DNA of 64,000 nt, taken from positions 318,224-382,223 of the forward strand of contig JAAOMT010000201.1 in NCBI GenBank assembly GCA_016748015.1, read 5' to 3'. Under the pieces are notes generated by a model. It was not told the origin of the DNA, searched no databases, and saw nothing but the letters and a program-made list of their open reading frames with translations. Both the position numbers and the translations under genes were made by a program. This stretch comes from Geosiphon pyriformis uo1. Taxonomy: Eukaryota; Fungi; Glomeromycota. Shown here piece by piece: positions 1-64,000 of this stretch. How positions within the stretch are numbered: the stretch's first letter is position 1; every line of letters starts with the position of its first letter.

Positions 1-3000
1 TCTCTTGGATGCTTCTTTGGAACTTTCCCCACCTTTGAAGAATCTGGTCAACATTTTTCTTTGCAAATCTTTTGCCTTGGATATTGGATTGGACAAAGTA
101 GTTGGAAAATCATCTTATAAGAAGCTTCAAGTGGTTAAAAGGTTGTTTGCAAAAATCAATGGTTTTGGGAGAGTTTTTACCCCCTTAAAATTTGCTGGAA
201 TTATCAGAACAATGTTTATTTCCGAATTGAGTTTGGTGCAGGCTTCTAAAAAAGCTAAAGAAACAAAAATTTTGGTAAATACTGATCTCAAAAAATCATC
301 TGAACATTCAGATTGGGCTGTGGTGCTGAAGGAAATTTCAATTGAAACATTGGTTGTGGCTGTGCACACTGCTCTGTCCAAATTTGGATCAATCAAGTTG
401 ATCAAAATGCAACTGATAGGGCTGTGACAAAAAGCAGTGGTTGAATTTGACCAGATGAATCATGCTGATTTGGTTGCAGCAAAATAGTCTATCCTAATCA
501 GAAAAGATGCAGTATGGATTGCTAAATCAGATGTGGACAAAGATTCATGGGATGCAAAAAATGTTTACAAGGCCTTTTTGTATACTCTACCAATGGGGAT
601 TAATGTACATAATATTTGGAACTATATTATTTCAGTAGGTGAGAAAACTTGTGTCATAGATTGGTATCCAGTTTCTTATGCCCAGGCCAGATGTGCTTCT
701 GTTTGTTTTAAGTTTGCTGAATCTCTGGATGCTGTTATAGAAACCATGCCTGTTTTGAAAGGGGCCAATCTATGATAGTCTTGTCTTGTTTCGGTAAAGT
801 GTGTTGAGTATGGGAAAATGTGTCATACTTCCTTATTTTGTTCTGTTGACATAAAAAAAAATGCTTTTTCTGGTGCTTTCTTATGGAAAACTCTGTCAGA
901 TTCAGATAAAAGCAGGCTGGCTATCATTTATGCCAAATGCTTAGCTCCAGTTGCTTATCTGGTTTCTTTTGAGAATGTCTCCTGAGCATAAATTGCTGGT
1001 GAATTTCCCTTTTCTTCTCTCCTTGTTTGAAATGGTTTATTGAGTGCAGACTATTCTTCAGAGTTGAAGTCTGCCCTACTGGTTTCGTCAGATGTCAATA
1101 ATAGGTTTGCCACTCTTGAGCACAGTCTTGTCAGCCTTGTAGAGCACATTGACAAGCTGGCTAAGAGGTTAGACACATCTGGGCCAACAGTTTCTCAGCT
1201 TAGCCCTAGACGTCAGTCATTGGTGATCCCTTCATCACAGAATTAAGGGTGGATATAGTAATAAGTGAGAGTTTGGGTGTGGCCACTAGTGGTGAGACTG
1301 AGGTGAGAGTGGTGATGTTTGATTCCTCTGTTATCAAAAAGTTGAAGAACACTTTGCACAATCTGTCAATTATGGTCATGGGCCTTTTGGCCAAAATAAA
1401 CAATGCTGGTTTGGTTCTTGCTGCTCTCTCTTTTCAATGACTAAGCTAATTTAGAAGGTTGCTACTTGTAATGTTCAAGGTCTCAATGTCCTTGCCAAGC
1501 AAGAAGATGTTGTTTGTTGGCACAAAAATTTGGGTAACATGGTGTCTATAATTACTGAAATGAAATTAAAGCCTGGTGTCAGACCATAGATTATAAACAA
1601 ATTTGAAAGTGTGCGCATTTTCACATCTGGTCTGGATAGTGGGTTTCTTGGGGTGGAGGTGGCGATAATTATGAACAATTTTCTGGCTCGACATGTTTCT
1701 AAAGTGAAGAAGGTTCTTAGTCACATTGTTTCAGTGCACCTTCTATTCAAGAGTAGAGTTTCAGTCTCTATTATTGGTTTGTATGCTTGTGTATCTTTGG
1801 GTGACCATTTTAGACAGGCATTCTGTATTAATTTTTTCATAGCTTAAGTGGTCAACTCCAGCAGTTTTGTTGTTTTTGGTAGTGACTTTAATGAAGGCAA
1901 ATCTATAAAGAGTGCAAGTTATGGATTTTGTTTGGGTCTGGGCTTAATCAATTCCTTTGGTGAACACTCTTTAGTTAAGGCTTCTACATAGAGCAACTCG
2001 AAAGGCATTAAAAAAGTTATTAATCATATTTTAGTTAGTGAATCTCTGATTTTAGCTGTGGCTGGTTACAAGATTGAAGCTATATCTGAATTTTTCAATA
2101 CTGATTACAGAGCTGTTTTAGTCTTGGTAGACTTAGGTGGGCTTTTGGACATTAGATTAGGGGGCTTGCACAAACAAGCGAATAAAAATTGTTAGAAATT
2201 CAAGCTGAAGAATGTAAATGTTAATGGATGGAAACATTTTGGGGAGTGCTCTTTGAACAATTTTTTGAAGGAATTAGGTGATTTTCATGCTGCAGAACAC
2301 AATGGTGATTTGGAAAAAATGTGGGACATTCTTAAAAAGGTAATGATTGTTTCTGCTGATAAGATATTCTCTAGACTGTGGTTTAGTGAGTTTGAAGATA
2401 TAAGAAACAAAGTGTCTTCAAAGTTCCAGAAACTGGAATTATTGATGCCCAAAATTGTCAGTAGTTTGAATTCAGGTTTAGTTTTAAAGACTAACCACTT
2501 GGTTGGCATTTGGATAAGCATGGATGAAAATGAGGCATCCATAGTTCATATAATGATTGATAAAGGTGTCAAAGTTGAGGTTATTTTACGTCAAATTTCT
2601 GCTGCCAAGAAGTATTATTGCAGATCCAAGTATCACAAGTCCAGAGTTGCCAGGAATAATTTCATCAAGGTGGCTGTATTGAAATGCATAAAAAACTTTT
2701 GTTCAAATAAAAGGTGAATGATAAAAAGCATTCTAAATTGGTCTTTCAGGAAGGTGGTTCTTGATCATTTGATTGTTAATGATGAGCTTATTTTGGAGCC
2801 TCAAACAGTCAAATCTTTAATTGATACTATAATGGAGAGTTGAACAAAGAAATGCCTGGTTTCTGGTGTTTTGCCAAGTCATTGGTCTAAACAGTATACT
2901 CTCTTAGGTCATGTAAATGATGATACATTTTCAGAAGTTATGAGTGATATTGGCAGGAAAGAACTTTTGCAGGTCATTAGGGACTTGCTGAATGGCAAGG

Positions 3001-6000
3001 CTGTTGGACTTTCTGGCATTCCCAATGAACTCTGGAAACACAGTAATTCTTCAGTCTTTGATGGTTTTTTGTGCATTTTCAATAGGTGTTTAATATCTGG
3101 AGGGGTTCCTACACAATGGAGAAAGTCCTGGGTTTTTATGATTCCTAAACCTTATAATTGGGAGAGCACTCTTACCAATATTAGACCAATAGCACTAATT
3201 GAGACTGCCCAAAAAATTTTGTCTAAAATCTTTTCAGACAGGATCTCTTTGGCTTGTAGCAAGTTTGACGTTTTGCAGGGTAACAATTTCTCAGTGTTGA
3301 AAGGCACTTCTATGCAATCTCCTATTTTCACTGTTAGATTAATTGTCAAAGATGCTCTGGAGAAGAACAGGAAGCTGTGATTAGTGTTTCAGGATATGTG
3401 CAAGGCCTATGATTCTGTCAGGTGGTCTTATTTGCTCAATAGTCTGGTCAAGATCAAAATGTGTCCTCATTTCATTAATTTTTTCAGTAGTATTTACAAT
3501 GGTAGATACAATTAAGTAATGATGGATTTTGGTTTGTCTGATGGTTATATTGTGTATAATGGTCTGAATCAAGGGGAAGTATTTTCTCCACTACTATAGT
3601 GTATCTTCTATGATCCACTACTATGTAAAGTCAAAAAGCATGAACAATTATATAACTACTCTATGTGTTCAAAATTTTACACTAAGTCTGGAAAACCAGA
3701 CCCCAACAATAACAGGACTTTGTTTTTTGCCACAGGTGCCTTTGTTAATAATACAATCTGAATTGGAAACTGTTTGACAACAATACAAAATATCTTGAAC
3801 ATAGCCACTAAGTTTTTTTTTATCAATGACATTGCAATAAATACTGAGAAGACCATTGCTGTCCCCATCAATCAAGATGTCAGAGAAGTTAAACTTTTTA
3901 TTAGTGGGTTAAGAATTTCAGTGGCCAAGAGGGGCAAATCTTATCATTATTTGGGAATTTTTTTGTCAACTGACAGTCTTTTTAAGCCAAGTTTAGCCAA
4001 AGCCCATAATAATATAAAATTTTTTTCAAATGTAATATTGAGGAAGGCTATTACTGAGAAGCAATTTTTGTATTTGGTGTCTGCTGTTTTGCAGTCTATT
4101 ATTTGTTACAGACTTCAATTTAGTTTTGCATTCAGAAGTGTTTGTGAAAAATAAAACAATTTTTTGAAAAAAAAGCTTAAGTTCAAGGTGAACCTGTCTA
4201 GAGACTTTTCTAGTACAGCATTACATCATCCTGAACTATATGACCTGAAACGTTTTGAACAGATGCTTTCTGAAAGTATGCTGGCCAACCTGATCAATTT
4301 TAATAATGCTGGCAGAATTCTCGGTAGATTTTTCGCCCACAGGACAATGGATTTACAGGCTACTAGCTGGATGCCCCAACACTCTCTCTGTTTTCCGGTC
4401 ACATTATCTGTCAGTTTTTTGGATTGCTTTTTGGCTGGTACTACACATGTTTTTGCTTTGTGCAAGACCTCCTTAAGTGGTTTTTTTTCAAATGTTTTTT
4501 AGGCTGAGAAAGATGTGTCGATATTGGATGTGTTGGGCCTGATTAGTTACTTGGGTGTAAGGAATTCTCTTAGGAAATATGGCCTTATTTTTACCAACCA
4601 ACTATTGGATCATCATGGTATGTGCTTTACTTGGAACACTTTTTGTAGATGGAAGAGACTCAATTCAAGAAATCCAGTTCCTACCTGGTTTATATTCATT
4701 ACTAATTTTGTTAAGAATAGTGGTTTGGGCAATGGAGTGTCTGTGATGTTTTGTTCTGTTTCTGCCAAATTTTTTTATAACATTCATTTTGCTTCTGAAC
4801 ATTTGGTGGTCTCTGAGTGTAGATCTATTGTAGTTTACACTGATGGGTCTGTCAAAGGTTTGGGTTCTATTGGTGCCTGTGGTGGCACTGCTGCCTATTT
4901 TCCTAAAGCCAATGCTAGTATAGGTGTAAAAATTCTTGGCCTGTTGTCTTTAACACTAGTAGAACTGCAAGCCATTGCTTTGGCATTGGAGTGTGTATCT
5001 GTTTTCAGCGTGGTTACATTATTTACAAACAGTTAGACAGTGCTAAATATATGTAAGTTTGATGTGGGAGTACCTGGTCCTGATTTTTGCTGCAAATATT
5101 GGATAGAGAAAGAGCATGTTTGTCAGGTTGTTTCAAAGAAGAATCTGTTAGTTATGTGAAAAAAGGTTAAAGGACATTCAGATATTGTCAAAAATAACCG
5201 TGCAGATTTTTTTGCTAATGCAGCAGTTCTATTTAAGTCTGTACTGTCTCTGGATGTGCCATTTTGTTTTTTTCGGATTGAAAACAGGCCTGTTTCTGAA
5301 AATGCACATCATTTCATCAAAAATTTGTTTGATGCCATCAATTTTGTCAGTTAAGAATCCAGTTGCAGTGCCAGCATTATTGATGTTGGTATTGCTGGTG
5401 ATGTTGATATGCCTAAATTGTTCAGTGTTTGGCACTCTGATGGAAAGATCTGCTCCAGTTATACTAGTTTGTCTTTGGCTACTCTGCAGTCTTATTTTAT
5501 GAAGGCTCTGCATCGCTGCCTGCCAGTTGCTGTGAGGAAAAAGCTGTACAATCCCAAATATTCTAGTGTGAGGTGCATCAGGTATGGAATGGTTGAGGAC
5601 TCTGATTACATGTTTCAGTATATGTATAATAATAACATCAGAAAATTTATACTGTTGTTCATTAACAAGATGTAAGATAAGATGGCTGGTGAATTTACTG
5701 TAAAGAGTAGGATAGAACATTCTCTGCATAAGACTGAGTTATCTGGTGAATTGTACATGTTGTTGGCCAAGGGGTTTGTGTTGAAAAGCTGGGCTGCTGA
5801 TGCCATTCAATGTCTTGGCTCTGTTTCTGGTGGCTGTTTGATTATCAAGTTGGTTTGCAGTCTTACAGAGAATCATAGAATAAATATATGGTTGCCTGCA
5901 GCCAAACTAAGGGCCTTCTATGAGAAACACAATCTCCTACTACAGGATAGATTTGTGGTGCTTTTGATTGCTGGTTTGTTGGATGTTTGGGCTGTTGATG

Positions 6001-6256
6001 TCATCTGTAGCTTTGGTGTTAGGTTGGGTATTCATGTAAGTTTTGGTTTGTGTTCCTGTCTTGTTGGATTGGGATTCAGTTCCTTGTATAATATTTCTTT
6101 AATAGATCTTGTGAGTATATAGTGCTGCCTTAACTGGGCCAAGTGTCTGGTCACATATAGAAAAGGCATGAGCCATACTTAATTTAGAATCTTATTTGAT
6201 TTTATGTACTTAGGTAGTAGTTGGGCTGCACTCATTAATAATAATAATAATAAAAA
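1..6256 (+). mobile_element. LINE-1 of this window: degenerate non-LTR retrotransposon, 5' end beyond the window. ORF1 to 1440; ORF2 1437-6122 (APE endonuclease, RT, RNase H, C-terminal Cys motif)
   Basis: ORF2 starts MTKLI*KVATCNVQGLN (APE). RT motifs IPKP..RPIALIE, QDMCKAYD and GLNQGEVFSPLL. RNase H YTDGS..ELQAI..KVKGHS. Short 3' UTR and (TAA)n/A tail at 6235-6256. Many premature stops. Confidence 0.93.
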
Positions 6257-6409
6257 TATTTTTTTATAAATACATATTTTGTAAATAAATTTGTAATTAT
6301 ATTATAAAATTAATATAAATATATTAACAATAAAGTTTTAATAAGTTAAATATATATTTAAAAACCAACTAAATATAACAAAATAAAAATATTAAAACTT
6401 CTTTTTTTT

Positions 6410-9400
6410 ATTCATCCCAAAAATTCCCAAAAAAGAATCTAAAGTTTTTTAAAAAAAGTTTTTTTTCATCATTCAATATGATAAAACCAAACCATTTTTC
6501 AATTTCGAGACCACTGTTGACCTAAGCATTGCTATCATAAAGAAGGTTATTAAGAATTTTGGCTCTGGTAGAAGTTTTAAACCTGTTTTGTCAAGGAAAA
6601 AGAGGAAAAGTAGTGCTTTGAAGAAGAGTATTGGGAACAAGAAAAAATTTACTCAGATGCCAAGTGGTCTTTTATGGAGTTCTGAGACTGGTGACACCAC
6701 CAAGTCTGATAGTATAGATATGGAGAAAGAATGTCTAGTAGAGGAGACCAGCTTCAACTATAGTAAGGGTGGTATTCTTGCTGATGGGGATCCTAATCAG
6801 ATGCCTAAAAAACCAGGTGTTAAGACCAAGAAAGCATTGGATAAGTCATTAGGAAAATTAAATTTTTTAGGTTATGATATTAATAATAATGTTCTTTTAG
6901 ATGCCTTCTTGAAATTCTCTTCTCCCTTGAAGAAATTGGTTAATGTTTCTGTTTGTAAATTTTTTACATTGGATATCAGTTTAAACAATGTTGTAAAGAA
7001 ATCTTCTTATGAAAAGCTAATGGTAATTAAAAAATTATTTTTAAAGTCAATAGTTTTGGGGAGGCCTCTACTTCCTCAAAATTTTCTGAGATCATCTGTG
7101 TTTCTTTTATTTTTGAATCTAGTTTAATACAGGCTATGGAAAAGACAAGAGCAGCAAACATTTTGGTAAACACTGATCTTAAAAAATCTGCTAGTCACTC
7201 AAATCAGGCTATAGTGTTAAAGGAAATTCCAGTTGGAATGTTAGCTGAGATTGTGCATACTGCACTATCTGATTTTGGATCAATCAAGTCGATTAAGATG
7301 CAATTAGTGGAGCTGTAACAGAAAGCAATGATTAAATTTGACTAGATTGATCATGCTAATTTGGTTACAGCAAAATGGTCTATCCTAATTGAGAAGGATA
7401 CAATATGTGTTGCTAGATCCAATATGGACAAAAAATTATGGGATGCAAAGAATCTTTACAAAGCCTTTTTGTACACTCTGTTAATAGAGACTAATGTGCA
7501 TAATATTTGGAACTACATTATTTCAGTAAGTGGAAAAACTTGTGTTATTGACTGGCATTCAGTTTCTTATGCTTAGATTAGATGTGTTGCTATTTGTTTT
7601 GATTCTGCTGAGTTTTTGGATGCTATTATAGGGACCATGCCTGTTTTGAAGAAAGCCAATCTGCACTGGTTTTATTTTGTTTTGGCTAAGTATGCTGAAT
7701 GTAAAAAATTGGGTCATACATTCTTGACTTGTCCTGTTGATGAGAAAAAAATTGTTTTTTCTGGCAATTTGTCTTAGAAAATTCTTTCAGATTCAGATAA
7801 AAGCAGACTGGCTACTATTTATGCCAAATGCTCAGCTTTAGTTGCTTGTCTTGTTTCTTTTGGAGGTGTTTTTTGGGTGCAAATTGCTGGTAGGTCTTCC
7901 TTTTCTCTTCTTCTTGTTCAGAATAGTTTGTTAAGTACTGACTACTCTTTGAAGTTGAAGCCTACCCTGTTGGTGTCTTTGAAGTTGAATGATAGGTTTG
8001 CTGCTCTTGAGCACAGTCTCATCAGTCTCACAGAACATGTTGATAAGCTGGCTAAGAAGTTGAACACACTTAGACTAATGGTTTCTCAGCTTAGCCTTAG
8101 ACATTAGCTGTTGATAACCCCTTCATTACAGAATCAAGAGGCAAATATAGTGATAAGTGAAGATTTGGGTGTGACCATTAGTGACAAAACTGTGGTAAGA
8201 GTAGTGGTATTTGATTTCTCTATTATTAAAAAAATGGAGAAGACTTTGAACAATCTGTTAATTACAGTCATGAACCTTTCAGCCAAAATAGACAATGCTG
8301 GTATGATTTCTGTTATTCACTCTTCTTAATAACCAGTCTTGTATGGAAGATTGTTATATGTAATATTAGAGGTATAACAAATTTGGCAAAACAGAAGAAC
8401 ATTATTAGATAGTATTTGGAATCTGGTAACATGGTTTCTGTTCTTATTAAAACTAAGTTAAAGTTGAGTGCTGGGTCTTGAGTAAAGAACAAATTTAAAG
8501 GTGTTAGAATTTTCACTTCTGGTTTGAAAAAAGGTTTTTTTGGTACAGGTGTGGCTATTGTAATGAATAGTTTGCTGGCTTGTCATGTTTCAAAGGTTGA
8601 AGAAATTCCTGGCTGGTTTATTTCTATTTATTTGTTATTTAAGAATAAGCTTTCAGTGACATTTCTGGGTTTGTATGCTGGTGCTTCAGCCAGAACAAGA
8701 TTTGCTCAGGCTTTTGATGTTAACTCACTTATTTCTAAGGCTGTAAATACAAGCTTTTTCATAATACTTGGTAGTAATTTCAATGAAGATAGAGCTAAGA
8801 AGTGTGTCAGTTTTAAGAAGTGTTTGAATCTAGGTTTGGTCAACTTGTTGGATGGATCTTTTTTGCATAAATCAAGCACTTAGAACAACTTTTATAAGAT
8901 TAGTAAAATTATCGACTACATTTTTGTAGGTGAAAATCTGGTCTTAATTGTTGTTGGGCATGAAATTACTTTAGTGTCTAAATTTTTTGATACTAATCAT
9001 AATATGATTAGAATTTCAGTAGGATTAAGGGGCTTGGTAGATGCCTGTCTAAACAGTGTTTGTAAACAAACTAACAGGAACTGATGGAAGTTTAGGATTA
9101 AAGATGCAGATGCAGCCAAGTGAGTGTGTTTTAAAAAACTTTTTTTGGCTTTTTTGGCTGTATCTTCAGATTTTTTTCTGGTCACAAAAAAGAGAGGTGA
9201 CCTGAATGAGATGTGAGAGGTTTTGAAAGGTGCAGTTTATGGTTCAGCAAATGAAATATTTTCCAAACATTGGTTCTGTAAGTTTGACTGTTCAAGAAAC
9301 AAGCAGTCTTCGAGGTTTTTCAAATTGGAATTTTTGATCACTAAGATTTTGAAGTGTCTGTGTTCAGATTGTGTGTTAGAGTTTGATCAACTTGTTTAGA

Positions 9401-10024
9401 TTTGGTCAACTCTTGATAATATTAAGGCTTCTAAGTTTCGCATTATGCTCTAGGGCAGTTTGAAGTCAGATGTGTTGTATAGTCATTTGTCAAAAGTTAA
9501 AAAAGATTATCAGAAGTCCAAATACTATAAGGCTAAACTTGCCAAAAGTGGACACATTAGAGATGTAATTGATAAGTGTATAAAGAGTTTCAATTCAAAT
9601 AAAAGTGATATGATTAGGAGTATTCTGGAACAACTATTCCACAAAGTTGTTCTGGATTATTTGGTAATTGGGGATGAGCTGATTTTGGAACTTGAAGATA
9701 TAAGATCCAGAATTGATAAAATTATGGTGAATTGGACTTGCAAAAGGAAAAGTTTTTCTGTTTTGCCTGATTTATGGGCTTGTTAATATGCCCTATTAGC
9801 ACACATAGATGATAATACTTTTTCGAGCATAATGTGTAATATTAGTTTGGACAAATTGTCTTTGATGGTTAGTGAGTTGCCTGATCATAAAACCACTAGT
9901 CTGTTTGACATACCTAATAAGTTGTGGAAGTGTGGTGGTAATGATGATATAATGGCATGTCTTCTGAATTTATTGAACTTTTGTTTGAAGACTAATAATG
10001 TTCTTATTGCTTGGAAGAGAGCAT
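6410..10024 (+). mobile_element. LINE-2, 5' part (ORF1, endonuclease, start of RT), interrupted by LTR element A
   Basis: ORF1 fragments are homologous to LINE-1 (ILVNTDLKKS, WDAKN.YKAFLYTL). The RT reading WKRA stops at 10024 and resumes as *VFMIPKPYDW after 20007. The 5' boundary is approximate. Confidence 0.9.
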
Positions 10025-10931
10025 TGTTACAGGTAAACTTGGTGGGATATAATGGTAATATTTGGTGCTCTATTTTTGAGTCTATCAAGGTTGTTTGCTC
10101 TTTTTGCAGTATCAGTGTTATCAATCTCTGAAGGTTTATTCCTGGCTGTGAATTTACCCATTGAGTCTTTTGGTTATAAGGCACAGAGTTTGTCTTTCAT
10201 CAATTGTAACATTTTCCATAAATGTGAACTTTCTTTTCCATGCTAACGAGCACAGTTATTAGGGTCTGGCATTGTCTTTTCATCCTTCTGGTAAGCTACC
10301 AAGATAACGTTAATATCCAAAACTTAGAAGGAGCTTCCTTTTTTTACCAGGCTATCACAAAGTTTATTTCAAGACAGTCAATTTTCTTATATTGCCACTC
10401 CAAACAAAAGAAAAAAAAAGAAAATAAAAAAAGAAAAAAAAAAGAAAAAAAAAAGAATTAGTTCCTGTCAATCACTGTGATCAAGAGTGATTGGTCTAAA
10501 TTGTTAAGGGTTTAAGGTGTTTATGCTAATGGCATCTGTTCTAGAACAAGATAGGAAATACTGATTTTAATTTTCAATTAAAATTTGTAATATTGGAGAA
10601 CATGAATTGGTAATTTAGATTTCTTTTTGGTTTTTGATAATTAGTGTATTTCGAATTATGGATATATGATAAGTGTAATACAAAATAAATTTTATTGTTA
10701 ACTAACTGTCTAACTAACTGTTTTTTTAACTTCTACAACTACTTGCTTTTATACATTCTTTTGGTTTTACAGGATTGTTTTCAATTGCTTTACTATTGCT
10801 AACTATTGCTTGTTATTGTTAGCTATTGCTTGTATTTGTCTTGTGTTATCTCGAATTGTACTGAATTTTTTTTGTCACATTTCTTTGTCACATTTTTCCA
10901 TAGCTTTTTGGTTTTTTCTACTCAGGTAACA
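10025..10931 (-). repeat. 3' LTR of element A (907 bp)
   Basis: TGTTAC...GTAACA termini; direct repeat of 19000-20003; adjacent to the PPT. Confidence 0.93.
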
Positions 10932-10945
10932 TTATCTCTCTCTTT

Positions 10946-11686
10946 TTAAAATTGAGCTCTTGTGAAATCATCTATTTCAGTCAAGTTTGTGTTTTCCATA
11001 AAGAACTTGAATGTTGCCTTCAGTATTGCTTTTTGTAGAACTTCAAATTGGGTGTTTGTCTTCTGTTCTATGTTGTTAACTGTGATAGTTTTCAGAGTTT
11101 TGTCTAGTAATACCATTGAACAGTGTTTAAATGCTGAATGTAGTCAGTATGTTGCTTTGTAGTATAGGTTTAAGTTGTTTCTTCTCACAAATTCTTCTAC
11201 TTGTCTGCAGGCTTCTTTGTTGATTGTTCAACAGTTGAGGTTTTTGTATGGGCTATTTAATCTTAATTGCAACCCAATTTTAAATAGCCAATAGATGAAT
11301 AGAAGTTCTTTTTTCCATTTCTTTATGTTTTTAGGTGTCCATTCTCCTGTTACCTGCTCCAATGTTTTCTTGTTCAGCCCCTCCCTTATTTCCTCAATTC
11401 TTACCTAACACAGTTTTATTTCTGTTACCTTCCTCTTCTTTTTAGCTGTATTGGGTCCTATTCATGCCATATTCCTTTTTCTTTTTCTTTTTCTTTTATA
11501 GAGAGAGGTTTGCTGGTAAGAGCAGAACAGCTTAGTTCTAATTGAACTCTCGTCCATCCCTTTCTTGCTTTTATCCCTGTATTATATCTCTTTTTTATCA
11601 ATTGTGATTTCTATTTGAGTGAAAGATTGTTGAATTGTATCAAACAGTTGTTTCAAAAGTTGTAGAATTTGATTTAAAAGATCCAT
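10946..11686 (-). pseudogene. ORF3 of element A, unknown function (about 247 codons, in-frame stops)
   Basis: Hand translation gives a single frame MDLLNQILQLLKQLF...QVEEFVRRNNL...DDFTRAQF*. Homologous to 34292-34915. TATATATA at 11728-11735. Confidence 0.75.
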
Positions 11687-14600
11687 ATTGAAAAAGTTTT
11701 ATCATTTTTGTGTCATTTTTTGGGTGGTATATATACTTGAATTTCCCAATTTAATTTGCTATGTGTTGTCTATGTTTCAATGACAATAATTGGTTCCAGA
11801 TCTTGTGATATATCTTCTGGTCTGATTAATGGAATTTGTGTTCCTAGTTGATGTACTGATAACGATGACTGTTGTTTTATATGATAAATTTTTAATCAAT
11901 TCTCATAAGCTACTTTTTTTAAAATTCTGTCTTCCAATTGTAATTTGTAAGCTCCATTTCCTAAAGCTTTGTGTATGTAAAATGGGCTGTTCCACTTTGG
12001 GTCAAACTTTCTGCTCTATTGTTTTTTTGCTTATGTACGATGTAATAGTACTTGGTCTCCAATTTTAAATTCTATTAGTTGTTTGGGTAGGCAATCATCA
12101 TGTCTTTTTTTTTGTCATTTTTGAGCATTACTAATATTGTCAACTGCTGTTCTATGATTGTTTTCTAATATTTTTATTAGCTGGTATGTTCTTTGGTATA
12201 AGATAGCTTCAAAATTCTCTTTGTTGATTGTTTCTGTTGGGTATGATGATATCACTTGTTCAATCAGTAATGTAGTTTTTTTTCTATAGACTAATTCGAA
12301 TGGTGTAAACTGTGTCATATTTTGCTTTAATGTTTGATATGCAAAGAGTACAGAAAGTATGAATAAGTCCCATTTTTGTTTATTTTCATAACTTATTTTT
12401 GCTAATGTTTCACATAATGTCCTGTTAAACTGTTCTATCAGCTCATTTATTTATGGGTAATATGATGATGATAGAGGTTATTTTATACCAAAATGTTGAC
12501 TTAATTCAGTTAATGTAATATTGACAAAATGTGTTTCTTGGTCCAATAACAATTCTTTTGGACATCCATGTCTGCATATTAGATCTTGGTGTATAAATTT
12601 GGCTATTGTTTTGGCATCAGCTACTTGGATTGCTCTGGCTTCTGGCCATTTTGTAAGATAGTCTATGGCTATCGCAATGTAACAATTTCTTTTGAATGTA
12701 ATCAAGAGAGGACCAACCAAATTGATTCCAATTCTATCAAATAAATTTCCAACTGGAATGAGTCGAAGTGGTTCTGTTATTTTGGCTCCTCCTCTTTGCT
12801 GGCATGAATCACAATTGAGAACATATTCGAAGATATTCTTATACATCATAGGCCAATAGTATAGATTTTGTTGTTTTTTCCAGAGTTGCGTTTTTGTTGA
12901 AGTGTTCTGCAGTTGGGTCAGAATGCATACTATATAATATAGCTTCTTTTTCACTGTTCTTGATCAATTGTTGTGGGGTGATGTGGTTTCATCATTCTTA
13001 ATAATAGAGTTGGTTATTTTGAATAAAGTAATTTTGTACTTGTTTTTGTATGATATTTTGTTCCTGTTGAGATAATGTCTTCTTGAAACTTAGTGTCAAT
13101 AGGTACTAATGTAATTGCTGATAAGTAAGTGTGTTCATGGGTCCAAGATTAGATTTGTGGCATTCTTAACAAACTGTTAGCATTGGTGTTCTTGGATCCT
13201 TCCTTGTAATGGACTTTGAGTGGGAATTGTTGCAGATAAATACTTCATCTCACATATTTTCCTTTCAGCTATGGATTATTGAGTAACCAGATGAGTCCTT
13301 TATAATTGGTATATAGGTCAAATAGTTGCCTAAAATAGTGTTTCTATGTTTGTATGGCCCAATAAATGGTGAAGCATTCCAAATCCATTGTGCTATATAT
13401 TTTTTCTGCTGGGCTGGTACTGTGACTGGTGTAGACAATTGGATGTTCTTTTCTGTCTGGTCTTATTTGTGATAATACAGCTCCTAGTGCATTTTTTGAT
13501 ACATCTGTAGTGACAATAAATTATTTGGTGAAGTCGGAATAGATCAGTATTGGAGATGTGATTAATCACTGTTTAAGATAGTCAAAGGCTTTTTGTTGCT
13601 CTTCTTTTCACAGGTACAGCACATATTTGGACAACAAGTAATGAAAGGATTTTGTGATAGTTGAGAATTCTTTGACAAATTGGCAGTAGTATCCAGCCAA
13701 TCTTAAAAATTCTTATAGCTCTTGTAGGTTGATTGGGGCTTGAAAATTCTTGACTTTTTGGATTTTGTCTGGATTAGGTTTTACTCCATTTTTTCTGATT
13801 ATGTGTTCTAAAAATTTCAGTTTGGTTTTCCCAAAAAAGCATTTATCAGGGTTGAGTTTCAATCTGGCTCTTCAAAGGCATTCAAAGACTTGTTGCAAGT
13901 AGAGCAAATGTTCATTAAATATTTCCGAAAAGACATTGGTGTCATTCAAGTATACTACAACTGATTTCCACAAGATTCCTTTATACATGACATCCATGAG
14001 ACATTGGAAGATAGCAAGAGCATTGTACAGTCCGAAAGACATTATGTTGAATTCAAAATTTCTGTCTTGGGTGATGAATGCCATTTTTCCTTTGTCTTTT
14101 GGGTCCATTTCAACTTGCCAATATCCACTGGCTAGATCTAGTAACAAGAACTATTTTTTCTTTCCTAAGTTGTTTAGGATTTCTTAAATAAGAGAAGTGG
14201 AATAGCTATCTCTTTGGGTAATGCTATTTAATTTCTGGTAATCCATACAGAACCATACCTTTCCATTCTTTTTTGTGACTAAAACCACTGAAAAGGACCA
14301 AAAGCTTAATGATTTTTTAATCAGTTCATTGTCAAGCATTTATTGTACCTCCTGCTTAATCAGATTATTACCAAATGAGGGTACTTGGTAAGCTTGCTGC
14401 TTAATAAGTCAAGTATTTCCAGTGTCAATTTGGTGTTTCACAATGTCAGTGTATCCGAATTCATTTTTGCTGACAAAGATATTGGCATATTGGTTCAATA
14501 GAATCTTAAGTTGCATTTGTTGTAAAGTGCTCAGGTTTCCCAAATTAAGTTTATTGATTTCTTCCAGTGTAAACAAGTAGCTTTCCTTTGGCAGGTTTTA

Positions 14601-14974
14601 TACTTGTGAGGTAATGTCACAAAACAAGAATAATTGAGTAAAATCTGGAATGAGCTGGGGTTTTTCTGGATTCTAAATATCTGAAGATATGGAACCAACA
14701 AGAGTTCTCTCAGGAATTTCAATAATGTTTTTGGTTGGATTGTGGATGAGGATTTTGAAGTATTTATAAGCTTTGGTGAGTAAGTACAGGTTAGCAACAT
14801 TGGCTAACAAGCAGATTTCAGAATTGGTCTTGAAGATTAGTGCTTGGTTCTGAATCCTTCAGTTGACTTTGAGAATGTACTGCTGATAAAAAGGGATAGA
14901 AATGATAGTGTCAGTGTAAATAAGTTCTACTTAGTTACTATCCTCCTTCATAAAATTGACCATTATGTTTTCTC

Positions 14975-15370
14975 TTCCACTTGAGCCAAACTCATTGATT
15001 CCTTGGATAATAAAGTCTAATTCTTCTTGGGTGGTAACTGGGGCTAGTTGAGGTATTTTGACTAAAGATAGAAAAATGGCTTGGACAATTTTTTTGTGAA
15101 ATTCGATCTTGTAGGGTTTGTCTGAATTATTCTGTAGCATCATGATAATGTTTTCCATATATTCAGCATCAATAATTCCTCCCTTTACATTGATTCCTTT
15201 CTTTGCAAGGCTTGATCTAGACACTACTTGTATCATGATGCTAACAGAAATTTTTAATGCTATTTTGAAATCTATTTTTACTAGAAAATATGGACTATAA
15301 CTATAGGTGACTGTTCAGGGTATTTTAAGTCAAAATCTGCATCAGTTTCATGCACTTTTTCTGGGCATAT
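14975..15370 (-). pseudogene. dUTPase domain inside pol of element A
   Basis: Motifs ADFDL, SRSSLAKKG, GGIIDAEY, KIVQAI and QGINEFGSSG correspond to dUTPase motifs I-V. Confidence 0.88.
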
Positions 15371-18300
15371 TTCTTCGTTGTTGTCACTGTATCATTTTAA
15401 TTTTAATTCTTTGGAGAGGTCGGAGTATGCAAAGTATTATTCTATTTCAGTAGTCTGATTTGGCTCTTGAAATAACATGTTCTTGGCGAGTAATTTCTCT
15501 TCTTCCTTGGGCTTAGGTAATTTGGTGATTAGATATAGGATTCTGGAAGGCAGGTTGAACATGAGATTACACTTGTCGCAGTATTGAAAGTGACAAGGAA
15601 TTAAGCAGTGATTGCATAGTTTGGTATTTAGATCAGCTAGCCACTGTTCTTGCTCTTTTCGGGTTGGGACCAATTCCTAATATTAGCTCTGAAATGCATT
15701 GGAATCATCTGTGAAAAAATCATTTGCAGGGTAGTTGGGTCCATTATATTTGGGTGTTCAAGGGTTGTCTTTAATTTCTTGTATTTCTTTGGGCATGGCA
15801 TCTTTGGCTTTGGTGCTTGTCATTCTCCAGATTTTGTGGTTATCATGTGGATAACCATCCAGCCTATTGAGAGCTTATTTCCAAGCATCCTCGATGGAAG
15901 TTCCTTTTCATACCCAATTGTTGATTAATATGATGTACTGACAAGCCTCGTTGTATGTTCTTCCTCTACCAGGCACATCATTCCAGAGTCTTTTATTAGA
16001 CAAGATCTTGCCACATGTGAAACACAGCATGTTGTCCCACTTGCCTTGTCATTTTGGTCATCTAAATTTTTCCAGTAAACAAATTTGCAGTAATATTTGG
16101 TGGTGGTGGACCATTCTTCATTGTCTTCAATACATGTGCCCATAGTGGATAGCTTTTTTCCACAATCAACATATATTAGTTTTAGAGGTTAGTAAAATAG
16201 ATTTTTTTGGTCCAAGATTATGTATCCTAGTAATAGCAATTTGGGTTTTTCTTCGGCTTTGTCTTTTTTTTTTTCTTCCCAGATTGGTAGTAGGAGTAGT
16301 TCAGTTTGATAATCATCTGCTCATGAAACCTGATAGATCTCAATAGTTGATAGTGGTGGTGTGTCTTCAAATTCAATAAAGAGTTCCTCAGTATATTGGG
16401 TTTTAAAGTGTTCATACATAGCTGGAATTCGGGCATGCTGTCTGTTGAACATGAGTTGAAGTTCTTGGGTGTTCTAATTGAGTGTAGTATTGGTTTTTAA
16501 CAACCAATCATTTTCTACTAGTGCTTGGTATTAAGTAGCTTCTATAACAAGTACTTTGATAGAGATCTAAATTTCATTAATCTTGAAGAGAAAGTTGTCA
16601 ATTTTTCCTATCAGGGTTTTTGTGTTTCCATCCACCATAATGATCCAGATAGTAGCAGCATGGTTTATTTGACAATCTAATTAGTCCATGAGTTGCTTCG
16701 TGATTATGCTACTGGCTGATCTGTTATTCAAGATTAATTTAATGTCTATTCCTCCAACTCTGACATTAGTGTATAGGGTCATTATTGGTTTATTCTGATT
16801 GATAACTGCTCTACTAAAAAGGCTATGAGTGTTCAAATTATTAATATCAAAAGAAAAAATGACAGCTAAGGTGGTGTTCTCAATAATAGTGGCCAGTGAG
16901 ATATTGTTTTTTGTTTGCTTGGAAGATTGGGAGATTTGCTCTACATCCTTTTTTTCCACAGATGTAAATTTATCAAAACCCTGGTTTTCCATGAGACCGA
17001 GATAGAAAGCTTGATTCAGATATCTGGTTGGTGCTGGTTGAGATTGAGCAGGACTACAAGGGATTGGTCAAGACAGTTCACTGCTGGTTTGCGCCTGATT
17101 GTTGTTGGAATTTCTCCATCCCTGATTATAGTCTATAGCTTGAGGTCTGGGCTGACTGTAAAAGGAAGGTTGATAGTAAGGGATTGCTTGTGTCATTGGT
17201 GGTGGTTGATAATAATTCTGGGGCGGTAGTTGAGTGTACGGGACTTGTTGTGCATATAGGAGCAGTTGATTCTAAGGTATAAAATATTGGGGTATTATGT
17301 TTTACTGATATTTGGGTTGCTGGTATGGGTTTTCTTGATTTTGGTCTATGATCTTCCTTCTGCAGTCACGGGCAATGTGTCCAGGTTTCTGGCAGTAGTA
17401 ACAGTTATGGGGATCAAATCTTCAAAGTTGTTACTGTTGCTGATAGTTCTGTTGCTGTGGATATCTGCTGTTGTTGTTATTTTCTTTTCGTTGTGGTAAT
17501 TGGTAAGTTTCTGTGGTTCTGGCTAAGAATTCTCAATTTTCTGAGTTAATTTTTTACTTAATTGGGTTATCTTTGCATCAATGTTAGTGGTTTTATTGAT
17601 GGCTAAGTTAATGACTTAAGTATAGTTTACTTCTTGTTCAGCTGACTCAAAATCACAAGTGAGAGTGACTGCTTCTTGTAGGTTTGCCAGATGGTGAGAT
17701 CATATGAATCTTAGAAGGCTGCTCCTTAGTTCTTTAATGAATTGATTGAGAACTTGCATGGTGGTATAATAATTCTGCTCAATGGCTAAGATTTGTCGAA
17801 AAACCTGATTGAATCTTCCGAAATAAGTAGTTACTGCTTCATGGTCATTTTGTTTAATTATACTGAATTGATTTTGCAACTGGATAAGTGTATTAGGGTC
17901 ACAGAAGTATTGCAGAAATGTGAGTTTAAACTCTGTAAAGGAGGTAGGCTTCTCTGCAAAGCTCTGGTATCACGAATTGGCAGTTCCAGTTAAAAAAAAT
18001 GGCAGTGCCTGAATTGTATGGTCATTATCCTAACTGTTAGTGGTAATTGTTTTCTTAGCATCCACGATTCAAGAATATGCATTATCTTCTTCATCCGAGA
18101 ATTTCTCCAATTTAGCGATATCCTGGTAAGCCATGATCCGGTTAATGGGTAGGGTGTTATTAGTTACATTTAAGGGGATTGGTGTCTGCGTATTCAAGTG
18201 TTCTCTGGGTGCTAATGCTGGTTGTTTTTCTTTGTCACTTAAACCAATAGATTGTAAAATAGCTGTTTTTTTTATTAGGAGAAATGCTGATTCTGTTGGG

Positions 18301-18999
18301 TTTTGTGCTGGTGGTTGTTTCTAAATTGATGTGTTTCTTTCTGTTTGACTGGCTGTTGGGATAAGATTTCCAAACAGCAATTCATATTCTTCTAGTGATT
18401 TGGTCCAACTGTGTTGACCCCAAGGGTGTGAATTTCCAGAAGTACATGGTGTTTCCAACTGGGTTTTTGGGTGTGAGTTGAATACAATTCTACTTTGGGG
18501 TGTCTGATGGTATGAAGAAGTTGTTGGTGAGAGGATTCTTGGTTTCTTGTTGACTGTAGACTTGTCTTGGACAGTTGTAAGATTATTGGATCTGTACTTG
18601 TATTCCTTCAGATTGGATTCTACTGGTTGTTGTATTTGAGAGAATTGGTTTGTCACATAGTGTTTAATATCTGAATTGACTATGTATAGAGTTTCAGCAA
18701 TTGCTTGAGTAATGGTAGTTGTTGAGTACTCTAGTAAGCTTTGATGAATTTGTTCTCCAAGTTTTTCTGTATCAGTTGTGCAGCCTAACAAACAGTTGAT
18801 TTTTGTGTTGATATAGTTGCAAAAGTCACTTTTTGTGATGGTGGTTTCTGCTGGTATTCCTAGATTTTTTCAAAAGTATTGAAATAATGCTCTTCCATAT
18901 GGGGAGTAATTCTTTCCTATTGTTCCAATAGTCACCATTTTTGTGTATCTCTGGGGTGCTCTGTCTTTGTGGATTTATAACCTTACAGGGAGCACTAAA

Positions 19000-20003
19000 T
19001 GTTATGGGTAAACTTGGTGAGATATAGTGATAATATTTGGTGCTCTATTTTTAGGTCTATCAAGGTTGTTTGCTCTTTCTGCAATGTCAATGTTATCAGT
19101 CTTTGAAGATCTATTCCTGGCTGTGAATTTACTCATTGAGTCCTTTGGTTATAAGACACAGAGTTTGTCTTTTATCAATTGCAACGTTTTCTGTAAATGT
19201 GAACTTTCTTCTTCATACTAACAAGCGCAGTTATTAGGGTCCAGTATTGTCTTTTCACCCTTCTGGTAAGCTACCAAGATAACATTAATATCCAAAACTT
19301 AGGAGGAGCTTCTCTCTTTTACCAGGCTATCACAAAGTCTATTCCAAAACAGTCGATTTTTCTATATTGCCACTCTGAACAAAAGAAAAAAAAAAAAAAT
19401 AAAGAAAAAAAAATAAAAGAAAAAAAAAATTAGTTTCTATTAATTGCTATGATCAAGAACAATTGGTCCAAATTGTTAAGGGTTTGAGGTGTTTATGCTA
19501 ATGGTATTTGTTCTGGAACAAGATAGGAAATACTAATTTTAATTTTCAATTAAAATCTGTAATATTGAAAAACATGAATTGGTAATTTGGATTTTTTTTT
19601 GGTTTTTGATAATTAGTGTATTTCGAATTATGGATATATGATAAGTGTAATACAAAGTAAATTTTATTGCTAATTAACTATCTAACTAACTGTTTTTTCA
19701 ACTTCTACAATTACTTGCTTTTATACATTCTTTTGGTTTTACAGGATTGCTTTCAATTGTTTTACTATTGCTAGTTATTATTTGTTATTACTAGCTATTG
19801 CTCGTTATTGCTAGTTATTGCTCACATTTGCTAGCTATTGTTTGCGTTTGCTAGCTATTGTTCATGTTTGCTAGCTATTGCTTACGTTTGCTAGCTATTG
19901 CTCACATTTATCCTGTGTTATTTCGAGTTGTACTGCATTTTTTTTGTCACATTTTTTTGTTACATTTTTTCATAGCTTTTTGGTTTTTTCTACTTGGGTA
20001 ATA
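19000..20003 (-). repeat. 5' LTR of element A (1004 bp), with an expanded ~20-bp tandem array at about 19765-19910
   Basis: Direct repeat of 10025-10931. TGCTAGCTATTGCTC-type units are more numerous than in the other LTR. Confidence 0.93.
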
Positions 20004-23000
20004 GCATGAGTATTTATGATCCCCAAGCCATATGACTGGGATAAGATTCTAACTAACACCAGACTAATTGCACTAATTAAAACCACAAGGAAGATTCTGT
20101 TCAAGGTTTTGTCAGATTGCATTTTATTTGTGTGTAGCAAGTTTGGCATTCTGCATGGTGACAACTTTTTGGTCTTAAAAGACACTTCAACTCAGTTTTC
20201 CATTTTTGCTGTTGGCTTAATTGTCAAAGATGCTTTAAAAAAAGATCATAAAATTTGGTTGGTCTTACAGGATATGTGGAAAGCATATGATTCAGTTGAT
20301 TGGCATCATTTTAGGTCCAATTTAGAGTGCATCAAAATGTGTGGCGACTTTATAAAGTTTTTTGGCAATATTTATAATAACTAGGTTAATAGAATTATGA
20401 CTGATTTTGGTCTTTCAGATGGATATGTGGTCTACAATGGGTTGGATTAGAGTAAAATTTTCTCTCCACTTCTGTGGAGAATTTTTTACAATTCTTTGTT
20501 GTGTAAGGTCAAAAAGCAAGAACATTTATATAAATATAGGATTATTTCAAATTTTGTTGTGAAATCTGGCAGAATTGAGTCTAGTGGTAGTAAATCTTCT
20601 TTTTTGTGGCTGGTGATTTTGTTAATAATACAATTTGGATAGAGAATAGTCAGGCATCAACACAGTACATTTTGGATATTGTGAATGAGTTTTTTGAGAT
20701 TAATGACATCTTAATAAACAATGACAAAACTGTGGCCATTCCTATTAATCCAAGAATAGCTAATGCTTCTTTGTACATCAATAGTAGACCTATCTCCATA
20801 GTAAAAAATGATGAGTCTTATAGATACCTGGATATTTTTTTGTTAACAGAGGGTCTGTTCAACCAAGTCTTGCTAAGACTTATGTAGATGTTAAATTCTT
20901 TTTGAATATGGTTCTTAGGAAGGCAGTGTCTGATAAACAGTGCTTTTATTTGGTTTCGGCAGTTCTCCAGCCTATTGTTTGTTATCATATGCAGTTCAGT
21001 TTTGTTTCTAAGAGTGTGTGCTAAAGGTGAAACGTTTTGATCAAAAAAAGTCTTAAGTTTAAGGCCATGTTGCTGAAAAACTTCTCCAATAAGGCTTTGC
21101 ATTATTCATTTTTGTATGGTCTGAAGTCATTTGAGCAGATGCAAGCTAAATTCAAGATTGCCTTGGTAATTGGTTTCTCAAATGCTTCTGGAATTTTTGG
21201 CTGATTGTTTGAACACCATGTTTTGGATTTACAGGTTTTGGGATGAATGCTCCATAATCCTTTGTACTATCCTGTCAAGTTAAAAGTTTGTCTATTAAAT
21301 AACTTCCTAACAGAAGTTGTAAGGATTTTTATTGATGTTGATGTTTCTTTGTCCAATTATGTGCTTTGTGCATTCCATAGTTCTGGCCACTTTCCAATGT
21401 CTGAGATTCTTAGAGCTGCCTCCTATTTTGATATGATGTATTTTTTGAAGCATTTTGGTATTGCCTTTGGAGATGTTTTGATTACCAAGCACAGTCAAGT
21501 TATGAATTAGAAAACTTTTCAGCATTGAAAGAGATTGAGCCCTAGGGGTCTGGTGCCAATCTGGTTTACTAAAGCTTTTGTGCATGTGAATGGTTGTTTG
21601 GCGAATCTTAGTAGAGATAAAGCTGTTTTGGACTATTTTAATTTTCTCTGTTTGAGTAATTACTTATGTATTTGTGAACATTTGCATGAAGTCTGGGCCA
21701 GAGAGCTGAACATATATACTGATGATTTATTGAGTGATTTGGATATGAAAGATGTGACTTGTGGGGCAGCAGCTTTTTTCTCTAAGATTAGTTTGGGTGT
21801 AGGTGTCAGAGTTCAGGGTTTGTTGTCTTTTACTTTAACAGAGCTACAGACAATTGCTTTAGCATTAAAATGTGTTCTCTTATCATGCTCTGTGATGCTT
21901 CACTCAAATAACCAAGCAGCTTTAGATGCTTGTGTACTGGAATGTGAATTGAGTTACCCTGATTTTCAGAATAGGTGCTGAGTGAAGAAGTGTTACATTG
22001 CTAATTAGATTAAATCAAAGGACATTTCAATAAGATGGGTTAAAATGAAGTGACATTTAGGCATAATAGGAAATAATTGTGCAGATGCTCTGGCTTATGC
22101 TGTAGTGCATTCAGATCTGGTTTTTTTAGCCAGAGTTTCTAATAGGTTTCTTGTAACAGATGGTTTAGTTGTTTCTGGTAATACTTGCCATTTTGTCCAT
22201 GATGTTTACTGTATTGTATGTTAGACAATGTAAAAAGCTGGGTCTAGTGCTAATGTTTTTGACAATTCAGCTATTTAAGGTGTTAACTGAGAATGTACTG
22301 CCTCTGTTTGGCATCTAAATACTTATATGTTGGTGGACTTTACTAATAAGAAGTTTATTCTGCATACTTATTTGATGAAGGCAGTACACAGAAGATTGCC
22401 AATGGCTGTTTATAAAAGACTTTATAACAAGAGTTACCTGAGTGTTTTATGTCTGATATGTGACAATATTGAATTTTTTGATCATGCTTTTATGTGTTTT
22501 GCAGATGTGGTTGTGCATTCTGAATTTGTCTCCAGTCATATTGATTTGTAGAAATCTCTAAAAGGTAATTGTTTCTCAGTATCTTCTTTGGTGCTCTTTA
22601 CTCTTACAGGTGTCTCTGATAATGGTATGTATACTATGTTGTGCAAGAAGTTTGTTTTTGTGAATTGGATTAAAAAAGCTGTTTCTGTTTTTGGCAACAG
22701 GAGAAAAGCTGTGTTAATTGTTGTTGGTTTTGTTCACCATTTGGCTAATAATCATTATAATAGAGCTTAAGTACTGAGATCTAAGTTCTAAGTTGATATG
22801 AAAAAGTATGGTTTGGTTTGTAATACAGATGAGGTCTTTGCTTCTTTCCATGGCTTGTTTGGTCTGCTGTCTGTGGGTGTAGTTTGTATGCTTGGGGTCT
22901 TGAAGTCTTTTACTATTAGCTTTGGTTTTAGAAAATGATGCTTGTTTTTTTCTGGCTTGGATAATGATAAAAAAGTTTTTGTGAGTGTATAGTGCTGTCT

Positions 23001-23127
23001 TAATGGGCTTGAGTGGCTTGTTATGTGTAGTAAGTACATAAACCACATTTAGTTTAATTCATTTCACTTTGTTTCTGTATGCTAAACAGTGGTTAAACTG
23101 CATTTGTTAAATAATAATAAAAAAATA
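20004..23127 (+). mobile_element. LINE-2, 3' part (RT, RNase H, 3' UTR, tail)
   Basis: MIPKPYDW, QDMWKAYDSV, IYTDD and ELQTIALAL motifs. 3' UTR homologous to 6120-6240, followed by TAATAATAAAAAAA. Confidence 0.92.
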
Positions 23128-23276
23128 ACAAAATTAAATATTTAATTAATATATATTTTATTATAATAATTGTATTTGAAAATTAATATTTAAGATTAAT
23201 AATATTAATTTTATTAATTGGGTAAAAAAAACTTAATGTTAATTATTATTAAATTATTATTAATTATCTTTTTTTA

Positions 23277-24260
23277 TTAATAAACCACAAGATTTCAATG
23301 CCTTCAAAGTGGAATTTCTAAGATACTTCAATAACAATAACAGCATCAATTGCCTAGTTAATGCATTTATCACCATAAAACAAGGAGAAACTAAAGCAGT
23401 CACCATTTACCTGGGACGCTTCTATCAAAACCTATGCCAAATTCAAGCAATTGATGCCAATTATTTCACAGCACCACAAATACTCAATCAGTTTATCCGT
23501 GGCTTGTGCAGCAGCATATTGCAACATGTACAGCCATTACATCTAGGTACCCTTCAAGACACAGTTACACGTGCCAGAGATTTTGAATCCGCCAAGTCAG
23601 AGACTAACTATGCCCAAGCCGTTAACCTAGTAATGAACGGATCATCTGAATTGGATTCTAAATTAGAGAAGTTCAGTAAATCAATTAATAAGAGATTGGA
23701 AAGATACTTAGCTGACAATCACACCATTTATCAGCCTCCACAACGATGCAATAATCAAGGAAATTCTAATTGTGGCCAAAATCAATTACATCCATCTTTA
23801 TCGACCAATCAACAGTGGCAATAGAAAACATGTATCTGCCACTATTGTGGTAAACAAGATCATATCCAAATTGACTGTCACCAGCATCTAAATAACCAAA
23901 GATCGGGAAATCAATATCGAAACCCCAATCACTGGTTCCAAACTCCAAATCATTATCCAAATCAGAGTTAAGACCAATATCAAAATAATTACCTGCCCAT
24001 GACGCAGCAACCAATCTATCAATCATCAGTATATTAACCTCTGATTCATTAGCCACAGCCACAAGTAATATATCAACCACAACCACAAATCATCTATTAA
24101 CTCCAACTAATTCAAATACCAACCCAGAACCCAGCTCAAATGACATCAGGCAACTCTCGATCCAGAGTCACTCAAAACTGGAAATTGGCGATGGTTGTTT
24201 ACCAACCAATCTCCAGTTCACTAAACCCACCATTAGGATCACGCATCTGGAATTTGGATA
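23277..24260 (+). mobile_element. Inverted gag fragment belonging to LTR element B
   Basis: Gag sequence with a CHYCGKQDHIQIDC knuckle, colinear with about 27724-28734 of element C. It begins exactly where the minus-strand gag of B breaks off. Confidence 0.85.
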
Positions 24261-26305
24261 ACCAAGCTCTAATATCATGAATTGGCAGTATCCTTGAGAA
24301 AGTAGGGAATGGCTTGCATTACTCGAGCGTCATTCCATCCGTTGGCTGCAATGGCTTTTTCTACATCATTTAGCCATATTTGAGTGTCATCCTCTTCACC
24401 AGTAAAGTTGTTGAGTTTTGCGATTGGTGCATAGGCCATTGGATCTAAGTTAGGTGGTTGTAGTGGCTGTTAAAGTAGTTGTTGTTGTCCTGGCTGTTGG
24501 GGTGGTAGTTGAAGTGACTGTTGTATGGGTTCGGCTATGGGATTAATTGGCGGTTGATCGATAACGATTACTGGAGGTAAGTTTTGCTGATTAATTAATT
24601 CAGGGTTTTGATTTCTTTGATTTGGTGGCGTTTGAATATTCAGAGTTTCGATTTCCGGATTTTTTAACTGTTGTTAAGTTTGAATGTTCAGGGTTTCAAC
24701 TTCTGGATTTTCAGTGATTGGGTGCTGGTAAGTGAATTCTTGATACTCTGATTCTTCTTTCTCCTTTTCTGATTCTGCTGCTTCCCACGGATCAGAGATT
24801 CCAAAATCTGGTGGAGGCGGTGGTGATCGAAGTCCTGATGGGGTTGATAATCACAAATTAAATCTCTCAAAGTATTTGCCATATAGTCTTAACAATTCTG
24901 TTTTTTTTTGTCTACTTTGGAATGGGAATCATCCAAATGCTGATGTTGCAGTTAATGGGAATGCGTCTGTTGATGATATGTTGATGGTACTTCCAGGTAT
25001 ATAGTGATAGGATGAGTTGCTTGGAGATTCAACTCTGTTTTTCTTCCAAGCAGGTGGCTGTATTTTTCTGGGTGTTACTGCTGGTGTTTGTAATTTTCCC
25101 TTGCCTTTACTAGCATATGTAATTGGATATCTTTGTTGAATGTAATGTTCAATTTCTTTGTTGATCTCAGTGATGATGGATGCAAAATTATGATTTGTTG
25201 GTAGGTTGGTGTTCCTAATAAAGAGGAAATCTTTTCATTGACATAGAAATTGAAGGCTGATTTGGTGGATATATAATTGTGGTTTAATTCCAAGTATTGA
25301 CAATAGTGTTGAAATAAGAATTTTGCGAATCCTAAATGGTTTGCTCCTATAGTTTCTGATTCTGCCACTTTTGGTTTGGTGTTGTTGGTGCTGATTCTCT
25401 GTAGGATTATACCTCACAGGAAGCACCAAATGTTACAAGTGATTCTTTCTGCTGTCAAATTAAATAACAAACCCATAACTTGGTGCTCAAAGCTAATTGC
25501 AGTTGATATTGATCTGAAGATTTAGTATCTGAAGGTTTTGGTTGAGTCCTTTGTATAATGGACAGAGATTCAAATAGTGTCGATAGTAGATGTATCCTTC
25601 CAAGAGTTTTCCCAATTTCTTTCTCAGCATGGTGGCCAGATTTAGTCTGGCAGTCGTGTCTTTCTGGTAAGCTATCCGATAATATATATAAAATCCTACC
25701 CTTATTTCTGGGTCTTTTACCAGGCTATCCTTGACGTCAATAACTCAGCACTTAATCTTTTAATCAATTAGTATACAACAACAAAATCAAAAACAGAAGA
25801 AAATGAAATAAATAAAAAATAAAAGTAAGGAAAGTAACAAAAATAAGCCAAGACAATTTGGTCTGTTAGTATCTCATCAATAGCCGTAATCAAGAGCTAT
25901 TGTTCCAGCATGATTAAGTATCAATTACTATCAACATGAAGTGTTGATAGTGGAGAGTGAATTGAGATATGGAATGATTATTTATTTGATGATTAGTTTC
26001 TTGGCTAAGAATTCTGTGGTATCAATTCTGTCTTTTCTGTTTCTAACACTACTGCTATATATACATAATTGAGATTCCTCAATTCCTCGATTCTTTACGA
26101 CATGAATTCTGGAATTCCTGGAATCCTGCGATTCCTTTAAGAGGAATCCTGGAATTCTGGAATCCTGCAATTTTTCATTGAGAATCCTGAAATTCCTGGA
26201 ATCCTGCAATTCCTGAGAGGAATCCTGGAATTCCACATTTACTATGCTTACTTCTGATTGGCTAATAATTATGCTAATATAATTCCTATATTTCTATGAG
26301 TAATA
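24259..26305 (-). mobile_element. Truncated Ty3/gypsy element B (5' LTR 25431-26305, PBS, 5' half of gag), closely related to C
   Basis: LTR is homologous to 34929-35790. PBS TGGTGCTTCCTGTGAGG at 25412-25428. Gag starts VAESETIGANHLGFAK. Confidence 0.9.
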
Positions 26306-29300
26306 TTGGGAAGCTACAAATAAAACTATCACCATTGAATCTCTGTTCATTATATAAAAGACTCAACCAAAACTTTCAGATACAAACCTTCAAATCATTA
26401 TCAACCACGACTTGATTTAAGCACCAAGTTACAGGTTTTTATTTAATTCAACAAAAGAAATATTTACCTGTAACATTTGGTGTTCTCTGTAAGGTATAAT
26501 CCTACAAAGAACCAGTACCAACAACTAATCAACAGTGGCAGAATCAGAAAATATAGGAGCAAACCATTTAGAATTCGCGAAATTCTTGATTCAACAATAC
26601 AGCCAACAATTAGGATTAAACAATAATCATTACTCAGCCAAATCAGTCTTCAACTTCTACGTCAATGACAAAATCACTGAATGCTTAGGAGGAACAGTTA
26701 ATATTGAAGCAGCAAGAGAAAACTTCTATACAGAATTATTCCAACACACCAACTTCCCAAGGAACTATAGTTTCACACCAATAATCAGAGAAATTAATCA
26801 AACTATTGAAAGATACACACAATAACAATTCCCTATTATTTACGCAGACAAAGGTAAAGAAAGAATACAAACACCAGCAGCAATACCAAAAGGAATACAA
26901 TTACCTAATTGGAAAAAACACAGAGTGGAATCACCAACCACTCCATCATATCACTACACACTTGGAAGTGCCATCAACATTTCATCAGCAAACATGTCCA
27001 CATCAAATGCGACATTAACATTTGGAAGATTTCAGTTCCAAAGCAACCAATGGAAAAAAGACTTACTAGGACTATATGGAGCATATTTTGAAGGATTTAA
27101 ATCATGATCTCCAACACCATCAGGAATTCGATCACCAATACTCCAACCAGATTTCAGAGCCATTACTCCATGAAAATTATCAGAGGAAGGAAGTGAAGAT
27201 CAAGGATTCACTTACCAAAACCCGATCTCAGAAAACTCGGAATTCAAAATCCTGAATTTTCAAACCCCAATAAATCCAAATTTAGAAAATTCAGAAAATG
27301 CAACTCCAAATATTCAAACACTGCAAAACCCTGAACAAATTAATCAGAATAACTTATTTCTGAATATCATTATCGATCAGCCACCAATTGATCCAATAAC
27401 TGAATTTATACACCAACTCATTCAACAGCCGTATCAACTAAATCAACAGTCCCTTTAACAACCTGCCCAACAGCCACTTCAACTACCATCTCAACAAAAT
27501 CAACAACTGCTTCAACAATCACCACAACCACCCAACTTAGATCCAATGGCCTACGCACCAATTGCAAAACTGGATAATTTTACTGGTGAAGAGGACAATG
27601 CTCAAGTATGGCTGAATAATGTGGAAAAAGCCATCCCAGCCAACGGATGAAATAATGCCCAAGCAATGCAAGCCATTCCCTACTTTCTCAAGGATACCAC
27701 CAATTCATGATATCAGAGCTTGGTTAATAAACCACAAGATTTCAATGCCTTCAAAGTGGAATTTTTAAGATACTTTAGCAACAATAACAGTATCAACTGC
27801 CTAGTTAATACATTCACCACAATGAAGCAAAGAGAAACTGAAGCAGTCACCACTTATTTGGAATGCTTCCATAGAAATCTGCGCCAGATCCAGGCAATTG
27901 ATGCCAACTATTTCACAGCATTACAAATCCTCAACCAGTTTATCCATGGCCTGTGCAGCAGCATCTTGCAACATGTACACTTATTGCATCCAGACACCCT
28001 TCAAAAGGCAGTCATACACACCAGAGATTTCAAGTCAGCTGAATTCGAAGCCAATCATGACCATACCATGAACCTAGTGATGAATAGATCATCTGAATTG
28101 GATTCCAAATTGAAACAATTTAGTGATTCAATTAATCAGAAATTAGAGAGATACTTAGCTGACAATCACGCCATCTATCAACCATCACAACGATGTAATA
28201 ATCCAGAAAACGCAAATCATTTCCAAAATCAGTTGCGTCCATCATCATCATCAGCAGCACCTAATTAGTCGTGGCAGCCAGAAACGCGTGTTTGCCACAA
28301 CTGTGATAAACAAAGACACATAAGAGCAGACTGCAGATTTTATAGCAACAATTCATGATCAGAAAATCAATATCAAAACCCCGATCACAGATTTCAGACT
28401 CAGAATTGCTATCCAAATCAAGACCAATATCAAACCACTTACCTGCCAATAATGCAGCAACTAATCTATCAACCACCAGTATATCAACCTCCAATCTATT
28501 AGCTGCAGCCACTAATAATTTATCAACTACAACCACAAGTCATTTATCAGCCACAGTCTCAAGTAATTTATCAACTCCAATCAATTCAGATACTGTCCTA
28601 AAATTCAGTTAATATGACATCAGGCCACCCCAGACCTAGAATCACACAAAACTGGAGATCAGTAATGGTTGTCCACCAACCAATTCCCAGTTCTTCTAAC
28701 CTATCATCAGGATCGCGTTCTCGGAATTCGGGTACTAGTGCCACCCAAAACCCGAATTCCCAAAACTATTTAAGTCTCCTGGTTATCCCAAAAGATGCCA
28801 CTTCCAACAATTTGGAAACCAACCAACCAACAAGCAACACTTACCAGCAACATACCTCCAGTTATTGTTACCAATGATGAATTTTTAACAGCTATCTTCT
28901 CTTTTGAACTTGAGGAACCATTCCAATTACTATTATTCAGTGGAGCCATCCTCGAAGAGAAACCCATCACAGCAATGTACACTGATGCGAAAGTAGATAG
29001 ACACCCTATCAAACTCATCCTTGATAGTGGTTCAGCAGGCAGCATTATCACTAAGCAACTCATGAATCAATTAGATTACTGAATTGATCAGACTGCCAGC
29101 ACTAGAATTATCACTGCAGATGGCGCCATGAAAATGCCTATTGGCGAAATCGACAACTTTCCAATTGAAGTCAATAGCATTGTTACCCCCATTAAGGTTT
29201 TAGTGATGGAAGCAACTTAGTACCAAGCACTAGTTAGTAATAATTGGCTAGTTAAAACCAATGCTGTGCTCGACTGGACCATGCAAAAACTCCAGCTCAG

Positions 29301-30569
29301 TCAGAATGGATGACACACACAGATACCAGTCATGTGTGGCCACTTCAAGGCAACCAATACCATGGCACCACTAATCGACTTCGAGAAAGAGAAGCCAAAA
29401 CCTACATGGGAAGCATACCAAGTGTTATGGGCCAACGTTGACCACAACAAACTGCTGCCAATACTCACCTGGGACAATGATGAGAAAAAAGAAAAAACTT
29501 ACCTGGAAAACCGATGATCTGACATGGACTGACAACAACGAGAGCAAACCGACTTTCAGCTGAGAATGAGAAGAAAACAAAGAAGATAAAGGGAAAGGAA
29601 AAGAAAGAGAAAAAGAGACCATCCAAACCATCATCACTTATAATATCTACACTATACCACAACAATCTAATTATCATCAACCTAAGCTTATATGCATTGA
29701 TTGTGGCAAGAAGTTGTCATCAATGGGTGCATGCTGTGGCAACAATGATGAATATTCAATAGCAACTAAGTTCTATTGCCGCCCATGCATTCTTGAACAC
29801 TTTGGGAGACCAGAACATGTAGGAAAATGGGACAACCAACCATGCTTAGCTTGTGAGAAAACCCTCCTCGACAAAGAAATGTGGAATGACATTCCTGAAT
29901 GTGGAGAAACGTGTGATATATCGTGTTAATACATGATTTTTATCAGCAATTGGGTACAAAAAGGGACGCCAATAGAAGCCATTTGGAGAAGAACCATACA
30001 GCGATTAGACAGTTATCCACACAATGATGATGAATTATGGTGGATGGCAAGTCCCAAAATTAAAGACGCATTGCCAAAAGAAATCAGGATAATTAAAAAC
30101 AACCCACCAGAACCCATTGAGCTTGACTGGGACACAGAGCCAGTCATAAATGTCCTAGAACCAGAAGAGTTCTACGAACACTACCAGAACCTGGCACCCA
30201 CTAGAGAGGAACAAAAACAATGGCTAGTACAGTTGAATACAAGACTGTGTCACCATTGTTTAATTTCCAGTGACTTTGAGTATTGTAATGAGTGTGACCT
30301 CATTTACAATCCACCACCACACATAATCTACACGATTCCCAAAGAGAAAAAACCAATTAGCAGCTGTGCATCAAAATTGGAATCGATTTTCAATCCCAAT
30401 TCAAACTCCGACAATGATAACGACAAAAACACCAGTTCCAGCTCAGTTCAATATGGCAATGAAAAGAGCTCAGATTCAAACTCTGATTCGAATTATGAAC
30501 AATATATTGTGCTTCCTGACCTCACTAAGGAACAAGAACTGAAATGGTTTAGTGATAACAATGAAGATA

Positions 30570-30965
30570 TCATGCCAGAACGCACACACAATACTGATGC
30601 AGAGTTTGATTTGAGGTATTCAGGAAAAAATGCCATCAAATTAGAACCACATTCACACACCTGCATTGATCTGAAAATAGTACTGGAAATCCCAGCAACA
30701 ATAATTCAACTAGCATCCCAGAGTAGTTTAACAAAAAGAGGGATTAATATAAGAAAAAGAATAATTGACGCAGGATATGTAAGAAATATCATTGCTATGT
30801 TACAAAATGATTCAGAAAAGGCCTATATAATAGAACTCAGCAAAAAGATAGCACAAGCAATATTCCTGTCTTTGGTTAAGATAGCTCAATTAGTGTCAGT
30901 AGAAAATAGGGAGGAATTAGGGATAACAGCAAGAGGAATACAAAGATTTGGATCAACTGGTAGAA
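30570..30965 (+). pseudogene. dUTPase domain inside pol of element C
   Basis: DAEFDLRY, SQSSLTKRG, IIDAGY, KIAQAI and RGIQRFGSTG within ORF 29933-31549. Confidence 0.9.
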
Positions 30966-33900
30966 TAGACATACCAGTCAATATGGCAGAAAAAAAAATT
31001 GTTGACCAAGAAGAAATTATCTTGACAGGTCAAGCAATTTCTATTTCACCATATGGCCAGTACATGGTAGGGATAAAACGAGAAGTAAAAAAACAGAATC
31101 AGATTTTTGAAGCAGAACCAACTCTTTGTGAATCAGGAGAGATTGGACTCATCAATCTCCACATACCAGCCAAAGATTACAGCCACATCAAAATTCCCAT
31201 TTACAATAACACAGGAAATGTTATAGTAATACCAGCCAGAACCACCATTGGATACTTAAGCACTGAAATAGAGGATCAACTACCAAGCATCATTTCAGAC
31301 TTTTCACAGCTTTGTGGATATGTTGAGATCATATCACAAATGATATACAAACAAAGTGAATGTTATTTGCTCCAACCAAAACAATTGGAACAAATGAACA
31401 TGGGAAACTTAGATTCATTTCAACATATGCAGCTCAAGATGTTGCTCAACAACTTCAATGACATCTTTGCCAGTAAAAACAAGTTTGGCCAAACTGACAT
31501 CATCCAGCATCAGATCAAGATTGGGGATGCAATGCCAATCAAACAGTGAGCATATAGAGTACCACCAGCCAGCCATGAAATCATTCATCAAAAGTTCAAC
31601 CAAATGCTGGACAATGGATTAATTCAGCCATCAATGAGCTCATGATTGTCACCAGTAGTACTCATCTATAAGAAGAATAGAAGGATCTGATTTTGTGTAG
31701 ATTACAAGAAACTAAATGGTGTAACTTATGGAAACAGCTATCTAACTCCATGGATACAAGAACTATTCGATATGTTTGGTGGAAATAAATGGTTCTCAAT
31801 GTTAAACTTAGATAGTGGTTACTGGCAAGTAGCCATGAATCCAGCCGACAAAGAAAAAATGGCATTTACCATAAGAGAGAGAAACTTTGAGTTTGAAGTT
31901 ATGCTATTTGGCTTAACCAATGCACCAGTCATTTTCCAATGGCTAATAGAAATTATTTATACTGGCTTATTGTGGAAATCAGTAGTTGTATATTTAGACA
32001 ACACCAATGTATTCTCAAAAACATTTGATGATTATCTTTATCATCTTCAACAAGTGTTCGAAAGACTAAGAAGAGCAGGACTAAAGTTAAATGCAACAAA
32101 GTGCTTCTTTGGCAAGACAGAACTAAAATTCTTAGGACACATAGTTAGCAAAGATGGCATCAAAATGGATCCAGAGAAAATAAAGATAGTAAAGAACTTT
32201 CCAGTGCTGATCAATATGACAAAACTGAAATCATTCTTGGAATTCACCAGCTACTATTGACATTTTATCAAAAACTTTTCCAAGATAGTGCAGCCACTTA
32301 ACCAGCTGCAAACCAAAAATACAAAATATGAATGGACAGAAAGTTAACAAAAAGCTTTTGATATTCTGAAAAGAAAGCTCATTCAAGCTCCAGTACTGAT
32401 CTATTCAGATTACAGCAAACCATTCATCATCATCACAGATGTATCTGGCCAAGCATTGAGAGCAGTACTATCTCAGAGAGGACCAAATGGCAGAAAACAT
32501 CCAGTAGCATATACCAGTAGAGGTTTAATACTAGCTGAAAAGAACTATAGAATACTGGAACAAAAACACTTAGTGATATATTGGGCAGTCATGAAATAGA
32601 AAAAATACTTGAGCCAGAAGTTTGAAGTGTACACAGATTACAAAAGATTAACATTACTCCAAAAACAAAAATTTGGAGATGGAAGACAGTCAAGATAGAA
32701 AATAACACTCACACTATATAATTATACTATACATTATAAAAAGAGAAAAGACAATGGAAATGCCAACAGTTTGTCGTGAATGAGACAAATTTAAGAACAT
32801 TTCAACCCAAAAATATAACAAAACCAAAACAAAACTCATGAAAATATAACAAAAGATGAACACATAAAAATATTAACAACTTCAATATTATATAGATACT
32901 CAATAGTTCAAGGAGAAATTATCTCAACTGGAACAAAAGAGGATCAAACAGCAATTCAAATATTTTATCACTCATCAAAATATACTGTATCAGAAAAATA
33001 GAAAAGATTCAGATCAGCCAACCAGGGTAATTACAGAACCAGAAAAAGAGACAATACTGTTCAACATGCACTTAGATCCAACTGCAGAACATTTTCATAA
33101 AGAAGCAACCATGAAAAGAACCAGAAAAAGATACTATTGACCATCAATGTATTCAGACATCATTCAATATGTTCAAAATTGTAATGCTTGTCAGTGAAGA
33201 GAAGGTACAAAACCCAGTGAATCATTAAAATCAATCAAAGTGGGACAATCATTTGACCATATTGGAATTGATTTAGTCAGACCATTAACAATTACCAGCG
33301 GAAGAAACAGGTACATAGCAGTAGCCATGGACTATCTCACTAAATGGCCAGAGGCAAAAGTAATTCAAAAAGTGGATGCAGAATCTGTTGCCGAATTTGT
33401 TCATTAAGATTTAATTTGTCAACATGAATGTCCAAAGGAATTATTATCAGACCAAGGAACTCATTTTGTGAACAAAACATTAACAGAATTAAGCCAAAGA
33501 TTCGGAATTAAGAGACCACTATCATCATCATACCATCCACAAACCAACAGATTAGTCAAAAGATTCAACAGAATATTGTGTGAAGCAATAACTAAACTCA
33601 GCCAAGAAAACCAGAACAATTAGAATTTGTTGATACCATCAGTACTATTTGTTTATCAGACAATGAAGCAAGATACTACACAAGCAACACTATTTGAATT
33701 AGTATATAATAAAACAGCAACACTACCAGTGGAAATAAAAGTCAGCACATACTCAACTGAACCAATAACAGAAGAGAATTTCAGAAACACATTGTTGAGA
33801 AGAACATATGACTTAATAGAAACATTAAAAAACAAATAATGAAGAGCAGCTAATAACATACAAAAGTCACAAAAAAAACAAAAAAAAAGACATGATAACC

Positions 33901-34291
33901 AACTACCAGATAAACCAGTTGAATTCAAGATTGGAGACAAAGTATTACTACATCATACCAAAGTGGAAAAACAATGGAGTAGAAAATTCGATTCCAAATG
34001 GGACAAACCATTTCACATAGAAGAAATTCTAGAAAATGAAGCTTACAAATTAAGATTAAATAACAAAATCTTGACCAAAGCAGCACATGAAAATCAACTG
34101 AAACCATACCACCATATAGCATCATTATCTACCAGTAATATTCCACAATTAGGAGTACAGAGAATACTAGTCCAACCAGATGAGATTCCACGAGATCTGA
34201 AACCAATTATTATTATTGACAACAATACATCCAATTGATCAACAAAAGAATATATAAGAACATGATTAATGCGACAGAAGAGATCAAAAAA

Positions 34292-34915
34292 ATGGAAATT
34301 ATGAACAATATCTATTGACTAGCCCAACAAATTTTTCAATTAATCCAGAAGATGGAAATTACCATCAATCAATAAACCATTCGTTACAAAAATACGGCAA
34401 AAATACCACAAAACAAAGCACAGAGAAAATTTGAAAATGTTGTTGATAAGATTGTAACCAAGATAAAATTGGCCATAAAAAAACAACAAATAGTCAGATT
34501 ACACCAAAAACTTACCAAAGAAACTTGGACTTGGTGGACACAACAATTTCCGAAAAACTATTGTCATTTCCACTTGGGACAACACGTAAATATCCAGAAT
34601 TTGTACATTAACAAAACAAAACGGTTATTTGACACCACAATACTGGGACAACTAGAACAATTTGTGGGAAAGAACAATCTAACTACACAAGCTTGAGCCA
34701 TTTACCGGCTATATATGGGATTTCAAGACTGACCAGAAATCTTACTCAACATAGCAATGAATACAGTTACAAGTAATCAATTGGGAAAAATGACCAATGC
34801 CCAATTTGAAGAACTACAAACTAAAATAACATAAGTAATACTCGAAAAAAAAATGCAAGAAATAATTCAAGAAGGGAAATTAAAAGAATTAGATTTTGAC
34901 GGAGCTCAATATTAA
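34292..34915 (+). pseudogene. ORF3 of element C, unknown function (about 208 codons, in-frame stops)
   Basis: Single frame MEIMNNIY*LAQQIF...QLEQFVGKNNL...LDFDGAQY*. TATATAA at 34251-34257. The stop codon abuts the PPT. Confidence 0.75.
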
Positions 34916-34928
34916 AAGAAGGGAATAA

Positions 34929-35790
34929 TGTTACTCATAGAATATAGAAAATATAGTATTATTAATCAGTAGATATTAGCCAATCAGAGGTAGACATAGT
35001 AAATGTGGAATTCCAGAATTCCTTTCAGAGGAATTGCAAGATTCCAGGAATTTTAGAATTCTCCAATAGAGAATTGCAAGATTCCAGAATTGCAGAATTT
35101 CTCTTATCAAGAATCCCAGAATTCCTGTCACAAGAAATTGAGGAATTGAGAAATCTCAATTATGTATATATAGCAGTAGGATTAGAAGCTGAAAAGACAG
35201 ACCTCTCAAGTTTAGATTTAATCTAAGCAACTCTTCAAATCACAACTATCTAATAAATAACTATTGGTTATCTTAAATCCATTTCCACTATCAATACTTT
35301 ATGTTAATAGTAATCAACATTTAACCACACTGGAACAATAGCTCTTGATCACGGCTATTAATGGAATACTAACTTGCAAATTGTCTTGGCTTATTTCTTT
35401 TTTTTTTTTATTTTTTTTTATTTTTTTTTATTTATTTTTTATGCTTTGATTTTATTGTGGTTTACTAACTCTATTGAGGATTAATGCGCGGGGCACTGAC
35501 ATCAGGATAAACGTGACTGGTAAAAGACCCAGAAATAAGGGTAGAACACTCGATTGAGGATAGCTTACCAGAAGAAACACCAGCCATTAAGCTAAGAAAG
35601 AAATTAATGAAACTGTGGTTTTGGAAAGCTACAGATAAAACTATTACCATTGAATCTCTGTCCATTATATAAAGAACTCAACCAAAACCTTTAGATACAA
35701 ACCTTCAGATCATTATCAATTGCGACTTAATTTGAGCACCAAGTTACGGGTTTTTATTTAATCCAACAACAGAAATATTCACCTGTAACA
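34929..35790 (+). repeat. 3' LTR of element C (862 bp) with CCAAT, GAATTCC-rich tandem repeats and a TATA box
   Basis: TGTTAC...GTAACA termini. AGCCAATCAG near 34978, repeats at 35005-35150, TATATATA near 35165. Confidence 0.92.
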
Positions 35791-38700
35791 ACGTAGCAGA
35801 TACTATGGTGTGTTGTCCTTAATATGAGATTTTTAATTCCTGAGTTTCCCAATCTAAATTTGCATTGGCCTTGAGAAGCCAATCATTTCTAACAAGAGCT
35901 TGGTATTGGGGTGTATCCATGACTAGGACTTTAATTGGAATAGTGATTCCATCAATGGTGAATGGAAAATTATTAATTTCTCCTACTGGTGTCTTCTTCA
36001 TACCATCTGCCATAACAATAACAGTTTGAGTTGGTCTGTCAATAGTTCGTTGAAGCTGTTATATTAATTGGTAGGTAATAATACTTCCAGCAGATCCACT
36101 GTCTAATATTAAACGAATTGGTTTTCCTTCTACTTTAGCTTCAGTATACATGGCTGTAATAGCTTTTTGTTCATTGACTGCTACATTGCTGAGTAGAGAT
36201 GGTAATTCATTGGCTTCGAATTTGAATAGAAAGATGTCTGAAAAATTGGCATTTTGGGCAATTCTGGCTGGTGGAATAGTGTTGTTGGAAGGATTTTGTC
36301 TTGGTGCTGTAGCTTCACCTTCAAAAAGTGCAGTTTGCTGAAAATTTGATTTCTTTGGTATTGTAAGATAACTGGGTTGAGTGTGATAGTGTGTGGGCCT
36401 TTGTTGATTCAGATTTTGAGTGGTTAATTGGTTGTTGGAATTAAATCTGTTGTTGTTTGTTGAAAAACGGTTTTGTGATGTAAATTGATTATGTTGAATC
36501 AATCTTCTGGCTGGCACTTAATATTGTGGTGTGGATGGTTGTTGATACTGTTGTTGGATTGATTGTGGAGCAGGTTGATAATAGTGGTTTGAATATTGTG
36601 GCCTTGGTAAATATTGAGCTGGTGGTGGATAATATGATTGTTGTGGTTGGAAATAATGTTGATTATTCCTCTGTTGTTGGTCTCATTGCAATTTTCTACA
36701 ATCGTGTTTTCAGTATCCTGGGATTCCACAATAATGACAATTTTAGATTTGGTTGTTGGATAGTGGTCCGAAGTTGTTTTGATTGCGTTGTTGTGGAGGT
36801 TGGTATCTTTGTGATTGTTGTGATTGCTGCAGCTGCTGTTGTTGCTGTTAGTTGGTAAAGTACTTTTCAACTTTCTTGGTTAATTGGTCAATCTTTTCTT
36901 CAGCCACTGAGCTGGTTTTTCCAATAGTCAGGTTAACAAGTTTGGTATGATTGGCTTCTTTCATGGCCATTTCATAGTTTTTCACCTGTTGAATAGCAGT
37001 GGCTAAATCTTCTGGTGCATGTGGGCAAACTTTCTTGATAAGTTTGTCTTTTAGTCCAGCAATAAATTGATCCAAGATTTGTGCATTGGAGTAGTATTTA
37101 TTGGTTTCTAATTGGTGAATCCTTCTAAGCAGTTTGTTGAATTTTCTAAGATAGGTCATAACTAATTTACTTGGTTCTTGCTTGATATTTCAGAACCAAT
37201 TTCAAAGGATAATAGAAGTGTTATTGTCAGTAAACTGTTCTAGGAAAGCAGTTTTGAATGCTTCCCAGTTTTCTGGTGGGGCTTCTAAGTTTTCAAACTA
37301 TTCACCAGCCATTCCTTATAAGAAGTATAAAATTGCTTTTAACATTCTGGCAGTGTTCCAACCATTTGCATCTTCTGCTTTTGAGACTTTGTCAAGCCAT
37401 TCTTGAGGACTGGTTTTGCTGTTTTCTCCTGTGAACTCAGAGATTTTTGCAATATATGTGAAGGCCATTTCTTTTTTGTTTTCTAAGTCTTCTGTTTCTT
37501 GTTCTGATTTGGTCTTTTCACTTTGATTTTCTGCTAAGTAGTCAATAAGATTTGTGCTGGTTGATATTGGTTCTTGTTGTTGAATAGGGCTTTTGGGTAA
37601 CTGAAAATCTTCTATTCTTGAAAACCGAATAAGTGGTGAGCTTGGTATTTGCAGTTGAGCAAGTAAAGCTAGAAATGGTGTAATTAAGAGTGGTAATTTA
37701 AAGCTGGTTCCTTGTTTTGGAGTTTGTAAATGTTTGGCAGTGGTTTTTGGTGTATTGGAAGTAGTTCTAAGTTTTTGTTTCTTTTTTTTTTTTTCTTCTT
37801 CTGTTTCCGATTCAAAACTAAGAAAAAATTTCTGTTTTACTGGATAATTCTTTTCACAATACTAAATGATATTGAAGTTGAATTCTTGAAAATATGTTTC
37901 AAGTATTTGACTGTTAAAATCCTGAGTGTTTAGACGAGAGTAATGTACTAAGCTCTCATATAAGTTGTGTCTAACTTCTAAAATGTTGTAGTCTCCAAGA
38001 AAATAATTATTAATGCAATTTTCAATGTACTGGTAAAGTGTTTTCTTGAATGTTTTAATTCCGTCTGAGATGTTAAATCTCTGCTTGCAGTGGGTGTAGA
38101 TTGACTGATAATACTCTAAAGTTATTGAATCTGTTTGAGTCACCACTTTGAAGTTGTTGTCATTGTGTTATTTCCGTGAGAGAGCACCAAATATTACCAA
38201 AGATTTTTGGTCTCTTTTCTTAATGGTTGTTAATGCCTGTTTGCTGTGAATTCATGTTTTCTGGATGTGGTTGAACCTCCAGTAACTGAATTTATCTTCA
38301 AATTATCTCTTATAATTTGAACTACTAGGCTTATAAGTGGAATGGCCAATTCTTTGCCAGTTACTTTATGTAGTTATGTTGTAGTAAATGTCAACTCTTT
38401 TCCAGAAATTGCTCATCTGGAAGCTTACTAAAAATGTGTAGTTACTTTGCTGTGAAAATCAACTCTTCTACAGGAATCTTGTCTGTAGACTACCTTAATA
38501 ATTATAATAAGAAATAAAGGAAATATAAAAGAAATGCAAAAGAAATTGAATTCTGTCAAGAAAAATGTTTTCTATCCAGGCCTAAAGTCACTAACAGTTT
38601 ACTGAAATTGGTAGCTAATCAATTTCAAAATGTTAGTTGGGTTTTGGGAATTTTTTCAGTGCAATAATTAAAGAATTTGGTTTTTCAAATTATTTGATAT

Positions 38701-39180
38701 TTATTTTTTTTTTTGTGTGTGTGTAAGAATGGTTCTACGTGATAAATCTAAAATAAGATATCTAAAGGTAAGGATACATTTTCTCGAAGAAAGAAGCTCT
38801 TCTTTTATACAACTTGTTATAGTACTAGTCTATGAACTTGAACTATTTTTTTTTACTATGGTTTTGACAAACTAAAGATACTTTTCGGCAAACTTACAAG
38901 TTATTTCTATGAACTATTGAATATTTTGGTGAACTGTTAATTATTTCAGCAAATTTCTACAAATTTCAGCAAACTCTTGAATATTAAATGGTTTGGAGTA
39001 TTGTGTAATTTGATTATCCTACTTTCTATAGTACAAATTGGGTTATTAATTAATTGGTAATATTCAATAATTTAATTAAATAATAAGTGATAATTTAAAC
39101 AATAATATATGCTAATTTAATGGTAGAAATTATAAAGATAATATTATGTTAATTAATATCTCAAGTTTCAGTTGGTAACA
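35791..39180 (-). mobile_element. Truncated Ty3/gypsy element D (5' LTR 38192-39180, PBS, gag, protease), a different family, interrupted by C
   Basis: LTR ends in GGTAACA at 39180. PBS TGGTGCTCTCTCACGG near 38174-38189. Gag QILDQFIAGL and a CHYCGIPGH knuckle; protease ILDSGSAGSII. Confidence 0.9.
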
Positions 39181-41244
39181 CCGGTCTGTCTCTTGACTTT
39201 CCCAATAATGTATTTTATAACTCTTCTTTGTATGATTTAAAGACGTTTAAGCAGGTACAGGCTGAAAGCAAAATTGCTTCCATTGTGTGTTTTGCAAACT
39301 CTGTTGGGATTTTGAGTTGTTTGTTTTTGCACAGATCTCATAACTTGCAGGTTTTGTCTTGGAGTCCACTTTACCCTTTGGTTTTCCCAGCTTATATCAA
39401 AGTCAGTGTTTCTAATAATTTTTTGGCAAAGGTGGTGTGTATTTTTTTTGGGTGCAGTCTGTTTTTGAGTAGTTATATGAACAATTTTTTGTTTTTGTAA
39501 TGAGACTTCCATGTTATTTGTTTTTGGCAAGTCTGATTATTTTAAGTTTATTTCGTCCTTTTGGCAATATGATATCACTTTTGTGGAGCAGCTTTGTAGC
39601 AAAGATGGAATCATTTTTAATTGGAAGATCTTCAAGCATTGGAAAAGACTGGACTCATATGGCTTTGTTTCTGATTGGTTTAGGCTTTCTGTCAATTTTC
39701 TCAATAGTACAGCTTCTTCTTTTGTCTGTTCTTCTTTATTGAGAGTTTTTGAACTTTCAAATGTTTTGAAATCTGGTAAATTTAAATTAATTCATGATCA
39801 TTTGCTGGGTCTAGAGATTGATGATCTTTCTGTCTATATGGATGGATCTTTGAAGGGCTTGAAAAGTGTTAACATGAGAGCTGGTGCTGTGGTTTTTTTT
39901 GAGGATATAGGCTTGGGTTTAGAGATCAGGGTTTCTGGTCTAATGTCTTCTACATTAGCTGAACTGTAGGCCATTACATTGGCTTTTAAGTGTATCTTTT
40001 CTCTTAGCTCTATTAACATTTTTATAAACAGTTAGGCTGTGTTGAATGCATACATATTAGAATTAAGTCTAGTTTGTCTGGATTTTCAGAATTGCTGTTG
40101 GGTTGAACATTAGCACATTGTAAACATTATTAGGAAAAAAAATTTGAATGTTAATTGGCACAAAGTGAAAGATTATTCTGAAGTTATGAGTAACAAATGT
40201 GCTAATGCACTTGCTGATGCAGCTTTTTTTTCTTCCTGGTTCTTACTTCCTCATGTAAAGAAACATTGTATTTTAACTAAGAGTAGTGTTATTTCTGGCA
40301 ATTCTAGACATTTTGTTCATGGAGTCTCTCAGTCTATTTATCATGCATGCTGAAAAGTCAGTTCAGGTTCTAGAGTTTTGGATATTAGTCTGTGTTTGGA
40401 CATTAATTGGCTTAGATCATCATTGATGTGGCATCCAAACTTGTACATAGCCACTGGCTTTACTAGTAAATCTACAGTTGGTGCTTGCACATATTTCATA
40501 AAAGCATTACACTATTGGCTATCAATTACTGTTTAGAAGTGCCTATATGATAAATGTTACTCCAGTATGCTGTGTTTATATTGTGATAATGTAGAGATTT
40601 CTGATCATGTCTTTTCTTGTATGGTTAATGATTTTGTTCATCATTAGCTATTGAATGCTCATATGGCTGCTTGGGATGCACTTTCTGGTCTTACCATCTT
40701 CTCTTCAGTTGTTTTTCAAATGTTGATCTTCTGTATTTTAAATGTTATGGTTTGTAAGACTATTTGTAAAGGCTTTGTTTTTAAGAAATGGTTTTGGGAA
40801 GCTGTATCTGTCTTCGGGAATTCTAAAGTAGCTAGTTGAAAGATTGTAAAGTTTGTGTATAACTTCTGTCTTGCTTTTAGAGACAAGATTTGGTTGGTTT
40901 GCACTAAGCATTATGCTTTTATAGAAAAGAATGGGTTGATATCATGTGATGGTTTAGCTTTGATATTAGTTTTTGGGCTGTTCATAGTACTTTTTGTGGG
41001 AGTAATTAAATTGCTGGGTGTTGCTGAGGCTTTTGGTATTGGTATTGGTTTTTGTAGATTTGGTTTATTTTTTTTAAGTATTGGAGACTTGGTTTTGGTG
41101 TATATAGGTGCATAGTGTTGTTTTAATTGGCCTAAGTGGCTGGTCATATGTAAAAGTACATAATTTATGCCTAGTTTAGATCAGTTAGTTGATGTATTGT
41201 ACTAAGTAGTATTTGGATTTCACCCATAAAACATAAAAAAAAAA
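39181..41244 (+). mobile_element. LINE-3, 3' part (end of RT, RNase H, 3' UTR, polyA); target of element D
   Basis: YDLKTFKQVQAESK and VYMDGS..LAEL motifs. 3' UTR like the other copies; A-tail near 41235. Confidence 0.9.
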
Positions 41245-42350
41245 TATATATTAAAGCATAAATAATAAAAATATTATTTTAATAATAATTTAAAAAATTT
41301 AATATAAAAATAATTAATTGTAAAACAATTTTATTAATTAATAATGTATTAAGTTATATTGACAATTTAAATTTTTATAATACAATTATTTACTTTTTTT
41401 TGTATTTAATTATAAATTTTAATATTATTATGTTTTTAAATGTTATTATTACAACTATTTTATAAAATAGCTGCTTTGAAAATATAAATTAAAAATAACA
41501 AAATAAATATTTTATTACTATATAATTTATTATAAACAATAATATGTAATTTTTTTAATATATAAATTTTTTTAAGACTTGTTAACTTTAATAATTATAA
41601 TAATATTAATAATTATAATAATATTAATAATAATAATAATAATAACAATAGTTTTAATAATAATAACAATATAATTAATTTAATAAAAGAAATATAAACA
41701 AATATTAAAACACTTAATTTGTAAAATATAATAAATATTAGTAAATACATTAATTATTTAACAGAAAAAACACAAATAAACTATTTATTAATCAAAAAAT
41801 TATAAATTTAATAATTGAAAAAAATATTAATAAAGAAAAATAAAATAATAACAATAAAAAAAGAAAGATAATAACATAAAATATTATAAGCTCATTTACA
41901 AAAAAATATAAAATACTTTAAAATTAACAACACAATATTTTACATAACAATATTATCAAGTTAATATATAATAAAATATTATTAGAAAATAAAAAACTTC
42001 AAAATGTAAAAAATAAATTATGTTAATATATAATTAAATTTAATAATTTTTTTTAATATTTAATACAAAGTTACCTAAGATTTGATTAAAATAATAAGCA
42101 AATTATTAAAATATTTAAATCAAATATTATTTATATTAATATGTATAATAGAATTTTTTTATTTTAAAATAGTAATTTTTATTATTCAAAATTTCTATTT
42201 CAATTAAAAAATTATTAATTATTTAGATTTATGGTAATCATTAAATATTATACCTTAGTTTTTAATTGAAAAAATAAAAATTATTTTATTAAAAAATGAT
42301 TTTTAAACATTTTTATTTTCGACAATCTTTTCACAATTTTTCTAGCCTTT
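41245..42350. other. Extremely AT-rich low-complexity spacer
   Basis: Very few G/C bases, (AAT)n runs, no ORFs. Confidence 0.8.
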
Positions 42351-42772
42351 TAAAAGGTATTATACACAATCACTGTAAGTATACAACCTTCGTTTATAAG
42401 AATTACTAGACAATATTTAATGACTTGGGTTATGCACTTTTTGATTTGCTATATACATATTCCCAAATGACTTTGAGTATTAAATTATTTAGTTAAATCC
42501 TACTATACATCCAAAACGCATTACTAAATTAGGAAATTCACACGATTGATCTTTAAATTTTGAATCTCATCTAGATATCTGTGGGGCGCCCTGAAATTCA
42601 AATGAAAAATGAAATTAAAATGTTTATAAAAAATAGTAAGGTATTTTAGAGACCATTGATATAAAGGCCAAGTAATCTCGGTCTCTTCACTATAGCTCTG
42701 ATTTCAATCGCAAAATGTATTTGCAATATAGATATTGGTCATGAATTTCACATTATTTACCATGTTTCATTC

Positions 42773-43596
42773 CTAAACTGGAAGCTTAGATCCTGCTATT
42801 CTATCAAGGCCCTAGGTGAATTTTTTTTGTTAGATCATTAATAAAGAAGAAAAAAGTCGATGATATCTTACATATGAAATTACGGGTGTGTTTAATAGAT
42901 TTCCAATGAGTGGTAACCGCCGCATAAAGGTTATTACAGTTGGGAAAAAATCACTGTTTTGATTTATATACAGAGCCGATCCAAACCAAAGAATAAAAAA
43001 ATCGGAATTCAGCATTAGCTCTTATTCATCAAAGGAATCAAAACAAAGTGTAAAACTTAATTTACCCAAACAAATTTAAAAATCCAAATAACTCAATTAT
43101 CATTCCAATAATAGGCCGCTTGATGAAAACCAAAAGAATCCCAACAAAGAAACACAAAGTTCCTCGTATCTTTTTTTTTCGTGCAAAAAAGCTAGCTGTC
43201 TGTGCAAACCCAACTATACAAGTCAACCCGCTTAAAAAAAGAATCTGTTCGGCAAATTGATTAATGAACATTATTTAGAATCATGCCAGAGCGCGTTAAT
43301 AAAATATTGCAACATTTGACCATTGAAACAACCGGTTGAAAATCTAATCTAAACTTACGTTTCCTATTGCTATCAAGCCTCCGTCAAAAAGTAATATAAC
43401 GCCCAAAAACATGAAAAAAACGCCAAAAGCCGTCAGCACGACACCGATTTCTGCAACGAAACAATACCAAATTCATAAAGCAAGAGGAAAAAGCTAGTTT
43501 TTATGCCTCAACCAAAGCTGGAGGTCAATTTTGACAGGGAACAACGGCAAAGCCTAAAGCAATACGAAACTCACTCTGTGTATCAGAAAGCCACAT
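42773..43596 (-). CDS. GOT1: Got1/GOLT1 family Golgi vesicle transport protein, 5 exons (43596-43575, 43450-43359, 43244-43066, 42953-42872, 42811-42773)
   Basis: Spliced product MWLSDTQKIGVVLTAFG...LIAIGNILFLSGL...ELFGFLNLFGDFFP...GSKLPV*, with canonical GT-AG introns. Confidence 0.92.
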
Positions 43597-43877
43597 ATCT
43601 TTAATATTGTTTTTTTTTTAAAAAAAAGTATTTTTTCTGCAAGTAAGAAGTTCGCGTGTATTTTAAGGAAGGAAGGTGATGTTGTCTAATTTATTTCGAA
43701 TCAAAGATTCATTTGTCGATAATAGGTCAACCACAACGTGGATGAGGGAAATTGGTAGAAGACCCAAAAGTCGCTGATCGACACGTGGGGGACAAATGAT
43801 ATAATGATCCTCTCATCAAACATTACACTTACCTTTTCAATTGTCAAAGGAAAAACACTTTTCGTCATTTCTTAGTA

Positions 43878-44792
43878 ATGTCTTCATTGTTTTCCAAGTT
43901 TTTTTATGGTAGTTCCCAAATTGTGTCTACGCTAAACGATATAGATAACATTAATGGGGTCAATACGTCTGAGCCTAGCAAAGTCCATTCTAAAACAGAC
44001 ATTACAGCGACATCAGCAGAAGATAAAAGAGACGTTTTACAATTGCGTTTACCTGCTCCTCAAGTCCCGAGAATGACAATATCAGATACACAGGGTTTGT
44101 TCGCTTTTTTCCCTTTTCTTTTTTTTCACATCGAAAATACGCCTCTTATTTAGTTTTCTTTAAAGAACAAGATATACCAGGGGAATTCCCATCAGTCAAT
44201 GGACCTCAACGAGTAAAAAAAATAGTTTCTTCTTCATCAGCCCTTACATCAACTTCTACAAAAGCTACGCCTCTTCAGAAGGCAAATAAAATGCGTCAAA
44301 AAGTTACTTTACAACCTGGTCACTCTCCGCGAGATTGGGGAAATCTAAAGAACAGTGGTGCAGATCTTAGGGTGAATTTATGATTTCATTTTTAATTAAT
44401 TTTAGATGAAAATATTAATTACGAAATTAAAAAACAATAAAGGGAGTTTGCGACTTTAGAAAGTATACTTTAGAAGAATTGAGACAGCATAAAACAGAGA
44501 ATGACGCGTGGACCGCTTTAAACGGGACAATATATAATATAACTCCGTATCTCAAATTTCATCCTGGAGGCGAGAAAGAATTGATGCGGTGTGCTGGCCG
44601 AGACGGGACAAAATTATTCAGTGAGTGGGAATTTTGGTACTAGTGATTTGAATTGCATTTATTAATTTAATTACGTCTTATTTCAAAGTGGCAACGCATG
44701 GATGGGTGAATTATGATATTATGCTAGATAAATGTGCTGTAGGAATTCTAATTAGCGACACAAGTACGAGTCGATCACTGCTCAATGTTTAA
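43878..44792 (+). CDS. Cytochrome b5-like heme-binding domain protein (Irc21 / cytochrome b5 reductase 4 N-terminal type), 4 exons
   Basis: KVTLQPGHSPRDW, YTLEELRQHK..DAWTALNGTIYNITPYLKFHPGGEKELMRCAGRDGT and HGWVNY. Introns near 44095, 44372 and 44622. Confidence 0.88.
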
Positions 44793-45010
44793 TAAATAAA
44801 AATTAAGGAACTAGTGAAGTTTTGCCAGTGACGAATAAGAAATACAAAATCGAGCAATATCGGAAAGGTAACTATGATTTTTCAAGGTTTACACTGGGAT
44901 GGTTTCGCTAGCTTGATGAACTACCATAACTCATATTCTTTAAACTAAAATACCAGGATGTTTAAATTATTATTAGATATACTTGGAGCATGTTCAATTG
45001 CGAAATTTAT

Positions 45011-45468
45011 TCAACGTAGCTTTCCCTGCTGTTTCAACTCTTTTTTTTCTTCGTCACTTAGAGTCCAAAATTCCCTCTTTTTTTGGTCGACCCATCTTCT
45101 TATCTGTAAACGAAATTATAATTTAAATTTATGTAATATTCTTTTTCAACTAATATAATTCCTTACCCCTGAGAAGCAATGCTCTTCGGGACCAAAATCT
45201 ATGTATAGTATGGAATACACGGCGATCGCTGGGAAGAAAGAAATTGGAAATCCAATGTTGGATTAACGAAGCTATTACTGCTGTTGGCATAACTATATTT
45301 GCAATTTTTACCAAAGGAGAGTGCATAAACCCCAGCGTTGTAACGTTTGATGAAGGGTGATTGAACTCGTTTACTTTCTATATTTTCTACTCTTCGACGG
45401 TATTTTTCTATCTGTGCTTGACGTTTTATTTCTTTGGAGGCTGCTGGTAGCTCTGAATCATATTTCAT
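45011..45468 (-). CDS. Small (103 aa) predicted single-pass membrane protein of unknown function, 3 exons (45468-45312, 45228-45167, 45103-45011)
   Basis: Clean GT-AG splicing gives ...YNAGVYALSFAIAVYSILYIDFGPEEHCFSGIRRWVDQKKREFWTLS...*. Confidence 0.75.
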
Positions 45469-45648
45469 TTTGTATTTTGTATTGTAAAATAGCAGGCGTT
45501 GGTTTTCAAGTAATTCTATTTATTACTTCTGAGTGACGTTTAATTGGTCATAAATTTTTGATTCTCGGAAATTAATTTTTAGCCCATTTTTCAATCAGAT
45601 ATAGCGTAGATTATCCGAAGGCTATTTAGATTAATTTATCCCAAAAAT

Positions 45649-46539
45649 ATGAGTGATCCTCAAGAAGATTGGCTTCTCTGGCAACTCGCCGACTCTGCAC
45701 TTCCTACTGGCGGGTTTGTCGCTTCCTCTGGCTTAGAATCAGCTGTACACTCCGGTTATGTTTCTGACGTTGCCTCACTTTCGCTATTCACATCCTCGAG
45801 TATAACGAATTATGCTCATTCTTCATTGCCATTTATGACTGATTCCTGGAAACTTGGAGCAGCTTTCATACGTTACGAGGTGGATCTTGACGGCGAAAGA
45901 ATGCTTACAGATCTTTTGAAGCTTGATGCGTTATGTGATGCGTGTACAACCAATATAGTCTCTAAACGGGCTTCTAAGGCGCAAGGAGTTGCTATGTTGA
46001 CCTTGTTCAGCAAGTCTTTTCCTTTCAAGCTTTCAAAAGGGAAAGAAATGAAGGGACAAAAAATCAACCTCACCATTGAGAAATTTAAGTCTGAGATACG
46101 ACATGGATTTTCATATGGGCATTTGTCTGTTTGTTTTGGCATCGTCACTAGTTTTCTTGAATTAAGTTTAGGTAAGTTGGAATATAAGAAGTGCGTGGAT
46201 TCTAGGTTTTGTCATTGGTAGCATATTTGATCAAACGCGAAACAGTTTTGATTTGATAAATCGTTTTTGAATAAACTTTTAAGTATTTTCACCTTAGAAC
46301 GTGCTCAGCATCTATTTCTTTTTCTCTTCAGCCGAAGTATTTTGTCTGCCGCCGTACGCTTGAATATCATCGGTCCGTACTACTCCCAAAGAATGTTAAG
46401 TCAGAGTCGTATAGATGTTAAAGAAGCATTGGCTGAGACTCGTCATCTCGATACTGAAAATGCTATGCAAACATCGCCTTTATTGGATATTTTGCAAGGC
46501 AGACATGATAAATTATATTCGAGATTATTTAATAGTTAG
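45649..46539 (+). CDS. ureF: Urease accessory protein UreF, 2 exons (intron 46172-46297)
   Basis: WQLADSALPTGGFVASSGLE, SAAVRLNIIGP and C-terminal HDKLYSRLFNS are UreF signatures. Confidence 0.96.
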
Positions 46540-46898
46540 GTAAGTGAGGATGGATGAAAAATAAAATAGCTTTCATTATCATATTCAGTCTTGAAGAGGC
46601 CAGATAATTTCTATGGATTAATCCTCGCGTTTTTTACATCACAAATATTTTTTCGCAGCGAAACGAAAATCGCCAGAACAAACTCGTAATTCCTGATAAA
46701 TATGGGGGATTTATTATGAGATTCTTTTTAAAATAATTTTGAACAAATTGCAATTTCCCGAAATATTCTAAAACTTTTACCCACTGCTGAAGAACCGAGC
46801 CCTTATGTTAGAATTCATTCGGTCATTTTTAAGTTCGGGAAATTTGAAATGCTTATGATTCAAAAATAGTAATGAAAAATTTCCCAACCATATTTACA

Positions 46899-48706
46899 CT
46901 ATACAATCACAGACCATTCGTGTGGTATCTCTCCATATTGTATTCCCATTAAAATGTCAACAAATCGTTTGGCCAGTGGTCCGGCGTTACTCGAGGGATC
47001 CTTAGGGTCCAAAGGAACCTTGATATTTTGATTGCGATAATGAATCTCTTTAATTGGACTTATGATGGCAGCAGTTCCAGCCCCAAACATCTCCAATAAG
47101 CGACCTTCTTCAGATGCTTTGACAATCTGAGGCATTGTGATCTTACGCTCTGATACTTTATATTCCCCCCATGATCGAGCAAGGACTAATATAGAATCTC
47201 GAGTTACTCCGGCCAGAATAGAACCATCAAGCGGTGGGGTGACAAGTTCAATCTCTTGATTAGAGAAATGAGTTAAAGAAGTTGACATTTCGGACATCAA
47301 TAACATGTTTATTCAGGAATTAGCATATAAATTACCGTTATCCTCATTCTTCCAATAAACAAAACAATTCATTGTGCCCACTTCAGTAACTTCATCATCA
47401 GGACCGAACAACCACAAATTCTGCTGATATCCTTTTAAGGCCGCTTCAACCTGTGGTTTTACGCACGGTGAATAATTACCTCCAATCTTGGCATCACCGG
47501 TACCTCCAGGCCATGCTCTAACGTTTTCAGTTGTTGCTAATAATTTGACGGCATCAAATCCTGTCTTATAATATGGACCAACTGGAGAGCATATAACAAA
47601 TAATAGAGCCTGCGAAGTTGGCCCCACTCCTAGAAATGGTTGAGTTCCAATAAGGGTTGGACGAATATATAATGAATAGCCACGTTCAGCTGGAATCCAA
47701 CGCTCATCAAGTCTAACCAAACTTTTTATACATTTGATCAATTCTCTTTCGTTAAATGTCTAAAAGGGCAAATTGAGATTAAAAGAGTATTTTCGGAAGC
47801 TATTTTCGAAATCCATAACTTTACGGAAAAGTTGGATATTAAAGTACCAACTAATGTCCTTTCATGTGACCATAAAATATTTTTAGATCGCACGCGGCAT
47901 GCTTCTTGTCTAGTAAAAAGTATTGAGAGCTGTGAAGCTCATTGATTCTCTCTAACTAACCAATAATTTGATTAAGTTGTGGGCTATCAGTCCCTTCCGA
48001 GCCAAAACTCGAAAAGGTTTACCCAATCAACATTTGTCACGGCTGTTTTAGAGGCCGCTGCCTCACACTGATTTGGCCAAACTACCTCGAGTTTGGCAAA
48101 GATTAAACTGGTAAGCTCATCTAAAGAGAAAGCTTACCGGCAAGGCTATTCTTGTCGCGGATTTTGTAAATCTCTTCATGTTCATGTCCGGTCTGAATAA
48201 TCTTACTCTCCCTTCCTTATCCTTGTAGGCTTTCATCCCTTCAAAACACTCAAAAGAATAGTGGAAAACGACGGAACTGGGTTCCAATGAGATTTTATCA
48301 TATGGTCTGATCCAAGGTTCTGACCATCCATGATCCGAATCCCATTCAATGGAAACCATATGATCAGTAAATTGTCGTCCAAATATAAGGTCTTTGTTTG
48401 GGGTTAATGATTTCGGTGACTCTATGCGTTGGATATGAAGTTTATCATGCTATTGACGAGACAAAAAGTAAACAAGACACGAAGTAAAATAGACCATATG
48501 CTGTCTAAGAAATAAACCGAGAACTTTGCTAAAAACTTTTTTTAGTGACTTACGTTAATTTCGGACTTTTGTTCATGGTTTGTGTTGATAGACAAAAATC
48601 TACTTGGGCGAATAAGTAATGAGCCAGTAGTTAGCCGCGAAAAGAGGAAGATAGTAGAGTTGCAGGTTCCCAGCCTTTGTCCCCTCAAAGCGAGAGAGGA
48701 AAGCAT
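46899..48706 (-). CDS. BAT1: Branched-chain amino acid aminotransferase (BAT1/BCAT family) with a probable mitochondrial presequence, 4 exons (48706-48554, 48449-48138, 47759-47336, 47254-46899)
   Basis: FGRQFTDHM, FEGMKAY, LYIRP, KIGGNY, EVGTMN, LAGVTRDS and FGAGTAA motifs. R/S/L-rich N-terminus. Confidence 0.95.
47760..48137 (-). ncRNA. Candidate structured RNA (possible H/ACA snoRNA or splicing control element) in BCAT intron 2
   Basis: 378-nt intron containing a series of inverted repeats and ANANNA/ACA-like boxes. No family recognised. Confidence 0.4.
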
Positions 48707-48960
48707 CTTAGTGTAAAAATCGAAGCTGAAATCATTAATCCTTTCTTTTGATTGAAAAAGTACGCATGATCATCAAGAAGATACAGATATATTATTACAA
48801 AATTATTTTCTATTTTAAAAAAAGGGCTTTCCTGAATAAGTTAAGAATTAAGCGTGCATCTTTGAGTGTTTTTTAAATTTGAGACAATGACAATTTATTT
48901 CGTACGGTTCGGAAGCCGGAACTGATCATTCACTTTGGAGCTTCACATGAAAAAAATCAA

Positions 48961-49033
48961 CGCCCCAACTAGGACTCGAACCTAGAACCTCCGCCTTAGG
49001 AGGGCGACGCCATATCCATTAGGCTATTGGGGC
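48961..49033 (-). tRNA. tRNA-Arg(CCU), intronless
   Basis: GCCCCAA/TTGGGGC acceptor stem, anticodon loop CT-CCT-AA, GGTTCGAGTCC T arm, downstream oligo-T Pol III terminator. Confidence 0.97.
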
Positions 49034-49252
49034 ATCTTCGAATCACCACTTAAACGCTGTTCCTGTCTATATAAATTTGGTTTGATTAATAATCGATACG
49101 CGATCACAATACTACCGCGTCTGCCGAAACTTTTCTCGAATTCCGAAAATTTCATAGTTAAGCTTTTTTCAAAGCTTTCAACCTATATTTAAAAGATCAG
49201 TATTGCCTTTTAACCCGTTGCTCCCACTTTTGATTTCCACAACGTCCTGTAA

Positions 49253-51140
49253 ATGAGCCTTTGGGTAGATAAGTACCGGCCAAAGTCGCTCAAAGAGTTG
49301 ACATATCACACAGAGCTTTCAGAAAGGCTAAAAACTTTGGTGAGTTTTCCAACACGTGATCTTTTGTGGGAAAGTTAGCTCATAAAAAGTTTTGAAAAAA
49401 GTGGAACTATTGAAAAGTAAAGAATGGTTATTTGATATATTTATAACGATAATTGCTCCCTAAATGACAAATTGGTAGAAATTATTGGAGACAATAACGC
49501 TTTTGTAATTATTATTTTTAAGGCATCTAATGAGGATTTTCCCCATTTGTTGGTTTATGGTCCTTCCGGCTCCGGAAAAAAGACGCGCATCAATTGCATA
49601 TTGAGAGAATTGTTTGGTGAGAGTGTCGAAAAGGTAAATATATAATGTGCCTTTTTTCTGTTCTATATTTTCAATTATCTTTGATGATTGAATGATATTA
49701 GTTAAAAGTGGATCAACGAGTGTTCGTCACCACGTCAAATCGTAAATTGCTTATCAATACCATTTCTAGCAATTATCATTTTGAAATGACACCAAGGTAA
49801 ATTTCAAAATTGATTTGGCTAAAATCGGTAAATTTGACTTTTTTTCTATAATTGCTTTAATTTTTTATTAGTGATATGGGGATGTACGATCGAGCTATTT
49901 TTACCGATTTGTTGAAAGAAATAGCACAAACGGCTCAACTTGATATCAATGCAAAGCAAGATTTTAAGGGTAGGAAGGGGAATCACTGATTTTTGCGCTG
50001 AAATCTTGTAACTTACAATATGAGTGTTTTAACTCTCTATAAAACAGTGGTCGCACTAATTGAAGCTGATTGTTTAACTAATGAAGCTCAAGCAGCACTT
50101 CGTCGTACTATGGAAAAGTATACGGCAACTCTACGGTTAATTCTTTGTTGCAACAGTTCTAGCAAAATTATCGCACCAATTAGAAGCAGATGTTTGTTGA
50201 TAAGGGTGGCCTCACCTTCAGTGAAAGAGGTCTGTCCAACATGTACCTGACTTGTTAAGTTTCACTCAAAATAGTCAAAGATCGTCTTAACAGATTGTGG
50301 CCGCTTTACAAGAAATCTCGAAAAAAGAAGAATTCCATTTGCCTGAGAAACTCGCCCAAAAAATTGCCACATCCTCAGAAGCGAATTTACGAAAAGCAAT
50401 CTTAATGTTGGAAACCCTCAAAATTTTTAGGTATTTCGAACAGGTTTTTTATTCACAATTCGATGATTTTAAACATTAAGATTTATCCATTATTAGTGGA
50501 GATAAAGCTTTATCGGGAAATGAAGAAATCATATTAATGGATTGGGAAGTTCATATCAATCAAATAGCTAGAGCTATTCTTGCAGATCAGAGCGAATCCA
50601 AGTCAGTAATCATCTTGGAATTTTTTATTAAATGACTTTAGCCTTATGATAATTGGAAATTGATTACAATCTCGTTGTTTTTAATAGTATAGAGCAGGTC
50701 CGCAAAATGTTTTATCAATTACTCATATCCTGTATTGAGCCCTCGCTCATTATAAAGGTAGTCTCTAGAATCACAATCTTCCGTTGCTTTTGACATTATA
50801 ACTTAAGTCAAACTCGAAATTATTGAGTAGAAGCTTGCCTTTGCCTTGACAAATATTATCAAAGACGATCTAAAACCAGAAATTATTATGGCTGCAGCTG
50901 ATTATGTAAGTATCGATTAAATATTATTGAATCGGAAATATACTAAATGTATTTTTTTTAGGAACACCGACTTCACTTAGGACAAAAAGCCATTTTTTAC
51001 CTTGAAGCTTTTGCTATCAATGTCATGCACACGTATAAAAGGTATTTCTTTGAATAGCATAAACATTCAAAAATTGATTCCTGACATGACATTTTGCGTT
51101 TTAACATAGCTACCAAAACCAAGAGATGTACGGATCGTGA
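49253..51140 (+). CDS. RFC5: Replication factor C small subunit (yeast Rfc5, human RFC3), multi-exon
   Basis: [28 protein letters not shown] (Walker A), [17 protein letters not shown] and [17 protein letters not shown]. Confidence 0.95.
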
Positions 51141-51554
51141 TTCATGGCTACTACAGGAAAAAGATCTGACTTTTTAGAGCGATTCATGGCTTCTCGACAA
51201 AAAATTCAATCTTGAAGAATAAAAATATTTCACTTTTTGAATTTTTGATATCAAAGCGAAAGCCACTAGTATTTGCAGTACGATTTAGTAATTGAAAATT
51301 TTCGCCAAGAAAATTCTGTTTAACATTGCCTAATATAAAAGTTATTTTGATACGGTGTAACATCCAAAAGCTCAGTCAGTATAGCACTCAACACGATAAG
51401 CCCTAAATTACTCCGCTGGCCTTTAAGTGTATAAAGTGAAAAGGCGGATTTAGTGAGATCCTCCCTCTAAGTTGTTTGAAGAGTTGGTTTCTTGGTCTTG
51501 AAAGTAAAATAAAGATATTCTACTTGAGGCTATAGTACCAATTTCCAGAAAACT

Positions 51555-52646
51555 ATGTCGGGAAAGCAATCTCTTTTCGGAGTTCCTTACAAATATCTCA
51601 GTCTGATAACTTTGATTGTTCAGAACAGCACTTTGGTGATTGTGATGCACTATTCACGGGTGAAATCTGATAAAGACCACCAATATTTTACCTCTACAGC
51701 CGTGTTTCTCGGTGAACTTATCAAGCTGATAATATCAGTGTTCTTTGCTATTCGCACACAAATTTTAGATAAAGGCAGCTGGTCTCTTTCAGACTTATAC
51801 TATGACATATTTTCCCACGATGCTTGGAAGTTAATGATACCGGCCGCACTTTACACAGTTCAAAATAATTTGCAGTATGTGGCAATCAGTCTAATTGACG
51901 CTGGCACATTTGCAGTAACCTATCAATTAAAAATCCTGACAACAGCATTATTCTCTGTGATAATGCTTAAACGATCTCTGAGCGGATTAAAATGGATATC
52001 CTTGATTTTACTTACCCTTGGCGTCGCCCTTGTACAACTAGATGCTGTAGCAAATACCAGTGCAGATAAACTAGATGATGATAATATGGAAAGATTTGTT
52101 GGACTTGGAGCTGTTTTTGTTGCATGTATAATCTCTGGAATCGCTGGTGTATATTTCGAAAAGGTATTAAAGGGCACTCAGGCATCAGTTTGGACTCGTA
52201 ACGTGCAATTATCATTTTTTTCGCTATTTACTGCTTTGATTATGGGCGTATGGTGGAAAGACGGTGCGGACGTGATAGAAAAAGGTTTCTTTTTTGGTTA
52301 CAATATAGTAGTTTGGAGTGCGATATCTTGTTCTGCTATCGGTGGATTAATAGTGGCCTTAGTAGTCAAATACGCTGATAATATTCTCAAGGGATTTGCT
52401 ACCTCAATCTCAATTATTCTTTCGTTCTCGGCCTCATTGGTGTTTTTCGACGATTCGAAGTTTTCAATCTCATTTTTATTAGGAGCGATCTTTGTATTAG
52501 GTGCTACTTATATGTACAGTATGCCAGATCTCTCCCCAAAAGAGACAGTTCACAATCAGGCTGGACAATTGCCAACGGCTGCATATCACAAAGTTGAGGA
52601 TGATCAAGAGGATGAAGATACATCTGCTCAAGGCGATTGGAAGTGA
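51555..52646 (+). CDS. Nucleotide-sugar (UDP-galactose type, SLC35A/Gms1-like) Golgi transporter, intronless
   Basis: IPAALYTVQNNLQYVA, YQLKILTTALFSV, AGVYFEKVLK and VVKYADNILKGFATS. Confidence 0.93.
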   Translation: MSGKQSLFGVPYKYLSLITLIVQNSTLVIVMHYSRVKSDKDHQYFTSTAVFLGELIKLIISVFFAIRTQILDKGSWSLSDLYYDIFSHDAWKLMIPAALYTVQNNLQYVAISLIDAGTFAVTYQLKILTTALFSVIMLKRSLSGLKWISLILLTLGVALVQLDAVANTSADKLDDDNMERFVGLGAVFVACIISGIAGVYFEKVLKGTQASVWTRNVQLSFFSLFTALIMGVWWKDGADVIEKGFFFGYNIVVWSAISCSAIGGLIVALVVKYADNILKGFATSISIILSFSASLVFFDDSKFSISFLLGAIFVLGATYMYSMPDLSPKETVHNQAGQLPTAAYHKVEDDQEDEDTSAQGDWK

Positions 52647-53149
52647 TGGATGCGCAAAAGTAAATCAGAACGAGGCTCGTTTCAAAATAACCGACTGATT
52701 CCGAGGCTATTTTAAGGTCGTTTCTTAACACCCCAAGCTCTAAAAATTTAATGGTGGGTTCTATGTACTCTGATGCTTCTAAGGTGATCAAAAGGATAAT
52801 CATTGAGATTAATGGAAAAGGTTGTGATTTTCAAAAAGGACCCATATTTTGACAATAATAGACCATATCTCAGTTCTGGTATATGTTAAGTTAAAAGAGT
52901 ATTTTGTAAATTAATTATTCTAGACCCGATGTATATTGATTTATTATGGGGTTTTGAAAAAGCGAAGGATCTAAGGTGATCTAAAATTCCTTTATTTTGA
53001 GAATTTAAGGAATTAGTTTGGAAAAAGTTGTATCCACGCCTTTGAACTTGTATTATATAATTTGGGTCGTTCCATATCAAGAAATTAAATTGTATAATTA
53101 TGGTATTTAAGCTATCAACTTTGAACCATTTAAACTGTAACACAAATTA

Positions 53150-54275
53150 GTTTTCTATAGCTTCAATTTTTAAATAATGACCAAATCTATTTTTAATTAT
53201 TGAGCTTTATTATCAATGTAATAATAGAAATAATTGTTTTCATTTTGTAATTTCATATGCTAAATTGTTATGAAATATTGTTTCATTATTATTATTATTA
53301 TTATTATATTATATTATGTTTAATGTTTAATTAATTATTTTCTTTATTTTTAAGAACAATTGTCGGAAAAAGTATCTTTTTATAAAACTAAAAAGATTCA
53401 CATTTTTTAAAGTTTTTAAATTTTAGATTTTTATTATTACTTAATATTGTTTAAATCAATGCTTTTTTATTTATATCTCTTTTAAAATAAATAATCATGT
53501 TTAATAATTAATTTTAAAATAATAATAATTTATTGGTCGTTTTATGTTATTTTTACAATTAAATTTTAATATAAAATATATTAATTTTGTAATATTGTTT
53601 AAAATTAAACATATTTTAATTATTTAAAGTTGATTAAAATAAATTATTTATTATGCTTAAAAATATTTATTAATATTATAATGTTTTTGTTAAAATAAGC
53701 TAATAAAACCTAAACTAAAAAAATCAAATTCAAAAAATAGCAATTGAATTAATTAAATTAAAATTTTATTAGAGTTTCTAATATAAATTTTAATAATGCA
53801 ATTTTATATTATAATAAAACAATTTTTTGGTATTAAAAAATATATTTATACAAATCTATTGTTGTAGTAAGTTTAATATTAAAGTTATTTTGAAAAAAGT
53901 GAAAAACATCTGAATAACTTAATTGGTTAATTATATTTAGAAAAAAGTTTAATAAAAATTAAAATAATTAAAAAAATAAAAAAACTAATTTTAAATAGTC
54001 TTTTATTATTTTTTTGTAATTAAATTATTTGTAAACAATATAATTTAAATAAAAACAGCCATATTAAATAATAATAATATGTTTAAAAAGCTGTTTAATT
54101 ATAAATTTGTTAATTTATATATATTAAAATAAAAATTTATAAGCTTGTTCTTAAATTAAATAAATCAAAAATTAGTTTGTTCAATTATTATTTAAAAAAT
54201 TTGAGCTTATCATAAAAAATATTAGTTTTTAATTTATTGTTTATGACATAAATATATTTGTATTTAATTTAATTT
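53150..54275. other. Extremely AT-rich spacer
   Basis: Low complexity, no ORFs. Confidence 0.75.
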
Positions 54276-57200
54276 TTTTTTTTAGTTTTACAAATACAGT
54301 CTAACTATTATCTAATTTACAAAAACAAACAAGTAAATTAAATTAAACATAGCTTATGCATTTTTTACATGTAACCAGCCACTCAGACCAATTAAAACAG
54401 CATTATATATCTATAAAAACTTTCACACTATTGTCCAAATTAAAAAAAACAAACATGGTTTACATAAACCAAAACTAACAGCAAAAAACTCAACAATACT
54501 AAGCAAATAAACTATTTCTTTAGATATTGTATTGAACAGACCACATAACAAACTAGACACTATTCTTATATTACAAACTAAATTACTTTTTTCTATATTT
54601 GTCTTAAACTTAAATCTCAACAGCCATAACTTATTATAATGCTTATCTACTATATAGTAAATAAAGTCAACCACTATTAAAACAGCTCTTTTTCTATTCT
54701 TAAAAATAAACACTACTTTTTTTATTCATTTTTTGAAAACAAAACTTTTGTACAAGACTGTATAAACACTAACATCTAAAGCATCCAGAAAAAAAATTTA
54801 TAACACTAAGGATAATAATGGAAAGCATTTCTTTATCAAGAATTTTCACAAGCCAATATGGTCAGAGATAATATCAGAGCACACAAAGACATTCTTTGAA
54901 CAAGTAAAAACATAATCAGGCAATTTAATATTATTACACATCAAACACAAAACACTTGAGTAATTTTTATTATATAGTCTCTTGTAAACAACAACTAACA
55001 ATTTTCTATAAATGGCTTTTATCATATATATATACAAAGAAGCTGACTTTTTACTAGTAAATCTGACCAGTATGTGAGAGTTCAGATGCCAAATTAAGGC
55101 AATAAAATTTCAATTTACATATTAAATGAATAAACTATTTAAGACATCTACACTAGGGCTTGCTTTCCATAAAGTCTAACAAACAATCTAATAAATATCA
55201 CAAACAAAATAGTGAATGTTGTTCAAAATTACCTAATTATTCATTACAAAAACCTTTTCATAAACTCCAATAGAAAAAACCAAACGTGACTATGCTGCCA
55301 CACAGACAAAAATATCAGCCTAGTCATTACCAACATCTTCTAAATGGCTTTTTACTTTTATCTATTTTATAAAAATGTCTTTTAACTTTATTAAATTAGC
55401 TATATGATGTTTTTTCATCCAATATTTGTTCTAGAAGTCAAACCAACATAAATTGTATTCCAATAAACATGCATCCAAAGCTGTTTGGCTATTTGTATAT
55501 AAGATCACTAAACAAAATAAAAAAATATATTTTAGGACCAAGACAATTACTTGTAATTTTGACAATATTGAAGACAACAAACCATCTATATTAATACTCA
55601 CACCCAAACCAATATTAAAGAAATAAGCTGTCATCCTATAAACAACCTTTAATGTTTTCAGATTTTTCAAAAAACCATTAATATAAATATTAACTGCTCT
55701 AGTTCATATCTTGTGCAATCATTTATGTACTTCCAAGAACTTATTTAAGCAGAAAAAATTTGAACAGTTTAAACCAGTGGCACTTTTATTAGATTTTACA
55801 AAAAAATTATTCATATATACCAAAGTTTTTTTAAATCACAAAGGTATTGGATCTCTTAAATTCAACTTCTTTTAACACCTAAAAGTTTTCTAATCTATGA
55901 TCAAACTATGCTTGTTTAGCAAAATATTTTCAAAAGCAAAACCAAAACATTTCAAAGAATATACCACATCAAAATAATAAACATTTTCCAATATCTTGGA
56001 TATTAGAAAATGGCCAGATCTATGAAATATATTAAGTAAATTATTAATCAAAGAGACCTCAATATTTAAAAAAATTTTTATGATGCCAGCTAAAAAGTTA
56101 TTCTTTGGGTCAACTTTTAACTTGATGAAAAACTGCAAAGAGTTTAAAAGTGTCTATCTCAAAACTTACAAATCTAAAGTACAGTGCTCGAACAATCAAC
56201 CAAGAATTTCAACAGCATTAGAAAATTCAACTACCAAAGCAATTTTGGCTTCAGCCTAAATTTGCTCAAAAAACTTCAAATCATACAAAGATAAGTAGTG
56301 TAAAGCCTTATTGGGAAAGTTTCTTGGCAAGTTAATCTTAGATCTGAGTTCTTTTTTTATTATAACATCCTATTTATAATATATACTCTTAAACATAAAG
56401 CTGAACTGTATTCAGTAACTAACTATAAACCACAAAACCATCAAAACTAAATAAGAAAACTGTTTATTTAATACTGTCTTTTTGAGGACCAAATTCAAAA
56501 AGAACCTAATATCTGAATAAATTTTAGCAAGACTTGGCTCAAACAAGCCCTCTGTTGACAAAAAAATACCCAAATATCTGTAAAATACATCATGTTTGGC
56601 TATAGAAATTGGCTAACCACTAATATACAAAAAGATTTCAGCTATTTTTTGGTTAATGAGGATTGTCATTGTCTTATTATTATTAATAAAAATATCATTA
56701 ATACTAAATAATTTACTTATGATATTCAAAATGTATTGTGTCAAAGTCTGGCTATTCTTCACTTATATTGTATTATCAACAAAAGCACTTATTACAAAGA
56801 ATAAGAATTTGCCTCTGTTAATCTTTACTCTGTTTGTTTTTGTCATAAAATTAGAGTTGATCTTATATTCACATAAATATTTATGTCTCTTAACTTTATA
56901 CAACAAAGAATCATAAAAAATCCCTCAAAGAAGTAATGAAAAAATCTTATCTTAATCTAGCTTATTATGTATCTTGTAATCATTTAAAAAGCCAAAATTA
57001 GTCATTACTTTGTTAACTCTGTTTTTATAAATATTTCAAAAAATCTGATAAACCTATTATACATTTTAATATGCTTTAAATTTGATCTCAAATGATGCCA
57101 ATTAATTAAATTGTAAGCTTTGCACATGTCTTACAGAACCAACCAGATTTTCTGATCTTTTTCTAAAGTATCTTCAACTATTAAGCCAACAACAAACACC

Positions 57201-60200
57201 AAAAACTAAGTTAAAGTATTTTTTAGGACTGAAAAATTATCTTCATAAAAAATATTAAGCTTGCTACAAACAGACAAAATCTGATCTGATAAAATTTTAA
57301 ACAAAATTTTTTTTGCAGTTTCAATTAAAATAATGGAGCAGATGTTGATCAAAATGTCATTCTATTTGTAAGACTTAGAAATCATTAAAATCCATGCTTT
57401 TTTCTATAGATCTAGAACATTACCAAGTTTTAAACATGAATTCAACAGAACCAAGAGACATTTTATTAATTCATTACCACAGTGCTTCTATAGCTTATTT
57501 GATATGCCAAAAAGACTAGTGGCTTTGTCTTTAGACAATCCACTTATTACCAGAACCAATTCTTCTAAGCTAACATTATTTATAATACCAGAAAACACAT
57601 TATCTCTTATATACTCTAAAGATACATATTGACAAGTCTACAAATCAGGCATAATCAAAGAAATCATGTGTTTTTTTATTTAATTTATCATAATACTGTC
57701 AACTTCAGATCTTATTTTTTCAATTGCTTTCTTGATAGCTATATCTCTAGCCACTTTTGATTTATACTACTTGAACTTTTTATATATCTTTTTAATTAAT
57801 AACAATTTTTTAATAGTTTTTATTAAAGATACACTATTCTGAATCATAAAATCAATCTTGAAAGCTTTTTTGCTGTTAATTATTCACCATTTTTTGAGAA
57901 AACATTTATACTTAAACCTGTTATCTACTTTTAATTTCTTTATAATCTTAGCTACAAGTAATTTCAGCCCAAAAAACTTTAATAACTGTTTATTTTTCAA
58001 ACACTCAAATTCACTAAATCAATGTTTAGCAAAAGTAGCATTAGCTAAACTTATTATTACTTTTTTTACCTCATTCTATATGGCATTCAAATTGCCAAAG
58101 ACTTTTGTATTCAAAAATCTATCTATAATTATTAAAAATTTGGTTGAAACACACTTCTTAAAATAGGTCTATTTGATATCATCCACATCTTTAATATTGA
58201 ACTTCCAGTAATTTTTGTTTGTCTGTTTGCAAATGTTATTAAAATTTGCATCCAAAAAACTTTTCAACCCAACCAAAACCAAAACTGTCTTATAATCTGT
58301 GTCAAAAAATTCAGATATAGAGCCAACTTTGTGTATTAGAACTGTTAACAACAAATTCTTACTAACAAAAATATAGTTAATAATCTTTTTAGCTTCTCTG
58401 GAGTTATTTTAAGTAAGAATCTTAGCTAAAAAGTATTTTTTAAGTGAATTAATTAGACCCAAATCCAAATATTTCTTGAAATTTACACTTTTCTTAGAAC
58501 TTTTTTATTGAAATTACCACTCAGAACCACAAAAGAGCTAGAATTGATTGTCTTAAAAATTATAGAGTTGATACTTGAAGTTTGGCCAAACTATGTGCCA
58601 ACAAATACACCAGCATATAAACCTAGTATTGTAACTAAAAGCTTGTTTTTGAACAAAAAATGTATTGAAATTAATTGACCCAGAATTTCATCTATTTTTG
58701 AAATATGTTGAGCCAAAAAATTATTTATAATTATAGCAACATCAACACCAAAAAAGCCCTTATCCAAACTAGAAGTAAAAATCTGAATCCTATCAAACTT
58801 ATTTATGATCCATAACCTAATTTTAGATTTTAACTTTGTTTTAGTAATAATAGAAACTATGTTACCTGAATCTACATGTCAATAAACAATGTTTTTCTGC
58901 TTAACAGAGACATTAAAACCTTTAATATTACAAGTAGCAATCTTCTAAATCGGATCTGTTATTTAAAAAAAAGATCTTTCACACTCAAATTAAAATTGTC
59001 TATCTTAATTATTAGGCCCATAACTATAGTTAAAAAATTGTTCATATTTACTTCCAACTTTAAAACAATTGATTTATCTAAAACCACTGTTTTTACAACA
59101 GTCTTACTATAAGTGATTATACTTAAACTTTTATTTATAACTGTATCTGTTTTTTGATTCTGTAATAAAGAGATTACTAATAGCTAATATTCAGGACTAG
59201 ACTGGAAAACCATTAGCCCAAGTGTGTCCAATTTTTTAGCCAACTTGTTAACTTTCTCTGTAAGGCTAGCAAAACTGTGCTCAAAAATAGCAAACTTATT
59301 ACTTATATCCAAAAAAACCAATAGAAAAGATTTAATATTCAAAGATAAACCAGTACTAAAAAGAATAAAAAGCACCATGTAAGAAAAAAAACCATTAACA
59401 ATTTGAGCCCAAGTTCTTTCTTTAAAAGACACTGGACAGACAATTGGTGTTTGCTTCTTTTTATAAATATTAGCCAAACAAATTTGATCCTGTAAAATCA
59501 CCAACTGTTTATTATAACTGCCAGAATTTTTACTTATAGAACACATACCAGAAATATGACTGAATTGTTTACACTAAGCACAACAAATCAAAGAAAAACC
59601 AGTTCAATACAAATTCAAATTCTTAAAAACCAGAATAGAACTAATAACAATAGTTTTAGATGTCTGATCAGCAAAAAAAACCACAGCACACTTGTTATGC
59701 ACATATAAGCTTGGATTACAGCCAATACAATAAGTTTTCCCACCATATAATTTCAATAGACCAAAAAAATTATGAGCATTGGTGCCAACTGACAAAGTAT
59801 ACAACAAAGTCCAATGTATATTTCTAAATACTTATGATTGTTTATTATTGATTGCTAAAGTCACATACACAGAATTTTTTCTTATGAGAACTGACTATTT
59901 AAAAGCAACCAATCTAGCAACATCCAATAATTTAAACTTCACTAATGTTTTTTGCCAAAAACCAATCAATTGTAATTTAATTAAAGCAATCTTCCCAAAT
60001 TTGGAAAAGACTGATTCTATTGCTGATTTAGGAAAATCTACTAAAATTTTCTTAACAATCATCTTTTGATCTGTATAGTTATTTCTTTTTTTTATATTAT
60101 TATTAACTAAAATTTTCTTATTAATAGTTATTTCCTTAGCTTTTTTTAAACTTAACTCAAATGTGAAAGAAGATCTAATTATTTTTGAGAATTTTGAGGA

Positions 60201-60960
60201 AGTAAAAGCTTCTCTAAAACCATTCACATGATAAAAAATTTTTTTAACACATAGTAATTTATTACCATTAGTTTTGCTGAAAATGACAGATAACTTAATA
60301 TCCAAAGTAAATAATTTCACTAAATCAAAACTTTATTTTTCCAAAACACATGACCTAATCAATAAAAACAGCTTGGAACTATTAAACTTAAGTAACAAAA
60401 ACATTAAAACATTATTGTCATCACTTAAATTCACAAACAAAAAATTTTTTGGTAAGTGGTCTAATATGTATATCCAAGTGCAAATTTTTCATGATATAGT
60501 ATTATTTATATTATTTTCTACCATTGAATTATCTAAATTAGCATAACTTGTTTTTTTGGTAATTATATTTTTCATATTTTTTATGTTTAAAAGACCACTT
60601 ATACTGCTAATTTCACTACTGACTTTACTATCCTAAGACATCACAGACATTTTACCAGAGGCATTAATATCTTTAAGACTTAAAAAACCAACAGACAAGT
60701 TAATCACATTAACATCCACATTAAATTTTTTTGGTTTTTTATGAGATGCACTACAAGAGTAAATACTCTTTACATATTTTTTTTTGTGCTTAAACAAGTT
60801 CTCAAACCAGCTGAACTTAAACCAAAATTACCAACAGAAAAGCTTACTGGATCTATAACAATAAAAAAAGATAGATTGGAAAAAATAATTAAAAGAATAC
60901 AAAAGAGAAAAGAAGAAAAGACTAATTAAATCTTCAAAAATTTTTTGCTCTTATTATGAT
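54275..60960 (-). mobile_element. LINE-4, near full length and the most AT-shifted copy; small internal deletion near 57720
   Basis: Minus-strand ORF1 and ORF2 fragments are homologous to LINE-1/2 (ESVFSKFGKI, DMCKAY, LSKLQVIVL). T-run at 54273-54283 is the polyA tail. The 5' boundary is approximate. Confidence 0.88.
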
Positions 60961-61268
60961 TAGGAAATTGACAAAAGAAAAATTTTTTTGTATTTAATTT
61001 TTTAAGTAAATTAAAATATATAAATTTTAAAAACTTAATTGTTAATTAATTTAAATTATACACTAATTATTTAATATAATTAGATTTTATAAACAAATTA
61101 AAAAATTTAATAATATTAAATTTATATGTTAATACTAATTGTTTATTAAAAAATTGTTAAAATTTAATTAAGTAATATAAAAATAAAAATAAAAATATTG
61201 ATTTTTATAAATAAATTAATTAAAAACTTGAATTTAAAATTAATTATTAATATAATTTTTATATTTGT

Positions 61269-62207
61269 TGTTACTTATAAAAATTTAAGAATTCTTAATA
61301 AGCATATAAAGTAGCCAATTAGAAATAGCCATAGTAAGAGAAAAATTTCAAGATTCTTTTTAAAGAATTATAAGATTCCAGAAATTTTAGGATTTTTCTC
61401 AAGAAATTGCAGAATTTCAGAAATTGTAAGATTCTTTTTAAGGAATTACAAAATTCCAAGAATTCTAAGATTTCTGGCTAAAAAAATTAAAAAAATTAAA
61501 AAAATCTTATATAACAGTAATTATATATATAGTAAAAGTATTAGAAGTAAAAAAAACAGAATTTAGTTCAAAATTAATATCCACAATCAATTAATTATCC
61601 AATATTCTGTCTTTCAAAAATAGTTTTTTATAACTTAAAATAGAATTAAATCACATTAATAAAATATTAATTATTATCTGAATCTATGTTATTGTTATTT
61701 GATCAAAGAATATTAAAATCACTTCTATTCTATTAATATTCTATATTGATAGAATTTAATATTTAATTATACTGAACCAATAACTTTTAATTATAACTAT
61801 TAATAAGATACTACTTTTTTATTTTATTTTCATTTTCTTTTGTTTTTATTTTGTTTTGTTTTGTTTTGTTTTGTTTTGTTTTGTTGTTTTATTAAATTAA
61901 TTAAAGTGATTAAGCACTGAGTATTTTGATGTTAAAAAAAACTGATAAAAAACTCAGAAACAAGAATAAAAACTTGGAAATTAAGGATAATTTACCAAAA
62001 AAACTGGCCATTAAGCTGAGAAAAAAATTCACAAAATAAGCTTAAAAAATACTGAAACAACTATTAAATCTCTGTTCATTATATAAAAAGCTCAACTAAA
62101 ACCTTCAAATTACCAAAATCTTCAGATATTATCAATTACATCAAGCTATTAAGCATTAAATTATAAGTTTGTTATTTGTATCAATACCCCAAATAATTAC
62201 TTATACA
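61269..62207 (+). mobile_element. Heavily mutated solo LTR of the B/C family
   Basis: Starts TGTTACTTATAA (compare TGTTACTCATAG). Retains AGCCAATTAG, GAATT/GATTCC repeats and ATCTCTGTTCATTATATAAAAAGCTCAAC. No internal sequence follows. Confidence 0.82.
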
Positions 62208-64000
62208 ATTAAAATCAAAATTTACAAGTCTATATTATTAACTATAATTAATTTACTATTATAATATTAATTTTAAAATATATTTTTAAAAAATACAACA
62301 TATATATAAATATTTAAAAATTATACATATATGTATTTTAAAATTAAAAAAATAACTTTAATATTTATAATAAATAGATGCAAAATTGTAAAATTATTAT
62401 CAAAAAGAAATTAATTATTAATTAAATTAAAAAAATTATTTAAAAAACTTGAATAATAAATAAGCTAATTATATAACAAATATAATAATATTTTTTAAGT
62501 ATATATTGTTATATTAAATATTTAAAAAGTTAAAATAGCAGTTTATTTAAATAATACAAATTATTTTATTTATTATATTTATAAAATTATTAATTGTGTT
62601 TATTAAAAAAAAATTAAAAAAAATTTAAATAAAATTTAATAAATAATATAAATTAGCAAAAAAAACTTTGATTTAACATTAAAATTTACATGTAAAAACT
62701 AAGTTTATTAATATTAAAATAATTAATTTATATATACATATATTTTAAAAACTTTATATTATAAACTATTTATAATTAAAATAAAAAAATTTATAATATT
62801 AAATATTTAATTTGTTTATATTAAGTATAAAAAAGTTAAATTATTATTTTTTATTAAAATTAATTAAAAAATAAAAACTTAAAAAAACTTGAAATTTGTT
62901 TTTTTGCTGTTTTGGCTTTTTTTAATTATTTAAACAAAAAATAATAACTTTATTATTAATTTATAATTGAAAATTTTAAACTTTTTTATAATAATAATAA
63001 TTACATTAAATTTGTTTTTGTTTTGTTGTTTTTTAAATTAAAGTATGCTATAATAAAAACAAACAAAATAAATAATTAATATAGCAAAAAAATTAATTAA
63101 TATTTTGAAAAAACTTTTAATAACATAGTTTTTGGTTTATATATAATTTATAAACTAGTTTTTTATTGAATTTTTAAATCTAATTATAAAACTTTTTATT
63201 TGAAATTATAACATATTTAATATAAAATTTATTTACATTAATATTTATTATAAAACTGAAAATTTTAAACTATTTTAAGAAAAAAAATTGTTTTTTGCAT
63301 AGTAATTATTTAGTTAAGTTTAAACTTGAGTAAAAAAATTTTATTATAGCTTTTTAAATAATTAATATTTTTGTTGTAATTAGCTTTATTATTATTATTA
63401 TATTTAATGATTAATTTATTATCATATTTAAAAAAACATTTTTTATTTTATACTAAATAAAAACTATTTAATTATTTTAAATCCGAAAAAAAAAAGATTT
63501 CTGTTTCTTTTTATTAAATTTATAAACATTTTTATCTTAAATTTTTTGCTTTTTTTTTAATTTAGCCAAAAAATTTTTAATTTTTTGTTTTTACTTTTTT
63601 TCTATTCTTTTTAATAAATTTTATAAGTAATTTTTTTTTATTTAAATATTTTACTTTTTGTTTTAAATATAATTATGAAAATAATAATTTTTTTTGTGTG
63701 CTTGAAATTAAACAACTTATAAAATTACTTTATATTTTACAAATATAATTTAATTAAATATTTCTGTATAATATAATCATTATTTTTTAAATATAGTTTA
63801 TATTATAACAATATATAATTAACTTTTTAAATAAATATTATTTATTTATTTTTTAAATCAAATAATTTAATATTTTTATTTTACAAATGTTTTTTTTTAT
63901 TTTTAATAATTATACATATTTATTTTTTTATTCTATTTTTTAAAATTTTATTTTATTCTATATAATACAACTTTTTATAATTAATTATAACAAAATTAAG
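62208..64000. other. Extremely AT-rich low-complexity DNA
   Basis: Almost no G/C, no ORFs. Confidence 0.8.

Follow-up and report, generated by a model that had tools for sequence, protein, structure and literature searches.

Sequence comparison indicates that the third ORF (ORF3) of a decayed LTR retrotransposon from Geosiphon pyriformis is a genuine and conserved accessory gene, not an env, that is under purifying selection and lies between the integrase and the polypurine tract (PPT). Its protein may be a nuclear regulator that acts on its own element, a reading to which we assign a probability of roughly 40%. Extra ORFs behind pol form a known class, few of whose members have a function, and those of fungi are nearly unstudied. 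The ORF3s form a defined family that has intact members in nature, a model that can be folded, and candidate import and translation signals, so that their role is directly testable.

Elements A and C and the ORF3 reading frame

The window analyzed here, 64,000 nucleotides in length, was searched in six frames with a 115-sequence ORF3 profile, and the only matches were the two ORF3s of elements A and C. Element A (10025..20003, minus strand) is a decayed Ty3/gypsy LTR retrotransposon with paired LTRs, a PPT beside the 3' LTR and a 4-bp target-site duplication, GCAT, on both sides; element C spans 26306-35790. The 5' LTR of A (19000..20003) precedes a PBS-like sequence near 18997-18980, and its 3' LTR (10025..10931, TG...CA) carries 10/20-bp tandem repeats and TATAAAAG; the pair is 89.8% identical over 904 columns. 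The LTRs of A and C have different tandem repeats. Pfam domains found in A are gag, zf-CCHC, dUTPase, RVT_1, RNase H, Integrase_H2C2, rve and SH3_Tf2-1. All on the minus strand, they include the Gag core (Retrotrans_gag, 17787..18002), a dUTPase between protease and reverse transcriptase (14997..15359; PF00692, E 2.2e-11), reverse transcriptase with RNase H (13224..14273), and the integrase (H2C2, rve, SH3; 11713..13138). The domain order is gag-PR-RT-RH-INT by Pfam, with a protease that scores in C and is visible in A by similarity to C only. The integrase of A occupies a separate frame and has an ATG of its own, 10 nt past the RNase H stop. A six-frame search of A and C, both of them decayed copies, detected no chromodomain at E<=0.01. 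The element is CpG-depleted, with an observed/expected ratio of 0.18 vs 0.95 at 44-52 kb.

The initial annotation described a frameshift-free frame of about 247 codons at this position, and we count 246 codons plus TAA at 11686-10946 (minus strand), with 5 internal stops and no frameshifts. The remaining two sense frames contain 22 and 17 stops. The density of stops (5/246) equals that of the integrase frame of the same element (6/338). As had also been described, the frame ends at the PPT (10932..10947, minus strand): its terminal TAA (10948-10946) continues into the PPT, which starts within this stop codon and adjoins the 3' LTR at 10931. The start had been placed about 40 bp past TATATATA; the distance to that Met is 41 nt, and the Met is present in frame, but the probable start is an ATG 10 codons upstream, at 11716. 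The decayed ORF3 of A would thus occupy 10946..11716, and its probable N-terminal extension of 10 codons holds 2 further stops.

A homologue is indeed found in element C at 34292-34915 (plus strand), with 27% identity over 259 columns (E 2e-12). With its upstream ATGA at 34262 the decayed ORF3 of C covers 34262..34915 and contains 5 stops; its second Met is at 34292. All four motif pairs quoted for A and C are present in the C homologue. One of them, DFTRAQF/DFDGAQY, does not hold as evidence at the protein level, however, since a metagenomic retroelement (L001, described below) and three ORF3 subfamilies read it in a different frame; it is a nucleotide motif beside the PPT.

Family membership and selection

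Homologue searches returned 93, 74 and 168 matches (120 of the 168 listed). The sequences fall into seven subfamilies at 18-48% identity, mostly gene models of G. pyriformis, which align over their whole length (hhalign probability 99.1). Of 233 database proteins that match, 29 are gene models in which integrase sequence precedes ORF3. Two metagenome scans were run, the first of which was empty and the second of which gave 2 loci out of 328 pattern matches. The L001 retroelement has the order RT-RH, INT, an intact ORF3 of 230 amino acids, PPT and LTR-like DNA; a spacer of 316 nt separates INT from ORF3, with no stop/start overlap. No relatives of ORF3 were found in the viral contigs, phages or plasmids searched. 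ORF3 is thus a sense additional ORF (aORF-3S) at the DNA level in A, C and L001, and also in these 29 gene models.

Rather than lying near 1, NG86 dN/dS for ORF3 was 0.2-0.5 (0.39, 0.53 and 0.21 for three pairs) and that of the integrase 0.20-0.26, values obtained with dS near saturation and from protein-guided alignments, which push the ratio downward. Codon position 2 is the most conserved and position 3 the least in all three ORF3 pairs. ORF3 diverges much faster than the integrase, with identities of 20-31% vs 55-60%. The claim of a conserved accessory gene is therefore borne out by seven subfamilies, by purifying selection, and by an intact natural copy in the corresponding slot of L001.

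It is very improbable that ORF3 is no gene at all, being instead an A-rich stretch left open by chance and shared through descent. The shuffles leave some room for this reading: 5 or fewer stops in the best of six frames occurred in 1.35% of 10,000 base shuffles for A and in 3.2% for C, P values no smaller than 0.014 and 0.032. It is largely refuted by the intact 230-codon ORF of L001, by the codon-position pattern, by the confident predicted fold, and by protein similarity between C and L001 (blastp E 1e-12) without DNA similarity (no blastn match better than E 0.098).

The ATGA junction and the candidate internal TATA box

In both elements exactly 10 codons separate the upstream in-frame ATG from the second Met, and this ATG overlaps the TGA of the integrase frame as ATGA (11713..11716, minus strand, in A; 34262-34265 in C), a candidate stop-restart junction. 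The overlap holds at 11716 in A and at 34262 in C if one earlier integrase-frame stop per copy is counted as decay. The N-terminus is readable in 62 of the C-type gene models, 22 of which begin at the upstream ATG and 37 at the second Met. From the sequence, the true start of ORF3 in A and C is probably the upstream ATG. A comparable AUGA stop-restart junction is described for victoriviruses, where an upstream pseudoknot is also required (PMC6631646). The two cases are alike in the overlap of upstream stop and downstream start in a fungal host. They differ in that L001 lacks the motif. Folding of the decayed copies, by a method that does not predict pseudoknots, gave no stable structure upstream of the ATGA (z -0.08 and 0.18).

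The initial annotation gave ORF3 a TATA box of its own. The candidate box in A, TATATATA (11728..11735, minus strand), is matched by TATATAA at 34251-34257 in C, upstream of ORF3, and TATAWA occurs at -49 in A, -41 in C and -126 in L001, counted from the second or only Met. The box itself is thus present, but its role as a promoter is putative, because its bases double as two codons (Tyr-Ile) of the integrase frame and lie too near the upstream ATG. The distances are 11 nt in A and 4 nt in C, too short, given where Pol II starts transcription, for a transcript from the box to include the upstream ATG; in addition, A was chosen because the box is present. That ORF3 is expressed mainly from a TATA-driven internal promoter, in the manner of foamy viruses, is accordingly a tentative reading, though one compatible with a regulator function. 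In its favor, TATAWA has a background of 5-8% in 60-bp windows, the boxes of A and C align, and the ATGA has no stable structure upstream. The internal promoter of foamy virus likewise lies inside coding sequence (PMC7390438). For the A and C families stop-restart translation explains the data no less well, since the TATA bases serve as Tyr-Ile codons and precede the probable start by just 11 and 4 nt.

Protein features and possible functions

The AlphaFold model is helical, in agreement with the initial annotation, with a mean pLDDT of 80.9 (89-97 in the core). The predicted layout is an N-terminal helix and beta-hairpin, a disordered linker, and an all-alpha core bearing a conserved K-x-N...R-L-Y-x-x-F patch. 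The absence of a transmembrane segment was likewise confirmed, the highest 19-residue Kyte-Doolittle mean being 0.44-1.29 in 8 family members. Judged by this hydropathy the protein is not env-like, as had been proposed. An env-like or membrane protein enabling spread from cell to cell would be favored by the location behind pol and ahead of the 3' LTR and by nothing else; with no hydrophobic segment (maximum 1.29), 1-5 unconserved cysteines and a soluble helical model, this function can be practically dismissed. The description of the protein as basic suits A (pI 9.9) but not P0058 (5.9), P0077 (5.4) or P0134 (7.0); with pI ranging over 5.4-9.9, net charge is not conserved in the family. An enzyme or a zinc finger is disfavored, since 8 representatives compared have no acidic, Cys or His residue in common at any position. 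A motif resembling the PY-NLS consensus (R/K/H-x2-5-PY; PMC2408616) occurs in 6 of the 7 subfamilies, against a chance of 2-5% per shuffled protein, the six occurrences being homologous and thus not independent. It lies in the variable-length linker, where pLDDT is under 50; it is absent from the C subfamily and lost in window copy A, the ORF3 of which has a basic run.

The initial annotation did not recognize the family, and our searches of Pfam, PHROGs, NCBIfam, PDB and viral folds did not change this; nor did the libraries searched yield a confident match to a described retrotransposon ORF. No Pfam family scored above cut-off for any of 18 proteins submitted. The best PHROG match (E 0.0012, 1 of 8 proteins) was to an unknown family, the best NCBIfam match (E 0.005) was far under cut-off, and the best PDB sequence-profile match had an E of 0.69. 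Foldseek found nothing with E<=0.001 in PDB and BFVD. With the P0077 model VIA-align gave no match at Z>=5, and with the P0102 model its best Z was 6.2, confined to long helices; these fold searches scarcely covered the N-terminal helix-hairpin. The best 50 of 48,161 chains for the P0077 model include ParB-family DNA-binding domains, namely Spo0J (Z 4.2, rmsd 5.3, 93 aligned), KorB (Z 3.3) and ParB (Z 3.2), where Z under 8 is the stated noise; they are absent from the best 50 for the P0102 model. The helical arrangement of model residues 78-207 is thus weakly similar to the helix-turn-helix domain of these proteins (Z 4.2), but Z is in the noise, a small profile comparison showed no similarity and ORF3 has no ParB N-terminal domain. 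Homology to ParB by sequence was unsupported (hhalign probabilities 0.2 and 0.1 in a small set of 6, 2 of them non-ParB; no Pfam match).

In the regulator reading, a small, helical, non-membrane protein would enter the nucleus and bind the DNA of its own element, sustaining its expression. The PY motif, together with the basic run in A, would serve as the nuclear-import signal and the core as a helix-turn-helix-like DNA-binding unit, and each subfamily protein would recognize its own LTR, activating or de-silencing it in trans. A/C-type elements would make the product by stop-restart translation after the integrase, possibly adding a form shorter by 10 residues from the internal TATA; L001-type elements, with their 316-nt spacer, would need a separate transcript. 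Faster divergence of ORF3 than of the integrase would follow from each protein keeping pace with cis sites of its own. Also in line with a regulator are the CpG depletion of the element and the methylation of transposable elements in AM fungi (bioRxiv 2021.03.30.436303). Against a regulator, LTR repeat words near the internal TATA are not enriched above background (background fraction 0.06-0.43), and a protein made solely after the integrase could not initiate the expression of a silent element. The anti-silencing or targeting roles put forward initially are putative and fit the anatomy of ORF3. The fuller proposal is unlikely as a whole: a polycistronic fungal gypsy lineage with a separate integrase ORF and a new-fold nuclear DNA-binding ORF3, AUGA-coupled or internally promoted, which would activate or de-silence its own LTR in a family-specific way and would have aided the expansion of these elements in a genome reported as 41% LTR sequence.

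ORF3 might instead be an integrase partner: a module, detached from the integrase, that serves the pre-integration complex in targeting or nuclear import, is made in step with the integrase via the ATGA, and occupies the slot of the chromodomain in chromoviruses. Its place directly behind the integrase, the stop/start overlap in A and C, the NLS-like motif and helical core, and the lack of a detected chromodomain in A or C all agree with this, as does the fact that in A, C and L001 the integrase itself is divided from RT-RH, a stop and a new ATG lying between them. The spacer without overlap in L001 does not, and the difference of 52-82% among five subfamilies within one host seems greater than expected for a tether to a conserved host protein; we consider the partner role somewhat unlikely. 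An RNA-level factor, which like Rev or CERV would export unspliced genomic RNA, or like caulimovirus P6/TAV would promote reinitiation, is improbable. P6/TAV promotes reinitiation on multi-ORF RNA, and the element has at least 3 consecutive frames (gag-pol, INT, ORF3). An Atlas feature search pointed to clusters of two RNA binders, the Closterovirus coat (0.91, 0.93) and a T4 RegA-type translation repressor (0.88, 0.92). CERV provides a precedent (PMC10309623). The Atlas matches share 109-148 of 256 features, however, vs 170 typical of true members, and recognition (2119) was below threshold; Foldseek gave no coat or RegA match at E<=0.001, and both identities were set aside as weak matches.

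Additional ORFs in sense orientation, placed after pol and before the 3' LTR, are a known class (reviewed in PMC7264820), which ORF3 resembles in slot, orientation, and conservation across copies and families. The plant sense ORFs described have transmembrane segments, and those of bdelloid rotifers, which include non-env ORF3s (PMC5408684), are env, TM, GDSL or DEDDy proteins; Geosiphon ORF3 has none of these features. A dUTPase is carried by rotifer and basidiomycete elements and by element A. Fungal Gypsy elements with an 'add. ORF of unknown function' (PMC2864245) are a further example of the class. No description of ORF3 was found in the literature covered, which stood apart from the Geosiphon genome papers, Repbase and the supplements of PMC2864245. 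Grande gene23 of maize (PMC7264820) is also an accessory gene, located after pol and before the 3' LTR, and encodes a nuclear protein, but is antisense with a demonstrated promoter, whereas ORF3 runs in the sense direction and in A and C shares bases with the stop of the integrase frame.

Two further systems can be compared. VANC proteins are the anti-silencing proteins of VANDAL DNA transposons, acting by binding and demethylation. VANC and ORF3 are alike as accessory proteins that diverge fast, in hosts that methylate DNA, and in the tandem repeats of their elements, which are specific to each family (PMC5735166); it belongs to another transposon class, ORF3 has no Pfam match, and binding or demethylation by ORF3 is putative. 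Foamy-virus Tas shares with ORF3 a 3' gene past pol, a candidate TATA in coding sequence and a proposed DNA-binding activation of its own LTR (PMC7390438), but ORF3 belongs to a fungal retrotransposon, has no viral sequence or fold match, and has a promoter that is only a candidate, so that Tas is no more than a working analogy. Should ORF3 activate its own LTR or counter host methylation, retrotransposons would have in it an equivalent of Tas or VANC, and it would offer a clue to the LTR richness of the G. pyriformis genome (41.2% LTR; PMC11952901). Well over a hundred G9A89 gene models labeled 'hypothetical protein' are fragments of the transposon gene ORF3, not host genes.

The ORF3 gene and its family

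Element A, an LTR retrotransposon at 20003-10025 (minus strand; LTR pair 89.8% identical, 4-bp TSD), has Pfam matches to gag, CCHC, dUTPase, RT, RNase H and integrase (H2C2, rve, SH3) domains and no Pfam chromodomain. Between its integrase and polypurine tract (PPT) lies a further sense frame, ORF3 (11686-10946, -). As the initial annotation described, this frame is broken by stops alone: its 246 codons contain five stops and zero frameshifts, and its stop codon overlaps the PPT start. Stop density resembles that of the integrase frame (5/246 versus 6/338), while the other sense frames contain 22 and 17 stops; the openness has a base-shuffle P of 0.0135. The homologue proposed for element C (26306-35790, +) is indeed found in the same slot, with 27% identity and E 2e-12.

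A word search with A alone as query picked out a single protein from 174 candidates. It is a Geosiphon pyriformis gene model in which the integrase tail is fused to the N-terminal half of ORF3. When 1.84 billion representatives were searched with a profile, 93 matched; of ten that were looked up, eight were G. pyriformis models and two ENA/JGI proteins. A second search gave 74 matches (72 Geosiphon, 2 ENA) and a further search 168, with 119 Geosiphon proteins and one JGI protein among the 120 listed. These matches point to Geosiphon or a near relation as the probable host, and no database protein shares an exact run of 30 or more residues with the window. The proteins form seven subfamilies, 18-48% identical to one another. 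Two deep groups can be aligned end to end (hhalign probability 99.1); long-branch joins in the tree are possibly false. Among 233 matching database proteins, which are gene models on decayed DNA whose false introns may skip stops, integrase precedes ORF3 in 29, dUTPase precedes it in one, and Gag follows in seven. An intact ORF3 was verified at the DNA level only in L001, a metagenomic retroelement locus encoding RT-RH, integrase (one stop) and, after a 316-nt spacer, a stop-free ORF3 of 230 aa that continues through the PPT into LTR-like DNA. Several near-full ORF3 models occur in a nine-member Geosiphon subfamily cluster (P0134), and in another model (P0141) dUTPase is joined directly to ORF3; these may represent a younger or internally deleted family.

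In codon alignments of A, C and L001, position 2 is the most identical and position 3 the least. NG86 dN/dS for the ORF3 pairs is 0.39, 0.53 and 0.21, versus 0.20-0.26 for integrase, values that are rough given a nearly saturated dS and a protein-guided alignment. The C and L001 ORF3s match as proteins at E 1e-12, and their best DNA match is no better than E 0.098. The initial annotation named a ratio near 1 or a known family as grounds against its gene; ratios of 0.21-0.53 were found, and the family it did not recognise gave no significant family or fold match in Pfam, PHROGs, NCBIfam, PDB profile or Foldseek searches. ORF3 is a real accessory protein family, and an artefact is exceedingly improbable.

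ORF3 fits the known positional class of sense additional ORFs, as the available text of three sources describes it (PMC7264820; PMC5408684; PMC2864245); in fungal gypsy elements, unnamed additional ORFs and a dUTPase are shown in the last of these. The available portions of PMC3248453 and PMC11952901 do not mention such an ORF. The family itself is apparently undescribed so far: no description was found in the literature searched, whose scope lies outside Geosiphon genome papers and Repbase.

Expression of ORF3 and integrase

TATAWA occurs at -49 in A, -41 in C and -126 in L001 (background 5-8%), with the box of A aligned to that of C. The TATA box of the initial annotation is therefore present, but its role as ORF3's own is less clear: in A and C it reads Tyr-Ile in the integrase frame and lies only 11 nt (A) and 4 nt (C) before an upstream start. 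This in-frame ATG (A 11716, C 34262) is exactly 10 codons 5' of the Met first taken as the start (A 11686, C 34292), and its bases, ATGA, include the integrase-frame TGA. Among 62 C-type gene models, the start is the upstream Met in 22 and the second Met in 37; the 10-codon extension of A contains two stops. The integrase frame has one earlier stop in each of A and C; since these differ in place, and A has TGG at the TGA of C, they are consistent with decay. Fungal victoriviruses use AUGA as their stop-restart motif and also require an upstream pseudoknot (PMC6631646, in part); no stable RNA structure was predicted ahead of ATGA in the decayed copies A and C.

The integrase itself has an ATG 10 nt (A, 13151-13138, -), 39 nt (C, about 32770-32815, +) or 24 nt (L001, 772-801, nearly intact) beyond the RNase H stop. 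Because integrase thus has its own ATG past a stop, all three elements look polycistronic, in contrast to the one- or two-ORF layouts of fungal gypsy elements in the available text of PMC2864245. For A/C-type ORF3, coupling to integrase has roughly even odds, an own promoter is somewhat less probable, and splicing is unlikely; the three are not mutually exclusive. L001-type elements would need a separate ORF3 transcript.

A short nucleotide motif directly upstream of the PPT is kept in A (10950-10958, -), C (34902-34910, +) and L001 (3090-3100), even though the frame in which ORF3 reads it differs. A role as a cis signal in plus-strand priming is probable.

Protein features and possible function

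The AlphaFold2 model of the ORF3-family protein P0077, built with 45 sequences, has a pLDDT of 80.9 (core 89-97). It predicts a helix plus a beta-hairpin, then a disordered linker at residues 40-50 and an all-alpha core, with a long helix at the C-terminus, in agreement with the helical look noted initially. The A-type protein P0102 shows the same order (pLDDT 73.1). The description as basic does not extend family-wide, as net charge varies (pI 5.4-9.9). ORF3 proteins have no TM segment, as was claimed; an env identity was rejected and is extremely improbable.

The residues P56-Y57, Y132, G138, K169, N171, R181-L182-Y183 and F186 (A numbering) are among those common to at least six of eight representatives, and none of the positions invariant across the eight is acidic, Cys or His. 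The linker carries R/K/H-x2-5-PY in six of seven subfamilies (shuffles 2-5%), a PY-NLS consensus (PMC2408616, in part). The C subfamily lacks this motif; in copy A it is altered, and a KRKRKRKR run is present there. The top 50 of a wide structural search included Spo0J (Z 4.2, rmsd 5.3, 93 aligned), KorB (3.3) and ParB (3.2), behind or beside unrelated helical proteins. This resemblance is a lead only, because it was not reproduced by the second model and has no sequence support.

LTR tandem repeats are family-specific and are candidate regulator binding sites. Their units are 10/20 bp long in A (19766-19909 and 10794-10833, more copies in the 5' than the 3' LTR), whereas C-type LTRs have units of 39/40 bp (35007-35114, 26104-26234, 61343-61472).

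We tentatively propose, with a probability of about 0.4, that ORF3 binds DNA in the nucleus and acts as a regulator of its own family's LTR, which it would activate or de-silence. The linker PY motif would mediate nuclear import; DNA binding is suggested by the weak fold hint and a conserved basic/aromatic patch, and family specificity by fast subfamily divergence within one host and the differing A and C repeats. The selective context would be a CpG-depleted element in a fungal group with TE methylation (bioRxiv 2021.03.30.436303, in part). Its action may resemble that of Tas (PMC7390438), VANC (PMC5735166) or CERV (PMC10309623), as the available parts of these papers present them; no membership is claimed. 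Against an LTR regulator stand the unconserved charge, the C subfamily lacking the PY motif, and the lack of any above-background sharing of LTR words near the TATA box. ORF3 might instead be a partner of the integrase that it follows, which we regard as unlikely, or a factor for RNA export or reinitiation, which is less likely still.

Other features of the elements and their surroundings

The two A LTRs (10025-10931 and 19000-20003) differ by 90 transitions and only two transversions, at CpT (38), CpA (20), CpG (20) and CpC (12). Because transitions dominate and changes extend beyond CpG, a RIP-like or deaminase-type process is suggested; RIP signatures are reported absent in Gigaspora margarita (bioRxiv 2021.03.30.436303, in part).

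A and C share a conserved cysteine-rich insert of ~250 aa, located between protease and dUTPase (about 16250-15400, -, in A; about 29650-30300, +, in C); it contains several CxxC motifs and has no match in Pfam. By eye, a second dUTPase-like beta-rich stretch apparently lies between the scored dUTPase and RT (about 15000-14600, -; about 30900-31350, +). The 5' LTR remnant of C is only 170 bp (26306-26475), adjoined by an inverted C-type LTR with a gag fragment (24259-26307). The flanks at 1-10020 and 20007-23200 are decayed non-LTR retroelement DNA with endonuclease-, RT- and RNase H-like stretches (by eye), and related copies occur at 54200-59400. A tRNA-Arg(CCT) gene lies at 48960-49034 (-), amid normal CpG content.
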